The notes: a model not told the origin generated them from the letters alone. 64,000 nucleotides of DNA from Candidatus Latescibacterota bacterium (GCA_963422735.1 OY730476.1:2592001-2656000), one strand, 5' to 3'; positions 1 through 64,000 are shown, counted from the stretch's first letter. Numbers and translations are program-made.

Positions 1-786
1 GGCATTGCCTATGGGGATTACGACAATGACCTGTACCAAGACATACTAGTCACCAACTTCTGGGAGCAGACCAATACGCTTTACCACAACGACCGCGGCG
101 CATTCTTTTCCGACCTCAGCTTTGACGCCGGCGTGGGCAAGGAGAGTTTTCAGTTTTTGGCTTGGGGCACCGAGTTTTTCGACTATGACAACGACGGCGA
201 TAAAGATCTCTTCGTCGCCAATGGCCATCTCTTTCCACAATTGGACAGGGCTAATCTAGGCACTAGCTATGCCCAGACCAATCAACTCTTCGAAAACTTG
301 GGCGACGGCACCTTCGCCGAAGTATCGCAGCTATCGGGGGAGGGCTTGAGGATTAAAAAAGTGAGCAGAGGGGCTTCCTTTGGGGATTACGACGAAGATG
401 GGGATCTGGACATATTTGTCCTGAATCTAAACGATCGCCCCACTTTGCTGCGCAACGACAGCGGCAATACAAACAACTGGTTGGTGGTCAGAACTATAGG
501 GACTGAAAGCAACAGAGATGGTATAGGGGCCAAGATTGAGGTCCGCTGTGGGGAGCTCACGCAAAGCGCCGAAATCCGGAGCGGTGCTAGTTATCTTTCG
601 CACAACGACTTGAGGGCCCATTTCGGCTTGGGGCAGAGAGAGGCTATCGACTTGTTGGTAGTGCGCTGGCCAAGTGGCCTAGAAGAACGGTTTGAAAATC
701 TCTCTGCCAATAGACTCGTGGTGCTTCAAGAGGGCGAGGGCATTGTGGCACCGCGTCCAAGTAAGAAGGGAGCGTTCGGCGATTGA
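1..786 (+). CDS. CRTAC1/ASPIC-UnbV family protein (FG-GAP repeats), 5'-truncated by window edge
   Basis: Frame 1 is open from base 1 (GIAYGDYDNDLYQDILVTNF...). Repeated DYDNDGDxDL FG-GAP motifs; C-terminal ASPIC/UnbV motif NRDGIGAKIEV...SYLS...HFGLG...VRWPSG. Confidence 0.9.
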   Translation, partial: GIAYGDYDNDLYQDILVTNFWEQTNTLYHNDRGAFFSDLSFDAGVGKESFQFLAWGTEFFDYDNDGDKDLFVANGHLFPQLDRANLGTSYAQTNQLFENLGDGTFAEVSQLSGEGLRIKKVSRGASFGDYDEDGDLDIFVLNLNDRPTLLRNDSGNTNNWLVVRTIGTESNRDGIGAKIEVRCGELTQSAEIRSGASYLSHNDLRAHFGLGQREAIDLLVVRWPSGLEERFENLSANRLVVLQEGEGIVAPRPSKKGAFGD

Positions 787-1005
787 TTGTTACGGATTCC
801 GTTTCCCTCGCTGAGAAGCTCAGTGCGGGGAGATCAAGAGTCTGCATGATTTTACACAACTTACTGATAATATTATAGATAGTGATGATTTCGCCGTCTT
901 ACTGGTGTAGAAATCCCAGGATGTAACCATGAATCCGGGTGTTCACCAAGTGTTCATCAATAGTTTACAATCGCCTAAGACGCCCAATAAGCGTCAGCAA
1001 TTAGC

Positions 1006-1034
1006 TTGATATTTTGGTATTTTCTTTTTATCAT
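1006..1034 (+). promoter_or_regulatory. possible sigma70 promoter
   Basis: TTGATA-17 nt-TATCAT in the AT-rich intergenic region upstream of the 1196 gene. Confidence 0.35.
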
Positions 1035-1195
1035 AACTGTGATTTTCTCGCAAAAATTGTGTATTCGCTATTTTATTTTGTAGCTTCGCTTACCGTGCCA
1101 CTGAAATTATTTGAGAGGAGGAGATAAAAAATCCCTTTAAGCAACCAACCGCCAACCGCTCAAAAAGCAGTTTTCTCACTAAGAAAGGATCTTGG

Positions 1196-2125
1196 GTGAT
1201 GAACAGAGCAATGAGTTATAGCTTCTTGGCATTGAGTTTTGTCCTTTTCACGGTCGCGTCCAGCTCGGCTCACCTGCGGGCAGACAGAAATTGGGCCGCT
1301 GTTCAGGTGCCTATTGGCGTCGATGGCGTAAGAGATGTCCAGATGGACGGAGACATAAGCGAATGGGACAACGTGCCCTCAGTCTTCTGGGTGACCCATG
1401 AGGATCTAATCGAGACCGTCACTGGCACTCAAGGGGATCCCGACCCTTCCAATCTGGCCGAGCGCATCATTTTTGGCTGGAGTCCAGTGACCAACATTTT
1501 GTATTTCATGGAGGAAAGGTTCGACGACCTCTTTTACGGGACCATCGAAAATAATTTCGATACGGTCGAGGTGACCTTAGACTTCGACCACAGCGGTGAC
1601 GCCATTTTCCAAAATGTGGCTTCGGCGGATTTGGATCCGGAAAGGTGGGAAGGGGCCCTATCCCAGAACTACCGCTATCAGCTAGACAAAGAGAATCAAA
1701 TGTGGCTCTGGGGGGGAGCTCCGTGGGCTGGAGTCGAGCCTTATTCCGGTGCTAAATGGAGTTTTGAGGGCGATATCAACGGCGGTGCCGGAACCCTGTT
1801 CATGGAGATGTGGTTCACTCCCTTCGACGATTTGCCTACCAGCTCTACGGGCATAGAGGACGAGGATGTGATCGTCCACACTATGGCGGCAGGCGAAATC
1901 ATGGGTATCGGTTTTGCCGTTCAGGACGATGACGACGGTGCCGAAGGTACGTACAGCGGCTACTGGACCAACAGCGGCGATACGGAACTCTACTTCAAAG
2001 CTACCGCTATGGTTGACTATGTCCTGCTCCCCTTTGATGAGAGCATCTGGGTAGCGGGCGAAGACGTGGGCACTGCCGTCGAGTCGGATAGCTGGGGGGA
2101 CATCAAGGCAAGTTTTTCCCGCTAA
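1196..2125 (+). CDS. secreted acidic protein, CBM9/DOMON-like sugar-binding fold, with C-terminal WGxIK tail
   Basis: Signal peptide (FLALSFVLFTVASSSA|H); MDGDISEW and GFAVQDDD motifs typical of CBM9-like domains; ends TAVESDSWGDIKASFSR. Confidence 0.65.
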   Translation: MMNRAMSYSFLALSFVLFTVASSSAHLRADRNWAAVQVPIGVDGVRDVQMDGDISEWDNVPSVFWVTHEDLIETVTGTQGDPDPSNLAERIIFGWSPVTNILYFMEERFDDLFYGTIENNFDTVEVTLDFDHSGDAIFQNVASADLDPERWEGALSQNYRYQLDKENQMWLWGGAPWAGVEPYSGAKWSFEGDINGGAGTLFMEMWFTPFDDLPTSSTGIEDEDVIVHTMAAGEIMGIGFAVQDDDDGAEGTYSGYWTNSGDTELYFKATAMVDYVLLPFDESIWVAGEDVGTAVESDSWGDIKASFSR

Positions 2126-2155
2126 GGAGAACAAGTAAAAGAAAATGAGCAGTTT

Positions 2156-2185
2156 GGGGGCGAGGTCATCTTCGCCCCCTTTTTT
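2156..2185 (+). terminator. Rho-independent terminator
   Basis: GGGGGCGAGG-TCAT-CTTCGCCCCC hairpin followed by T6. Confidence 0.8.
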
Positions 2186-2203
2186 AATAATCTTGCCAAA
2201 GGA

Positions 2204-4159
2204 TTGGGCATGGTCCCACCTAAGTCACTAGGGTTACTTTTACTCGCTTTGCTAGGTGTCGGCCTCTGGCCTCAAAATGTCTCCGGCGTGGTTATTTATA
2301 GAATTGGCACCCCCTTTTCAACAGCAGAAAAGGACAGCCTTGAAGGCCTCGGCATCGACTTCAAGGAAATTGACTGGTCGGTCTCCCAACTGCAGGATGC
2401 CCTCGAGCTGGACTCTTTGCAGGCGGGTTCACTGCAACCTAACTACTTTGATGAGGACGAGGACATCGCCGCAACCCTCTTGAGCCGAGGTGGCTGGGTA
2501 AGGGTGCGGCTTTTCGCCAATCAAAATCAACTGATTGGAGAGGTACTCGTCGATGGCGATCCGACCACAGCCCTTACGTGGCCAGCCGTAGCTCCAGAGA
2601 GTTTTCATGTGGGTACGGCGCGGACCCTCAGTGAACAATTGACTTTTGATTTAGGCGGGCGATTTCTCATCCGGGAAGTGAGATTTCGCCCTCTGGCGGA
2701 AAAGCCAGAGCACTTTGTGGAGCAGTTCTCCATTGGCACCCTCGATAGTAGGCTGGTCAATATTGGCAACAGAATGTCCAATTTCCCGACCATAGCCGAA
2801 GTAAAGGAAAACACCGAACCTGAAGTCAGCGTGATTTTAGACCCGCCGATATCGACTCAAACGGTCCAATTGCTGATTTTTCGCGAAACACCCAAGGAAA
2901 TAGGGCTCGCCGATTTTGAACTCTACGGCGGTGGTTTCTTAGCCCGAGCCTCGTATGAGTCCGAGATAGTCGAATTGGGCGAGCTGGCCAGTTGGGGCGA
3001 GATTCGCTGGTCGGGCCGGCAAGATGCGGACGCCCGGATCGATATCCGCACCCGGACGGGAGCAGACCCACATCCCGATATTTTTTGGCAACTGCGACCC
3101 GAGCAGCAAGACAGTGTGCAATTTCTCGATGGCGGTAGCGACTTGACCCTGAGCGAATACAAGAACCAGTACCGCAAGTTGCTCGACGTTCTCAAACCAG
3201 TAGAACCCCGGGATAGAGTAAGCCCCGATACGGAAAACTGGAGTTTCTGGTCCAGTCCTTATCTGTTTGAAAACTTGGGGACCAGTATCGTTTCTCCTAG
3301 TCCTCGCCAATTTTTCCAACTCAAAGTGGACTTCTTGTCTACTGTCGAGGATGGAGGTAAGATCGATTATGTCGAGTTCAAGGCCTCTGTGCCGCCGGCT
3401 GTGCGCAGCTTGGTGGGAGAAATTTTCCCGGTAGATACCCAAGTGGGGCAGGCGACGCATTTCACCTATTTCATCCGGCCTACCATCCGGGCCGGCGATA
3501 TGGGCTTTGACAGCGTGGAGATTTCCACGCCCTCGGGGGTGATTTCAGTTGATTCGCTGCGCATAGACGGCATCAACTACGACGATTTTGTCTGGGCGAA
3601 AACCGCGGATGGCCTAGGCTTTGAGATCAACTTTCCGCGTCAGCTAGAGCCTACCGACAGTGGATCCCTGATCGAGGTGGTGTTCAACGCACCGGTGCTG
3701 CGGGAAGTGGGTACGCTGTTTACTGGTAAGGTGTTCAATAGCGCCGAGCCAAACGAGGTACGCCAACGCATCAATCCGGGCAACGCCGCCGACGAGATTG
3801 AGAGCGACGGAATTTCAGTTAAAACATCGCTGATCAGTTCACTGGTATTTGCACCGCAGATTGGGCCCAATCCCTTTACGCCCAACGGCGATGCCATCAA
3901 TGACGTGGCGCATATTTCCTATAAGCTCTTGCGGGTGACATCTCAAGTTCCGGTCTCCGTGGAAATCTTCGACCTGTCCGGCCAGCTAGTTAAGCAAATA
4001 TACGCCGGGGACATTCCTATCGGAGAGTATTCCCACCCTTGGGATGGAACAGACCGTTCCAACCGGCTGGTACCCCCGGGACTCTACTTGTATCGAATAG
4101 CGGTAGCCATCCAAGCAGAAGAGGGCATCAAGAGCGGCGTTATAGCCGTGGCCTATTGA
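2204..4159 (+). CDS. secreted protein with discoidin-like N-region and C-terminal FlgD-Ig/type-B (gliding-motility) CTD, paralog 1
   Basis: Signal peptide; FDLGGRFLIREVRFRP; WSFWSSPY...SPSPRQFFQ; PNPFTPNGDAIND...IFDLSGQLVK...WDGTD...VPPGLYLY. Confidence 0.75.
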   Translation: MGMVPPKSLGLLLLALLGVGLWPQNVSGVVIYRIGTPFSTAEKDSLEGLGIDFKEIDWSVSQLQDALELDSLQAGSLQPNYFDEDEDIAATLLSRGGWVRVRLFANQNQLIGEVLVDGDPTTALTWPAVAPESFHVGTARTLSEQLTFDLGGRFLIREVRFRPLAEKPEHFVEQFSIGTLDSRLVNIGNRMSNFPTIAEVKENTEPEVSVILDPPISTQTVQLLIFRETPKEIGLADFELYGGGFLARASYESEIVELGELASWGEIRWSGRQDADARIDIRTRTGADPHPDIFWQLRPEQQDSVQFLDGGSDLTLSEYKNQYRKLLDVLKPVEPRDRVSPDTENWSFWSSPYLFENLGTSIVSPSPRQFFQLKVDFLSTVEDGGKIDYVEFKASVPPAVRSLVGEIFPVDTQVGQATHFTYFIRPTIRAGDMGFDSVEISTPSGVISVDSLRIDGINYDDFVWAKTADGLGFEINFPRQLEPTDSGSLIEVVFNAPVLREVGTLFTGKVFNSAEPNEVRQRINPGNAADEIESDGISVKTSLISSLVFAPQIGPNPFTPNGDAINDVAHISYKLLRVTSQVPVSVEIFDLSGQLVKQIYAGDIPIGEYSHPWDGTDRSNRLVPPGLYLYRIAVAIQAEEGIKSGVIAVAY

Positions 4160-4204
4160 TTTTCAATCGCCCCCAGATGAGTAAATACGTGGGAGACCAA
4201 TGCC

Positions 4205-6856
4205 ATGGCATGGCAGAGAACATTCAAGCTGGCGAGCACTAGCTTGGTCTGTCTCTTAGGTAGAATGATCCTAGGGGAAGTGGCTTGGGGGCAAGAGGGC
4301 TTTTCTATCCAAGACGGCGCTGCTATCATCGAGTCTAGGGATCACTGGGCTCGTTGGCAGTCGGTGGCAAAGACCATCCAGATCACCGAGGAAGGCGCAA
4401 AACCCGCCTTTATACGCAAGAGCACCAAGCTCGAAGTAGAGGGCAACGAAGTGATAGTCCCCGGCATTAACGCAGTCTTGAATGCCGCCGAGTTCGGCGG
4501 CGGGATATGGGATGCCGGCTCCAACCGCTTAAGCGCAGAAAACCTCATGGACGGTAGGATGGACACCTACTGGGAGCCGGACACTTCCGCCCCTCTTAGG
4601 GATTGGTGGGTGCAAATCGATTTAGGGCGGGCCGTATCGGCCAATAAGATCGTCCTCAAGTTTGTCGGGGAGGATTTGGGAGACCCCTTTCTCCAGTTTA
4701 AGATCCTCACCTCCCAAGGGGAGACCATCATCGGCCCGCTGGTGTACAGGAAACGCTTCTCAACGGACAAGCCCATCAAGAACGAACGGGTCTTTGAAGT
4801 TGATTTGACCAGCCAGTTGCCCACCAAATGGCCACAGGTGCGCGGGGATTTTACCGGCGATGTGATCCGGTTCGTCTCTGTCGGCGTCACGGACAGCGAT
4901 TTTGGCAAGGCAAGACAAGTTTCTCAGTCCGATTACGAAGGCCTCGACCTCGACCAACAGGGCGATATAGAATACTTACGCCGAGAAGCCTCGGGAAGGC
5001 TGAGATTGTTGGAGGGACGCGAGGATTGGGAGGCCTTGGCCAGCAATAATAGTCAAGGCCCTGTCGTCTATTATCGCCGCGAGTTACCCCGCTTGGCGGA
5101 AGTGGAAGTCTGGTCAATCGGCGACAATATCGGCATCGGCGTACTGGAACGAGGTGGCAAGGTGACGAGTTGGGAAAACAACGGGGCTGAGGGTGTGGTG
5201 GTGGACGGGGTAATATACAGCGTAGCAAAGGCGTTGTATTGGCCCGCTCAAGGTGGGTACAATCCCGATAGGCTGCTTCCTTCGCAGCCACCGGATGTCG
5301 AGCGTGCCTTAGTGGTGGACCTGGGAGGGGCCTTCTTCTTAGACAATATCCGCGTACTCCAAGCCAGCAGTAGCCCCCCTGGGCCTTTTCGCGCCTACCG
5401 CATTGAAGTATCAGATGGCTCCACCAATGCTGGCGGGAGCTTGGCGTGGGAAACCGTGGGATCGCTCGACAATATCAATGGGAGCGAGTCGTATCACGAT
5501 TTTAAGTTCCCACTCACCAAAGTCGAGCATTTTTCTTTTACCTATAAGCTCCATGTAAGGGCCGGACGCCACGGCTTGTCAGAGGTTCAGTTTTTCGGTG
5601 AGGGGTACATGCCTGAGTCCCGGATCGAATCGGTCTTTGACGGGCCTTCGGCGTTCATAGAATTGGGGGCCACTCCCCAAAATTTGGCGTCTATAGAGTG
5701 GGATGCGGATATACCGCCGGGTACGGATATTATTCTTCAGACCCGGACCGGCAATACGGTCAAAACGACTACGCTTTACTATAAAAAGAACGGTGAGTTG
5801 TATCCGGGCACCGAAGAAGAGGCAGCGGAAGCTCACGCTACGGATAAAAAATTCTTCGGGGATGCTTCTGTTGGACCCGTCGCTACCCAGACCAACCCAG
5901 GCAGCGATTGGAGCAGTTGGAGCCAACGCTATTTCGATTCGGGAGACAAAATCACCTCGCCCAGTCCGCGTAAATTCGTCGCCATCCGAGCGACCTTTCT
6001 CACGGAAAATCCCCTCGTGGCAGCTACACTGCGTTGGGTGAAACTCAACTTTGTAACGCCAGTCGCCAAAACAGTTGTTGGCGAGGTGCTGCCCGCCCAA
6101 CTCGAGGTAATTGGTGCTGAGCAACTATTTTCCTATTTCGTCCGCACGACCTTCGAGCCGGCCAACGAGGGCTTTGACGAGATTCTTATTGAAGCTCCCT
6201 CCAGCGTCAAAATGAAATTCAAGCAAGCCCATCTGAGCCTCACAGGGCAGCCAACTCAAACCTATACCGCTCAAAGCGAGGGCTTTGAGGTCATGTCTGA
6301 TGATTCCGATTCCCTTTGGGTGCGTCTGCCCACTCCTATCAAAGGGACCGACGAGGCCGCGTTGATTGAGCTTCAGTTTGAAGCGACCATATTCGATTTT
6401 ACCACATTCTTCAATGGCTCTATCGGCTATTCTTCCATTCCCAATTCGTGGCAAAGAGTGGACCCGGGCGATGCAAACGAGATCACGGATAGCGAAAAAA
6501 CCGTGATTTTGGCCCTTGAAAGAGGTGCGGTACTGGGGGATATCGAAGTAAAAAATGAAATCTTCACCCCTAACGGCGACGGCATCAACGACGATATGGC
6601 TGTGAGTTTTTCACTCATGCGAGTGAAGTCATCAACGCCGTTACAGGTGAAAATATACGATCTAGGTGGGCGTCTCGTTCACCAACTGCGCGATGAGTAC
6701 ATAACCACGGGACGGCATTCCGTGGCCTGGACCGGAGTCAATGAATCCGGGGCTTTGGTGCCCCCTGGCATATATGTGCTGAGGACCGACATTACGGTCG
6801 ATTCAAAATCGAGTAGAAATACCTCGGACTACCGCTTAGTGCATGTCTCCTATTGA
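4205..6856 (+). CDS. secreted discoidin-like + FlgD-Ig/CTD protein, paralog 2
   Basis: Two DLG-type discoidin motifs (IDLGRAVSANKIVLKF, VDLGGAFFLDNIRV); WSSWSQRY...SPSPRKF; FTPNGDGIND...IYDLGGR...VPPGIYV. Confidence 0.75.
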   Translation: MAWQRTFKLASTSLVCLLGRMILGEVAWGQEGFSIQDGAAIIESRDHWARWQSVAKTIQITEEGAKPAFIRKSTKLEVEGNEVIVPGINAVLNAAEFGGGIWDAGSNRLSAENLMDGRMDTYWEPDTSAPLRDWWVQIDLGRAVSANKIVLKFVGEDLGDPFLQFKILTSQGETIIGPLVYRKRFSTDKPIKNERVFEVDLTSQLPTKWPQVRGDFTGDVIRFVSVGVTDSDFGKARQVSQSDYEGLDLDQQGDIEYLRREASGRLRLLEGREDWEALASNNSQGPVVYYRRELPRLAEVEVWSIGDNIGIGVLERGGKVTSWENNGAEGVVVDGVIYSVAKALYWPAQGGYNPDRLLPSQPPDVERALVVDLGGAFFLDNIRVLQASSSPPGPFRAYRIEVSDGSTNAGGSLAWETVGSLDNINGSESYHDFKFPLTKVEHFSFTYKLHVRAGRHGLSEVQFFGEGYMPESRIESVFDGPSAFIELGATPQNLASIEWDADIPPGTDIILQTRTGNTVKTTTLYYKKNGELYPGTEEEAAEAHATDKKFFGDASVGPVATQTNPGSDWSSWSQRYFDSGDKITSPSPRKFVAIRATFLTENPLVAATLRWVKLNFVTPVAKTVVGEVLPAQLEVIGAEQLFSYFVRTTFEPANEGFDEILIEAPSSVKMKFKQAHLSLTGQPTQTYTAQSEGFEVMSDDSDSLWVRLPTPIKGTDEAALIELQFEATIFDFTTFFNGSIGYSSIPNSWQRVDPGDANEITDSEKTVILALERGAVLGDIEVKNEIFTPNGDGINDDMAVSFSLMRVKSSTPLQVKIYDLGGRLVHQLRDEYITTGRHSVAWTGVNESGALVPPGIYVLRTDITVDSKSSRNTSDYRLVHVSY

Positions 6857-8606
6857 TCTTCTACGATCCGAGAGGAACAGGTTGAACGAACCACCGTTGG
6901 TCAGGACAGCGCTATTAGCGTTTTCTTGTCTATTGCAGGGACTTGCACCGATCCAAGTCTATGGAGAGACGATCGTCCTTGGAGGCCGTCCAGGTACTCT
7001 AGCCTGGGATGGCCATTATTCCGAGACATCGGTTATCGATTTTGACACCAACCCCGGCCAAATTCAGCCTGCTCAGACAGGTCCCGAAGACAATATCGCC
7101 CTGAAAATATTTGAAAGAGGAGGGGCCGTAACGTCGCCTAACGCGAGAATAGTGCTCGAAATATCCCAGAGTCTTTTGAAGGAACGATTGGCACATATGG
7201 TCAGTGGCGATACGACCAAGGCATTTGAAGTGAAGGGCGGTTCCCCTACAGGCGTTATATTTAGGATAGATTTGGGCGAGCGCTTGGGGGTCAATCGGAT
7301 CAAATTTTTCCCTCGGAAGGGGTTTGAAGAGTTTCTCCTGAAAGGCTATGAATTGTTGCTGAACGACGGCAGCGAGGAGCAGAAAACCCTAGCCGGAACG
7401 CCGGATTTCAAGGTTTTTAAGACCGAGGAACGCAACCTCGAGCCAACCGTTGACCTAGACCTGCCCCTGCAGTTTGTTCGTTTCATAGAGGTGAAGCAAC
7501 TAGTGCGAGGGGAGTGGGAGATTGACGAGTTTCAAGTCTTTGGCGCGGGTTTCGCCTCTAAGGCATCGTATACCTCAAGAGTGTTCGATCGAGGACAGCC
7601 CGCTATCTTTGGCGACATAACATGGGCTAGGGGAAGCATCGGCGAACCAACAAAAACGGATGCCATCTTATCGACCCGGAGTGGCAAGACACCGGATCCC
7701 AGCGATTCGCTGTCTTGGAGCGCTTGGTCCTCTCCCTATCCTGCTGGAGTCCACACGGCTATTGAATCACCAGCCCCGCGTCGTTTTTTTCAGTTCCGTT
7801 TACTTCTTAAGACCAGCGATATCCTAGCGGCGGCGACAGTTGATTCCCTCGCCTTTGAGGTGTCCCCAGCCCTAGCCGACTCGCTGGTGGGTGAGATATG
7901 GCCCCAAAGTGCTCTGATCGGGCAGAATACCTCCTTTACTTATGCCGTGAGAACCGTCAACAGCCGAGGCTTTAACCGTCTCAACCTAAAGACTATGGCA
8001 CCGGTAGATGTAGTGCGATCCGTGCAAATAGATGGAACCGATGTCGAATGGGAAAAGGCGGATACAGACGATGGGGTCCAAATTAGCTTCCCCCGGATTG
8101 TGGGGAACCGCACTTTGCGGGTCGCCTTTGAGAACGTGGCATTGCAGTACAATACCTTTTTTGCCGGCAGAGTCTTTGATAGCCAAAAACCGGACAATCT
8201 GCCCCAGGTAGTCACTGAGGGAGACGCAGCCTCTGATTTTGAGGCGCAAGGGGACGACCTTTCGGTCGAGATCTCGGTGGGCAAAGACCTCATTCATTTC
8301 ATGGAAGTGGCTCCCGTCCCTTTTACTCCCAACGGCGATGGCCTAAATGATGAAGTCCTAGTGACCTACGACATAGTCAACCTGACGGGTGGTGCTTTGG
8401 TTTCGTTGGAGATATACGATCTTTCTGGAAGACGTGTAAAGGCGATCTATTCAGGGTTGGATCCCAGTAGGAGATACCAAAGGGCTTGGGATGGAACGGA
8501 CGAGAGCGGGGCCAAGGTGCTACCCGGAACCTATTTGGTGCGAGTGGAAATTGATGCAGATTCAGGAGCTGAGAGTAAAACAAAAATTGTCCCAATAGTC
8601 TATTGA
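6843..8606 (+). CDS. secreted discoidin-like + FlgD-Ig/CTD protein, paralog 3
   Basis: IDLGERLGVNRIKFFP; WSAWSSPY...SPAPRRFFQ; PFTPNGDGLND...IYDLSGRRVK...WDGTD. True start may be downstream. Confidence 0.75.
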   Translation: MSPIDLLRSERNRLNEPPLVRTALLAFSCLLQGLAPIQVYGETIVLGGRPGTLAWDGHYSETSVIDFDTNPGQIQPAQTGPEDNIALKIFERGGAVTSPNARIVLEISQSLLKERLAHMVSGDTTKAFEVKGGSPTGVIFRIDLGERLGVNRIKFFPRKGFEEFLLKGYELLLNDGSEEQKTLAGTPDFKVFKTEERNLEPTVDLDLPLQFVRFIEVKQLVRGEWEIDEFQVFGAGFASKASYTSRVFDRGQPAIFGDITWARGSIGEPTKTDAILSTRSGKTPDPSDSLSWSAWSSPYPAGVHTAIESPAPRRFFQFRLLLKTSDILAAATVDSLAFEVSPALADSLVGEIWPQSALIGQNTSFTYAVRTVNSRGFNRLNLKTMAPVDVVRSVQIDGTDVEWEKADTDDGVQISFPRIVGNRTLRVAFENVALQYNTFFAGRVFDSQKPDNLPQVVTEGDAASDFEAQGDDLSVEISVGKDLIHFMEVAPVPFTPNGDGLNDEVLVTYDIVNLTGGALVSLEIYDLSGRRVKAIYSGLDPSRRYQRAWDGTDESGAKVLPGTYLVRVEIDADSGAESKTKIVPIVY

Positions 8607-8644
8607 TCATTCCCATTTTACCTGAAAGCTAGGGCGAAACTCTC

Positions 8645-11356
8645 ATGCTGATCTGCCATATTTGCAGCACTCTAATGCGCGGTATTAGTCTAGCTACCAT
8701 AGTTTGCTCCTTATTCTCGTCCACGTTAGCTTTCGACACCGACGCGCAAGCCCAAGATGTCGATCCGGCGCGTATAAAAGGTGTGCGCCGGGGGGCCGAA
8801 CTCACTTTTGAACCAACCGGGTCCGGCGTGCTGTTTGGGGCCTTGGACCCGGCGGTCAAAAAGTGGTACGCACCCCAAGAACTTTTCCTAGAATACCGTT
8901 GGAAACAGTGGGAATACACCAACTACGCAAGGGACCACTACAATCGCTATGTGGATATCAATTTAGCCGGAGATTACTTCTACGATATTTACGGTTCTTA
9001 CATCACTAGGGGGTGGTTGGTCTACGACTGGTCCCAGACGCAGCCCCAGCAAGGGGGCAGCAATTTATTCAAGACCGAGAGATTCCAAAACTTTTTCAGC
9101 AATTTGGTCATTGCTTCTGATCAGAAGGGGCAACATAACTTGGCCATAACCATAGGCAATGAGATCCGCTCGACCCTTACCCCAATGACCTTCTCAAAGC
9201 CAGCCTTGGACGGAATCCAGGTGGACTACCAAGCCGATAAATACCAGGTCACGACGATCCTTTCTCGGATCTCTTCTCCCGGCGGAGCCGGTACTCGCAA
9301 CCCTGCGGTCAACCAAACAACCAGCCTGACAACGCTGATGGGTGGGCGGGCCATTGCCCAAGTGGGCGATTTCATCAGCATCGGGGCCAACTATGTAAGT
9401 GCCCACAATTCCTTCCAACTCTTGGACGCCTTTGAAGGAACCCCTAGAAGTGGTTCGATCACTTCTAGTCAAAACGCTGAAAATATCACCCAGCTTTTCG
9501 TCCGTCTGACCGACGATTCGCCCGAAGATAACGAAGGCGGTGCTACCCTCTTCGCTTGGGATATGATCATAGAAGCCGAAGTCGAAATCATTGATGAAGA
9601 GGGAGAAAGGGCGTTTAGGCGAGAGGTTATCCGGGCCAGCGAAGCCGGTCTCAAACCCTCGCCCCAGGGCGGCTTTCAGCGCTTGGGTTTCTGGGAAGCC
9701 AGCGGCTCTGAGCAGATCGAATTAGTATACGATTTTTCCGAGGGAACCTACATTGGCCCCGACCCCTCGGAGATAAGAAGAGTGACTTTTGAACTGGTGG
9801 TTGCCAACGACTACAGAATCGAAGTGTCTTCGAACCGCCAGACTAACCGGCAAAACAGCAACGTGTTTCTGCTGGCGGCCAGATCCCAAGAAAATGTCAA
9901 AGATGGCTCCAATCTCAGAGTCCTCAAGATCCCGTACGGTTTGCCGACCGCCACCGAAATTTTCGGTTTCACTCTGGAGGCGAACAATCTTGGGGGGCTT
10001 GATTTCTACGGCGAATTCGACCGCAGTAGGAGTTACCGAAAATACCCCAATAGGCAGCATACAAAACACCTATCGGCTTTTGACCAAGGTGATGGCTGGA
10101 TGGTGAATCTGTCGAAAACCGCTCAGCCGTGGTTCTTTTTTGGCGAGGCTTACAGTATGGACCACAATTATAATACAAGCGCTATCTTGGCCCGGGGCGA
10201 GATCAACATAGATTACGAGGATCGGACGAGATTCTACTACGAACTCGTCGACGACAACGACGATCAGGATCGTTTCCCCGATTGGCAGAGGATAAACGAA
10301 AGCATAGACCTGAACGTATTTCCCGGCTTAGATGAGAACGTCGATTTTATCTCCGATTTCAATCAAAATGATAGCGAAGATCTGCCCAACTTAGTGCCCG
10401 ACTACGACGAGCCCTTTCTGCGCTATTCTACGGACCGACCCGAATATCTATTCGGCATAGATATGAACAACAATATATGGATAGACCGGTTCGAAAACGA
10501 CGATGAAGCAGATTTTCCCTATGGTAGGGATTTAAGCGGGTATAATCTTTATGCGGGCGTCAATATTACTCCAGAGGTGAGGTTGACCGTCGGCCGCACC
10601 GACGAAAGCCTCATTGCCGGCGATGGAGAAAACACTACCCATTATTTGCTTTTTACGCTGGAAAAGGACTACCCCGGCCTAGGCCGGGTGAGGATTTTTG
10701 AGAATTTTAGGCTGGCTAAGGACAATATAGAGAATGACCTTCGCCAGTGGGACGAATTCGAGAGGCGCAACGTCCCTACCATTGATCCTCTGGCGGCCCG
10801 GAATACGTGGATAAATTCGTCCTATATAAGCTTCAACTATACCAAGCTGAAGAATCTAAACCTCGTCAACAAGCTAAAATACGACCGCTGGCATCAAAGG
10901 GAGAAACAACCCGACTTGCGACGGGACTTCGTTTTTGTGGGCCTAATCAATAAAGTGGACTATGTTCTCAAATTCGTTAATCTCGATATCCAGCCAAAAA
11001 TTAAAAACGAACTGAGGATAGAGTCTCCAGCGCTTAAATCAGATCCCAAACGCAAGGAGGACACCCTGATTTTCTCTTTACTAGCTCGGTGGCCATTGTT
11101 TAATAACTCCACTATGCAGGCAGGCGTGGAGTATACCGTTTTCCAGCAGCTCAGGGATGCAGATAAGGCGGTCAAAGAAGGACTGCTGGACGACTTCAGT
11201 GAAATTGTGGGTGCGGCCCAGTTCTCCAATAATTCAAACTACTTGGGCTACAGTTTGACAACCCTGATGGGACTCAGGCTGACCAGAAGAGCCATAGACA
11301 ACGAAACCGAAACGGGCAGAATGGCTTTTGCTACGGTATTTGCCGGTTTGGACTAA
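8645..11356 (+). CDS. large secreted, probably outer-membrane protein of unknown function with Asp/Asn-rich Ca-binding-like loops
   Basis: 903-aa ORF; signal-like N-terminus; DDNDDQDRFPD, DENVDFISDFNQND and DMNNNIWID motifs; amphipathic beta-strand pattern in the C-terminal third. Confidence 0.6.
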   Translation: MLICHICSTLMRGISLATIVCSLFSSTLAFDTDAQAQDVDPARIKGVRRGAELTFEPTGSGVLFGALDPAVKKWYAPQELFLEYRWKQWEYTNYARDHYNRYVDINLAGDYFYDIYGSYITRGWLVYDWSQTQPQQGGSNLFKTERFQNFFSNLVIASDQKGQHNLAITIGNEIRSTLTPMTFSKPALDGIQVDYQADKYQVTTILSRISSPGGAGTRNPAVNQTTSLTTLMGGRAIAQVGDFISIGANYVSAHNSFQLLDAFEGTPRSGSITSSQNAENITQLFVRLTDDSPEDNEGGATLFAWDMIIEAEVEIIDEEGERAFRREVIRASEAGLKPSPQGGFQRLGFWEASGSEQIELVYDFSEGTYIGPDPSEIRRVTFELVVANDYRIEVSSNRQTNRQNSNVFLLAARSQENVKDGSNLRVLKIPYGLPTATEIFGFTLEANNLGGLDFYGEFDRSRSYRKYPNRQHTKHLSAFDQGDGWMVNLSKTAQPWFFFGEAYSMDHNYNTSAILARGEINIDYEDRTRFYYELVDDNDDQDRFPDWQRINESIDLNVFPGLDENVDFISDFNQNDSEDLPNLVPDYDEPFLRYSTDRPEYLFGIDMNNNIWIDRFENDDEADFPYGRDLSGYNLYAGVNITPEVRLTVGRTDESLIAGDGENTTHYLLFTLEKDYPGLGRVRIFENFRLAKDNIENDLRQWDEFERRNVPTIDPLAARNTWINSSYISFNYTKLKNLNLVNKLKYDRWHQREKQPDLRRDFVFVGLINKVDYVLKFVNLDIQPKIKNELRIESPALKSDPKRKEDTLIFSLLARWPLFNNSTMQAGVEYTVFQQLRDADKAVKEGLLDDFSEIVGAAQFSNNSNYLGYSLTTLMGLRLTRRAIDNETETGRMAFATVFAGLD

Positions 11357-11395
11357 TCTACCAGTGCGTAGGAATGCAGAGGAGATCTGAGCTGA

Positions 11396-13060
11396 ATGCC
11401 AAGAGAGATAACTGTATTTGTGCTTTTATTACTCGCGATTTTAACCGTGCTCATGGGTTGCACAGTGGAAATGGGAGACCGGGTCGTCGCTCAGATAGGT
11501 GATGAGGAGATAACGGTTGACCAGTTGCGAAAATTTATGGATGGCCTCCCCGAATACGCCAAGGCGGAGCGCACTGGGATAGAAGAAGCGAGGAATCATT
11601 TGAACACCATGATCAATATCGAACTGCTGATCATGGAGGCGAAGGCGGCCGACCTCGACGAAAGCCCTGAACTTCGCGCCCGGCTAGAAAGGGGCCGGCT
11701 GGAAAAGTTGGTCAGCATTTTCCAAGATAGGGCACTGGAAGTGGAAGAGGAAGTAGAGGAAAGCGAAGTGCGGGGATACGCTGAACGCATGGGGTTCACT
11801 AGAGCGGTCAGATTAGCCGATATAATGGTTTCCAGCCGAGAAAATGCCTTGGCTGCCCTTAGGGAACTCAAAAATGGGGTTCCTTTTGGGCAAGTTGCCA
11901 AAAAATGGTCCATAAACGAAAAAACCTCGGCCCAAGGCGGGGACTTGGGCCGTTATACCACCCGAGAACACATGATCACGCCCCTTCAGGACAAGCTATT
12001 TTCCCTTGCCTTGGGCGAAGTCTCCGAGCCCATAAAAATTGGTGGGCACTATTCGATTTTCACGATCATAGCCGATTCTACCATCGAACTCAGTCCTCAG
12101 AGAAGGCTGGCGATCCAAATGGGACTAAAAAAGGAGAAAAATCAGCGAGCGCGATCGATTTTAGTTGCTGAACTCAAGGAAAAATACCACCTCGAATTGG
12201 ATCGGGAAGGTCTCGCTCTCATTGTCGAAAAGTTACGTGGCGGTACATCTTTTGCCACGGAGACTGAACGCAATGTAGTTCTCTATCGGTACGACGGCGG
12301 AGAAATAACCGCTCAAGACTTGGCAGAAGCTGGCCGCGTCCTAAAAGGCAATGCCTTGGCCCAACTCAGCGACTCCAGCCAAGTGATCGCTTTTGCCGAG
12401 CACCATGTCGTGCCCAATGCGATGCTCTTGGAAGCGGCCCTGCGTGCTGGTATAGACGAGGAAGCAGAGATGATCGAGTGGTCGGAAAATCAGGCAAAGC
12501 AATTTTTGCTACAGGCCCTCAGGGCGCGAGTCCTAAGAGCTAAAGTGACCATCGCTGAGAACGAGTTACGCCAATTTTACGAGGCGCATGCGGAAAGGTA
12601 TCTGCACCCCGAGCAAATCGAAGTACAGGAGATTCTGGTAGAGACGAAGGCCGAGGCACTGAGGTTGATGGAGCAGATCCAAAAAGGGGCCCCATTAGGC
12701 GATTTGGCCAAGAAGTATTCTATTCGGTCGCTAGAGGATCGGGATGAAGAGGGCCGATTCCACTTCCACCTTTTCGAAAAGGACTTTTTCGGCGGTTTTG
12801 TAGAAGTTGCCGAAAAAGCCGAGATAGGAGCGCTCACCGGTCCGGCCAAGGTCAATGAGGGTTATTCCATATTTAAGGTGCTTTCTAGGGAGCGCAAGCG
12901 GGAGACTTTTGAGGAGGCTGAGTGGAGAGTCCGGTCCCAACTTAAAAGAAAAAAAAACAAAAAGGCCTTTAATCAGTTTATCGAAGAAGTGTGGAACAAA
13001 TACGCAGCGAAAGTGGTTGTTCGGGAGGATAACCTCAAAGCCGCTTTCGGGAAGGGGTAG
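11396..13060 (+). CDS. parvulin (PpiC/SurA/PrsA-like) peptidyl-prolyl isomerase lipoprotein
   Basis: Lipobox LMG|C; VVAQIGDEEIT; two parvulin motifs (FGQVAKKWS...QGGDLG; LGDLAKKYS). Confidence 0.85.
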   Translation: MPREITVFVLLLLAILTVLMGCTVEMGDRVVAQIGDEEITVDQLRKFMDGLPEYAKAERTGIEEARNHLNTMINIELLIMEAKAADLDESPELRARLERGRLEKLVSIFQDRALEVEEEVEESEVRGYAERMGFTRAVRLADIMVSSRENALAALRELKNGVPFGQVAKKWSINEKTSAQGGDLGRYTTREHMITPLQDKLFSLALGEVSEPIKIGGHYSIFTIIADSTIELSPQRRLAIQMGLKKEKNQRARSILVAELKEKYHLELDREGLALIVEKLRGGTSFATETERNVVLYRYDGGEITAQDLAEAGRVLKGNALAQLSDSSQVIAFAEHHVVPNAMLLEAALRAGIDEEAEMIEWSENQAKQFLLQALRARVLRAKVTIAENELRQFYEAHAERYLHPEQIEVQEILVETKAEALRLMEQIQKGAPLGDLAKKYSIRSLEDRDEEGRFHFHLFEKDFFGGFVEVAEKAEIGALTGPAKVNEGYSIFKVLSRERKRETFEEAEWRVRSQLKRKKNKKAFNQFIEEVWNKYAAKVVVREDNLKAAFGKG

Positions 13061-13072
13061 GGGCCCATAGTC

Positions 13073-14764
13073 CTACTCTGCGTAGAGGTTGGCTCCCATC
13101 TCCATAAAGGCGTAGGGGCCGTTTTGGCGGACCACCAGCAGCTTATTGGCCGGTGCCGATGGTACTGTTTGACGGGAGCCGTCGGGCCAAGTGATCTCCA
13201 CTTCATCTGCCCCTTCCGCCCCACCCAAGCCGAAGAACACACGCATATCGTTGTAGGAGAGATAGCTGGAAGCACCGTTGGCCGTGCGCCACTGGGATCG
13301 GCCGCCGGCCAGCAAACGGACCTTGGCACCCACGGCATCGCGATTGGGGCCACGGCCCAAGAGTTGGACTACGAGCCAGTTGTTGGTGGGAGTGAAATCG
13401 TTGCGCAGCAGGGTGGCTGCCTCATCCAAATTGACGACAAAAATGTCTATATCGCCGTCGTTGTCGTAGTCGCCAAAACTGGCACCGCGGCTGACTCTTT
13501 TAAGGTCCATTCCCGGGCCAGCTGTAGCTCCTATATCGATTAAACGGTCGCAACCTTCGTTGCGGATTAGCTGATTGCGCTGGGGGTAGGAAGTGCTCGC
13601 AATAGTGCTAGCTACCTGCGGATAGACATGACCGTTAGCGACGAATAGATCCAAGTCGCCGTCCCTGTCATAATCGAAGAATTGGGTGCCCCACCCCAGC
13701 ATACCAAGTGTAGGTTCTTCTAGACCGATATAGGCCGTTATATCTTTGAAATGGCCCTCCCCGTCGTTGCGGTAGAAGGTATTACTCTCGCGAAAGAAAT
13801 GGGTTATATAGAGGTCGAGGTCCCCGTCGGCGTCATAGTCTCCGCCGCTGACCCCCATACCCGCCTCTTCTTCACCGTATTCGTTATATGCGATGCCGGC
13901 CTTGAGGCCAATTTCGCTAAAGGTGCCATCGCGGTTGTTGTCGAAGAGTACATTGGGAGTTGCGTCGTTGGCCACGAAGAGATCGGTGTCGCCATCGTTG
14001 TCGAAGTCTTCGGGCAGTACACCCAACCCGTAGTAGCGGTTGGCCCAGGAGATACCCGAGGGACGGGTGACGTCGGTGAAGGTATTGTCTCCGTTGTTGC
14101 GGTAGAACAGGTCGGCGGCTCCAAGTAGGCCTTGGGGACCGCAGAAGATATCGATTCCCTCGTAGGTGCAGGCCTTATCCGGAGGAGAGTCAAAATCGTA
14201 GACTAGGTAATTGGCGACGTATAGGTCGAGATCACCATCGCCATCGTAATCAAAAAAAGCGGCGCTGGAGCTATAATCGTTCCCTGCTACCCCAGTGGAA
14301 ATGTCCACAAAGGTACCGTTGCCTCGGTTGCGGTAGAGGATATTGGAACCGTAATTGGTCACGTAAAGATCGCGGTACCCATCACCGTCAATGTCGCCCA
14401 CGGTGCATCCCATGCCCCAACTGCGGTCCCCGACGCTGGCTGGTAAGGCCACATCAGCAAAAGTGCCGTTGCCTCGGTTGCGGTAGAGGACATTGCCTGG
14501 TCCGGATTTTTGCCGGTAGGTATTGATAGTAGCGCCGTTGACCGCGTATAGGTCGAGGTCGCCATCGTTATCGTAGTCAAAAAAAGCAGCCCCTCCGCCG
14601 GAGGTTTCGACAATGTGCTTTTTATTATGTCCGCCGGCCACGTATTGGAAGGTGATGTGCGCCTCCTCCGTTTGGTCGGTGAATTGGGGTAGAACAGATT
14701 CCGGCAGCAGCACGGCCAGCACTAGGGCAAAGGCAAGGGCTTGGCGGTAATAAAAAAAGTCCAT
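13073..14764 (-). CDS. CRTAC1/ASPIC-UnbV family protein
   Basis: Signal peptide, about seven DYDNDGDLDL repeats, C-terminal NRDAVGAKV...SYLSYND...FFGLG...WPDG. Confidence 0.9.
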   Translation of the reverse strand: MDFFYYRQALAFALVLAVLLPESVLPQFTDQTEEAHITFQYVAGGHNKKHIVETSGGGAAFFDYDNDGDLDLYAVNGATINTYRQKSGPGNVLYRNRGNGTFADVALPASVGDRSWGMGCTVGDIDGDGYRDLYVTNYGSNILYRNRGNGTFVDISTGVAGNDYSSSAAFFDYDGDGDLDLYVANYLVYDFDSPPDKACTYEGIDIFCGPQGLLGAADLFYRNNGDNTFTDVTRPSGISWANRYYGLGVLPEDFDNDGDTDLFVANDATPNVLFDNNRDGTFSEIGLKAGIAYNEYGEEEAGMGVSGGDYDADGDLDLYITHFFRESNTFYRNDGEGHFKDITAYIGLEEPTLGMLGWGTQFFDYDRDGDLDLFVANGHVYPQVASTIASTSYPQRNQLIRNEGCDRLIDIGATAGPGMDLKRVSRGASFGDYDNDGDIDIFVVNLDEAATLLRNDFTPTNNWLVVQLLGRGPNRDAVGAKVRLLAGGRSQWRTANGASSYLSYNDMRVFFGLGGAEGADEVEITWPDGSRQTVPSAPANKLLVVRQNGPYAFMEMGANLYAE

Positions 14765-14938
14765 ACACTCATCGCTGTAGAGGTGAATTAAGCAGATAAT
14801 GGTAGTATGGATAGGGAATTATAGGTCTTAGCCTTTGCTGCGGCAAGGACAGGGGACCGTAGGATGTGGATGGTAGTTTTGCGACTTTTTTATTAAAAAG
14901 TCATATACTCTCGCCATTCATGGATCCAGAGGTGCGGA

Positions 14939-15733
14939 ATGAGGCAGATTTTTGCCGTCCTAATGATGGGCATCACGTGCGCGGCTGCGGGGCGATCCGA
15001 GAACATTGTTGTGGAGCTTCGCGATGGAGTCGCGATGGAATTTGTGTGGATCGAACCAGGTACTTTTCTGATGGGGTCGCCAACCTCAGCCCCTACACGG
15101 GGCGAAGACGAAGGCCCACAGCACGAGGTTTCGATAAGCAAGGGATTCTACTTGGGTATATTTGAGATTACCCAAGCCCAGTGGGTTGCGGTGATGGGGA
15201 CAGCGCCGTGGACCCGGCGCAAGTACGTACAGGCCAAGCCGAATCGCCCGGCAGTCTATATCTCGTGGATCGATATGCAGGAATTCCTCCGTCGCTTGAA
15301 CGAAGCCGCCGATGGGGATTTGTATCGCCTGCCCACCGAAGCCGAGTGGGAATACGCCTGCCGGGCAGGGACCGCGACGAGCCGTTCCTTCGGGGATGAC
15401 GAAAGCCAGTTGGGCGACTATGCGTGGTACATAGGAAACGTGGGTGAAGCAGAGGGGAAATTTGCCCAGCCGGTGGGTTCAAAGCAGCCGAATTCGTGGG
15501 GTCTGTACGACATGCATGGCAATGTATGGGAGTGGGTGCAAGACTGGTACTACAACGTCTATTCAAGCACCAAACAGGTGGATCCTACAGGAGTTGCTTC
15601 GGGCTCTACCCGCGTTATGCGCGGAGGTGGTTTTGTCAATCACGCCCGCAACGTACGGTCGGCCAAACGCTTCAGCTTTGATCCTTCGCTCCGCTACTGT
15701 GCTATTGGAGCACGCCTAGTGATGAGAAAATAA
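14939..15733 (+). CDS. FGE-sulfatase (SUMF1) domain protein, probably non-catalytic
   Basis: FLMGS, RLPTEAEWEYACRAG, NSWGLYDMHGNVWEW, RVMRGG; lacks the CxxxxC of true FGE. Confidence 0.9.
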   Translation: MRQIFAVLMMGITCAAAGRSENIVVELRDGVAMEFVWIEPGTFLMGSPTSAPTRGEDEGPQHEVSISKGFYLGIFEITQAQWVAVMGTAPWTRRKYVQAKPNRPAVYISWIDMQEFLRRLNEAADGDLYRLPTEAEWEYACRAGTATSRSFGDDESQLGDYAWYIGNVGEAEGKFAQPVGSKQPNSWGLYDMHGNVWEWVQDWYYNVYSSTKQVDPTGVASGSTRVMRGGGFVNHARNVRSAKRFSFDPSLRYCAIGARLVMRK

Positions 15734-15809
15734 ACAGCCTCTCTTTATTGCTCAAACGACTTATCCATTAGTTAAAATACGACTATATGACAATCCATAG
15801 AGATGAATA

Positions 15810-17798
15810 TTGAAGAAGAGATTTCCGCTCCAATCCCGCATGTGGAGAAAAAAACACCAGCCGACCTACGGAGACTTTAAAGGTATCTCGACTCGGGCCA
15901 TCTTACTGGGAGCGGTACTGGCTTTTCTGCTAAATCTACTCGACGCCTATGCTACGACCCTCATCCGAGGTTCGTATTTAACCCTGAATTTCAGCACTCC
16001 AGCGGCCTTATTCTTTTTCTTTTTTGTCGTACTTACCAGTGCCTTGGTTGCCTGTCTCCACCGGCCCTTGGCCTTGAACCAAGCCGAGTTGGTAACCATT
16101 TATATCATGCTAGTGGTGGCTTGCTGTGTTCCCGGCATGGGTTTCACCCAGTTCATCATACCCTGCTTGCTGGGCTCCACCTACTATGCCACACCCGAGA
16201 ACAACTGGGATTTTCTCTACAACCAGTACATCCCCAGCTGGATGATTCCCCGAGGCGAGAACGCGGCGCGTTTTTTCTTTGAAGGTCTGCCCGAAGGCGA
16301 GGCTATCCCTTGGGGCATCTGGGTCGTACCTCTGAGTTTCTGGTACGGGTTTTTTCTGGTACTCAGCTTCGCCATGATCTGTACCATGGTCATTCTACGT
16401 CGCCAGTGGATGGACCGAGAAAAGCTGGTCTATCCACTGGTCCAAGTGCCCATGGAGATGATCGGTCGAGAAAAAGAGAGAATGGTCGGTCGGTCGTTTT
16501 TCACTAACAAAGCCATGTGGGTCGGTTTTGCTGTATCATCCATTCTGCTCAGTGTCAATGGCCTGCACTCCTACTTTCCGACCTTTCCGCAGATCACTAA
16601 AACCTTCGTATTGCCCTTGTTCCGCGATACGGTCGGCCTGAATTTCTGGTTTAGTCCGCCTTGGACAGGTTTTTTCTACTTCGTCAACCTCGATATCACG
16701 GCTTCAATCTGGATATTCTACATCCTCACCACTGTCCAGCGGGGCATCTTCAATATCGTCGGCCTGCAGAGCACACAGCGGATCGATTTCTACTCTATCG
16801 AACCTTTCTTGGCCCACCAGGGTATGGGCTCTATGATAGTCTTTGTGCTGGTGGGGTTGTGGGTGGGACGCGGCCATCTACAAGATGTATACCGCAAAGC
16901 CTTCCATGGCGACGAAGAAGTCGACGACAGTGGCGAAATTCTATCCTACCGACAGGCCCTTTTCGGACTGGTAGCGGCACTTGCCCTAGTGGTGGTTGGC
17001 CTATGCATGATGGGACTAACTTTTCCCACGGCACTGTTATTCCTCTTTGGTGCCATGATGCTGTTTATAGGGCTAACTCGGGTAGTGGCCGAAGGGGGCA
17101 TCCCGGCCATGCGGCCCCCCATCATGACTTCGAGCTTTGTCATTTCGGGGGCCGGTGCCTCGGCCTTGGGTGCTTCGGGTCTGGTGGCCTTGGGCTTTTC
17201 CTACGGGTGGCATTCCGAAGTACGCTCTTTTGTCATGGCGTCTGTAGCCAACGGGCTGAAGATGGGTGAGATTATAATCGGTTCCAAGCGCCGGCTATTG
17301 TGGGCCGTGGTCATTGCCATTGTAGTCAGTCTGGTCGGTTCGTCGTATATGACCTTAGTGTTGGCCTATAAATATGGGGGCATCAATCTCAATCCGCTCT
17401 TTTTTGTGGGGCAGGCCCCCACTTTCGGTCCTCGGGATATGGCTCCGCGAATCGCCACAGAGCTGCCCGGCCCAAGACTGGACGCTTGGCTGTTTATGGG
17501 CATTGGTGGGGGAGTGATGGCTCTGCTGATGTGGGCGCGGCACCAGTTCGTCTGGTGGCCGCTCAATCCCCTCGGCTATACCATCAGTGCCAACTGGAAG
17601 ACGGGACATATCTTTGGTAGCGCCTTTCTTGCTTGGCTCCTCAAACTGTTGATTCTGCGCTATGGCGGTCCCAAGCTATACCGAAATTTGCGACCATTTT
17701 TTCTCGGCCTGATCTTGGGCGAGATCGTAACGGCGGGCGGATGGTTAGTGCTGGATTATATAACCGGACACATGGGGAGCTTTCTCACGCAGATCTAA
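15810..17798 (+). CDS. DUF6785/DUF6784-type (OPT-related) polytopic membrane protein
   Basis: Many TM segments; WMDREKLVYPL, WWPLNPLG, YRNLRPFFLGLILG. Start may be ATG 15840. Confidence 0.75.
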   Translation: MKKRFPLQSRMWRKKHQPTYGDFKGISTRAILLGAVLAFLLNLLDAYATTLIRGSYLTLNFSTPAALFFFFFVVLTSALVACLHRPLALNQAELVTIYIMLVVACCVPGMGFTQFIIPCLLGSTYYATPENNWDFLYNQYIPSWMIPRGENAARFFFEGLPEGEAIPWGIWVVPLSFWYGFFLVLSFAMICTMVILRRQWMDREKLVYPLVQVPMEMIGREKERMVGRSFFTNKAMWVGFAVSSILLSVNGLHSYFPTFPQITKTFVLPLFRDTVGLNFWFSPPWTGFFYFVNLDITASIWIFYILTTVQRGIFNIVGLQSTQRIDFYSIEPFLAHQGMGSMIVFVLVGLWVGRGHLQDVYRKAFHGDEEVDDSGEILSYRQALFGLVAALALVVVGLCMMGLTFPTALLFLFGAMMLFIGLTRVVAEGGIPAMRPPIMTSSFVISGAGASALGASGLVALGFSYGWHSEVRSFVMASVANGLKMGEIIIGSKRRLLWAVVIAIVVSLVGSSYMTLVLAYKYGGINLNPLFFVGQAPTFGPRDMAPRIATELPGPRLDAWLFMGIGGGVMALLMWARHQFVWWPLNPLGYTISANWKTGHIFGSAFLAWLLKLLILRYGGPKLYRNLRPFFLGLILGEIVTAGGWLVLDYITGHMGSFLTQI

Positions 17799-17974
17799 GA
17801 AAATCCTCCTCTGCCCGGCATGGCAGCACATAGGCCCTAGCCCCTCAAGGCCCTTTGGGTTCTATTGACCGCGCAGATATTCGTCTGATTTGGCCGCATT
17901 GGGGGACCAGTACCTCATGTCCAACCTCCCTTGTTTATGGCTTCTTCAACTAAAACGAGGAAAATATAGAATTT

Positions 17975-18085
17975 GGGCACACTCCTGATTGTTGCCCGGC
18001 GAGTACTCCGCCACCACCGGCAGCACGACGGCTTTATCGACGCCGCATTCGTCCATATTGGAGGTCGGTGCCGAGGCTGGGATTG
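17975..18085 (-). pseudogene. amidohydrolase (Amidohydro_2) N-terminal remnant
   Basis: Minus strand reads ...NMDECGVDKAVVLPVVAEYSPGNNQECA, the MDxxGVDxAV motif, and breaks off at the AT-rich block boundary. Confidence 0.55.
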
Positions 18086-18090
18086 GTGGT

Positions 18091-19821
18091 TTACCCCTCG
18101 GACACGGGCAGTACGAGCCGCGAAGGATGCACTGCCGAGTGATGCACGGCGTTGGTTGCCACGACTAGCTCGGTGTCGGCTAGGTCGTTTTTGCCCGTGT
18201 TGTGATTGCGGTCGTGGTTGGGAAAGTCGCTCGATGTGACCTCTAGACGGATGCGGTGGCCCGGCTCAAAGCGGCAGGCCGTCGGCCCCATGCGGATGCG
18301 GAGATCCACCACGTCCCCTGGCGTCAGCCGCTCTTCGACGTCGAGGGAGTTGCGGTGGCGGACGCGCACCATGCCATAGCACATCTCCGGCGCTGGTCTG
18401 CTCGCCATCTCACCGCCTGCGCCAGCCGCGGTCGGGTGCTCGTCCACCAGCCGCGCGAAAAAGTCCGTGTCCGGTGCCGACGAGCTGACGAAGAGCACGG
18501 CTTCTGGATAACCGGCGATCTCCACGGCTGCGCTCAGCGGCTCCGAGCGATAGCAGAGGATGTCGGTGCGCCCTTCGAGTCGGCGGCGGTCCGCCGGCCC
18601 GGTGAACCACTCCCGCGTCCACAGCGTCGGCACGGGATTGCGGGGATCGTAGTCGAAGCGGTCGGCCTCGCTGCCATCCCGCCCGCCAGCGGTCGATAGC
18701 CGACCGGAACCGCCGAACTTGGCGTCTCCATTGCTGCTCAACAGGTACTCACAGGGCGTCGTGCCCGCTGGCGGCCAAGTGTCGGCCGAGCGCCATCGCC
18801 CCTGCCGCCCTCCCATTGCGAAGTAGCGCACCGCTGGCTCGCGGTTGACGCCGTTGTCGATTCCTTTGAGCCAGTGGTTGAACCAGCGGATGATCAGGTC
18901 CGGCAGGTCGAGCTCGGCCTGTGGCCCGAAGTCGAATCCGGCCACTATGCGGCTGCCGAGGCTCGGGTGATTCCACGGGCCGGCGATCAGCTTCGTCTGC
19001 GCCCGCGCTCGCTCGGTGCGACCGTGGCACTGCATTAGCTGAAGATGCCGCATCGAGCCGTTGCAGTGGTCGTACCAGCCGCTAAAGTCGAGATTCGGCA
19101 CTGCTACTTCCTTATGCACCTCGTCGAATTTCCAAGCCCGCCGGTTCGGGTGTTCAAGCCAGTCTTTCGCGTACTCCGCTAGCCTCGGCGGCAGGTGCCG
19201 GGGGAAGTCGAGCCACGGCAGGTAGCCGATCCAGTGCCCCTCGCCGGCGACCTCGTCCCACTCCTGCCGCGCTTGCTCCGGCGCGTGCGGTGGCGGCAGT
19301 CCGTGTCGGCGTCGCAGATCCGGTGCCATAGAGGTGAGCCACCACTTGATGCGCCGCCCCGGCCGAAACCCACCCGGCCAGTCAACCTCGGTCAACTCCA
19401 ACGGGATGGTGTACGCACACATGGCTACCAGATGCGGGGGGCGCAGCTTGGCTAGCTGCCACTGCATCCAAGCGTTGTACGAGGCCCCAAGGGTGCCGAC
19501 CCTGCCGTCGCACCAAGACTGCGCCGCCAGCCACTCCACGGAGTCGTAACCATCCTCAGCGTCGCCCGTGTGCTCCACGGTGAACGGCACCCAGTCGCCC
19601 TCGGAGCCGTAGCGACCGCGCGAGTCCATAGTGGCCACGGCGTACCCAGCGCGCACGTACCGCTCGAATCCAGACTTTGGGCGGTCGTACGGGGTGCGCA
19701 GCAGGATTCCGGGGAACCGGCCGTCGGCGTCGGGGCGAAACACGTGCGCCTCCATGCGTACGCCGTCGCGCATGGGCACTTGGACGTCAGGCTCAGTGAG
19801 GATTCCTAGGGTGCCGCTCAT
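18091..19821 (-). CDS. CocE/NonD family serine hydrolase (peptidase S15)
   Basis: VPMRDGV, RTPY, RGRYGSEG, nucleophile GASY, GWYD, GPWNH, C-terminal GHRIRLEVTSSDFP. Confidence 0.92.
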   Translation of the reverse strand: MSGTLGILTEPDVQVPMRDGVRMEAHVFRPDADGRFPGILLRTPYDRPKSGFERYVRAGYAVATMDSRGRYGSEGDWVPFTVEHTGDAEDGYDSVEWLAAQSWCDGRVGTLGASYNAWMQWQLAKLRPPHLVAMCAYTIPLELTEVDWPGGFRPGRRIKWWLTSMAPDLRRRHGLPPPHAPEQARQEWDEVAGEGHWIGYLPWLDFPRHLPPRLAEYAKDWLEHPNRRAWKFDEVHKEVAVPNLDFSGWYDHCNGSMRHLQLMQCHGRTERARAQTKLIAGPWNHPSLGSRIVAGFDFGPQAELDLPDLIIRWFNHWLKGIDNGVNREPAVRYFAMGGRQGRWRSADTWPPAGTTPCEYLLSSNGDAKFGGSGRLSTAGGRDGSEADRFDYDPRNPVPTLWTREWFTGPADRRRLEGRTDILCYRSEPLSAAVEIAGYPEAVLFVSSSAPDTDFFARLVDEHPTAAGAGGEMASRPAPEMCYGMVRVRHRNSLDVEERLTPGDVVDLRIRMGPTACRFEPGHRIRLEVTSSDFPNHDRNHNTGKNDLADTELVVATNAVHHSAVHPSRLVLPVSEG

Positions 19822-19879
19822 CGCACCGGCTCCATCTATTCTGGATTACTACTATTGAAGACCCTACTATTTGCAAACA

Positions 19880-20788
19880 TAGCAAAGTGCTTCGGCGAGC
19901 GCGAAAGGTTTAGTGGATACACCTTCAGGGCCTTCTTCTTGGGTGCGCTCTTCGCCGCGATTCTCGCCGCAGGGGCCCCTAGTCCTGCGCGGCTCGTATA
20001 TGCCCCAAGATTTTTCTACCCTTGGGGCACTCTTCCTGCTCAGTGCCTTTGCCATTTTCGTGGCTCTGACCCGCATCGTCGCCGAAAGTGGAGTGCCCGA
20101 AGCACGCACTCCGATGATGCCGCAGAGCTTCGTCGCCGCGGGGGTAGGCACGGCCGCAGTCGGCGAAACCGGCATTACCGCTCTCGGCTTCTCCTTTACT
20201 TAGGCCACTGAACTGCGCGTCGTGGTAATGGCTTCGGCCGCCCACGCTCTCAAATTGCTCGACGGCCAGCAGGGACGCCACCGCCCCTTCTTCTGGGTGC
20301 TGATGCTCGCGGTGCTGGTCAGCATGGTTAGCTCGCTGTGGGCGATCCTCGATTTGTCATACCGCTACGGCGGCATCAACCTCAACCGTTGGTTTTTTGG
20401 CGGCGGTGCCCGCGCCCCTTTCGAGAGCTTTGTCGCCCGCCTCTTGCTCAACCCCACCGGGCCTAGCTGGGAAGGCTGGTTTTCCACGGGGATCGGCGCT
20501 GCGATCATGGGCGGCCTGATGCTGGCCCGGCATTACTTGACGTGGTGGCCCCTGCACCCCATTGGCTTCCCCATCGCCGGCCTGTGGCTGATGAGCCACT
20601 CTTGGTTTTCGATCTTTTTGGCGTGGCTTTGCAAGGCCATCGCCCTCAAGTACTGGGGGCCACGCGGCTTCCGCGCCGCCCGCCCTTTCTTCCTGGGGGC
20701 GATCCTCGGCCAGTTTGCCAGCGCCGGAGTCTGGCTGGTCATCGACGCCTGTACCGGTATGACCGACAACCGCATCTTTAGCTGGTGA
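19880..20788 (+). pseudogene. DUF6785/6784 membrane protein pseudogene
   Basis: N-terminal TFRAFFLGA..., frameshift, then LRGSYMPQDFST joined to the late part (LTRIVAESG), implying roughly 1 kb deleted relative to the 15810 paralog. TAG at 20201 where paralogs have Trp; C-terminus WWPLHPIG is intact. Confidence 0.8.
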
Positions 20789-20900
20789 TTGTCAGGGGCG
20801 TTTCCAGCGTTTCCAGCGATAGAGCAAGGCGAAATTGGGAATGGGGCGAATGCCGTCGTCGGACACGAGAAAAATGGCGATGGTGCAGCCCGTGAAACCC

Positions 20901-21617
20901 CTACATGTCGCGCAATAGCACTATAAACAACCCCATGTCCTCCTGTTCGTCGCCGCCTAAATCCACGCTGACTCCTGCGTTTAGCACCGTGCCATCGCCG
21001 AGGCCGATGTCGAGATTCGGCTCTAAGCGGACGCTGAGGTTCTCCTCTAGGTCGGAGGTGTTGGACGCGAGGAGCAAGTCGAGGTACGCGCTTAGTTTTT
21101 CGCTGAATACTTGGGCTGGCTCGAGCAAGAAATCGACGACGAGGCCCTCGTCGGTGTAGCCTTTGAGCGCGGCAACCTGCAGCCGGGTATTGAGGCGGAA
21201 GGCGGAACCGATTCGCGTGGTCTGCATGAAACCAACGGCCAGTCCCGGGTTGGGAATGTCGCCAGCTGGCAGGGCGATGCTGGCGGTCGCCGCGCGGTTG
21301 GAGCCGAGCTGGTACTTGCCGCCGACCACGATCGACGAAAAGTTGGAACTTCCGTCCTTGAAAAAGCCAAAGGTGAGATGCGCACCCGCTTCAAAGCGAG
21401 CGCGGGGATTGAATTTGGCCATGGCCACGATATCGCTTGCGTCCTTGAGATCCTTGATCGTGGATGGGGAGGCGGTCGTGTACACTCCAACATCGACGCT
21501 AGTGTAGCCTGTGCCGCCCGGCAGGACGTAGTAGGGGTCGTAGCTGAGGGGATGTTGGGCATGGACGGCCGTGTCCACTAGCGCGACCATGCCGATCAGT
21601 ACGCAAAGCAGGTGCAT
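20901..21617 (-). CDS. secreted/outer-membrane beta-barrel-like hypothetical protein
   Basis: ATG 21617 with AGGAG RBS; signal peptide (AVHA|Q); amphipathic beta strands. Confidence 0.6.
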   Translation of the reverse strand: MHLLCVLIGMVALVDTAVHAQHPLSYDPYYVLPGGTGYTSVDVGVYTTASPSTIKDLKDASDIVAMAKFNPRARFEAGAHLTFGFFKDGSSNFSSIVVGGKYQLGSNRAATASIALPAGDIPNPGLAVGFMQTTRIGSAFRLNTRLQVAALKGYTDEGLVVDFLLEPAQVFSEKLSAYLDLLLASNTSDLEENLSVRLEPNLDIGLGDGTVLNAGVSVDLGGDEQEDMGLFIVLLRDM

Positions 21618-21645
21618 GAGATCTCCTAAATATTGTGAGGGGGTG

Positions 21646-22596
21646 TCAGAAGCCGCAGCGCTTGCAGGCGCGGAAGAAAGGCTCGGCCATGGCGTAGGCA
21701 CCGCGAAAGACCATGTCGCTGGTGAGGGGATGCACGCAGATCAGGCGCGCGCCGTTGTCGATGGCCTCGACCATGCCGTCTTCGATGTCTTGGGGGTCCT
21801 CCATCGCACCGTGCCCAACGACGCGGCCGGTGTGGACGCCGCGCTCGGCCGCGGCGCGGAAAAGGGCGTTGACCGCGTCGTTGACTTCGGGGAGGTCGCC
21901 CTCGCGCAGGATGGCGTCGAAGGGGCCGACAAAGCCACAGGCCTTGTTGCGCCCTTGGGCAGCCATCAGGTCGAGGACGCGGTCCCGGGTCTCGATGTCG
22001 ATGATGTATTCCTTGGTCTCGAACTGGATCCAGCCTTGGGTCTCGGTCTCGGTACCGCGCAATTCGTCGGGAGTGAACATCATGGTCCGCTCACCGTCGC
22101 GGACTGGATACCCACCGCGGTCGTCCGGGGTGGCTTGGCCGGGGACGGGGAAGTTGATGGCGCGGTAATAGCGCTCGGCCTCCTCGTAAGTGGTGCCATA
22201 GGGACGCATCGTCGCCCGCGCCCCGAGCTGGAAGACGTCGCCGTGTTCGGAGCGGGCCTCGCGGGCTAAACGCTGAACCGGCAGGATGCCATGGCGCGAG
22301 AGGACGGCGTTTTGCTCGCGGCCATACCAGCCTTCCCACTGGCTGTGCTCGGCGTCATTGACCATCCACGACCATCCCGCCTTGGCCCAAGAATGTACCT
22401 CGGCGTCGCGCAGCTTGTGCCATGGCACGTCGTTGAAGCCGCCCAATAGGGGCGGGGTTTTGGCCACGGACGCGTACGAGTCGAGGATTTCCTTGAGCGG
22501 GTTGCGCGCGGGGTTGAGGGCATAATTGTAAGCGCGGCGAGCGAACTCCTCGGCTGCGAGGGGCCGGCTGCCGCCGATGGCTGCGATGGCGTCCAC
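21646..22596 (-). CDS. HpcH/HpaI aldolase-family (pyruvate-kinase-like TIM barrel) protein
   Basis: GWSWMVNDAEH, QFET and FVGPFD motifs; AGGAG RBS before GTG. Confidence 0.7.
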   Translation of the reverse strand: MDAIAAIGGSRPLAAEEFARRAYNYALNPARNPLKEILDSYASVAKTPPLLGGFNDVPWHKLRDAEVHSWAKAGWSWMVNDAEHSQWEGWYGREQNAVLSRHGILPVQRLAREARSEHGDVFQLGARATMRPYGTTYEEAERYYRAINFPVPGQATPDDRGGYPVRDGERTMMFTPDELRGTETETQGWIQFETKEYIIDIETRDRVLDLMAAQGRNKACGFVGPFDAILREGDLPEVNDAVNALFRAAAERGVHTGRVVGHGAMEDPQDIEDGMVEAIDNGARLICVHPLTSDMVFRGAYAMAEPFFRACKRCGF

Positions 22597-22683
22597 TTAG
22601 GTATCTCCTTGTTTCTGGGTCAAATTATGTCGCGTTCCTTCTAAATATAAAGAGCCGCAATGTCCGTTGTAGGTGCTGGCGTC

Positions 22684-23040
22684 CTAGCTGGTCGGGAGCA
22701 TGTCGGCCAGCAGCGTCGCCAAGCCCAAAAACGAAAGGAAGCCCACTATATCGGTCACGGTCGTGAGAATGATCGAGGACGCCTAGCCCAGTTTGGACAG
22801 CACGACCGGAATGGCCAGCCCGTTGAAAACGCCGATTACCAGTTCCTTGACAAGGACGCGAGCCGCGTACGAGCCGCACGAGTCCCCGCATGGTCACGGC
22901 GAGGGTCTGCACACCCGTTAGCTCCCGCATGCTGACGACGCCGACAAGCCGTTGATCGTCAGCTACCACGTAGAGATAGTAGAGAGCGTGATCGGGATTG
23001 CGCTGGAGCCGCGCTAGCACTTGGCAAACCGGCTCCTGCT
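22684..23040 (-). pseudogene. mgtE: MgtE magnesium transporter remnant
   Basis: CBS fragment YYLYVVADDQRLVGVVSMREL, then QTLAVTMRGL, KELVIGVFNG and LG*ASSIILTTVTDIVGFLSFLGLA, spliced by deletions/frameshifts. Confidence 0.8.
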
Positions 23041-23640
23041 CGAATGCGCTGACCCACGTCGTAGGACTTGTTGACATAGTGCATGGCGAGGATGTTGGCG
23101 GTGGTGCTGCGGACATCCAGCCCAAACGCAAAAGCCGCGCCGGCGAGGATCGCGGCGAGCACGATCAAGAAGATGTCCGTCAGCAGCGATACATCCACTC
23201 CGAGTTGCTTGGTTGCCACGAGAATGGCCGCGCCGACGATGAGGCCCCGGACGAGGCGGGCCAATTGCCGCCCCTGATGCGGGCCGTGCTCGTTGCCGCC
23301 TCGCTGACGAGGCGACCTCCGACGACGTCGGCGAATGAGACCGCGACCGCCACGATGACCTTGGGCAGGTAGTGCGCTAGTGCGGCCAGATAGGTGGTCA
23401 AAACCGGGAGGCCGACGACCTCGCTCGTCACCATGACCGCGACCGACAAGACGAGCCAGTAGATACTGCTCGAGACGATGCGCCCGAATCCCTTGTCGGC
23501 TAAGACCTGTTGCCAAGCGGCCTTGGTCGTTGTCGCAGCAATCCGCTTGGAAAAACGCTCGATCACTCGGCATGCGGTCGCGCGGAGCACCCGCGCCACG
23601 AGCCACCCGACAGACAGCACCGACTTGGACAGCACGTGGA
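23041..23640 (-). pseudogene. MscS/CmpX-type small mechanosensitive channel remnant
   Basis: VGWLVAR...YLPKVIVAV, frameshift, QLGVDVSLL...FAFGL...ANILA.HYV.KSYDVGQRIR; truncated and joined to the mgtE remnant. Confidence 0.7.
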
Positions 23641-23713
23641 AGAGATCTCTTTAATGGAACCAAGGACGGCGAGCATCTCAGCGGATGGGCTGGGATCCAT
23701 AAGACCCCTCCAG

Positions 23714-24430
23714 TTACTTTTTTTGCCGGATCACCATCGAGACGATGGCCAGCCAATAGAGGTTCTGCACGACGGCAAAATAATAGACGACCCCCATGAG
23801 GTGGTCAAACACCGCGCCCAACGCGAAAACCATCAGATAGACGTCGATTCCACTACGCAGATAGTTGCGCAGTTTCAGCGGCGGAACGCCCACAAAGCCC
23901 GCCAAGCGACCCATCAGGCCACGGCCCGCGGATTCCGCTAGTTGGCCCTTGCCAAAGGCCGTGGCGTTCATCAGGGTGGCGATGTGGGTCATGGCTAGCG
24001 ACGCGAAGACGACAAACGAGTAGAGATAGGCGTGAGGATAGTCGTTTTGGTGCTCTAATGCCCGTCCCAACGCGAGGCATAGCACCAACTCGGCGATGCG
24101 GTCGAGCAGGCCGTCGAACCAAGCGCCAAACGGTGAGCTAAGGCCGCGCAAACGAGCGAGTTCGCCGTCGCAGCAATCGAGCGTAAAGGACAGTTGGATG
24201 AGTAGGCCAGCCCCGATGAGGGCGATGCGCTCGCCCGTGGAGAGTAAATACGCACCGGGTAGGAGGACGAGAAAGGAAAGGACCGTCACGTGGTTGGGGG
24301 TGAGTGGGGTGCGGACCAACAAGCGGGTGAGCAGGGTGGAGAGACGGCGGTTGAACAGGACTTCGACTGGCCCCATGACCGCGGGTTTGCTGGCCTTGAA
24401 GTCCGCAGCCGTGTACGGGAGTTTACGCAC
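23714..24430 (-). CDS. CDP-alcohol phosphatidyltransferase family protein
   Basis: TPNHVT and signature DCCDGELARLRGLSSPFGAWFDGLLD; GTG 24430 has an AGGAG RBS. Confidence 0.9.
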   Translation of the reverse strand: MRKLPYTAADFKASKPAVMGPVEVLFNRRLSTLLTRLLVRTPLTPNHVTVLSFLVLLPGAYLLSTGERIALIGAGLLIQLSFTLDCCDGELARLRGLSSPFGAWFDGLLDRIAELVLCLALGRALEHQNDYPHAYLYSFVVFASLAMTHIATLMNATAFGKGQLAESAGRGLMGRLAGFVGVPPLKLRNYLRSGIDVYLMVFALGAVFDHLMGVVYYFAVVQNLYWLAIVSMVIRQKK

Positions 24431-24583
24431 GGGTGCTCCTATATAGTCCAATTTTTCGGATGCGCTTAGCGAGATAAGTAATGTTGTTCTGCGACCTTAT
24501 TGCCCTTGGACAACCGCGGGCGCAACGGCAGTCGGCTGGCTTTCCATTGAAATAGTGGTAAAAGACGGTCCAGTCGAGCATGG

Positions 24584-25882
24584 CTACTCGCGGAAGGGAA
24601 TCAGGCGCAGGACCTGCTCAATGGACATGCATAGCTCTTCCGCTTCATAGGCCCGTTGGTGCAGAAGAATGGACTCCGCGGTTTTGAGCATGGCCGGATA
24701 GGCACTGCGCAGCAAGTGGTTGGCGTAGAGGACCACCTGCACACCGGCATCGATGAGCTGTTGTTCGGTCACCTGACTGAAGGTCGAAGGCATCACGACC
24801 AAGGGGACGCGGGAGGGCAACTTGGCGTATTCGTCGCAGAAGGAGAGGATTTCGCACGGGGTCTTTTCTCGACTGTGGATCAGGAGGCCGTCGGCCCCGC
24901 TGCCGATGTACGCGTGTGCGCGCTCGATGGCATCGCGCACGTATTTGCCGGCGAGAAAGGACTCAATGCGCGCCACGATCATAAAATCGTCGGCTATTTG
25001 GGCCTTTTTGCCGCGCTCGATTTTGTAGGCAAAGGCATCGGCATCCTCTTGGTGCTGTGCGGCCACCGCGCCGGATAGAGAATTCCCCTTGGGATTCATT
25101 CTGTCTTCTACGACAATGGCCGAAACGCCGATCCGCTCCAGCGTGCGCACCGCTAAGACAAAATGCTCGACCAAGCCGCCGGAATCGCCATCGAGGATGA
25201 GCGGCTTGTTGGTGACGTCCAAAATTTCCTGCACCGTGGCCATGCGCGAGGTGAGATCGATGTATTCGATGTCGGGCTTGCCCTTGGCCGTGGAGTCGGT
25301 GAGGCTGCCGACCCATATGGCGTCGAATTCCCGCGTTTGGCCGTCCGCTTCCACTTGCGCGTTCTCGACGATCCGCCCAGTGAGGCCACTGTGCGCTTCG
25401 AGCGCGGTCACCAGCGGCTTGGCGGCCAGCAACCGGCGCAACCGCTGGCGGCGGACATCGGGCGTAAAGCCCACTTCGCGGAGGGCCGCATTCAGCCGCG
25501 TTGAGGAAATGCCCGGAGTGTACGCCGGCTCGACCACTTCTCCGCCCCACTCTTTGAGCGCTTCGATGACGCGCTGCCGCGCCTCCCGCTGAACGCCGGT
25601 GCGCCAGTCGTCGCCGTGGACGAAGTAGCGCGGCCGCAGGCGGCGCACGTTGGACACGTAGTCGAGCGTCGTCTGGGGGATTACCTCGCTTACCCCCTTG
25701 ATGCTTTCGACGATAGCCTTGCGCTGCTCGTAGTTCAGATAGGGCAGGCGCTTGTAGCTGACCATGGCCTCGTCGGTCATCAGGCCAATGGTAATTTCTC
25801 CCAATTCTCGCGCGACGCGGATGATGTTTAGATGCCCTTGGTGGAGCAAATCCACGCACATAGGTACATATACTCTAGGCAT
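24584..25882 (-). CDS. pepM: bifunctional cytidylyltransferase / phosphoenolpyruvate mutase (AepX/Fom1-like)
   Basis: N-terminal DLLHQGH...HGDDW (CTP transferase); [36 protein letters not shown] and IHS (PEP mutase). Confidence 0.9.
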
Positions 25883-26004
25883 TTAATGGCTACCGGGGTT
25901 GAGGGGTCAGATCGTGCGGCTCTAAAAAGTACAGGCAGAACTGAGACGCGGCAATGGACCGCACTGCGGTTGTCTCCACCGGGGCCAGCGGCTATTTTCC
26001 GGCT

Positions 26005-27948
26005 ATGCACAAGGAGCGAACTGGCTTGGAAGTGACGCGGCGCGCCCTAGTACTGGGCGCGGGAGCAGCTCTCTTCCTGAATCTGGCCTGTCCCTACTCA
26101 GTACTCGTCCTGCAAAACGCCGGCCTGACTTCGGATTACCTCGCGGCCGGCGCGATGATGGTCTTCCTGCTGCTGGTGGGCTTAATCAATCCCCTGTTAA
26201 AGGTCGCGTTTAGGGCTTGGGCATTGCGCACGAACGAGCTAGTGGTCGTGTACGCGATGATGGTCGTGGCGTCGGCGATTCCCACTTGGGGACTGGTGAC
26301 CAACCTGTGCCACATCCTAACCCGCCCTTTTTACTACGCCACGCCAGAAAACCGCTGGGCCGAGCTGATTCAACCGCTGATTCCCTCTTGGCTGGCGCCG
26401 CACGAAGCCGAAGTAGCGCGCTTCTTTTACGAAGGGATCCCCGAGGGGATGAGCATTCCGTGGGGTGCTTGGCTGGTGCCGCTGGTGGCTTGGGGCAGCG
26501 CGATGCTGGCGATCTACTTGCTGATGATAGCTACCATGGTCGTCTTCAGGCGGCCTTGGGTCGAACAGGAGCGGTTGGTCTTCCCGCTGGCGCAGGTGCC
26601 CTTGGAGATGCTACGCGGCAACGACGAGGGCATTTTCCCGCAGTTGTTTCGCAACCCGTTGATGTGGGTCGGGTTTTCGTTGCCCTTTGCCATCCAACTG
26701 CTGGACGGGCTAAACCACTACTTCTTTTACGTGCCCGAGGTGCGGCTGGTGTTCGACCCGCTGATGCTGTTCCGCGACAGCGTGCGGCTGCACATCTTCG
26801 TCAATTTCGCCATCATTGGAGTGGCGTATTTCCTCAATCTCAACGTGGCCTTCTCGGTGTGGTTTTTCCACTTGTTGAGCCGCTGCCAGACTGGGGTTTT
26901 CAACGTCATTGGCTTTCAGATCAAAGGGCACAACGAGGCGTTGACGGGTTCTTCGATAGCCCTGTCGCATCAGGGGATGGGGGCGATGCTGGTGCTGGTG
27001 GGGGCGATCCTGTGGACGGCGCGGCGCCACTTGCGCCAAGTGTTCAGCGCGGCCTTTAGGCGCGGGGTGCAAGCCGACGATGGCGATGAGATTCTCTCCT
27101 ACCGGGCGGCCGTGTGGCTGTGGATCGCCTGCGCGGCCTACTTCCTCGGCTGGCTACTGCTGAGCGGGGTGCCGCCGGTGGCGGCCGTGGTGTTTTTCTG
27201 CGGGGCGTTTGCCATTTTCTTGGCCATTGCGCGGGTCATTGCCCAAGGCGGCGTGGGCTTTACTTCTTCGACCATGCTGCCGCAGCCCTTTGCGGTCTAT
27301 ACCTTGGGTACGGACGCCATCGGCTGGAAGGGGCTGGCGTCAATTAGCCTGAGCTATTCGTGGGCCGCTGAGATGCGCACTACGGTCATGGCTTCAACTG
27401 CCAACGCGCTCAAGCTGGCGCACGGGCACGGAGCGCATCACCGCCGCCTGTTCTGGGGGCTGGTTATCGCGGTCGTCGTCGGCATGATGGGTGCCTTCTG
27501 GATCACCCTCTATTTGAACTACACGCACGGCGGGATCAACCTCCGCCAGTTCGGGGTGCCGACGCTGGCCTATCGCTTCTTGGAGGACAAGATCCACAAT
27601 CCCGTCGGCTGGGATCACATCCGCCCGCGGTTGCTGTTTACGGGCGTGGGTGCGGCCTTGATGGGCGCGCTGATTTACATGCAGCACCACTTCCCGTGGT
27701 GGCCGCTGCACTACATCGGCCTGCCGGTGAGCGACAGTTGGGTCATGGGCGTGGCGTGGTTTTCGGTATTTTTGGGCTGGCTGTGCAAGGCCGTGATATT
27801 CAAATTCGCCGGTACGCGCGGCTACCGCACGTACAAGCCGCTCTTCGCCGGGTTGATCGCCGGACAGCTCCTAGGCGCGGCCGCGTGGATGGTGATCGAC
27901 TTTTGCCTCGGGGAGGTGGGGAATGTGGTGTACGTGGGGGTGCGGTGA
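26005..27948 (+). CDS. DUF6785/DUF6784-type membrane protein
   Basis: YYATPENRW, WVEQERLVFPL, WWPLHYIG; clear paralog of the 15810 gene. Start uncertain (25954/26005/26026). Confidence 0.75.
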   Translation: MHKERTGLEVTRRALVLGAGAALFLNLACPYSVLVLQNAGLTSDYLAAGAMMVFLLLVGLINPLLKVAFRAWALRTNELVVVYAMMVVASAIPTWGLVTNLCHILTRPFYYATPENRWAELIQPLIPSWLAPHEAEVARFFYEGIPEGMSIPWGAWLVPLVAWGSAMLAIYLLMIATMVVFRRPWVEQERLVFPLAQVPLEMLRGNDEGIFPQLFRNPLMWVGFSLPFAIQLLDGLNHYFFYVPEVRLVFDPLMLFRDSVRLHIFVNFAIIGVAYFLNLNVAFSVWFFHLLSRCQTGVFNVIGFQIKGHNEALTGSSIALSHQGMGAMLVLVGAILWTARRHLRQVFSAAFRRGVQADDGDEILSYRAAVWLWIACAAYFLGWLLLSGVPPVAAVVFFCGAFAIFLAIARVIAQGGVGFTSSTMLPQPFAVYTLGTDAIGWKGLASISLSYSWAAEMRTTVMASTANALKLAHGHGAHHRRLFWGLVIAVVVGMMGAFWITLYLNYTHGGINLRQFGVPTLAYRFLEDKIHNPVGWDHIRPRLLFTGVGAALMGALIYMQHHFPWWPLHYIGLPVSDSWVMGVAWFSVFLGWLCKAVIFKFAGTRGYRTYKPLFAGLIAGQLLGAAAWMVIDFCLGEVGNVVYVGVR

Positions 27949-27960
27949 AGCGATCGCGGC

Positions 27961-28638
27961 TCAGACGATTTGGATGCCCCATTCATCACATCGCGCTTTC
28001 ACGGTATCGGCAGGTTCCAAGCTGATGAGGGCCCCCTCGACCGCTTTGTCGGGATGCTGCCGCCGCATCAACTCCACCTTGTCGGCAAACCGATCCACCT
28101 CTTCGACCTTACAGGCGGCCGACTTGACCTCAAAGACCAACAGCGAGCTGTCGTCGATCAGAATATCGACTTCGTAGGTTCGTCCCGCCGGGCCCACTAC
28201 TCCCTCCACATCCGCTAGCTTCTGTCGCAGCCGCACGTTGTCTGCGGACACATCTTGCCGCTTCAGGCCAAAGCGCAACACCTCGGCGACCATGTTTTCG
28301 AGCTTCCTTCCCGCCCGCCGCTGGAACCCCCCGACAGTCAAATCGACCTTAGCGTCTGTATAGGCTATCTGCTGGCTTATCTGTTCAAAGCGCTCGTCAA
28401 TTTTTTCAAAGCGCTCGTCAATTTTTTCAAAGCGCTCGTTGACCTCCGAGCGGAACTGACCAAACTCGCCGCGGAAGGCATGCAACTCAGCGAGCACTGC
28501 GGCCACTTCCTTTTTGGTGGCAAACGCTTCGATGAACGCCGTATAGGCGCGCTGCTCCAGCTCTGGGTGGCGCTTGAGCAGTGCCGGCAACTGCCTTTCG
28601 AGCGTCTCCAATAATTCTTCGTCGGTTAAAAGGGCCAT
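27961..28638 (-). CDS. coiled-coil + PD-(D/E)xK (DUF3782-like) nuclease-fold protein
   Basis: Heptad repeats ERFEKID; EVDILI...FEVKS motif. Confidence 0.7.
   Translation of the reverse strand: MALLTDEELLETLERQLPALLKRHPELEQRAYTAFIEAFATKKEVAAVLAELHAFRGEFGQFRSEVNERFEKIDERFEKIDERFEQISQQIAYTDAKVDLTVGGFQRRAGRKLENMVAEVLRFGLKRQDVSADNVRLRQKLADVEGVVGPAGRTYEVDILIDDSSLLVFEVKSAACKVEEVDRFADKVELMRRQHPDKAVEGALISLEPADTVKARCDEWGIQIV
28384..28439. repeat. 21-bp coding tandem repeat (about 2.7 copies)
   Basis: TTCAAAGCGCTCGTCAATTTT repeated; encodes the ERFEKID heptads. Confidence 0.9.
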
Positions 28639-28784
28639 ATTGCGTTCTCCTCAATACAGGATTTATGACTAGAACATAACCTGCGCAAGAGTCCGCCGCA
28701 CATCACGCACCCCGTGATTGACGCATCCCGACGATAGTTTCTATATCATATCCTTGGATAAACCCAACTCAAAGGAGGCTCGAC

Positions 28785-29873
28785 ATGAGCGACAAGATGT
28801 ACCGAGCAGCGGCCATAGGCCGGACCGGGTGGGGCAATTGGGGACATGGGCTGCACTTGGGCTTGAAGAACCACCCGCGCATCGAGGTGGTAGCCGTCGC
28901 CGATGAGGACGCGCAAGAGAAGCAGGCCAAGCAGGAGGAATTGGCCGCCCCCCGCGCCTACGTCGACTGGCGCGAGATGCTAGAGACCGAGCAGCCAGAG
29001 GTGGTGACGGTTGGGCCGCGCTGGACCGATTGCCACTTGGAGATGGTGCAGGCCTGTTTGGAGGTGGGGGCGCACGTGTACTGCGAAAAGCCCATGACTT
29101 GGAACTTGGCTGAAGGTGACCAGATTGTGGCTAAGGCCGAGGCAACCGGTCGAAAGGTAGCCGTGGCGCATCAGGGGGCGTACCTGCCGCGAATACGGCA
29201 CGTAGAGGAGGTGTTGGCGCAGGGGCGGATCGGCGAGGTGCAGGCCATTCGCGCCCACGGCAAACAGGACCGGCGCGGCGGCGGCGAGGACATGATTGTG
29301 CTGGGAACGCACTTGTTCAATATAATGCGCCTGTTTGTCGGCGATGTGGCGTGGATGACAGCGCACATCACGCACCAAGGCCGCGCGCTAAAAGTCGAAG
29401 ATGTGCGCGAGGCGACCGAGCCGGTGGGACCCGTCGCTGGCGATTGCATCAACAGCTATTTCGCCTTCAAAAGCGGGGTGGCGGGCTTTTTTGATTCGCG
29501 GAAATACGCCGAGGGCGGGGGCCAGCGGATGGGCATGGAGATCGAGGGCAGCGAAGGGGTGATCGCGTTGCGCGGCGGCGGCAGTGGCCCGGCCATGCTC
29601 TATCCGCATCCGGTATTTGATCCCGCCGATGCGAGCCAGCAGTGGATCCCCTTAGACGAGGTGGCGGACGAATCCCTGAGCACGGGCAACGACTTGGCGG
29701 TCGCCGATTTGATCGACGCGGCCGAAGCCGACCGCGAGCCGCTGTCGAGCGCACGCGACGCAGTGGCGGCTTTGGAGATGATCTTGGGAGCCTACGAGTC
29801 GGAGATTACCGGGGAACGGGTGGAATTCCCGATGGAGCGGCGAGAGCACCCGTTGGTTGCTTGGAGGGCTTAG
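28785..29873 (+). CDS. Gfo/Idh/MocA family oxidoreductase
   Basis: AAAIGRTG, HVYCEKP, LGTHLF; AAGGAGG RBS. Confidence 0.92.
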   Translation: MSDKMYRAAAIGRTGWGNWGHGLHLGLKNHPRIEVVAVADEDAQEKQAKQEELAAPRAYVDWREMLETEQPEVVTVGPRWTDCHLEMVQACLEVGAHVYCEKPMTWNLAEGDQIVAKAEATGRKVAVAHQGAYLPRIRHVEEVLAQGRIGEVQAIRAHGKQDRRGGGEDMIVLGTHLFNIMRLFVGDVAWMTAHITHQGRALKVEDVREATEPVGPVAGDCINSYFAFKSGVAGFFDSRKYAEGGGQRMGMEIEGSEGVIALRGGGSGPAMLYPHPVFDPADASQQWIPLDEVADESLSTGNDLAVADLIDAAEADREPLSSARDAVAALEMILGAYESEITGERVEFPMERREHPLVAWRA

Positions 29874-29930
29874 GTCGTCTTCCTCGTCAAAATGACATGT
29901 CAATCAACATAATGACTATCAACTAGTGCG

Positions 29931-30227
29931 CTACCTCGCTGATTTCAACGGGCTCCCCCCCTTGTTGTACCATCTTTAATGCGGCTGAAAGGGTCGTTGA
30001 AAGAAGCATTTTCAAGTGTGCATTTGAACTATTGCCGCAGGTAAGCCATATCACTTTTGGAGGCGGACCGAAACAATTGCGTTCGCCTCTCGCGCTCAAT
30101 AAAAAATATTAGGCTCCTTCGCCTTCCCAAGCTCCATATCGCGCAGATGGAGTACCTCAATGCCAAACGTATCTTGAATCCGAGGGGAGAGTTTGGGGGA
30201 GATATGAACGTCCAGCCAAAGTATCAC
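29931..30227 (-). pseudogene. DUF5615/VapC45-like PIN toxin pseudogene
   Basis: VILWLDVHISP...IFY*AREANAIV [TKDxDF segment missing, frameshift] GPPPKVIWLTCGNSSNAHL; GTGA overlap with the DUF433 stop. Confidence 0.8.
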
Positions 30228-30448
30228 GCAGCAAGAACCGGATGGTTGAGCCGTTGACTGGCAAACCGCAGACAGGCGCGAATGTCTTCCAGTTCAAGGT
30301 CGGGATGCTCGTCCAAGATATGTTCGCTACTTGGGCCATGGGCGAGCAAGTCCAGCACATCGGTGACGCGAATTCGCATCCTTCGAATACAGGGCCGTCC
30401 CCCGCACTGGTCGGAATCTATCGTGATGCGATCTTGCAGAATAGTCAT
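30224..30448 (-). CDS. DUF433 (VapB45-like) antitoxin
   Basis: RITIDSDQCGGRPCIRRMRIRVTDVLDLLA...LELEDIRACL. Confidence 0.9.
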   Translation of the reverse strand: MTILQDRITIDSDQCGGRPCIRRMRIRVTDVLDLLAHGPSSEHILDEHPDLELEDIRACLRFASQRLNHPVLAA

Positions 30449-30460
30449 AGCGTTAAATAA

Positions 30461-30500
30461 CGCGGGAATGATGTCGAGAACGCGGGAATGATGTCGAGAA
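30461..30500. repeat. perfect 20-bp tandem duplication
   Basis: CGCGGGAATGATGTCGAGAA x2, just upstream of the DUF433 start. Confidence 0.9.
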
Positions 30501-30636
30501 TTTGCGTTGCGTCAACGATCCTGATAAGAACCTCGACGGTTGGGACGCCCGTGGATCTAGGGTCTAGGGGATGCCGGCCGGACAACCACAGGGGATTGGC
30601 CGACCGGCGCGTCGTCCCTGCCATTCTCCGCTCGGG

Positions 30637-30665
30637 TTGACGCTTCTCCTCCCATTCCTTACAAT
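30637..30665 (+). promoter_or_regulatory. sigma70-like promoter of the TonB-receptor operon
   Basis: TTGACG-17 nt-TACAAT. Confidence 0.55.
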
Positions 30666-30711
30666 TTTGATTCTTTTCAAGCTATTCCTACTTCATTCAC
30701 GGAGGGCACTC

Positions 30712-33700
30712 ATGCACATTGAGAGGAAGAAGTGGCCGGCGGCACTGGGCGTGGCGTTGTTTTGCACTCTGCTCGCGCTGCCGGCGTTCGCTGGCAACGG
30801 CAAGATTGCCGGCGTGGTACGAGACGATTCCGGGCAGGCATTGCCCGGGGCCAATGTGTTCGCCGAAGTGACCGGCGAGCGAGTCGGCACTACAGCCGAC
30901 GACAAGGGTCGCTACTTTTTACTCAACATCCCGCCCGGCACCTATGCGGTCGAATCGAGTTACGTAGGGCACCAAACGGTGCGCCAGACCCAAATCGAGG
31001 TCCGCTTGGACCTGACGACGACGGTCGATTTCGAGCTGAAGACCGAGGCGATTGAAGGCGAGGCGATAACAGTGGTTGCCGAGGCACCGCTGGTTGAGCG
31101 CTCGCTGACGACCAGCCGGGCGACAATAGGCCGCGCCGAACTGAACAACACCATGCCGGTGGCCGACTTGCAGGACTTGATTAACACGACGCCGAGCGTG
31201 TTCCGCGGCTATATCCGCGGCGGGCGCAAGGCCGAGGCCAAAGTGCTCGTCGATGGGATCGATGTGTCGGATACATATTTCCGCGCCGGCGAAGGCTTAG
31301 TCACTTGGAACCCCTATGTAGACGTCAATCGCACCTCGGATGGCGAGTTCACTGCGGTCGGCGTCAACTCCAGCAACGTGCAGTCGCTGGACATTATCGC
31401 CGGCACCTTCAACGCCGAGTACGACGCGGCTAGCGCCGGCATCATCAACGTCGTCACCCGCGAAGGCAGCGACGAGTTAGAGGGGAGGCTGTTTATCCGT
31501 CGCGGCGTCAGCGGGTACAAAAACGCCGGCCCGGATGTCTATGCGAGTCTGGTCAACCCCAAGCCGGGCGACGACGGTATCGTTGATAAGACGACCTATT
31601 TCAACCGCTATACGAAAGAGCGCGACAAGTTGCTAGCCTCTGAGGACGAGGCCGACAAGGCCAAGGCCGACAATTACTACATTTTCGACCCCGAGCAAGT
31701 TACCTACGGCGACAATCCCTCCGCGGAGATGGAATTTTCGCTGGGGGGCAAGCTGCCGTTGCCGCGCACGAATTTCTACTTGACCACGCGCTATCTCAAC
31801 GACGAGGGGGTATTCCCCAACGCGCTCAACCGCTCGCAGCGCTACTCGCTCAAGCTGACGCATCGGCTCAGCCAGAATATCAAGCTGACCGGCAATGCGA
31901 TGATCGACGACGGTGGCGAGTTGGGAGGTTGGGTCAACCGCAACTTCAGCGGCCGCTACGCCTACTTTCCCGCCGGGGCCTTGGGCAACAAGAAGCTGGG
32001 GACGATGTACTATGCGGGGATGAGCCACTCGCTTTCTAACAACACCTTCTACGAGATCAAGCTCTCGCAGGTTTCGCGCATGAGCAAGTTCGGCTACTCC
32101 GACGACAACGCCGACGGCATCGTCGAGGCCAGCGAGAATGGCGACTTCATCTTCATCGACAGCGCCGAAGAGTCGGAAAAGTACCTAGGCGTTGACGGCT
32201 CTGGGGCCGACGCCGACGGCAACTTTACCTTTTTTACCACCAACCCCGGCAATTCGCGCAACTTCGACCTGCCCTTTGGCGACAATCAGTACCGCTTGGC
32301 GCAGGCGGGCTTCTACTTTGAGGAGCTCAACCGCGACGTGATGCAGCTCAAGGCCGACCTCACCCATCAGTACAACTACCACCACCAACTCAAGGCCGGC
32401 CTGCTGTTCCGCAGCCACACGGTCTCGCACCTCATGCAGCGGACGCAGATTACGGTGGGCTATTCCAATCTGCCGTACGAGATTGCCGAATACGAGCGCA
32501 ACCCGAGCGAGCTCGCCTTTTACGTGCAGGACAAGATTGAGTACGAGGGCATCATCCTCAACGCTGGCTTGCGGCTCGACAGCTTCAACGCAGACGCCGA
32601 GCAACTCGCCGACTTTTTCCGCCCGTCCGAAGAGGCCGAATACACCTATGAAGGCGGCCAGACCCACACCTACCGCCGCCCGATTCGCGGTGAGGCGGTC
32701 GAAACGCGCTGGTACTTGCAGCCACGGCTGGGGGTCTCGCACCCGATCAGCGAGCAGGCCGCCATGCACTACTCGTGGGGCAAGTTCTACTCGACGCCGT
32801 CGTTTTCGTTCCTCTATGAGGACTACGGCAGCCTCACCAACCCGGCGTGGCCGAACCTGCCGGATGTCGAGGCGGATCCGACGACGGCCACCGCGTACGA
32901 GATGGGCCTGCAGTACAGCTTCGCGCCCGAGTACTTGCTCGACGTTACGGCCTACTACCGCGACATCGAAAACTACGGGCGGCTCGGCTTTACCATCAGC
33001 CCGGCCGACGCTGGCTTTGCCAACTACAGTCTCAACACGAGCGGTGGGTACGCCGACAGCCGCGGCATTGAGTTCGGGGTGGAGCGCAGATCGCGGAGCA
33101 AGATCAATGGTCGCGTCAACTACGCGTATAGCTATATCAAGGCATCGCGCAGTGGCAATAACTCGACGCCTTTCCCGGACAAAAATTCGTTTTCGGTCAA
33201 CGCCCCAACCGATGTCCAAGCCTTAGAGACGGCACTGGCCAACAAGGAGCGGTTCAACACCTATGAGGCCAATGTCAACGGCGGTGGCAATCCGCTGGTC
33301 ACCGGCTACGACCGGGCCCACCGCATCGCCGTTACCCTGCTGGCCGAGCTGCCAGCGCAGGTTGGTTTGACCTTGATCTCGACGGCGGAAAGCGGCTTCA
33401 ACTACAATGTAACGGCCACCACTGACGATCCGCGCGAGCGCGAGACCCGACAGGCCTCGTGGAATACGCGCACGGATCTGCGGCTCCACCGCGGCCTTGA
33501 GTTGGGCGGCTTGGCGCTAGGAGCCTTCTTTGAGGTGCGCAATGTTTTCGACCGCGAGAATATCCTTACGTGGGACAATCGCAACATCCTCTCCACCACC
33601 AAGTGGGAGGAAGATGGAGACCCGACTGGCGACCTCAACCGGGCCTTCACCGGCCAGAGTCAGGCGATTTACGACATCCCGCGCATGGCCAATTTCGGCG

Positions 33701-33717
33701 TCACCGTGGATTTCTAG
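30712..33717 (+). CDS. TonB-dependent receptor with N-terminal carboxypeptidase-regulatory-like domain
   Basis: ATG 30712 with GGAGG RBS; GKIAGVVRD...LPGANV; plug GTFNAEY...GIINVVTREG; barrel QPRLGVSHPIS; terminal Phe (GVTVDF). Confidence 0.92.
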   Translation: MHIERKKWPAALGVALFCTLLALPAFAGNGKIAGVVRDDSGQALPGANVFAEVTGERVGTTADDKGRYFLLNIPPGTYAVESSYVGHQTVRQTQIEVRLDLTTTVDFELKTEAIEGEAITVVAEAPLVERSLTTSRATIGRAELNNTMPVADLQDLINTTPSVFRGYIRGGRKAEAKVLVDGIDVSDTYFRAGEGLVTWNPYVDVNRTSDGEFTAVGVNSSNVQSLDIIAGTFNAEYDAASAGIINVVTREGSDELEGRLFIRRGVSGYKNAGPDVYASLVNPKPGDDGIVDKTTYFNRYTKERDKLLASEDEADKAKADNYYIFDPEQVTYGDNPSAEMEFSLGGKLPLPRTNFYLTTRYLNDEGVFPNALNRSQRYSLKLTHRLSQNIKLTGNAMIDDGGELGGWVNRNFSGRYAYFPAGALGNKKLGTMYYAGMSHSLSNNTFYEIKLSQVSRMSKFGYSDDNADGIVEASENGDFIFIDSAEESEKYLGVDGSGADADGNFTFFTTNPGNSRNFDLPFGDNQYRLAQAGFYFEELNRDVMQLKADLTHQYNYHHQLKAGLLFRSHTVSHLMQRTQITVGYSNLPYEIAEYERNPSELAFYVQDKIEYEGIILNAGLRLDSFNADAEQLADFFRPSEEAEYTYEGGQTHTYRRPIRGEAVETRWYLQPRLGVSHPISEQAAMHYSWGKFYSTPSFSFLYEDYGSLTNPAWPNLPDVEADPTTATAYEMGLQYSFAPEYLLDVTAYYRDIENYGRLGFTISPADAGFANYSLNTSGGYADSRGIEFGVERRSRSKINGRVNYAYSYIKASRSGNNSTPFPDKNSFSVNAPTDVQALETALANKERFNTYEANVNGGGNPLVTGYDRAHRIAVTLLAELPAQVGLTLISTAESGFNYNVTATTDDPRERETRQASWNTRTDLRLHRGLELGGLALGAFFEVRNVFDRENILTWDNRNILSTTKWEEDGDPTGDLNRAFTGQSQAIYDIPRMANFGVTVDF

Positions 33718-33730
33718 GAGGAATACTAAG

Positions 33731-36246
33731 ATGGTTAAACGCATAAAGATTGCGTCCCGGCTGGCGACCGCGTTGGTAATCGCCGCTGCTGGGGCGACCG
33801 CCGCTCAAGAGGGAGGCGTATTCACCGCCGGCGATCTGTGGGATTCCTTTTTTCCCAGCAACGCCGGCTCTTGGTACCGCGAGGTCGATGACGATCCGAC
33901 CGCGCGTTTTACCCTCTTTCGCGTCGGCAACTGGGACCGCCAGTGGACCACGCCGTCCCAAACCTATCCGGGCGGCGAGAATCTGCACCTGCCTTGGGGC
34001 CAAGATCTGCAGATGACGGAATACAGCCCCGACGAGATCAATATTACCACGGACAGCAACGCGCCTCGCGCCAAGCAGTACTTGCACGGCTTCTACACCA
34101 GCGGCTTGGCCGGTGCCGGCGATGCAGCGCGCAACTTTACCAGCCCGGGAGCCTACTGGGTTGATGACGACCGCAACGAGATGCGCTACGAGGGCGCGAT
34201 GCCGACGAATTTAGGCGTTGATGTGCGCTGGCGGATGCGGCAGTTTGCCGCCAATCACGCCAACCTCAACGACTTCATCGTCGTCGAGCTGGAGTTGACC
34301 AACACCGGCGTACTCGACGCCGATGGCGACGGCACGGCTGAAAAGACCGACAACCGCATCCACGCGCTGACGCTGCACCTGCAAAACGAGCCGATCAACT
34401 CGATGAGCAATCGCAACAATGGCCGTCGTGGTGCTTCGGGGTGGTTCACTGGCCCGACCTCGGGTTACGACGCCACGCCCGACGCCAGCGGTGCGCCTTG
34501 GGATGTGCCGGTGGTATTCACCGGGCCTCGGCCGAGTGATCTCGGGGACCCGCACCCGGTCTTCGGCACTTCGACCGGTTGGGCCGCCGACGGTGCGCGC
34601 CTGTTGGGCAACACCATGAATCGGCGCAGGTACTACTACGATATCTACAATGGAATGCAGTGGATCGCCGCCAAACAGGGTGCGTTGCCAGAAAGCGGCA
34701 GCACGGCGGCTCAGGACGACAAGCGGACGATCTACGACAGCCATCCGGTCGGCGTGGATGCCGAGCGTGGCTGGTTCACCTCGGTGCTCAAAGACGACGG
34801 CGGCTACCGCAATCCACGCGAGAATCACATCTATGCGATGGCCGCGTTTTTCGACGGCGAACAGATCGGCAGCCGCGCTTGGGACAAGGGGGCAGCTATC
34901 CAGAACGAGAGCAGCTTGGTACCCGACCCCAACTGGTTCGACCCAAACCACTCGGACATCGTCCCCGGCGACCCGCTCTCGTTCGTCAATGCCGTGCGCC
35001 CCGAAGGCGAGCGCAGCCAGCCGTTAGGCGACATGAAGTACAACAACACCTTCATCCAAAACTGGGAGGTCGATCCCAGCCGCCCACTAGACGACCAGCC
35101 CGAGTGGGCTTGGACGCAGGGCTACGCGATCGACCACAACTTCGACGGCATGTTGCAGGTGGGCATCGGCCCGTTCTCACTGGAGGTGGGCGAGACCATC
35201 ACGCTGGTACTGGTCGAGTACGCCGGATTTCGCTTGCAGGGGGCACGCGCTGCGCGCAGCACGGCGCAGTGGGTCTATGAAAACAATTTCGAGGTCTCCT
35301 CGCCGCCGCCGACGCCTCACATCGAAGTAGCACCCAACACGGATGTCAAAGTAGATATCAAGTGGGACGACCGCGCCGAAGCAGCATCTGACTTTGCAGG
35401 TTACAAGGTCTATCGCTCGACGCTGTTCCCACGAGTCAATTCGCTCGATGTCGGCCTGCGCATCATCGACCGCTACCACCACCAGACCGAGGTCGATCCC
35501 ACGGACGCGCAACTGGCCGCCTTTGGTGCCGACAACAACCCCAACATCAGCTCTGGAGCCTATAGGCCTCAAGAGCCAGCGGCGTGGGGGCCTTATCGGC
35601 TGATTGCCCACGTGCCCCTCAGCGAGTTGGGCAACTACCTCAACGACGGCCCGGACAGCGACGTGTTCAAATACAAGTTTGCCGATAACAGCGACTTGGT
35701 GACCTTTGGGTTTACCTATTACTACTATGTCGCCGCATACGACGACGAGTCCGGCGAGATCAACGGCCAGCCCTTCAGCTCGCTGGAGACGCATCGGCAC
35801 AATTTCAATGGCCGCGATGGGCTGTGGAAAAATACGTACCACTACGCGACCGCTAGTTCATTTTTCCCAGCCAGCTTGGAGGGACAAAAGGCCATTGGCG
35901 CGCCGTTCATACTCAAGGCACCGCTGGCTGCGGCCGACGACCTCACAAGCGGTGCGCTCGCCGTCCGCGTGGTGCCCAATCCCTATAAGAAAGGCGCGCT
36001 ACACGATACGGGCACCGAGACAAGATGCTCTTTATCAACCTGCCGACCGGCACCAAAATTACTATCTTCGACGTGGCCGGGCAGGTCATCGACGTGCTCC
36101 ACTTCGACAGTACCAACCCGTTCGACGGTACGCTGTTTTGGGACATGTTTTCCAAGGACGGCATCGAGGTAGCCAGCGGGCTATACATCTACGTGGCCGA
36201 GTACCCGGGCGGGACGCAGACCGGGCACTTCGCCATTCTGCGCTGA
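33731..36246 (+). CDS. secreted FN3-like + T9SS-type-CTD protein, split by a single frameshift near 36020
   Basis: ATG 33731 with AGGAG; DFAGYKVYRS and YYYYVAAYD; VRVVPNPY... continues in the -1 frame as KMLFINLP...IFDVAGQ...VASGLYIY...FAILR. Confidence 0.8.
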
Positions 36247-36268
36247 ACCGAACAGGGGAGACTTGAAA

Positions 36269-37303
36269 ATGAAAGCGTTGAAACTCATTGCAGTGCTAGG
36301 GTTGGCCCTCTTGCTGGCGCAACCTGGGGTCGCCGATGTGCGCAAGTCTGGCCTGACCGGTGCCGCGTTTCTCAAGATTGGCGTGGGGGCTAGGCCGGTC
36401 GCGCTCGGCTCGGCCTATACGACCGTAGCTGGCGACGTCCACCAGATGTTCTGGAACCCGGCCGGTGCGGCCCTGAGCGGCGGCGAAAGCCAAGTGCTGC
36501 TGTCGCACAACTCGTGGATCGCGGATTTGTCGCACGACGCCATCGGATTCGCGCGCGATATGGGCGACATGGGCACCTTGGGCATTGGCGTGGTGACGCT
36601 CGGGTTGAGCGACATTGCCGCCGACCGCGACGTGGTGCCGCAGTTCGTACTCGATGCGGGAACGTTCGCACCCAACGATGCCGAGACCTCGGGCACGTAC
36701 AACTACCGAGATCTGGCCGTGGGTGCGACGTGGGCGCGCAACATTACCGACAGACTCAACTTAGGGGTGACTGGCAAGATCGTGAGTCAGACCATCGATG
36801 GCGTCAGTGCCACCGCGTACGCGGCTGATTTCGGCGCGCTCTACCGCGTCAATTCCACGTACACTATCGGCGCTCGGATCAACAATCTGGGCAGCGATCT
36901 GACGTTCTACGACATCGGTGCGCCACTGCCGCTGATATTCAGCATCGGCGCGGCCGCCGCCATCCTCGACGACCCAAGCAGCGGCATGAAAGTGACCCTG
37001 CTCGCCGATGCCACCAAGCCGCAAGATGCCGAGCAGCTAGTCTACGCGGCGGCCGAGGTGGAGCTTTTCGACATGCTCCGGCTCCGCTCCGGCTACAAGC
37101 TCAACTACCAAGGCATCGAGGACGACAAAGTCGATGAGGTTAGCGGTACGGTCGTTGCGGCCGGCCGCAGCGAGGAGGGCCTGACGGCTGGGCTGGGCCT
37201 CGAATTGGGCATGGCCGATTACGCGGCCACGGTCGATTACGCCTTCACCTCGTTTGGTATCCTCGACAGCGTGCATCAGTTTTCCTTACTGTTCCGCTTC
37301 TGA
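36269..37303 (+). CDS. PorV/PorQ (UPF0164) family outer-membrane protein
   Basis: AAFLKIGVGARPVALGSAY...MFWNPAG; VDYAF..FGIL..VHQFSL. Confidence 0.85.
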   Translation: MKALKLIAVLGLALLLAQPGVADVRKSGLTGAAFLKIGVGARPVALGSAYTTVAGDVHQMFWNPAGAALSGGESQVLLSHNSWIADLSHDAIGFARDMGDMGTLGIGVVTLGLSDIAADRDVVPQFVLDAGTFAPNDAETSGTYNYRDLAVGATWARNITDRLNLGVTGKIVSQTIDGVSATAYAADFGALYRVNSTYTIGARINNLGSDLTFYDIGAPLPLIFSIGAAAAILDDPSSGMKVTLLADATKPQDAEQLVYAAAEVELFDMLRLRSGYKLNYQGIEDDKVDEVSGTVVAAGRSEEGLTAGLGLELGMADYAATVDYAFTSFGILDSVHQFSLLFRF

Positions 37304-37327
37304 GGCTGCATTGCGGTTCGCTAGGAC

Positions 37328-37366
37328 AAAAGCCTCCGGGGCCTCTGGGTCTTGGGGGCTTTTTTT
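37328..37366 (+). terminator. Rho-independent terminator
   Basis: AGCCTCCGGGGCC-TCTG-GGTCTTGGGGGCT stem (with G-U pairs) followed by a T run. Confidence 0.75.
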
Positions 37367-37410
37367 ATCGCGCCCGCATCCGCCGCTGATTACTTGAAGG
37401 AAGGGACTAT

Positions 37411-38847
37411 ATGACAACTAAGCCCGTGCCGCATGAGGTGATCCCCTGTGATCGGCTGCCGGCGGGGCAGTACCGCAACCTACCCGAGCCACCCCACTGG
37501 CGCAAGCTGGTCGGGCCGAGCATCCTGCTCCTGGGGCTTTCGCTGGGCAGCGGGGAGTTCGTGCTCTGGCCCTACATAACGTACAAGTTCGGCTTTGCGG
37601 TGTTCTGGGCCTGCATGGTGGGGGTGCTGACCCAGTATTTCATCAATATGGAGGTCGAGCGCTGGACCTTGGCTACCGGCGAGACTGCGGTGACTGGTTT
37701 TTGTCGCCTATGGTCGGGTTGGGCCGGGGTTTTTCTCTTGTGCAATGTGGTCCCGTGGATGTGGCCGGGCTGGGCGTCCGGGGCGGCGACCATTCTGACG
37801 TGGGAGTTTGGCGGCGACGAGAATACGCGGGTCGGCTATTCGATCGCGAGCCTGTTGTTGGTCGGTTTGGTGCTGAGTTTGGGGCCGGTGGTGTACCGTA
37901 CGGTGGAGCGAATCCAAACGGTACTGATAGCAGCGGTGCTGGCCCTGCTGTTGGTCATTTTCTTTTTGGTAGTAGAGCCTAGCCATGTGTGGGACCTGTG
38001 CAAGGGCATCGTCAATATCGGCTATATTCCAGAGGAAATGGAGTTGCCGCTCTTTTTGGGGGCCTTGGCTTTTGCTGGCGCCGGCGGGACGATGAATTTG
38101 GCGCAGAGCGATTTCGTCCGCGACAAAGGCTATGCCATGGGCGCGTACGTGGGGCGGCTGACTAGCCCGCTGACCGGGCGGGAAGAGGCCGTGGGCGATA
38201 TCGGCTACCACTTTGAGCAGACGCCGGAAAACATGCGGCGCTGGCGTGGCTGGTGGCAGGCGGCCAACCGCGAACACTTGATCACCTTCTACGGGCTTTC
38301 AGCCCTGTCGCTGATGCTTTTGTCGCTTATCGCCTACGCCACTACGAGACAAGCACCTGGGCTAGAACAGGGCTTGGGGTTTATCGGCACCGAGGGCGAC
38401 TTTATGGCGCAGGAGCACGGCAGCTTTTTCAAGCACCTTTTCAACTGGATGGGCATCGCCATTTTGCTGACGACCGAGCTGGGGCTGTTGGACGCCTGCG
38501 CTCGCATCTCCACCGACATCATCAAGACCAACTGGCTGCGCGCCCACGCCCAATGGACGCGGAACCGGCTCTACTTCCTCCTGCTGTGGGCGCAGATTCT
38601 CTTCGGCGTACTGATCATGCTATCGGACTACAACAAGCCGGTGCAATTGCTGGTCTTGAGCGCCTCGCTCAACGCAGGGGTTATGCTGCTGTACTCGGTA
38701 TTGCTCTTGTGGCAGAACAACCGCGTGCTCAAAGGGGCACTGGCCATGCATCCGACGCGTTTTGTGGCCTTGCTCTGGGCCTGCGCCTTCTTTGGCTATT
38801 TCTCATTTGTCACGCTGCGGGAGCAGGTGCCCAAGCTCTGGGGGTGA
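37411..38847 (+). CDS. Nramp-like / APC-superfamily transporter
   Basis: GPSILLLGLSLGSGEFVLWP, RWTLATGE, AFAGAGG; about 11 TM segments. Confidence 0.75.
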   Translation: MTTKPVPHEVIPCDRLPAGQYRNLPEPPHWRKLVGPSILLLGLSLGSGEFVLWPYITYKFGFAVFWACMVGVLTQYFINMEVERWTLATGETAVTGFCRLWSGWAGVFLLCNVVPWMWPGWASGAATILTWEFGGDENTRVGYSIASLLLVGLVLSLGPVVYRTVERIQTVLIAAVLALLLVIFFLVVEPSHVWDLCKGIVNIGYIPEEMELPLFLGALAFAGAGGTMNLAQSDFVRDKGYAMGAYVGRLTSPLTGREEAVGDIGYHFEQTPENMRRWRGWWQAANREHLITFYGLSALSLMLLSLIAYATTRQAPGLEQGLGFIGTEGDFMAQEHGSFFKHLFNWMGIAILLTTELGLLDACARISTDIIKTNWLRAHAQWTRNRLYFLLLWAQILFGVLIMLSDYNKPVQLLVLSASLNAGVMLLYSVLLLWQNNRVLKGALAMHPTRFVALLWACAFFGYFSFVTLREQVPKLWG

Positions 38848-38943
38848 GGGCGTTTGGGACTTAATGTGTTTTTGCTGGTGTATAGTATAGTATCGAGGGT
38901 TTTTAGACAGTTTCTTAAAGACAGTAAGGAGATTTCGGAAGTG

Positions 38944-41655
38944 ATGCAGACTATCCGTTTTACCCTAATTACCGCCATCCTTTTTTTAGGGATTGTTTCT
39001 CAAGGCGAAGCTTATACCTACCATTGGGAGATAGACGAGACGCTAGAGGGTACTGAAAGTGCAAGTCTCATTCAGCCCGTACAAGTGATACTGTTAGGTG
39101 AAGTGGTGGAGGTTGCGCCGCATAGTGCCTCTTTGCATTTGATGGAGAAGTATTCTGTGCATCTTGGTGCTGAATGGAGCGCAAGACAGGCTTATAGCTT
39201 ATTCCAAACTTTTGAATCCGTACCGCAAGAAACAAACGATCCTTACGATAAGGAGCCCACAGTGCCACTCTCTGTGTGGAAATTAACCGACCGCCACCTA
39301 GAAAATGACATTGTGGTGGAATTGCGAGACGGGGAGCAGATAGTCACTGTTGCTCGGGAAGCGTTTACATACGCGGAGCCACTTTTAGCCGAAATTGATG
39401 GTGTGCGAGGCAGGTTTTTCTCCAAAAGGCTCCATCGTGCCGTAGTTAGATTTGTAACCGATGGCGGTGCCGATCGACGTGCGCTTGAGCGCATATTACA
39501 AGAGTGCTACGCAGTCAGTCTAAACGTTCCTGACTATCGTGAACTCACAAAGTACACAACCGGCGAAGGTGAAGGTCGGTTTATGCCCTTCAAAAACGAA
39601 GAGCTCATGGCCCTTGCCTCCATGCTGGAGGAGTTCCCGCAGGGCATGCACCATACGCCGGGGCTGAACTACTTGGTTCGTCGCTTGGATGGCACACCTC
39701 ATCCCCTTTATCCAGTCGCAGGTGCCGTTGCGTGGACCAAGGAGGGCTACATAGAATTTATGGAGTCTGCTTTCAAGGAGGCTGGTCCAGCCTTCATCTA
39801 CCGCTTGATTCTACATGAAAAGGCTCACTTCTTATGGGAGCACCTGTTTGACGAACAACTCAAACAGGACTGGATCGAACTCGGCGGATGGTATAGAACT
39901 TCAGAGGGGACAAATCAAGATTCTGAAGCTGGTTATGCGGTCTCAGGCGACGCGGATGACTGGGCAACGACCAAGCAGACTGAGTTTGTCTCTGCGTATG
40001 CCCATCAGCACAACCCGAATGAAGATATGGCAGAGAGTATCAGTTTCTACGTTGTAAACCCTGATAAGTTGCGCTCGCGGGCACCGGCAAAATATGAGTT
40101 TATACAAAACCGGGTCATGCACGGTACGCGCTATATATCGCAGATCCGTTCGGACTTGACGTTTGAGGTATACAACCTCTATCCCGATATCGTGTATCCG
40201 GGACGAATTATACGAGTTGACATACAGGTCGATGGCCAGCCCGAGGAGGATAAGGAGATAACGATAGAGCTTGAACTTCACAGGGAAAACGATTTCGACA
40301 CGGCCCAAGCATTCCCTCTCCGAGTCTTCAGTGAAAAAGGCTCTTTCTTTGATGTCTGGCTTGACCCAATTGACTCTAATGGAAGACGCGTCAATGCGGG
40401 ATATATTTTGCGCGGGCATAAGGCTCTCTCCAAACATGCGGCGAAGGGCTATTGGCGACCCGATCAGATTACGCTCCGAGATGCCCTAGGCAATGAGCGG
40501 CACGAATCCCAAGTCGATTTCGGGTGGAAACTCTATGTTGATAATCCGCTCGCAGATGACGAAGCACCGGTTTATGTCAAAGATTCAATGAAACTCTCTT
40601 TGTTGGAAGGAACGGAAGCCGGAAGGACTTACCAAATTCTGACCGCCCGTTGGCAACTTTTTGAAGAGACGGGTATCGAGGGTGTCTTAGCAATGCTGAA
40701 CGACGCGAGTTCTGAAACCTACTCTCGTCGTTCGGAAAACTGGGGAGAGTACGATCCAGAAACCAGCGAAGCGAGTGTTGAACTCGTAATTCCCGATTAC
40801 TTCCCAAGCGGTATCTGGAAGCTCAACTTCATTTTAATGGAGGATATTGCCTTAAACACTCGGGGTGTATATTTCACGGACCCAAGGCATGGTTTAAGAG
40901 ACGAAGACATAGTAATTGATGAATTGCCTGCCTCTATTAATATCCAGACAACAAATCCAGATACTACCCCGCCTGTATTAGATTTAAATCAAATTACAAT
41001 TCAGGCAGAACCGACCAATATAGAAGCACCAAACGGCGAAACAAAGATTGATATTACCTTTAGGGCCAAGGATAATATCAGTGGATACAGAGCGACGGAC
41101 ATGCTTTTACGCGACCCCCAAGGCGTAGAGCATTTTTTTAGACACCACAGCCCCGACTTTTACAAGGTCTATTTCTCAGGGGATCCGACGGTCTATCAGA
41201 CCTACGAGCAAACCATTATTTTGCCAGTCGGCAGCGTCCCTGGTGTATGGGGACTTGCTGAAATGACGGTGTGGGACAAGGCGCAGAACAAGTTTCTGGC
41301 CGACTTTACTGAAATCGTCCGCTTTGAGGTCGAACCAGCGAGTGCCAAACTGTTGACGACGGCCCAAGAGTTGTCCGGTGGTCCGCAATTGCATCAGAAC
41401 GCGCCCAATCCGTTCAACAGCCAGACCGTCATTTCGTACTTCCTCTTGGAACCAGATTCGGCGCACTTAGAGGTGTTCGCGTTGACCGGGCAGCGGGTAG
41501 CGATTTTGCGTCAAGGTCCGCAGCAAGCAGGCCGCTACCGCCTCCACTGGGACGGTCGGGACAGCGAGGGCCGCCCTCTAGCCAGCGGCATCTATCTGTA
41601 TCGACTGGTGACCGCCGAGGGTGTTCTGACGCGCAAGCTCACTCTGCTGCGGTGA
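38944..41655 (+). CDS. secreted zinc metallopeptidase (HExxH) with C-terminal FlgD/T9SS-type CTD
   Basis: Signal peptide; ILHEKAH (39814-39828); FVSAYA..NPNEDMAES; QNAPNPFN...WDGRD...ASGIYLYRL...KLTLLR. Confidence 0.8.
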   Translation: MQTIRFTLITAILFLGIVSQGEAYTYHWEIDETLEGTESASLIQPVQVILLGEVVEVAPHSASLHLMEKYSVHLGAEWSARQAYSLFQTFESVPQETNDPYDKEPTVPLSVWKLTDRHLENDIVVELRDGEQIVTVAREAFTYAEPLLAEIDGVRGRFFSKRLHRAVVRFVTDGGADRRALERILQECYAVSLNVPDYRELTKYTTGEGEGRFMPFKNEELMALASMLEEFPQGMHHTPGLNYLVRRLDGTPHPLYPVAGAVAWTKEGYIEFMESAFKEAGPAFIYRLILHEKAHFLWEHLFDEQLKQDWIELGGWYRTSEGTNQDSEAGYAVSGDADDWATTKQTEFVSAYAHQHNPNEDMAESISFYVVNPDKLRSRAPAKYEFIQNRVMHGTRYISQIRSDLTFEVYNLYPDIVYPGRIIRVDIQVDGQPEEDKEITIELELHRENDFDTAQAFPLRVFSEKGSFFDVWLDPIDSNGRRVNAGYILRGHKALSKHAAKGYWRPDQITLRDALGNERHESQVDFGWKLYVDNPLADDEAPVYVKDSMKLSLLEGTEAGRTYQILTARWQLFEETGIEGVLAMLNDASSETYSRRSENWGEYDPETSEASVELVIPDYFPSGIWKLNFILMEDIALNTRGVYFTDPRHGLRDEDIVIDELPASINIQTTNPDTTPPVLDLNQITIQAEPTNIEAPNGETKIDITFRAKDNISGYRATDMLLRDPQGVEHFFRHHSPDFYKVYFSGDPTVYQTYEQTIILPVGSVPGVWGLAEMTVWDKAQNKFLADFTEIVRFEVEPASAKLLTTAQELSGGPQLHQNAPNPFNSQTVISYFLLEPDSAHLEVFALTGQRVAILRQGPQQAGRYRLHWDGRDSEGRPLASGIYLYRLVTAEGVLTRKLTLLR

Positions 41656-41703
41656 TCGGAGCACCTTGGATTTATTAGTGGACCTGATGGAGGAAACTAG
41701 AAA

Positions 41704-41914
41704 ATGAAAAAGCTGCCATGGGCGGCAAGGCATGTATTTTCGAGCTACGAGTGACGGTTGGAACCGTCGTAGGACTTTTGGCAGCCGGTCGCCCGCAGAG
41801 CTTCTGAAAGCCTACCTCCCGTACCTTGACTTGGAAGATATAGGTAGGCCTAGCTCTGCCTATGCCGCATAGCGGGTTGAAGCACGAGAAGTTGCCTTAG
41901 CCCATGGCGATTGA
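41704..41914 (+). pseudogene. second DUF433 antitoxin, pseudogene
   Basis: GGAGG RBS, MKKLP [deletion] MGGKACIFELRVTVGTVVGLLAAGR [frameshift] ELLKAY.PYLDLEDI...AYAA*RVEAREV. Confidence 0.75.
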
Positions 41915-41987
41915 GTACGCCGGGGAGCACACAAATATCCCAAATTTCGCCTCCGAGCGTCAACCAAGAGTGGATGTATCCTAGAAG

Positions 41988-44900
41988 ATGCCCGATGGAA
42001 GCCTCAGAGTAAGCCTCCGGGTGTTGTGCCCGGGGGCTTGCCTTTTCTTGGAAGCCTTGCTACTCACAAGCCCAGCGGTTGCCGCCGGGTCCGATGCGGA
42101 GGCGAGTCTGCGGCGCACGGTAGAGGCGTTGTCCGCACCTGCCTCGCGGATGACGGGCTATCCGGGGGCTGCGGTAGCCCGCGAGTGGCTGGTCGCCGAG
42201 CTAGAGAGCTTGGGGATAGCAGAATTCTACCGGCATGAGTTCCCGGTGTTGGTACCGATCGACGAAGGGTTCTGGCTCGAATGCGGCGAGGAATCCCTCC
42301 GATTGTTCGGCGTCTGGCCCAATTTGGTGCGGACGCCGACTCTGCCCCTTGGTGGGATTGAGGCCGAATTGGTGTACGGTGGGGACGGACGGCTACTCGA
42401 AGGGCAACCGGTGGCCGGGCGGATCGTCCTGCTCGATTATGCCTCGGGCTCGGCTTGGGTGGACGCGTTTCACTTGGGGGCGGCGGCCGTGGTGTTTTTG
42501 GAATCGACAGGTGCCCATCGCAAGGAAGCCGAGCAGAAATTCCTCGACGTGCCGGCAGATTTGCCGCGGCTTTATGCGCGCAAAGACGTGGCGGAACGCT
42601 TGCGGATGCTGGAAAGGTCGCGGGCGCAGGTGCGCTTGCGGGGGGCGATGGCGTGGCGGGAGGTGACCGCCCAGAATCTGATCGCCGTGGTCCCTGGGCG
42701 AGATGCGACATTGAGGGAGGAGATCGTCTTCCTCGCCGCGCATTACGACGCTGTGTCGCCGGTGCCCGCGTTAGCGCCGGGAGCTGAGCAAGCGGCAAGT
42801 GCGGCCGCGCTCTTGGAATTGGCCCGGGGGTTTGCCAAGTGGCCGCCCAAGCGCACGGTCGCGTTGCTGTGGACGGCCGGGCACTTCCAGAACATGGCGG
42901 GTATGCGCCATTTTGCACCGTTGTTGCTGGCGGCCGCGCGGCTGCGGGAGGGCGAAGTGGACAGGTCCGCGCTTTTGCAGCGGCTCAGTGCGCTGGAGAC
43001 GCGCTTTTTGGTGGGCTTGGATCTGTCGTCGCACAGCCCGCTGCTCGGGGCGTTCAAGCCGCGAGCTCCGTATCGCGTCTCATTGCTCGCGCCGCCCATC
43101 ACTAATCGGTTGCTAAAGCTGGTAACGGCGTACGAGGATTCCGCGTTGGGGGGCAAGCAGGTGCTGGTCAATGGCCTGAAGCAGGACTTTGCCCGCCAAG
43201 GCTTGGGGGGAATGGGGCTGACGGTGCCGTTGGACGCGGCGGTAGCAGCCCTCGCAGGATGTCCGGCGTTGGCCTTTTGCACGGTCAACGACAGCCGCGC
43301 GCGCTTTGACGCGCCCGACGATGACCCTGCGGCGGTGCGCTTTGACTGGTTGGCCGATCAAGTCGCGTTGCTGCGGGCCGTGCTGCCCGCGCTTATTGAC
43401 GACCCGGAGTTGGAACCGTGGGCTTGGGGCAACGATGCGTTTGGTACCATTCGCGGGGAGGTGGTCCACTACGGGCCGCGCAGCTATCTGCCGGATCAGC
43501 CTACGGCCGGGGCGTTGGTGCGGGTGCGGCTGCGCCAGCCGACGTTGGCTGGGGTGCGGCCGGATTTTTGGGCGGCGACGGATGATTCGGGACGATTTGC
43601 CATTCCCGGGGTCGAGTCTGGCATCATTTACACGAAGCCGGTGCGGTTGGAGGCGTATCGGCTCGATGCGGAGACCGGAGCGGTGACGGATGCGCCGGAC
43701 TGGGGGATCAATGGGGAGCGCAAGTTGCCCGGCCGTGCGCTGACGGTGCGGATGGATAGTGCCGAGGAAGAGGTGCAGATCGTCACCGCACCACTGCGGG
43801 GGACGACGCTATTTGGAATTTTTGATCCGCGCAATTTGTTGACCTTGGAGCGCGTCCAAGCGATTGACGCGGCACTGGAAGCCGAGCCGGTAGCGTACGG
43901 AGCTTGTCTGCCGCTGACGGCTCCAGAAATGGAGTTGTTCAGCTACGAAAATCGGGTGGGGTCGTGGACGGAGCCGGTCGGCGTGCTTTTTACGCCTCCT
44001 GCTAAGCGGTTCAAGGTCGTGATGGCGACAGGCCGCTATGGGTTGGGGCGACGTCTGCTGTTGCTCAATGGGACGGGGGATGTTCCGAGCGGGGTGGGTT
44101 ATGCCGTTGATGGGAAGGGGCGCGTCGTGGAAACGGTGTATCGGGTGGCTGCCGATATGCACATGCTCAATGGCGAGCGGATTGACCGGCTGGAGCGACA
44201 CAGCGTCCGCAATGGGCGGCTGGCGGCGTTTCACGAGCGATCGGCCGAATTGCTGGCAGAAGCAGAAACGGCGCGCGCTGAGCATCGGCACCGAGACTTT
44301 GTCGATCGGGCGCGGCGTGCTTGGGCGCTGGCCGCGGCGGCTTATCGGGATGTCGAGCGGACGCAAGCTGGGGTGGTGCAGGGCGCACTCTTTTTGTTGG
44401 CCGTGCTGATTCCCTTTGCCCACTTTGCCGAGCGTTTGGCATTTGGCTTTGCCGACTTGCGGCGGCAGGTATTGGGGTATTTCGCGCTCTTTCTCGTTGG
44501 CTTTGTCGCCCTGCGCTATGTGCATCCGGCCTTTGAGTTGTCGATCTCGCCGGCGATTATTCTGCTCGGCTTCGTCATCCTAGCCTTGGGAATTTTAGTA
44601 ACGGCCTTAGGAATGTCGCGATTGAATCGAGAGTTGCAGGCGTTGGGCCCTAGGCGTGAGCAAATCGCGGTGCAGCGGTCGGGTGCGGTGCTGACTTCGG
44701 TCGCCGTGGGATTGGCGCATTTGCGGCGGCGGCCGTGGCGCACGGGACTGACCTGCGCGACGCTGGTGCTGTTGACCTTTGCCGTGCTGTCCTTCACGTC
44801 GATCCGCGCTGCGCTGCACACGAATTGGATTGCGATTGGCTCGGACGCGGCATACGAGGGCGCGTTGGTGCGGATGCCGGGCTGGCAGGCCATGGAGATG

Positions 44901-46403
44901 GAAGGCTACGACCTGTTGCGCGATTGGTTTGGCGATGAGCAGGTCGCGCCGCGCGCATGGCTGTCGGTGGGATCGCTGGCGTCGTCCTACCGAGTCGAGA
45001 GGGATGACGTAGAGGAGCGAGCGGTTGGGGTCTGGGGGTTTGTCGGGTTAGTGGCGCAAGAGGAGGATTTGGTCGGGCCGGAGGTGGTAGCCGGGCGGTG
45101 GCTGCGGCCCGGGGAAGAGGACGCCTGTCTGTTGCCGGTAGGATTGGCGGATTCTTTGGGGGTAAGCACCGAGAAATTGGGGCAGGAGCGGGTGCGAGTC
45201 TTTGGGGAAGTATTTCGGGTTGTTGGGTTGCTAGCAGATGACGCGCTGGACCGGCTCGATCTGAATGGCGAGCCGCTGACTCCATTGGATCCAGAGGCGC
45301 AACAGCCTTCGGAAGCGGAAGTGGGACGTGGGCAGGGGGGGAAGTTGCGGCCGTTTGCCCATTTGCCCGCGTCGGCGACGCCGGTTTTGCCGTTTGCCGC
45401 GCTGATGCGGTGGGAAGGAGTGCGGCTGGCATCGGTGGGGATCCGATTGGATGGGACGACGGAGGGCGTCACAACTCGCGGTGCGCTGGCAGATCTGGCG
45501 CAGACGTTGGATTTGAACCTGTTCGCCGGCCTCGGGGGGCAGCGTTTGCTCGTCAATTCGGTTGGGGTGGCGTCGGTGTCGGGATGGGGGTCGTTGATCG
45601 TGCCACTGCTGATCGCCGCGTTGATCGTGTTCAACACCATGCTCGGGGCCGTGTACGAGCGGACGCGGGAAATTGGTACCTTTAACGCGGTCGGCTTAGC
45701 TCCCGGGCACGTCAGTGGGCTGTTCATGGCGGAGGCAGTGGCGTTGGGAGTGGTCGGCACGGTCGCTGGATATTTGCTCGGACAAGGCGCGGCGCAGCTT
45801 TTGAACCAAGGGGGACTTTTGCCCGGGCTGGAACTGAATTACTCGTCGCTGGGGGCGGTGCTCACCGTTGGCGCGATCGCGCTGTTGGTGGTGGCGTCGG
45901 CGCTCTATCCGGCGCACATGGCCGGGCGGATCTGTACGCCGGGGATTGAACGGCGGTGGAAGCTGCCGGTCGTCGAGGGCGAGCATTTGCATGTGCAACT
46001 GCCCTTCTCGCTAGCGCGGCGCGAAGCACTCGGCATGGCGGCGTTCCAGGCAGAATCGTGGGCAGCAAATCAGGAGCAGTCTATCGGCGCGGGATTTTAC
46101 GTCGAAGCCTTGCAGGTGGAGCAGATAGGGAAGAAGGTGCGCGTGGCGGCGCAGGTGTGGTTGGCACCGTTTGACCAAGGCGTGGTGCAAAAGACCGTGA
46201 TGGAGATAGGGCCGGGGGTGGACCCGCACTATTGCGATATTCACGTTGACCTGGCTTTGGTGGCTGGGGATCTGGCGACGTGGCAGCGAGTGGTGCGCAC
46301 CTTTTTGGACGATGTGCGCAAGCAGTTTTTGATCTGGCGCACCTTGGCAGCGGATAGCCGCCGCTACTACGCTGAGCAGTTGCCACAGTGGGAGCGAGGC
46401 TGA
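41988..46403 (+). CDS. giant membrane protein: M28/PA-like (nicalin-like, degenerate) ectodomain fused to MacB/FtsX-type permease
   Basis: SRMTGYPG; PA insert; AHYDAVSPVPALAPGAEQ; TM block; RRRPWRTGLT; FtsX motif AVYERTREIG...VG. Confidence 0.8.
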   Translation: MPDGSLRVSLRVLCPGACLFLEALLLTSPAVAAGSDAEASLRRTVEALSAPASRMTGYPGAAVAREWLVAELESLGIAEFYRHEFPVLVPIDEGFWLECGEESLRLFGVWPNLVRTPTLPLGGIEAELVYGGDGRLLEGQPVAGRIVLLDYASGSAWVDAFHLGAAAVVFLESTGAHRKEAEQKFLDVPADLPRLYARKDVAERLRMLERSRAQVRLRGAMAWREVTAQNLIAVVPGRDATLREEIVFLAAHYDAVSPVPALAPGAEQAASAAALLELARGFAKWPPKRTVALLWTAGHFQNMAGMRHFAPLLLAAARLREGEVDRSALLQRLSALETRFLVGLDLSSHSPLLGAFKPRAPYRVSLLAPPITNRLLKLVTAYEDSALGGKQVLVNGLKQDFARQGLGGMGLTVPLDAAVAALAGCPALAFCTVNDSRARFDAPDDDPAAVRFDWLADQVALLRAVLPALIDDPELEPWAWGNDAFGTIRGEVVHYGPRSYLPDQPTAGALVRVRLRQPTLAGVRPDFWAATDDSGRFAIPGVESGIIYTKPVRLEAYRLDAETGAVTDAPDWGINGERKLPGRALTVRMDSAEEEVQIVTAPLRGTTLFGIFDPRNLLTLERVQAIDAALEAEPVAYGACLPLTAPEMELFSYENRVGSWTEPVGVLFTPPAKRFKVVMATGRYGLGRRLLLLNGTGDVPSGVGYAVDGKGRVVETVYRVAADMHMLNGERIDRLERHSVRNGRLAAFHERSAELLAEAETARAEHRHRDFVDRARRAWALAAAAYRDVERTQAGVVQGALFLLAVLIPFAHFAERLAFGFADLRRQVLGYFALFLVGFVALRYVHPAFELSISPAIILLGFVILALGILVTALGMSRLNRELQALGPRREQIAVQRSGAVLTSVAVGLAHLRRRPWRTGLTCATLVLLTFAVLSFTSIRAALHTNWIAIGSDAAYEGALVRMPGWQAMEMEGYDLLRDWFGDEQVAPRAWLSVGSLASSYRVERDDVEERAVGVWGFVGLVAQEEDLVGPEVVAGRWLRPGEEDACLLPVGLADSLGVSTEKLGQERVRVFGEVFRVVGLLADDALDRLDLNGEPLTPLDPEAQQPSEAEVGRGQGGKLRPFAHLPASATPVLPFAALMRWEGVRLASVGIRLDGTTEGVTTRGALADLAQTLDLNLFAGLGGQRLLVNSVGVASVSGWGSLIVPLLIAALIVFNTMLGAVYERTREIGTFNAVGLAPGHVSGLFMAEAVALGVVGTVAGYLLGQGAAQLLNQGGLLPGLELNYSSLGAVLTVGAIALLVVASALYPAHMAGRICTPGIERRWKLPVVEGEHLHVQLPFSLARREALGMAAFQAESWAANQEQSIGAGFYVEALQVEQIGKKVRVAAQVWLAPFDQGVVQKTVMEIGPGVDPHYCDIHVDLALVAGDLATWQRVVRTFLDDVRKQFLIWRTLAADSRRYYAEQLPQWERG

Positions 46404-46405
46404 AC

Positions 46406-48310
46406 ATGGCCGCGCTGCGCTTGGCATTGCTCATAGTCGGCATCACGGTCGCAAGTGGGTGGTTGCTCCAGCGCGTCGAGTTGCTGTACAACGGACCGCA
46501 TTTGGCCGGGGCCGGGAGTATGCCTGGGGCTCAAGTCTTTCTCGCCGTGCCATTAGGGGCTTTGGCGGCGGCTACCTTAATGCGTCGCTTGCTCGGCCCA
46601 GGGGATCGCGCGGTACTCTACGCCGCGCTGGCAATCGGGGTGTCGGCGACTGCTTCCGGCCTGATGCACCGCTTTTTGCCGGGCTTAGTGACGGGTTTCT
46701 ACGGGGGCTTTGCCCAGCCGACTGGCCCCTATTACCGCTTTCTGCAGGTCGTCCCGGACTGGCTGGTCCCGGGCGGTCCGAATGAGGCCCCGGCCATCGG
46801 GGCGTTTGAAGGAGGCGCGGCCGTGCCTTGGGGGGCGTGGCTGTGGCCGCTGGCCATGTGGACCGCATTTTTCGGCGCGTTTTTTCTGACCTGCTTTTGT
46901 TTGGTGTGGCTTTTGCGGCAACGCTGGCTGGAGACCGAGCGGTTGGGATTCCCGCTGCTTGAAGTACCTCGCGCTCTCATTGCCGGAGACCTGTTTGGCC
47001 AACGGCTGTTTTGGTGGGGCGCATTGGTGCCGGGCGCACTGTTGGGAATCAATGGGTGGAACCATTACGCGCCGTCTGTGCCCGAGATCGCCACGAGCTT
47101 GAACATGGTCGATTTCCTCCTCGATGACCCGTGGAAAGCCATGGCTCCCTTTGAGTCGCCGTTCTACTTCAAGTTTGTTCCCCTGTTGGTGGGCACGGCC
47201 TTTCTCGCACCCGTCGAGGTGTCGTTCAGCACGTGGTTTTTCTATCTGTTCACCCGTGTACAATTGCTAGTGGCGCATTTTCTCGGGCGACTCGAATATC
47301 GAGGCGACTTCATCCCCGGGCACGGATCGCCGTGGCTAGACTGGCCTAGTCACTTTCCTTTTTTTATGACCCAAGCGCGCGGCGGCTTGCTGTTTTTGGG
47401 GCTGTTCAGCCTGTGGTCAGCACGGCGGGCCTTGGCGGCGGCAGTCTCTTGGCGCAGCTGGACGACATGGGGGCTTGTGGCCGGGCTGCTGATGCTGTGG
47501 GTGTGGACTACGGCTTTGGGAATACCGCCGCTTATGGGCATCGCGGCGTTGTTGCTGGTGTTGCTGTTGGCGTTGACGTTTGCACGGCTGCGGGTCGACG
47601 GGGGCCTGCCTATTGTGGGAATGCCGCAGATCGTGGGCTACCTGTCCTTCGTGGCATTGGGGACCGGGGCCGGGCGTTTTACCGATGCGACCTACATGGG
47701 CTTTGGCTTTTTGGCGGTATTTGGCTTTACGATGATTGGGCTCTGGCCCGCCTTGCAATTTGAGGGGCTGAAGTTGGCAGAGATGCACGGGGTGTCGCCG
47801 CGTCGCTTGATTTGGGGAATGGTTTTGGGGCTCGTCGTTGGGCTGGGGGCTGGCTATGTATTTTCACTCGAAACGATCTACGAACACGGGCTTTTTGCCT
47901 TGCAGGAACAGGGTGGCGCACGGGATGAAGCACGCATTGGCCGCTACTACAACTACTTGTTCAAAGACGCCGGCACAGTGGATGGGGACACGGACTGGGT
48001 GCGCCTAGGATTTCACGCGGCCGGGGCGGGTTTTACCTATTTCTTAGCGTTGATGCGCCAGCACGTTCTCCGCTGGCCCTTACATCCCATGGGCTTTGTG
48101 TTTGGCACGGGTTTTGGCGGGCTGGTGTGGGGGTCGGTGTTGTGCGGCTGGCTGTGCAAGTGGCTGGCGGTGCGCTACGGCGGTGCACAAACTTATCGGC
48201 GGGTCATGCCGTTTTTCTTGGGAATGATTTGTGGAGAGGTCGCGATGCGGTTGTTGTGGGCCGCGGTCGCACTGTGGCGGGGCGAGATGGGGGGAGGATA
48301 CCGGCCGTAA
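46406..48310 (+). CDS. DUF6785/DUF6784-type membrane protein
   Basis: WLETERLGFPL, RWPLHPMG, YRRVMPFFLGMICG; starts 2 nt after the upstream stop. Confidence 0.75.
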   Translation: MAALRLALLIVGITVASGWLLQRVELLYNGPHLAGAGSMPGAQVFLAVPLGALAAATLMRRLLGPGDRAVLYAALAIGVSATASGLMHRFLPGLVTGFYGGFAQPTGPYYRFLQVVPDWLVPGGPNEAPAIGAFEGGAAVPWGAWLWPLAMWTAFFGAFFLTCFCLVWLLRQRWLETERLGFPLLEVPRALIAGDLFGQRLFWWGALVPGALLGINGWNHYAPSVPEIATSLNMVDFLLDDPWKAMAPFESPFYFKFVPLLVGTAFLAPVEVSFSTWFFYLFTRVQLLVAHFLGRLEYRGDFIPGHGSPWLDWPSHFPFFMTQARGGLLFLGLFSLWSARRALAAAVSWRSWTTWGLVAGLLMLWVWTTALGIPPLMGIAALLLVLLLALTFARLRVDGGLPIVGMPQIVGYLSFVALGTGAGRFTDATYMGFGFLAVFGFTMIGLWPALQFEGLKLAEMHGVSPRRLIWGMVLGLVVGLGAGYVFSLETIYEHGLFALQEQGGARDEARIGRYYNYLFKDAGTVDGDTDWVRLGFHAAGAGFTYFLALMRQHVLRWPLHPMGFVFGTGFGGLVWGSVLCGWLCKWLAVRYGGAQTYRRVMPFFLGMICGEVAMRLLWAAVALWRGEMGGGYRP

Positions 48311-50277
48311 TGACCGACGAGTTGACTAGCTACCGCGACCTGATGCAGGCCCCGACGCGCTTTCGCGAGGGCTTTACTGTGCGCACTGTGGCCGGGGCGT
48401 TTTTCGTCGGCTTTATCATGATGCCCGGTGCCATTTACATGGGCCTGATTGCCGGCGCATCGTTCGGCGCGGCCGCCGAGTGGGTGACCATCATCCTGTT
48501 TTCCGAACTGGCGCGGCGTTCCTTTTCCTCGCTGACGCGCCAAGAGATTTACCTGATCTACTACATTGCCGGTGGCTTGGCTGGCGTCATCGGCGGCACC
48601 ATGCTGGCCGGGGGACCGTTTGGACAACTCGTGTGGAACCAGTACCTCGCGCAGTCGCAGGCTGCGGCTGGGTTTGGCATTGCTGAGCACATCCCGGAAT
48701 GGATCGCGCCGCCTGTCGGTTCAGATGCGCTGGTCGGGCGCAGCTTTTTGCACCGGGCGTGGATTCCGCCGGTAGCCGTGCTAGTCGCCTCGCAGGTTTT
48801 GTCGCGGGTTGAGTGGTTCACGCTCGGCTACATCCTCTTTCGGGTCACGTCCGATGTAGAGCGCTTGCCCTTCCCGTTGGCACCAGTAGCCGCGCAGGGG
48901 GCGACGGCCCTTGCCGAGAGCGACGAGGGGCAGGATAGCTGGCGGTGGCGGGTTTTCTCGGTGGGCATGGGGATTGGTTTACTGTTCGGCGCGGTGTACG
49001 TGGGCTTGCCCGCGCTGACTGGATTGATCGCCAGCGATCCCATCGTCCTGTTGCCTATTCCTTGGATTGATCTCACTCGGACTACAGAAGAGTTTTTACC
49101 GGCCGCACCCTTGGGCATTGGTACGGACCTAGGCTTGGTGCTGTTGGGGATGGTGCTGCCGTTTTGGATAGTCGTCGGTACATTTGCCGCGGCCATGGTC
49201 CACGCCTTGGGCAGCCCGGTTCTCTATCAAGTCGGCGCGCTGACGCACTGGCGGCCGGGCATGGACGCGATTCTGACGAATTTCGCCAACGACATCGACG
49301 TGTGGATGAGCGTGTACATTGGCGCGGGGGCGGCCGTGGGCGCGATTGGCTTGTTGCACGCCGTGCTGTCGGTGCGGGCCTCGCGCCGTCAGGGCAGGCA
49401 CCGCCCGTTACAGGATACGCCGGCCGGGCGGGGCGACTTCCCGTTGTGGATAGCGATTGTCGGATATGCACTATCGACGTTGGCCATGATCTGGCTCTGC
49501 GTGTTGCTCCTAGACGACGACGAATTTCCGCTGATCTTTTTGCTGATCTTCGGCTTCGTGCTGACGCCGGTGATTTCGTACGTCAATGCGCGCATGGCCG
49601 GGTTGACGGGGCAGTTGGTCAGTTTCCCGCTACTGCGCGAAGGCGCTTTTATCTTGAGCGGCTACAAAGGCATAGATATATGGTTCGCGCCCATTCCATA
49701 CGCCGACCACGGCCGGCGCGCTCAGCTCTTCCGCGAAGTGGAGCTGACCGGCACGCGCTTCTCGTCGATTATCAAGGCCGAGCTGTTGCTGTTGCCGCTG
49801 AGCTTGGTCTGCGGCTTTGTGTTTTGGTCGCTAGTCTGGCAGATGGAGCCGATTCCCTCGCCGACCTTCCAATACGCCCAGACGTATTGGCACCTCATTG
49901 CGTTGCGCCAGTGCTTGTGGTACTCGGCGACTTTGGGCGGGGAGACCTTGTTCGACCAAGCTATTAAGGGGTGGTGGATCTTGGGCAGCTTTGTGCTGGC
50001 CGGGGGTACTTTTGGATTTATGTCGTGGTTGGGGTTGCCGATTTCGCTGGTGTACGGGTTTGTGCGCGGCCTTTCGGGTCTGCCGCACTTGCTGATCCCC
50101 GAGATGGCCGGTGCCCTGCTGGCGCGCTATTGGCTGGAGCCGCGCTTTGGGACTCAGCAGTGGCGGCAGTACGCGCCGGTGTTGTTGGCTGGATACGCTT
50201 GCGGGATGGGCTTGGTGGGCATGTCGGCCGTGGCCATTGCCTTAATATCCAAGTCGGTGACCCAATTGCACTATTGA
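48310..50277 (+). CDS. OPT-superfamily-like peptide transporter
   Basis: TAATG overlap; EGFTVRTVAGA, EWVTIILFSE, DVERLPFPLAPV; very hydrophobic. Confidence 0.7.
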   Translation: MTDELTSYRDLMQAPTRFREGFTVRTVAGAFFVGFIMMPGAIYMGLIAGASFGAAAEWVTIILFSELARRSFSSLTRQEIYLIYYIAGGLAGVIGGTMLAGGPFGQLVWNQYLAQSQAAAGFGIAEHIPEWIAPPVGSDALVGRSFLHRAWIPPVAVLVASQVLSRVEWFTLGYILFRVTSDVERLPFPLAPVAAQGATALAESDEGQDSWRWRVFSVGMGIGLLFGAVYVGLPALTGLIASDPIVLLPIPWIDLTRTTEEFLPAAPLGIGTDLGLVLLGMVLPFWIVVGTFAAAMVHALGSPVLYQVGALTHWRPGMDAILTNFANDIDVWMSVYIGAGAAVGAIGLLHAVLSVRASRRQGRHRPLQDTPAGRGDFPLWIAIVGYALSTLAMIWLCVLLLDDDEFPLIFLLIFGFVLTPVISYVNARMAGLTGQLVSFPLLREGAFILSGYKGIDIWFAPIPYADHGRRAQLFREVELTGTRFSSIIKAELLLLPLSLVCGFVFWSLVWQMEPIPSPTFQYAQTYWHLIALRQCLWYSATLGGETLFDQAIKGWWILGSFVLAGGTFGFMSWLGLPISLVYGFVRGLSGLPHLLIPEMAGALLARYWLEPRFGTQQWRQYAPVLLAGYACGMGLVGMSAVAIALISKSVTQLHY

Positions 50278-50283
50278 CGCCCG

Positions 50284-51267
50284 TCAGCCGCGCAGGGCTT
50301 GGCGGAGGCCAAAAGCGCACTTAATCCAGCGGCTCTTGTAGCCGACAACCGCGTAGTACGGCACTAAATCGCAGCCAAAGCCGCGTTTGAAGAAGGCGAT
50401 GCTCGGTATATTGGCACCGACGAAGTCAAAGCATTTGTGATCGACCGCGTCCCAGTACTGCCAGTACAACAGCGAGATCGCGCCCGTGTGGTTGTAAGCA
50501 GGGTCGGCTCCTGCGGCCCAAGCATAGGTGGTGTCGAAGCCCTCGACAAAGGCGACGACCGCGGCCGGCCCGTCCGGGGAGGCGATTGCGTACGCCTGGG
50601 CCAGACCAGCCTCTAGGGCCGCGGCGACAAAGCGCTCGGCTGTGGCCGTGGCGACCGGGGGGCCGCCAGCTTGGTTGGCGTAGATGGCCTCGTACTGCCG
50701 CCGAAATAGTGCGACATCGCTAGTGGGCCGCAGTTGGTAGCCGAGTTTTTCAGCCTTGCGAATGGCAGTGCGCGTGCGGCGCTCGGCTCGCTCCCATAGT
50801 GCGTTGCTATCGCCGAGAGGCAGCCTATAGGTATAGCGCAGGTGCGCGTCGCAGCCCTGCCAGGTGAAGGGGCGCACATCGGCGATGGCCGGCGCGTGGG
50901 ATAGGAAGACGCGGTCGTAGTGCTTGGCGAGATGGTCGAGCAGGTGCGCACAAGCGCGGTGTTGAGCCGCTTCGCCTTTGGCTGGTCCCTTGCCGGCTAC
51001 CGGGGCGAGCAGCAGGCCGGTGTAAGGCGTCAGCTCGGGAGTTTCGAGGCGGTAGAGGCCCATGCGTCGGCGAGCTAGGCCGCTGATGCCAGCGACGAGA
51101 TGGCCATTGCGGTAGCAGCCGAGGCGGTGAATTTGGCCGCCAGCGGCCGTGGCTGCACAGCAAAGCCACTCGCTGGTGGAAAATACAGTGCCGCCGATGG
51201 CTTGGCGGACGAAGGCGTCCCAAGCGGTATCGTCGGCGACGAGGCGGATTTCAAAGGTATCGGCCAC
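50284..51267 (-). CDS. GNAT family (FemAB/BioF2-like) acyltransferase
   Basis: WDAFV...GTVF; RTAIRKAEK; FDFVGA...FFKRGFG. Confidence 0.8.
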   Translation of the reverse strand: MADTFEIRLVADDTAWDAFVRQAIGGTVFSTSEWLCCAATAAGGQIHRLGCYRNGHLVAGISGLARRRMGLYRLETPELTPYTGLLLAPVAGKGPAKGEAAQHRACAHLLDHLAKHYDRVFLSHAPAIADVRPFTWQGCDAHLRYTYRLPLGDSNALWERAERRTRTAIRKAEKLGYQLRPTSDVALFRRQYEAIYANQAGGPPVATATAERFVAAALEAGLAQAYAIASPDGPAAVVAFVEGFDTTYAWAAGADPAYNHTGAISLLYWQYWDAVDHKCFDFVGANIPSIAFFKRGFGCDLVPYYAVVGYKSRWIKCAFGLRQALRG

Positions 51268-51337
51268 AGGGAATTTCGCAGTTGGTGTTCAATACGCAAG
51301 GTAAATTGGGGCAGGAGGGGCGATTCCGCCACATCGC

Positions 51338-51366
51338 TTGACATTCCCCTTGGTGCGCCCTATATT
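51338..51366 (+). promoter_or_regulatory. sigma70 promoter of the ilvC-leu operon
   Basis: TTGACA-17 nt-TATATT. Confidence 0.75.
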
Positions 51367-51419
51367 GAAATTTTTATGAATTGAAAGCTAACTGCTTGGA
51401 TTACTTAGATTTAATGCCA

Positions 51420-51527
51420 ATGAGTGCGCCGTTCCAACTCCCGCGTATTTTCCGCCCGACGCCAGTGTGGGTGCGCCTCCGACTTCTCCTCCTTGACCTA
51501 CTTATTATTGGCCGTCTGGTCAAGTAG
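51420..51527 (+). promoter_or_regulatory. putative branched-chain amino-acid leader peptide (attenuator)
   Basis: MSAPFQLPRIFRPTPVWVRLRLLLLDLLIIGRLVK*, between the promoter and ilvC, with overlapping alternative hairpins. Confidence 0.7.
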
Positions 51528-51648
51528 GCTTCGCTCCTCGTTCCATTTTCGACAGCACGATTAACGGACGAAGCCGCTGCAACGCGCAGGCTGTCAGCTA
51601 ACTATGTCTATAAAACAATCTCAACGCCCTCAGTGAAGGAGAATTTTC

Positions 51649-52641
51649 ATGCAGATGTACTACGACAACGACGCCAACCTCGATCTGCTCTCGGACAAAA
51701 CCGTAGCCGTCATAGGCTACGGCAGCCAAGGTCACGCGCATTCGCTCAACCTTGCGGAGAGCGGCGTCAAGGTGGTGGTGGGCCTACGCGCGGGTAGCCA
51801 GCGGTGCGCTGAGGCCGAGGCCGCCGGGCTGGAGGTGGCCAACGTGGCCGAGGCCAGCAAGCGGGGCGATATCGTGGTGATCTTGATCAACGACGAGGTC
51901 CAGAAAGCCGTGTACGAAGCCGATATTCGTCCCCATCTCGAAGCGGGCAATGCCCTCGCCTTTGCCCACGGGTTTAACATCCACTTTGGGCAGGTCGTGC
52001 CGCCGGCCGATGTCGATGTGTTCATGGTCGCGCCCAAAGGGCCGGGGCACTTGGTGCGCCGCGTGTACCAGCAGGGGGGTGGCGTGCCGGGCTTGTTGGC
52101 CGTTTACCAAGACGCCACCGGCCGAGCGCACGAGGTTGGCTTGGCCTATGCCAAGGGGATTGGCTGCGGCCGGGCCGGGGTTATTGAAACGACCTTCCGC
52201 GAGGAGACCGAGACCGACTTGTTCGGCGAGCAGGTGGTGCTGTGCGGCGGTTTGACCGAGCTGATCCGCGCTGGGTTCGACACGCTCGTCGAGGCCGGAT
52301 ACCAGCCCGAGGTCGCTTATTTCGAGTGTTTGCACGAGGTCAAGCTGATCGTCGATCTGATCTACGAGGGCGGCATCGCCAACATGCGCTCGTCGATTTC
52401 GGATACCGCAGAATTTGGCGACTTGACGCGCGGACAACGGGTGATCACCGAGCAGACGCGAGCAGCAATGAAGCAAATTCTCGCCGATGTGCAGAATGGT
52501 CACTTTGCGCGGGAATGGCTGGCCGAAAACCAAGTGGGCCGCCCGGTGTACAATGCGATCAAGCGCCGCGATTCCGAACACCTGATCGAAACCGTCGGCA
52601 CCCGACTGCGTGCAATGATGAGTTGGCTGGACGACAAATAG
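51649..52641 (+). CDS. ilvC: ketol-acid reductoisomerase
   Basis: [30 protein letters not shown]. Confidence 0.97.
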
Positions 52642-52802
52642 GACCACCTGAAAGCCCGAAAGGAGGTAAGCGCGATGGAACCCCTACTTAGCGAGTTGAG
52701 TTCCGATCCCGACCTTATATCGGTAGGTGATCTCTAAACGGCTGGAGGGGATCGGCTACCACGCGTACCACCGCATCTGGCCCGCCTAGGAAAGAACACA
52801 TC

Positions 52803-54338
52803 ATGGCGAATGCAAATCGCGTATATATTTTCGACACCACGCTGCGGGACGCCGAGCAGACGCCCGGGGCCTCGCTGACGGCTAAAGAAAAGCTGGAAAT
52901 TGCCCACCAGTTGGCGCGGCTGAAAGTCGATATTATTGAGGCCGGCTTTCCGGTGTCCTCCAACGAGGACTTCGAGGCCGTGCGCCGCATTGGGCAGGAG
53001 GTCGAAGGGCCGGTAATCTGTGGGCTGGCGCGCGCCGTGCCCAAGGACGTTGAGCGAGCGGGTGCGGCCCTTCAGGGCGCAAGCCGGCCGCGGATCCACA
53101 CCTTTATTGGCACATCGGATATTCAGCTTGCGGGCCAACTGCGCAAGGACCGGGAAGAGGTGCTGAAAATGGCGGTAGAGTCGGTGAAGCAGGCCAAGTC
53201 GTACTGTGACGATGTCGAGTTTTCCCCCTTGGACGCCACGCGTACTGATCCTAGCTACCTCAACGAAATCATCGCGGCGACCATCGCGGCCGGGGCGACG
53301 ACGATCAACATTCCCGACACGGTGGGTTATGCCGTGCCCGAAGAGTTTGGGGTGCTGATCGCCCAGATCCTCGCCGAGGTGCCCAACAGCGACGCGGCGA
53401 TCATCAGCGTCCACTGCCACGACGATCTGGGCATGTCGGTAATCAACACGCTCTCCGCCATCAAAAACGGCGCACGCCAAGCCGAATGCACGATCAACGG
53501 CTTGGGCGAGCGGGCCGGCAATGCCTCGCTGGAGGAGATCGTTCTGGCGCTGAAGACGCGCCAGGACTATTTCAAATTTGACACCCAAGTGGTCACCGAG
53601 GAAATCGTTCCCACCAGCCGGTTGGTCAGCCGCTTGATGGGGATCGCGGTCCAGCCCAACAAGGCGATCGTCGGTGCCAATGCCTTTGCCCACAGCTCGG
53701 GCATCCACCAAGATGGAGTGCTCAAGCAGCGCGACACTTTTGAGATCATGGAGCCGAAAGACGTCGGGCTGGACGATACCGAGATCGTGCTGACGGCGCG
53801 CTCGGGACGCGCTGCTCTGCGCCATCGGCTGGAGGTTTTGGGCTACGAGCTGAACAAAGAAGAACTGGACAAGGTGTACGAGGATTTCGTCGAGTTGGCC
53901 GACAAGAAGAAGGAGGTCTTCGACGAGGACCTGATTGAGATCGTCGGCGACTCGGACGAAACGACCACCTACTACGAACTCCAGTACTTGCATTCGGTCA
54001 GTGGCACCGGTACGGTGCCCTCGGCCACGGTGCGCATGCGCATCGGCGACGAGACCGTCCAGCAGTCGTCTTGGGGCGACGGTCCGGTGGATGCGGCCTA
54101 TGCGGCCATTGGCATGGCCTGCGGCACTGAGGCCCGACTCGACGACTACGTCATCCGCGCCATTACCTCCGGCAGTCAAGCGCTGGGCGAGGTAACGGTG
54201 CATCTGTCGAAAAACGGAGAAAAGGCGCGGGGACGAGGGGTTTCAACCGACGTCATTGAGGCCAGTGCGAGGGCTTACGTGGATGCGCTGAACCGCTTGG
54301 TCGCCAAGAGCACCAAAGAATCACTCCAGACAGTATAG
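52803..54338 (+). CDS. leuA: 2-isopropylmalate synthase
   Basis: FDTTLRD.EQ, HCHDDLG, GERAGN, HQDG; C-terminal regulatory domain GPVDA. Confidence 0.95.
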   Translation: MANANRVYIFDTTLRDAEQTPGASLTAKEKLEIAHQLARLKVDIIEAGFPVSSNEDFEAVRRIGQEVEGPVICGLARAVPKDVERAGAALQGASRPRIHTFIGTSDIQLAGQLRKDREEVLKMAVESVKQAKSYCDDVEFSPLDATRTDPSYLNEIIAATIAAGATTINIPDTVGYAVPEEFGVLIAQILAEVPNSDAAIISVHCHDDLGMSVINTLSAIKNGARQAECTINGLGERAGNASLEEIVLALKTRQDYFKFDTQVVTEEIVPTSRLVSRLMGIAVQPNKAIVGANAFAHSSGIHQDGVLKQRDTFEIMEPKDVGLDDTEIVLTARSGRAALRHRLEVLGYELNKEELDKVYEDFVELADKKKEVFDEDLIEIVGDSDETTTYYELQYLHSVSGTGTVPSATVRMRIGDETVQQSSWGDGPVDAAYAAIGMACGTEARLDDYVIRAITSGSQALGEVTVHLSKNGEKARGRGVSTDVIEASARAYVDALNRLVAKSTKESLQTV

Positions 54339-54350
54339 AGGAGATTGGAG

Positions 54351-55769
54351 ATGGGCAAAACCCTGTTGCACAAGGTTTGGGACGCGCACACCGTGCGCGA
54401 ATTGCCCTCTGGGCAGACGCAGTTGTTCGTTGGCTTGCATCTGGTCCACGAGGTGACCAGCCCCCAGGCCTTTGAGATGCTGCGGGAGCGCGGCCTCACC
54501 GTCCGCTTCCCGGGGCGCACCTTTGCCACTGTGGATCACATCGTGCCCACGGACTTGGTGCAGCGGCCGTTTATCGACGACTTGGCCGAAGAGATGATGG
54601 ATGCGATTGAGCAGAATACCGCCGAGTTTGAGATTCCGCTGTTCAACATCGACGATCAGCGCCAGGGGGTGGTCCACGTCATCGGCCCGGAACTGGGGTT
54701 GACCCAGCCTGGCATGACCATTGCCTGCGGCGATAGCCACACTTCCACGCACGGGGCCTTTGGCGCGGTGGCCTTTGGCATTGGCACCAGTCAAGTGCGC
54801 GATGTGCTCGCCACCCAGTGCTTGGCCATGGATCCGATCAAGGTGCGGCGGATCGAAATTAGCGGTGCGCTGAGCGAGGGGGTGTACGCCAAGGACGTCA
54901 TCTTGCACATCATCGGGCAGCTCGGGGTCCATGGGGGCGTTGGCTACGGCTATGAGTACGGCGGCCCAGTCATCGAGGCCATGTCCATCGAAGAGCGGAT
55001 GACGGTGTGCAACATGTCGATTGAGGGCGGTGCCCGGGTCGGCTACGTCAATCCCGATCAGACGACGTACGACTATCTCAACGGCCGGCCTCACGCGCCG
55101 GCCAACTTTGAGCACGCGGTCGATTGGTGGAAGTCCATGGCTTCGGACGCAGACGCCGAGTACGACGACCTAGTCCAAATTGACGGCCGCGAGATCGGCC
55201 CGACCGTGACGTGGGGCATCACGCCGGGCCAATCAGTCGGCATAGACCAAGCCCTGCCCGATCTAGGCGCTTTTGCCGACGCCGACCGCCCCACCGTACA
55301 GGAGGCCTTCGAGTACATGGACTTTGAGTCGGGGCAGAAGATCGCCGGTACCAAAGTAGATGTGGCGTTTATCGGCTCCTGCACCAACGGCCGGCTCTCG
55401 GATCTGCGCGAGGCCGCCCGGGTTGCTCGCGGGCGTAAGGTGGCCCCTGGCGTCCGCGCTCTTGTGGTACCTGGATCGCAGCAGGTGCGGGCCGCGGCTG
55501 AAGCCGAGGGCCTGCACGAGATCTTCGCCGAGGCCGGGTTCCAGTGGCGGGGGGCCGGTTGTTCCATGTGCCTAGCGATGAACCCCGACAAACTGCAGGG
55601 CCGCGAACTGTGTGCCTCGTCGTCCAACCGCAATTTCAAGGGCCGGCAGGGCAGTCCCACCGGCCGCACCCTGTTGATGAGTCCGGCAATGGTCGCGGCA
55701 GCAGCGGTGGCTGGCGAGGTGGCGGACGTGCGGGAATTGGTGGGGCCGTTTGGGGATTGTCAAAACTGA
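54351..55769 (+). CDS. leuC: 3-isopropylmalate dehydratase large subunit
   Basis: [34 protein letters not shown]. Confidence 0.97.
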
Positions 55770-55790
55770 CCGCGTGTAATGAAGGTAGCG

Positions 55791-56080
55791 ATGACAGGGA
55801 TGCTCAAAAGCAAGCTCGACGCCATCACGCAAGCCTGCAAACACTCGGTTGGATATCTTTGGATCGGCCCTGCGCGATGACTTCCATCCCGATCAGAGCG
55901 ACGTGGATCTATTGGTTGAACTTGGCCCGATGGAACCGTATGCGCGAGTCGATGCCTACTTCGGCCTGTTGGAAGACCTCAGAGCCATACTAGGATCTGG
56001 TCGTTTCAGGAGCCGTGAAGAACCGCTATATCGCTCGCGACATTGAGCAGACGAAGCAATTGTTGTATGCCGCGTGACGT
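55791..56080 (+). pseudogene. MNT (nucleotidyltransferase) antitoxin pseudogene plus stub of HEPN/DUF86 toxin
   Basis: IFGSALRDDF..DQSDVDLLVE with deletions/frameshifts, ending VKNRYIARDIEQTKQLLYAA*. An overlapping ATG reads MPRDV (typical DUF86 start) and then breaks off. Confidence 0.8.
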
Positions 56081-56253
56081 AAAAGGAGACAAATTTGATG
56101 AACGAATCAGCAATCCGAGCATAAAGAAAAGCTGACAGATTATTCAAGACTATTATCGGTGGGGAGGGGGGAGGCATACACGCACCGAGATCCCTCCGCC
56201 TGATCGAGAACCGAATCGGAGCTAGCCCTGCCCTGCCGTCATAGAATTACAGT

Positions 56254-56390
56254 ATGAATCGAAGAGAGGTCTTGCTTGATAAAGCTCGGCGAAATCCCAA
56301 TGGATTGTAATTCAGAGAGTTTGAAGGGCTCATGCGTCAATGCGGATGGACGCAACGCCGCCAGCGAGGAAGCCACCGTGCTTATTTCTT
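56254..56390 (+). pseudogene. hicA: HicA toxin pseudogene
   Basis: MNRREVLLDKARRNPNGL*FREFEGLMRQCGW...RGSHRAY; internal TAA and 3' truncation. Confidence 0.75.
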
Positions 56391-56415
56391 AGGCAATATA
56401 ATCAGGAGACAGAAA

Positions 56416-56649
56416 ATAAAAAATAGTACTCACGACGATTTCGATGTATTCACAGTCGAGATGTTCCTCGATGAAGACGGCGATTATCTTGCACATTTCG
56501 TCGAACTTCCCAATGTCTCGGCTTTCGGACAGACACCCGACGAGGCGCTGATTGAATTAAAAGCAGCATGGGAGTTAATGAAAGAATGCTACCGAGAGGA
56601 TGGTGTCTCTGTCCCCCGTACACGCACCGCGACCCTTCCGCCTGATTGA
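56416..56649 (+). pseudogene. hicB: HicB antitoxin with apparent ATG>ATA start mutation
   Basis: AGGAG RBS then ATA; DEDGDYLAHFVELPNVSAFGQTPDEAL.EL. Confidence 0.7.
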
Positions 56650-56725
56650 GGATTGAGCCACCTTGATGGTAAAATCGGTGTTTTGATGTGTCTTCTCCCC
56701 TACTGAAACGCTTTAAGGAGATCCA

Positions 56726-57319
56726 ATGGAAAACGCTATTAAAATTATAACCGGCCGCGGCGTGGTAGTGCGTGGGGCTGATATAGACACCGACCGCATC
56801 ATCCCGGCCCGCTTTTTGCGGACGGTGACTTTTGAGAATTTGGGTGCCTATGCCTTTGCCGACGATCGCACGGCCGGCGACCATCCTTTTGATCAAGTGC
56901 GCTTCCAAGGGGCGTCGATCTTGTTGGCCAATGCAAATTTTGGCTGTGGCTCCTCGCGCGAACACGCGCCGCAGGCCCTGATGCGCTGGGGGATTAAAGG
57001 TTTTGTCGCCGAGTCTTTTGCCGAGATTTTCTTTGGCAACTGCATCGCCATGGGACTGCCCTGTGTGCGGGTGGCGGCTGGGGACATGCAGGCGTTGATG
57101 GACGCGGTCGAGAGCGATCCAGCGCAGGAGGTGACTGTTGACCTCGAAGCGCGGCAGGTGTGCTGGGCTGGCGGCGAAGTCGCAGCCGAAATTGCCACTG
57201 GTCCGCGCGAGCAGTTTCTCAAGGGGAGTTGGGACTCGCTGGGCCAGCTTTTGGCCGCCAGCGACCAGATCGGCCAGACCGCCGCCCGCTTGCCCTATAC
57301 ACGCGCCTTCGCCGAATAA
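56726..57319 (+). CDS. leuD: 3-isopropylmalate dehydratase small subunit
   Basis: DIDTDRIIPARFL, NFGCGSSREHAP. Confidence 0.97.
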   Translation: MENAIKIITGRGVVVRGADIDTDRIIPARFLRTVTFENLGAYAFADDRTAGDHPFDQVRFQGASILLANANFGCGSSREHAPQALMRWGIKGFVAESFAEIFFGNCIAMGLPCVRVAAGDMQALMDAVESDPAQEVTVDLEARQVCWAGGEVAAEIATGPREQFLKGSWDSLGQLLAASDQIGQTAARLPYTRAFAE

Positions 57320-57482
57320 TGTTTTGGAAGGAGGTTAAAATGTCCGAAATCAAAATTTATGTAGCGGAACAACTCGATGGCTATACTTGTCGCCTCGAAC
57401 CGATCGAACCGAGGAGCAAAAATGCAGCCCGATGATCACTCATCCACATGGGTTGGTTATCCTTAACATGGGAGATAAATAA

Positions 57483-58541
57483 TTGCACAAAATCGCCGTA
57501 ATACCCGGAGACGGAACAGGGCCTGAAGTGGTGGTCGAGGGGCTGAAAGCACTCGACGCAGTGGCCGCCAAATGGGGATTCAAATACGAGACCGTGGAAT
57601 TCGACTTTGGCGGTGACCGCTACTTGCGCACCGGCGAGATCTTGCCCGACTCGGCGGCCGACGACTTTAGGCAGTTCGATGCCATTTACCTAGGGGCCAT
57701 TGGCCACCCCGACGTGAAGCCGGGTATCCTCGAAAAGGGCATTCTACTGAGGCTGCGCTTTGAGTTGGATCAGTACATCAATCTCCGCCCGGTCAAGCTC
57801 TATCCCAATGTGCCGACGCCAATCAAGGACAAGGGGCCAAAGGATATCGACTTTGTGGTGGTGCGCGAAAATACCGAGGGGCTGTACGCCGGTTCTGGTG
57901 GCTTCCTCAAAAAGGGTACGCCCGACGAGATCGCAGTGCAGGAGTCGATCAACACCCGCAAAGGCGTCGAGCGCTGCCTGCGCTATGCCTATGAGTACAC
58001 CCAGCGACGCAACAAGGACAACACCTTGACGCTGTGCGGCAAAACCAACGTGCTCACGTATGCCTTCGACCTGTGGGAGCGGGCATTCCACGAAATCGGC
58101 GCGGCCGACTATCCTTCCATCAAGCGCGACTACGCCCACGTTGATGCCATCTGTATGTGGATGGTCAAAAACCCCGAGTGGTTCGACGTGGTGGTCACCG
58201 ACAACATGTTTGGGGACATCATCACGGACTTGGGCGCGATGATCCAGGGCGGAATGGGCATTGCCGCTGGCGGCAATATCAACCCCGAAGGGGTATCGAT
58301 GTTTGAGCCAATCGGCGGCTCTGCCCCCAAGTACACCGGCCAGAATAGTATCAATCCGCTGGCTGCCATCGGCGCTTGCCAGCTCATGCTCGACACGCTT
58401 GGCGAGCGCGAGGGTGCCAACATTTTGGAGGGTGCTATCGTCTCGACGCTGGGTAAGCTCGACGATATGGGAGCGGGGAGAATGGGGTATTCCACCGCGG
58501 AAGTCGGCGATTTGGTGGCGCAAGCCGTAGCCGACGCTTGA
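57483..58541 (+). CDS. leuB: 3-isopropylmalate dehydrogenase
   Basis: IPGDGTGPEV, NLRP, VRENTEG, NMFGDIITD, FEPIGGSAP; leu operon context. Confidence 0.92.
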   Translation: MHKIAVIPGDGTGPEVVVEGLKALDAVAAKWGFKYETVEFDFGGDRYLRTGEILPDSAADDFRQFDAIYLGAIGHPDVKPGILEKGILLRLRFELDQYINLRPVKLYPNVPTPIKDKGPKDIDFVVVRENTEGLYAGSGGFLKKGTPDEIAVQESINTRKGVERCLRYAYEYTQRRNKDNTLTLCGKTNVLTYAFDLWERAFHEIGAADYPSIKRDYAHVDAICMWMVKNPEWFDVVVTDNMFGDIITDLGAMIQGGMGIAAGGNINPEGVSMFEPIGGSAPKYTGQNSINPLAAIGACQLMLDTLGEREGANILEGAIVSTLGKLDDMGAGRMGYSTAEVGDLVAQAVADA

Positions 58542-58612
58542 GATGGTTTTGGAGACATGACCGGGGTTCCACTCTCATCCACGAAGGGCACGAGGGAATG
58601 CGAAGAAAAGAC

Positions 58613-60193
58613 ATGACCGACTGCATTGAAGTGTATGATTCTACTCTGCGCGATGGCGCCCAAGCCGAGGGCATTTCCTACTCGCTGGAGGACAAGCTGC
58701 TGATCGCCCGGCGGCTGGACGCGCTCGGAGTCGATTACATCGAAGGGGGATGGCCGAACCCCACCAATCCCAAGGATCTGGCCTTTTTTCAGGAAGTGAA
58801 GAAGCTGGGTCTGAAGGCACAAGTGACCGCCTTTGGTAGCACTCGGCGGGCCGGCGTATCCCCGAAGGAAGACGCGACCCTGAACACGCTTCTGAGGGCC
58901 GAGACCGACAGCGTTTGCATATTTGGCAAAAGTTGGCCCCTGCACGTCGTCGAGGTGCTCAAGACGACGCTAGAAGAAAATCTGCGGCTGATTGAGGACT
59001 CGGTCGCCTATCTCGCCGGTCATGGCCGCGAGGTGATTTACGATGCCGAGCATTTCTTCGACGGCTATAAGGCCGATGCCGGCTACGCGGTCGAGACCCT
59101 ATTGGCCGCCGAGCGCGGTGGGGCGCGGATTTTGGTACTCTGCGACACCAATGGCGGCACCCTGACCAGCGAGATGGGCCAGATCGTCGAACAGGTCGCC
59201 GAGCGGATTGCGCTTCCCTTTGGCATCCACACGCACAACGATGCCGGCGTGGGCGTGGCCAACACTCTCGTGGCTGTGGAGCGGGGCGCGGTGCAAGTGC
59301 AAGGTACCTTCAACGGCTATGGCGAGCGCTGCGGCAACGCCAACTTGTGCTCAATTTTGCCCAATCTCGAGTTGAAAATGGGTTTCGAGACGGTAGGCCG
59401 CGACAACCTCGCGGAGCTAATGGACTTCTCCCGCTTCCTGAGCGAGATCGCCAACGTCTATCACGACCACCGCCAGCCGTATGTCGGCGAGAGTGCGTTT
59501 GCCCACAAAGGGGGCGTACACATCGATGCTATGATCAAGAACCCGCGTTGCTACGAACATATCGATCCCATGGCCACAGGCAACGAGCGGCGGTTCTTGG
59601 TCTCGGACCAAGCGGGCGGAGCGACGATTGTCAGCAAGTTGCGGCGATTTTTACCCGACATAAAGAAGAAAGATCCGCTGGTGGGGCAGGTCTTGGAGCG
59701 GGTCAAGCAGTTGGAGCATGAGGGCTATCAGTTCGAGGCGGCGGAGGGGTCGTTTGAGTTGCTAGCACGCCGGGTCCAAGGCACGTATGAGGACTTATTC
59801 ACGCTGCTCAACTTCCGCACGATCAACCGCAAGACCGGGGCGCACGCCGAAGAAGCCGAGGCCATTGTCAAGGTCGCTATCGGCGATGCCGAGTACCATA
59901 CGGTCGCTGGCGGCGATGGCCCGGTCAACGCACTCGACCAAGCGCTGCGCAAGGCGCTGGAGCAGGAGTTCCCCGCGCTCAGACAAGTGCGCTTGGAGGA
60001 CTACAAGGTGCGGGTGTTGTCGAGCAGTGACGGGACCGCGGCCAAGGTGCGGGTGTTGATCGAGTCCTCGGACGGCAAGGATGTGTGGGGTACGGTGGGG
60101 GTTTCGGAGAATGTTATTGAGGCGAGTTGGATCGCGCTGGCCGATAGTTTGCACTACAAATTGATGAAGGACGCGCTGGCGGGGGCTGGTTGA
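58613..60193 (+). CDS. cimA: citramalate synthase
   Basis: YDSTLRDGAQAEG, IEGGWP, YDAEHFFDG, AHKGGVH, LEDYKVR...GTAAKVRV. Confidence 0.92.
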   Translation: MTDCIEVYDSTLRDGAQAEGISYSLEDKLLIARRLDALGVDYIEGGWPNPTNPKDLAFFQEVKKLGLKAQVTAFGSTRRAGVSPKEDATLNTLLRAETDSVCIFGKSWPLHVVEVLKTTLEENLRLIEDSVAYLAGHGREVIYDAEHFFDGYKADAGYAVETLLAAERGGARILVLCDTNGGTLTSEMGQIVEQVAERIALPFGIHTHNDAGVGVANTLVAVERGAVQVQGTFNGYGERCGNANLCSILPNLELKMGFETVGRDNLAELMDFSRFLSEIANVYHDHRQPYVGESAFAHKGGVHIDAMIKNPRCYEHIDPMATGNERRFLVSDQAGGATIVSKLRRFLPDIKKKDPLVGQVLERVKQLEHEGYQFEAAEGSFELLARRVQGTYEDLFTLLNFRTINRKTGAHAEEAEAIVKVAIGDAEYHTVAGGDGPVNALDQALRKALEQEFPALRQVRLEDYKVRVLSSSDGTAAKVRVLIESSDGKDVWGTVGVSENVIEASWIALADSLHYKLMKDALAGAG

Positions 60194-60211
60194 GGCCGAC
60201 GATAAGTGCCG

Positions 60212-60481
60212 ATGGATACTGCTATATCTGTTGAAGGAGTCCATGAGCGTTGGTTTCACATTGTCGAAAACCATGATGACATGGCAGGATTCGACCTTAT
60301 TGAGAATCCCGATATCATCCTTCGTGGTTATCAAGGCTCACCGATTGCGGCGCGCCGCCACGGACGCCAGCGATATTTGATGGTCGTGTATCGGCAGAGG
60401 TCCATGGAAGATGGTTTCGTTATTACTGCGTACTTTACACGTAAAATTGACAGAGGGAAGGCGATATGGAAAAAACTCTAA
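60212..60481 (+). CDS. small toxin-like protein (RelE/BECR-like), apparently carrying in-frame deletions
   Basis: ERWFHIVENH...ENPDIIL...VVY...DGFVITAY; overlaps the DUF2283 gene. Confidence 0.55.
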   Translation: MDTAISVEGVHERWFHIVENHDDMAGFDLIENPDIILRGYQGSPIAARRHGRQRYLMVVYRQRSMEDGFVITAYFTRKIDRGKAIWKKL

Positions 60482-60819
60482 CACCTGATCATGCGCTCTC
60501 GCTCTCTCAGGCCATACCTTTCCTACTCGATTTTCCAGCCTCGCGTTTTTGGGTGGATTACGACCAAGAGGCCGATGTGCTCTATATCAGCTTTTCGCGT
60601 CCGCAGCAGGCTACGGATACGACCATGACCGTGTTGCGCTACCGGGCTAGCCAGCTAGTAGGTGTTACCGCGTTCGATGCCTCTACTCGTGTGCCAGCGC
60701 GATCACAAAAAGGAGCGATGGCGATGAATATGCTAGACTACGGCAACGTTGGTTTGGCGAAGGGGTTTCAACCAATCGAGCTGCATGTCGGCGCGACGGG
60801 AACGGACTGGGCGCTATGA
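60466..60819 (+). CDS. DUF2283 antitoxin-like protein, possibly eroded with read-through tail
   Basis: DYDQEADVLYISF...LVGVT. Confidence 0.7.
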   Translation: MEKTLTPDHALSLSQAIPFLLDFPASRFWVDYDQEADVLYISFSRPQQATDTTMTVLRYRASQLVGVTAFDASTRVPARSQKGAMAMNMLDYGNVGLAKGFQPIELHVGATGTDWAL

Positions 60820-62009
60820 GAATTATCGAAGGTGGAGGGGTCACCGCGCCGAGCGGGTACCGGGCGGCTGGCATCCAGACCGGTGTCAAGGAGTCGGGTG
60901 CTAAGGATTTGGCACTGGTGTATTCGACGCGCCCGGCGAATGCGGCCGCGGTGTACACCACCAACAAGGTGCAGGGTGCGCCAATTGCCATCGACCGCGA
61001 TCACCTCGTCGATGGCAAGGCGCGGGCCGTCATCCTCAACAGCGGCAACGCCAATGTCTGCAACGGCGATGTCGGCTTGGAACACGCCAAGCGGATGTGT
61101 TCCCTGACGGCAACTGAGTTGGGTCTGCAAGCGAAAGAAGTGCTGGTCTGCTCCACTGGCTTGATCGGCGTGCCGCTGCCGATTGACAAAATCGAAGCGG
61201 GTATCCCGCGAATCGTCGCGGCGTTGTCCAAGGAGGGCGGTGCTGCTGCCGCTGAGGCGATCATGACCACGGACACTGTGCCGAAGAGCTGCGCCGTCGA
61301 GGTCGAGCTGGAATCGGGACGCGCCGTGGTCGGAGCGATGGCCAAAGGAGCCGCGATGATCGCCCCCAACATGGCAACGATGCTGTCGGTGGTGACCACG
61401 GACGCGGCCGTGCCCAGCGGACAACTACAGGAACTACTGTCTCAGGCCATACAGCGCACGTTTAACTGCATCACCGTCGATGGCGACATGAGCACGAGCG
61501 ACACGGTGATCCTGATGGCCAATGGCGACGGCTCAGAGCTGGGCGAGCGCGATTGCGCGCGTCTCTACGAGGGCATTGAATACGCATGCCGACAGATGGC
61601 ATTGGCGATCGCACGCGATGCCGAGGGATCGTCCAAGCTGATCACCATAGCGGTGCGCGGTGCCGCCACCGAAGCCGAAGCGCGACAGGTCGGCATCGCG
61701 GTGGCCAACTCAAGCCTTGTGAAGACCGCCGCGTTTGGCAACGACCCCAACTGGGGACGAATTCTATGCGCGATGGGGTACGCCGGGATCGAGTTCAACC
61801 CCGAGACCGCACGCGTGTCGCTGTGCGGAACCGACATCTACGGCAACGGTGCCGGTCTCGATTTCGACGAAGATAAACTAAGCGCGGCCATGCAGACGGA
61901 AGAAATGGCCATTGATATCGACTTGGCACTGGGCGAGGCGGCGGCTGAAATTTTCACCTGCGATCTGACGTATGAGTACGTGCGCCTGAACGCCGAATAC
62001 ACTACCTGA
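60816..62009 (+). CDS. argJ: glutamate N-acetyltransferase / ornithine acetyltransferase
   Basis: NSGNAN, IMTTD, KGAAMIAPNMA|TML autoprocessing site, DPNWGR, CDLTYEYVRLNAEYTT. Confidence 0.95.
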   Translation: MRIIEGGGVTAPSGYRAAGIQTGVKESGAKDLALVYSTRPANAAAVYTTNKVQGAPIAIDRDHLVDGKARAVILNSGNANVCNGDVGLEHAKRMCSLTATELGLQAKEVLVCSTGLIGVPLPIDKIEAGIPRIVAALSKEGGAAAAEAIMTTDTVPKSCAVEVELESGRAVVGAMAKGAAMIAPNMATMLSVVTTDAAVPSGQLQELLSQAIQRTFNCITVDGDMSTSDTVILMANGDGSELGERDCARLYEGIEYACRQMALAIARDAEGSSKLITIAVRGAATEAEARQVGIAVANSSLVKTAAFGNDPNWGRILCAMGYAGIEFNPETARVSLCGTDIYGNGAGLDFDEDKLSAAMQTEEMAIDIDLALGEAAAEIFTCDLTYEYVRLNAEYTT

Positions 62010-62010
62010 G

Positions 62011-62082
62011 AGTCGTTAGTGATCAGTAACCAGTTCCCCACCCAGAAGTGGGACAGCCCCTAACCCCTAGCCCCTAACCACT
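62011..62082. repeat. heptamer (STRR-like) repeat arrays in inverted arrangement
   Basis: GTTAGTG/ATCAGTA/ACCAGTT ... CCCCTAA CCCCTAG CCCCTAA CCAC; AGTCGTTAG pairs imperfectly with CTAACCACT. Confidence 0.6.
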
Positions 62083-62088
62083 TGCTAT

Positions 62089-63270
62089 ATGCCACTTTCA
62101 CACAATGTACAGCGCGTCCAGCCGTCGGTCACTATGCAGATTTCGGCCCAAGCCGCGGCCATGCAGCGCGCCGGTATCGACGTGATTTCCCTGTCGGCGG
62201 GCGAGCCGGATTTCGATACGCCGCAAAACGTCAAAGACGCCGGCATCCGCGCCATTGCCGAGGGTTTTACCAAGTACACCACCCCAGGGTCGGGGATCAT
62301 TGAACTCAAGGAGGCGATCTGCCGCAAATTCGAGCGCGACAACGGCTTGGTTTATACAACCGACGAAGTGATCGTCAACAACGGTGCCAAGCACTCGCTC
62401 TTTTTGGCGGTGGCAGCACTGGTCAACCCCGGCGACGAGGTCATTATCCCCACGCCCTATTGGGTGACCTATCGGGAGCAGCCGCGGCTGGTGGGTGGCG
62501 AGCCGGTGATTGTCGAGACCCAAGTTGCCAACGGCCTCAAGCTCACCGCGGATGAGTTCCGCGCCGCCATTACGCCCCGCACCCGGATGCTCTTTTTGTG
62601 CTCGCCGTCCAACCCCAGCGGCGCGGTGTACACCCGCGAGGAATTGGAGAGCTTGGCGGCGGTGGCCGTTGAGCACGGGGTCTATGTGCTCAGCGACGAG
62701 ATTTACGAGAAGCTTATCTACGACGGAGCCGAGCACCGCTCGATTGCTGCCTGCGGTCCCGAGGCCAAGGAATTCAGCATTGTGGTCAACGGGGTGTCCA
62801 AGGCCTATTCGATGACCGGCTGGCGCATCGGCTACACCGGTGCCAGCGAGGAGATCATCGCCGGAATGAACAAGGTGCAAAGCCAAGAAGTGTCGCACCC
62901 CTCGTCGATGGCGCAGAAAGCGGCTGTCGAGGCACTCGATGGCCCGCAGGAGTCGGTCGAGGAAATGCGCCAGGCCTTTGATGCGCGGCGGCGCCACATG
63001 GTCGAGCGTCTCAACGCCATAGAGGGAGTGGAATGCGCGTTGCCATCGGGGGCCTTTTACGCCTATCCCGATGTCACCGCGTATTACGGCAGCCAAGTCC
63101 GCGACTCAGTGGCGTTGTGCGAGTATTTACTCAAAGAGGCCAAGGTGGCCTGCGTGCCCGGCGCTGGGTTTGGCACCTACGAGCACATTCGACTCTCCTA
63201 CGCCACATCGCTAGATCTAATTGAAAAAGCACTGGACCGAGTTGAGGTGGCGTTGAGTGCGCTGGCATGA
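62089..63270 (+). CDS. aspC: PLP-dependent class I (aspartate) aminotransferase
   Basis: GEPDFDTP, SPSNPSG, SDEIYE, SKAYSMTGWRIG. Confidence 0.88.
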   Translation: MPLSHNVQRVQPSVTMQISAQAAAMQRAGIDVISLSAGEPDFDTPQNVKDAGIRAIAEGFTKYTTPGSGIIELKEAICRKFERDNGLVYTTDEVIVNNGAKHSLFLAVAALVNPGDEVIIPTPYWVTYREQPRLVGGEPVIVETQVANGLKLTADEFRAAITPRTRMLFLCSPSNPSGAVYTREELESLAAVAVEHGVYVLSDEIYEKLIYDGAEHRSIAACGPEAKEFSIVVNGVSKAYSMTGWRIGYTGASEEIIAGMNKVQSQEVSHPSSMAQKAAVEALDGPQESVEEMRQAFDARRRHMVERLNAIEGVECALPSGAFYAYPDVTAYYGSQVRDSVALCEYLLKEAKVACVPGAGFGTYEHIRLSYATSLDLIEKALDRVEVALSALA

Positions 63271-63309
63271 ATTGGGAATTCGCAATTGCAACTTAGGAGG
63301 TCTTGTCCC

Positions 63310-64000
63310 GTGAACAACAATGGATTTTACCTCGATTTTGAACGCGATCTCGTCGAGTTACAAAAGAAAATCGACGGTCTAAAAAGCCAAGCCGAAGCCA
63401 ATGGCTTGAATTTGGATGAGGGCGTTCGGAAGCTCGAGGCGCAGGCCGCGAAGAAGCGCCGAGAGATCTACGCCAATCTCAGCCCTTGGCAGCGGGTGCA
63501 AATCGCGCGGCACCCAAACCGCCCGTACGCGCTCGATTACGTCGAGCGGATGCTCTCCGACTTCACCGAGCTACACGGCGACCGCCTCTTTGCCGACGAC
63601 GCCTCCATCATCGGCGGCCCGGCGCGGCTGGACGACGAGTCGATCATGGTCATCGGCATCCAGAGTGGACGCAACCTCGAAGAGCGGCAAAAGCGCAACT
63701 TCGGCATGCCGCATCCAGAAGGGTATCGCAAGGCGCGACGCCTTATGCAAATGGCGGCCAAGTTCAAATTGCCGATCTTGACCTTGGTCGATACCTCGGG
63801 TGCCTATCCTGGGATCGAGGCCGAGGAGCGGGGCCAAGCCGAGGCCATCGCCCGCAACCTCTACGAAATGTCGCATCTGCCAGTGCCTATCGTCGTGGCC
63901 ATCATCGGCCAGGCCTTTAGCGGCGGTGCCATTGGCATTACGGTCGGCGACCGGATCCTGATGCTGGAGCACGCCTGTTATTCGGTGATTGTGCCGGAGA
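63310..64000 (+). CDS. accA: acetyl-CoA carboxylase carboxyltransferase alpha, 3'-truncated by window edge
   Basis: GTG after AGGAGG; YLDFE...[16 protein letters not shown]...[14 protein letters not shown]...[18 protein letters not shown]. Not in the ORF track because there is no stop in the window. Confidence 0.95.

Follow-up and report, generated by a model that had tools for sequence, protein, structure and literature searches.

Three tightly coupled genes within the 64,000-nucleotide window analyzed here (the whole stretch of Latescibacterota DNA, from a genome of 4.95 Mb) probably encode one receptor and permease module of a larger, conserved machinery of the inner membrane that has a type VII (MacB/LolCDE-like) ABC mechanotransducer at its core. 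Gene 1 (41988-46403, + strand) encodes a predicted FtsX-type permease subunit of 1471 aa with a large periplasmic head, hereafter the giant. It is followed by gene 2 (46406-48310, +; 634 aa from ATG), a putative permease of the OPT superfamily, and by gene 3 (48310-50277, +; 655 aa from ATG), a putative permease of OPT/Yellow-Stripe fold that appears to be a giant-specific partner. Genes 1 and 2 are separated by 2 nt, genes 2 and 3 overlap by 1 nt in a TAATG, and the polytopic nature of all three products is borne out by hydropathy.

The first-pass annotation had described gene 1 as an M28/PA ectodomain fused to a MacB/FtsX permease, and the Pfam models Peptidase_M28 (residues 230-310, 34.4 bits, cut-off 21.3) and FtsX (PF02687, the C-terminal 3-TM domain; residues 1204-1312, 54.5 bits, cut-off 25.5) indeed match above their cut-offs. 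The MacB_PCD model remains under its cut-off in gene 1 (residues 919-1084; 17.6 vs. 27 bits) and exceeds it in the paralogue at L013 (34.6 bits), while the NCBIfam FtsX model scores far under its cut-off. The giant has 270 database relatives at E≤0.001, and phmmer matches it to the PDB sequences of YtrF, MacB and LolF. A hydropathy scan gives a signal/anchor and seven TM segments. The N-terminal signal/anchor (residues 8-26; 42009-42065, + strand as for all features of this gene) precedes a periplasmic head (residues 27-795; 42066-44372), in which a PA-like insert and a degenerate M28 core (residues 230-310; 42675-42917; from Pfam M28 and the alignment with 2ek8) precede other beta-rich domains. 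The head leads into three additional TM helices (residues 796-874; 44373-44609), placed by hydropathy and by columns invariant in the giant alignment, namely E815 and R816 (FAERLAF), H846, P847 and F849. The first helix of the FtsX module (TM1, residues 921-939) and a MacB-type periplasmic core domain (residues 940-1203; together 44748-45596) are assigned from the weak MacB_PCD match and a model match, and the FtsX C-terminal domain with TM2-TM4 (residues 1204-1312; 45597-45923) from Pfam FtsX and the alignment with YtrF and MacB. The protein ends in a family-specific cytoplasmic domain of about 160 aa (residues 1313-1471; 45924-46400), modelled by AF2 with alpha/beta secondary structure (pLDDT ~80-90) and carrying an invariant WLAPxDxG in the giant alignment (W1391, L1392, A1393, P1394, D1396, G1398). 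To our knowledge known type VII permeases have no domain of this kind, which could sit at the ATPase site or take the place of the enzyme itself.

In type VII permeases the coupling helix is the contact point with the ATPase. The corresponding motif of gene 1, YERTREIG after TM2, aligns to ERTQEIG/ERTKEIG of YtrF and MacB, and its residues E1224, R1225, E1228 and I1229 are invariant in 14 diverse giants. The AF2 model of the giant C-terminal half matches MacB, LolCDE, HrtB, YtrF, YbbP and FtsX (fold-match E 1e-12), and the gene 1 model reaches TMt 0.5-0.6 with isolated MacB and LolE periplasmic domains. Both the alignments and the model indicate that gene 1 is an FtsX-type permease with its coupling helix kept.

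Membership of the head in family M28 is supported at the sequence level by aminopeptidase 2ek8 (E 1.7e-5, PA region included). The co-catalytic zinc ligands and catalytic Glu of M28 enzymes are HxD, a bridging D and EE. Relative to 2ek8, gene 1 keeps HxD and has EQ for DD and HF for EE; among 14 giants, 12 have YYD for HxD and none keeps EE, which is replaced by HF or HH. The zinc ligands and catalytic Glu are thus not retained across the HxD, DD and EE positions, the two C-terminal ligands lying outside the alignment, and the M28 domain is catalytically degenerate, in agreement with its earlier designation as a pseudopeptidase.

Gene 2 has the two domains previously assigned to it, both over the Pfam cut-offs: DUF6785 (46418-47890, +; 1.9e-81, 274.6 bits) and DUF6784 (48011-48286, +; 9.8e-26, 90.3 bits). 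The genome scan and tree place it as the most divergent of approximately 32 DUF6785 paralogues in its genome. Searches of gene 3 against Pfam and NCBIfam give no family at thresholds as permissive as E≤5, Pfam OPT (PF03169), DUF6785 and DUF6784 included, and a profile of 28 of its relatives retrieved no PDB sequence at E≤10. That gene 3 is OPT-like, as proposed from the sequence, is nevertheless supported by its AF2 model (pLDDT 83.2, pTM 0.86), which Foldseek matches to barley Yellow Stripe 1 (7wst_A; E 3.8e-11, TM 0.63/0.68, ~670 columns). The entries 7wst_A and 7wsr_A are its sole fold matches at E≤0.001 (E ~1e-10, prob 1.00, TM 0.62-0.68), the next having a TM of ~0.1, and its atlas neighbours are "peptide transporter" clusters with the OPT family in 15-33% of members. 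Compared with the DUF6785 family, gene 3 gives 93.7% in hhalign (E 1.9e-7, 549 collinear columns), and the E-R-L-x-F-P-L motif noted as common to both genes, ERLGFPL in gene 2 (residues 177-183; 46934-46954, +) and ERLPFPL in gene 3 (residues 184-190; 48859-48879, +), aligns together in the profile comparison; D182, E184, L186 and P189 of the gene 3 motif region are invariant in the 28 relatives. Genes 2 and 3 are accordingly best described, from profiles and model, as predicted OPT-fold permeases of distant homology.

Giants were found at at least 585 places in a collection with one genome per species. Of 56 loci with sufficiently long flanks, 50 have an OPT-fold gene adjoining the giant, but only 21 keep the exact combination of giant, gene 2 type and gene 3 type. 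Where sequence downstream of the giant is available (68 loci), a gene 3-type gene adjoins it in 49, and all five copies in the present genome lie beside giants. Fusion proteins of giant and DUF6785 (~2090-2160 aa) make up 34 protein clusters with identity down to 52%, and the conservation of this fusion supports physical coupling of the giant to OPT-fold permeases. With such fusions and OPT-fold neighbours, the heteromeric machine suggested by the first-pass annotation is plausible, though not in the ATPase-less composition given there. Gene 2-type partners may be loosely attached, because the giant-adjacent DUF6785 copies do not form a clade in a tree of 30 full-length genes (600-730 aa) plus the DUF6785 part of a fusion (n=31), where six changes are needed, equal to shuffled labels. 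Stand-alone DUF6785 paralogues are neighbours of catabolic enzymes, which suggests import.

The window contains no PF00005 (ABC_tran) match, as the earlier statement that the operon and its surroundings lack an ATPase requires; the nearest strong match is 65.6 kb from the FtsX domain of gene 1 and a weaker, partial one (35 bits) is ~41 kb from it. None of the six paralogous giants in the genome has an ABC ATPase within 17 kb, whereas all 14 canonical FtsX matches have ABC_tran within 4 kb. The local lack of an ATPase is real, but it is particular to giants and not to canonical FtsX. Other neighbours of giants in this genome include SurA-like PPIases and secreted proteases.

A cognate MacB/LolD-type ATPase for the giants appears to be encoded elsewhere in the genome. 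One such ATPase and a mini-FtsX of ~230 aa are found at C1:4648362-4649853, 2 Mb from the triplet. The ATPase (L100:7084-7854) is the single copy here related to the ATPases at giant loci elsewhere, and the mini-FtsX (L100:6362-7063) is without a periplasmic domain and nearly devoid of a periplasmic loop. Walker A, Q-loop, LSGGQ, Walker B and H-loop are intact in the ATPase; its best NCBIfam match is LolD (227 bits, under the 307.75 cut-off), the darobactin exporter ATPase is among its best matches, and the FtsE model is far under its cut-off. Among the 80 giant loci of other species, 15 carry an ATPase 59-72% identical to it, and 11 of these also have a mini-FtsX 37-53% identical to the one described. 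As read from coordinates, about 42 of the 79 Armatimonadota genomes encode the mini-FtsX within ~10 kb of a giant. A second ATPase paralogue (59-63% identical) is found in four Latescibacterota genomes; it immediately precedes DUF6785-giant-gene 3, and these loci contain no mini-FtsX. In the present genome and its family the motor genes never adjoin a giant. A SPOR/FtsN-like protein is encoded just after the ATPase in four loci.

Of 323 genomes from three phyla, 206 bear a giant and 197 of these have the mini-FtsX, compared with none of the 117 that lack a giant; in these counts relatives are not independent events, and the 13 absences in the own phylum all belong to one family. In that phylum (n=121), 101 genomes have both genes, 7 the giant only, none the mini-FtsX only and 13 neither; the corresponding numbers are 79, 1, 0 and 21 for Armatimonadota (n=101) and 17, 1, 0 and 83 for Planctomycetota (n=101). 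In other phyla, each of the five genomes with a giant encodes exactly one mini-FtsX. Seven of the nine giant-bearing genomes without a detected mini-FtsX are from the own phylum and are 60-89% complete, and the others are G167 and G230, from the Armatimonadota and Planctomycetota scans, which covered genomes at least 85% complete.

The reading of the triplet as "ATPase-less, possibly PMF-driven" fails because a dedicated ATPase/mini-FtsX pair, found in or beside giant loci elsewhere, co-occurs with the giant, the outcome that the first-pass annotation had itself named as a refutation. One could still suppose that the giant, DUF6785 and gene 3 proteins form a self-contained, ATPase-free heteromer that uses the PMF through its OPT-fold subunits, with the FtsX module as a mere scaffold and the mini-FtsX/ATPase pair as a separate, co-inherited system. 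OPT transporters are proton-coupled importers of oligopeptides or metal chelates, the private cytoplasmic domain of the giants could stand in for an ATPase, and no ATPase of the L100:7084-7854 type is present in 35 of 47 giant loci elsewhere with flanks of at least 6 kb, which is in line with the six giants here. We nevertheless regard this as quite unlikely in view of the mini-FtsX distribution, the operonic arrangement of giant and mini-FtsX in around half of the Armatimonadota genomes, the duplicated ATPase sitting right at giant loci that have no mini-FtsX, and the invariant coupling helix.

Two further proteins accompany the giants. Protein X (330 aa, no assigned family) is found in 78 of 80 giant-bearing and in 0 of 21 giant-less Armatimonadota genomes, and together with the PqqD-like protein Y it is present as a single copy in the own genome, directly behind a paralogous giant locus (C1:3357.6-3358.9 kb); the own copy of Y lies at L013:1555-1986 (- strand; tblastn, 33-39% identity). 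ATPase, mini-FtsX, X and Y all co-occur with giants, with which they form operons in other phyla. A relative of Y (L037:17407-17874) matches Pfam PqqD at 2.2e-12 (47.5 bits, cut-off 23.4), and Y matches NCBIfam lasso-peptide and PQQ PqqD models at E 1e-8 to 1e-7, under their cut-offs. Such chaperone-like matches, the export of peptides by MacB-type pumps and the similarity of the ATPase to the darobactin exporter would fit a RiPP-like export and maturation pathway, in which a cytoplasmic precursor peptide would be bound by Y, modified or chaperoned by X and then exported through the ABC/OPT assembly. This seems very unlikely to us, as genes for a precursor peptide, radical-SAM enzyme, cyclase or protease are not conserved in the clustered loci, six giants face a single X/Y pair in the genome, and the stand-alone DUF6785 paralogues point to import.

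In the arrangement that we favor, the triplet as receptor and permease module of an ABC mechanotransducer, the giant would pair with the mini-FtsX as LolC does with LolE, under an ATPase dimer, and a single motor module would serve all six giants of the genome. ATP-driven movement of the head may capture or release a peptide-like ligand, which the head would hand to the OPT-fold permeases, or else it may gate them; X and Y would act at the cytoplasmic side. The substrate is probably peptide-like, and we lean towards uptake as the direction of transport.

The same parts might instead form an envelope-remodelling or signalling device comparable to FtsEX-EnvC, in which ATP moves the dead peptidase-like head to activate or position a periplasmic enzyme and the OPT-fold proteins recycle or supply products. 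EnvC, a degenerate LytM protein, is a catalytically dead peptidase-like periplasmic factor moved by FtsEX, the FtsEX-EnvC entry 8tzk is among the fold matches of the giant, and the SPOR/FtsN-like protein of four loci and the SurA-like PPIases and secreted proteases near giants in this genome would suit such a role. In contrast to EnvC, the dead domain is here of M28/PA type and fused to the permease, and the NCBIfam FtsX and FtsE models are not reached. No conserved hydrolase partner emerged from the clustered neighbours of 80 loci, and the tight coupling and at times fusion of the giant to full-size transporter-fold proteins points to transport; we therefore consider this device unlikely.

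If the mechanotransducer reading is correct, a MacB/Lol-type ABC motor cooperates with a large family of OPT-fold permeases, a combination of which we know no example, and type VII ABC systems acquire a new job. It would also give the first clue to the function of DUF6785/DUF6784, of the unnamed gene 3 and X families and of a bacterial pseudo-M28 domain, and would be relevant to how uncultured Latescibacterota, Armatimonadota, Omnitrophota, Gemmatimonadota and some Planctomycetota capture nutrients. More generally, an FtsX gene without an adjoining ATPase gene does not amount to an ATPase-free system. A literature search found no publication on DUF6785/DUF6784, on FtsX with M28 and OPT/PqqD in the relevant sense, or on nicalin with bacterial and FtsX.

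Each known system resembles the present one in part. Nicalin, of the BOS complex of the ER, is likewise part of a multi-subunit membrane complex and has a membrane-anchored, catalytically degenerate luminal domain resembling M28; its AHYDA and LLELAR stretches align with gene 1. However, the similarity falls short of significance (E 0.029 and 0.066 over ~65 residues, compared with the better match to 2ek8), and nicalin has no FtsX module. The gene 3 model shares its fold with the OPT/Yellow-Stripe-like HvYS1 (PF03169; PDB 7WST/7WSR), although sequence identity is only 14% and gene 3 is an obligate neighbour of an ABC-type giant; we know of no OPT protein that works with an ABC module. By structure as well as by sequence the permease module, periplasmic core domain included, matches MacB of MacAB-TolC best (5gko, 5lil), whereas the ATPase is here unfused and general clustering of the 80 loci yields no membrane-fusion or outer-membrane partner among the conserved neighbours. 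LolCDE has in common with the giant system the FtsX-type 4-TM fold with a periplasmic domain between TM1 and TM2, the coupling helix, a LolD/MacB-type ATPase, fold matches at E 1e-9 and two unlike FtsX-type subunits (LolC and LolE; here giant and mini-FtsX, as a presumed heterodimer). It differs in that the giant adds a head of ~770 aa, three extra TM helices and the cytoplasmic C-terminal domain, that the second subunit here has almost no periplasmic loop, and that the giant system has OPT-fold partners, X and a PqqD-like protein, with its motor genes unlinked in the own genome. In group II ECF transporters and MsiK-type systems, a motor module is shared among several substrate-specific membrane modules; the folds are unrelated, but the logic of a separate motor for several membrane modules is similar, with six giants and one mini-FtsX/ATPase pair here. 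It is possible, if somewhat less than an even prospect, that ATPase, mini-FtsX and giant directly gate or load the OPT-fold permeases as a hybrid primary/secondary transporter, one motor being shared in trans by several substrate-specific uptake modules (six here), and such a transporter would then correspond, among type VII systems, to group II ECF transporters and would be the first case of ABC-OPT coupling.

The three coupled membrane genes of the first-pass annotation are present as plus-strand ORFs, namely gene 1 (41988-46403; 1471 aa, hereafter the giant), gene 2 (46406-48310; Pfam DUF6785 and DUF6784) and gene 3 (48310-50277; without a family match), joined by a 2-nt gap and then a TAATG overlap. 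Our best reading is that they form a receptor/permease module, one of six in this genome, belonging to a type VII ABC system whose motor (an ATPase and a ~230-aa FtsX protein, mini-FtsX) and accessory proteins X (~300-330 aa, without a family) and Y (PqqD-like) are encoded elsewhere in the same genome. No ABC_tran match occurs in the whole 64,000-nt window, and promoter and terminator counts over 41400-50700 did not differ from those in shuffled sequence.

Hydropathy gives the giant a signal or anchor, an outer head of ~770 aa and three transmembrane (TM) helices, followed by four FtsX helices, with an outer domain of ~260 aa between the first two, and a cytoplasmic tail of ~160 aa. Pfam places Peptidase_M28 at residues 230-310, FtsX at 1204-1312 and, sub-threshold, MacB_PCD at 919-1084. 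Aligned with aminopeptidase 2ek8 (E 1.7e-5), the M28 core carries EQ at the DD motif and HF at the EE motif; 12 of 14 diverse giant relatives have Tyr for the His of HxD, and every one of the 14 reads HF or HH at the EE positions. In M28 enzymes these motifs hold the co-catalytic zinc ligands and the catalytic Glu; on this alignment the core is degenerate. The label "nicalin-like pseudopeptidase" holds as to the degenerate core, but since nicalin matches gene 1 only at E 0.03-0.07 its first half is best taken as analogy rather than membership. The MacB/FtsX permease assigned to gene 1 was confirmed by sequence matches to YtrF, MacB and LolF and by type VII fold matches: a model of residues 780-1471 (pLDDT 73) matches MacB, LolCDE, HrtB, YtrF, YbbP, BceB and FtsX, as well as isolated MacB periplasmic domains, and a fold search with the C-terminal half returned type VII permeases exclusively. 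The motif YERTREIG after TM2 is kept throughout the giant family, with E1224, R1225, E1228 and I1229 invariant in 14 diverse relatives, and the FtsX module is judged genuine from sequence and model together.

No Pfam or NCBIfam model matched gene 3 (Pfam at E<=5 gave a chance DUF4797 alone), and its profile had no match among PDB sequences at E<=10. A fold search with its predicted structure (pLDDT 83.2, pTM 0.86) had no match at E<=0.001 apart from two structures of the OPT-family transporter Yellow Stripe 1 from barley (best E 3.8e-11, TM 0.63/0.68), all other matches being at TM ~0.1; the modelled protein has the OPT fold, in agreement with its earlier description as OPT-like. Genes 2 and 3 alone were not significantly similar by BLASTP (E 0.042). 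Profile comparison aligned gene 3 with the DUF6785/6784 families collinearly over 549 columns (93.7%, E 1.9e-7), which identifies them, at the level of profiles, as homologues and accounts for the ERLxFPL motif already noticed in genes 2 and 3. A similar stretch, FAERLAF, lies in the first extra TM helix of the giant (residues ~812-820, window 44430-44450), where E815 and R816 are invariant in 14 relatives; the resemblance may reflect chance or a common membrane-interface contact. The giant and OPT-fold genes, like the other DUF6785 genes (at 16-18 kb and 26-28 kb), have a strongly negative AT skew of -0.15 to -0.30, probably owing to the T-rich codons of membrane proteins. The GC content of the window is 0.49-0.55 before ~18 kb and then ~0.60-0.65, with a dip to 0.51-0.54 at 38-42 kb.

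The genome, a single contig of 4.95 Mb, encodes six giants, five gene 3 paralogues and 42 DUF6785 Pfam matches; close relatives of gene 1 carry Latescibacterota in their database names. About 32 of the DUF6785 matches are full length, which makes the expansion of this uncharacterised OPT-superfamily transporter unusually large. All six giants adjoin a DUF6785 gene and five adjoin a gene 3 paralogue, in varying order. One giant is joined in frame to DUF6785 and DUF6784 as a 2094-aa protein, a fusion kept in 34 protein clusters with identity down to 52%. The window itself has further plus-strand DUF6785 genes, full length at 15891-17378 and 26038-27531 and a fragment at 20024-20371. At the five of ~26 other DUF6785 loci whose neighbours were annotated, these include sulfatases, GFO/IDH/MocA and aldo-keto reductases, SDR, PhyH dioxygenase and GH116 enzymes, along with FG-GAP/ASPIC and T9SS-sorted proteins, from which we infer that DUF6785 proteins can be read as stand-alone nutrient permeases. 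A giant-specific DUF6785 subfamily was rejected, as the copies next to giants do not group together but fall among the solo ones in a quick tree (FastTree only; the window copy has a long branch); gene 3 is thus the giant-specific partner, and partners of the gene 2 type look interchangeable. Two gene 3 paralogues carry insertions, one of 1063 aa (C1:696609-699800; L010:8610-11801) having two PDZ domains in a loop and another of 806 aa (L013:2904-5324, minus strand) an insert of ~150 aa of unknown kind.

The absence of an ATPase in or next to the operon holds locally, as none of the six giants has an ABC_tran match within 17 kb, and all 14 canonical FtsX matches in the same genome have one within 4 kb. 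It does not always hold in other species, where 15 of 80 giant loci, fetched from at least 585 relatives found by scan and searched with profiles built here, bear an ATPase. All 15 are closest (59-72% identical) to the ATPase at L100:7084-7854, just downstream of mini-FtsX (L100:6362-7063), the two forming a pair at C1:4648362-4649853 in the own genome. Mini-FtsX, in which the periplasmic loop is almost absent, occurs at 11 of these 15 loci (37-53% identical to the own copy), and the ATPase carries a complete set of catalytic motifs. In Armatimonadota the typical operon order, as at L037, is giant, gene 3, X (300 aa), Y, mini-FtsX, ATPase. Four Latescibacterota genomes have a second ATPase paralogue directly upstream of DUF6785-giant-gene 3, the orthologue remaining beside mini-FtsX elsewhere. 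An orphan ATPase of the LolD/MacB/FtsE type (250 aa; C1:64867-65619, L019:6868-7620) is flanked by uvrB and galE, has no permease gene as neighbour and is 52.7% identical to the mini-FtsX-linked one. As trans partner of the giants it is only a second candidate, since the giant-linked ATPases are 52-58% identical to it versus 59-72% to the mini-FtsX-linked enzyme; it could serve a different FtsX protein or act in trans as a second motor. At L077, L081, L088 and L092 the gene after the ATPase encodes a protein of ~230 aa whose C-terminus is FtsN/DedD-like (SPOR-type); at three other loci its place is taken by a GGDEF diguanylate cyclase. Conservation of the triplet is partial: of 56 loci flanked by 2.5 kb or more in each direction, 21 have the full triplet but 35 do not, 18 having the giant with gene 3 only, 11 with DUF6785 only and 6 with neither.

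The description of the system as ATPase-less is contradicted by co-occurrence across 323 genomes in three phyla, the same samples being searched with giant and mini-FtsX profiles (mini-FtsX orthologues score >130 bits and ordinary FtsX genes <=95, a clear separation). The ATPase-linked mini-FtsX accompanies the giant in 101 of 108 giant-bearing genomes of the own phylum (121 sampled, 13 with neither), 79 of 80 in Armatimonadota (101 sampled, 21 with neither; exception G167) and 17 of 18 in Planctomycetota (101 sampled, 83 with neither; exception G230), where part of the matches are confined to the FtsX portion, in longer frames; it was found without a giant in no genome. Relatives are non-independent in these counts, with kinship information for one of the three phyla. 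In the own phylum, completeness of the seven giant-only genomes is 60-89%, and its 13 genomes with neither gene comprise every sampled member of one family. Five more giant-bearing genomes from other phyla have exactly one mini-FtsX each, some distant from the giant; in Armatimonadota it lies within ~10 kb of the giant in 42 of 79 genomes (listed coordinates, by eye). X occurs in 78 of 80 giant-bearing and none of 21 giant-less Armatimonadota genomes, and in the own genome X and Y are single-copy, directly behind a paralogous giant locus at C1:3.358 Mb. The Armatimonadota genomes G195 and G216 form a variant subgroup in which the part of the giant profile before position ~670 has no match, partial mini-FtsX-like matches (176-180 bits, 341-343-aa frames) adjoin the giant, and the X search found no X.

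A peptide-like ligand is hinted at by the OPT fold, the M28/PA head and the PqqD-like protein, and further by the PDZ domains of one gene 3 paralogue and by secreted or M42 peptidases nearby. Just upstream of gene 1, 38854-41655 (plus strand) encodes a Zn-metallopeptidase-like protein of 933 aa that ends in a T9SS sorting domain, a secreted protease that could supply a peptide-handling system; it is shortly preceded by a PorV/UPF0164-like outer-membrane protein (36263-37303, plus strand). Convergent with gene 3 is a FemAB-like GNAT acetyltransferase (50284-51267, minus strand), beyond which are the branched-chain amino-acid genes ilvC, leuA-like and leuC-like (51649-55769).

We found no relevant paper on DUF6785/DUF6784, the other families or their combination; public names of gene 1 relatives are just "FtsX-like permease", "ABC transporter permease", "M28 family peptidase" and "hypothetical protein", and X relatives in the protein-cluster atlas fall exclusively into "hypothetical protein" clusters. 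The building blocks are of known kinds; what would be new is the way they are assembled and the sharing of one unlinked motor. Complex prediction of giant residues 890-1471 with mini-FtsX, run without controls, gave a score of 0.28 (mark 0.32) and is weighed neither for nor against a pairing of the two. In the proposed mechanism the motor would move the dead-peptidase head, which in turn would load or gate the OPT-fold permeases. The model for the motor is LolC/LolE/LolD, by analogy with which giant and mini-FtsX would pair as a heterodimer under an ATPase dimer.
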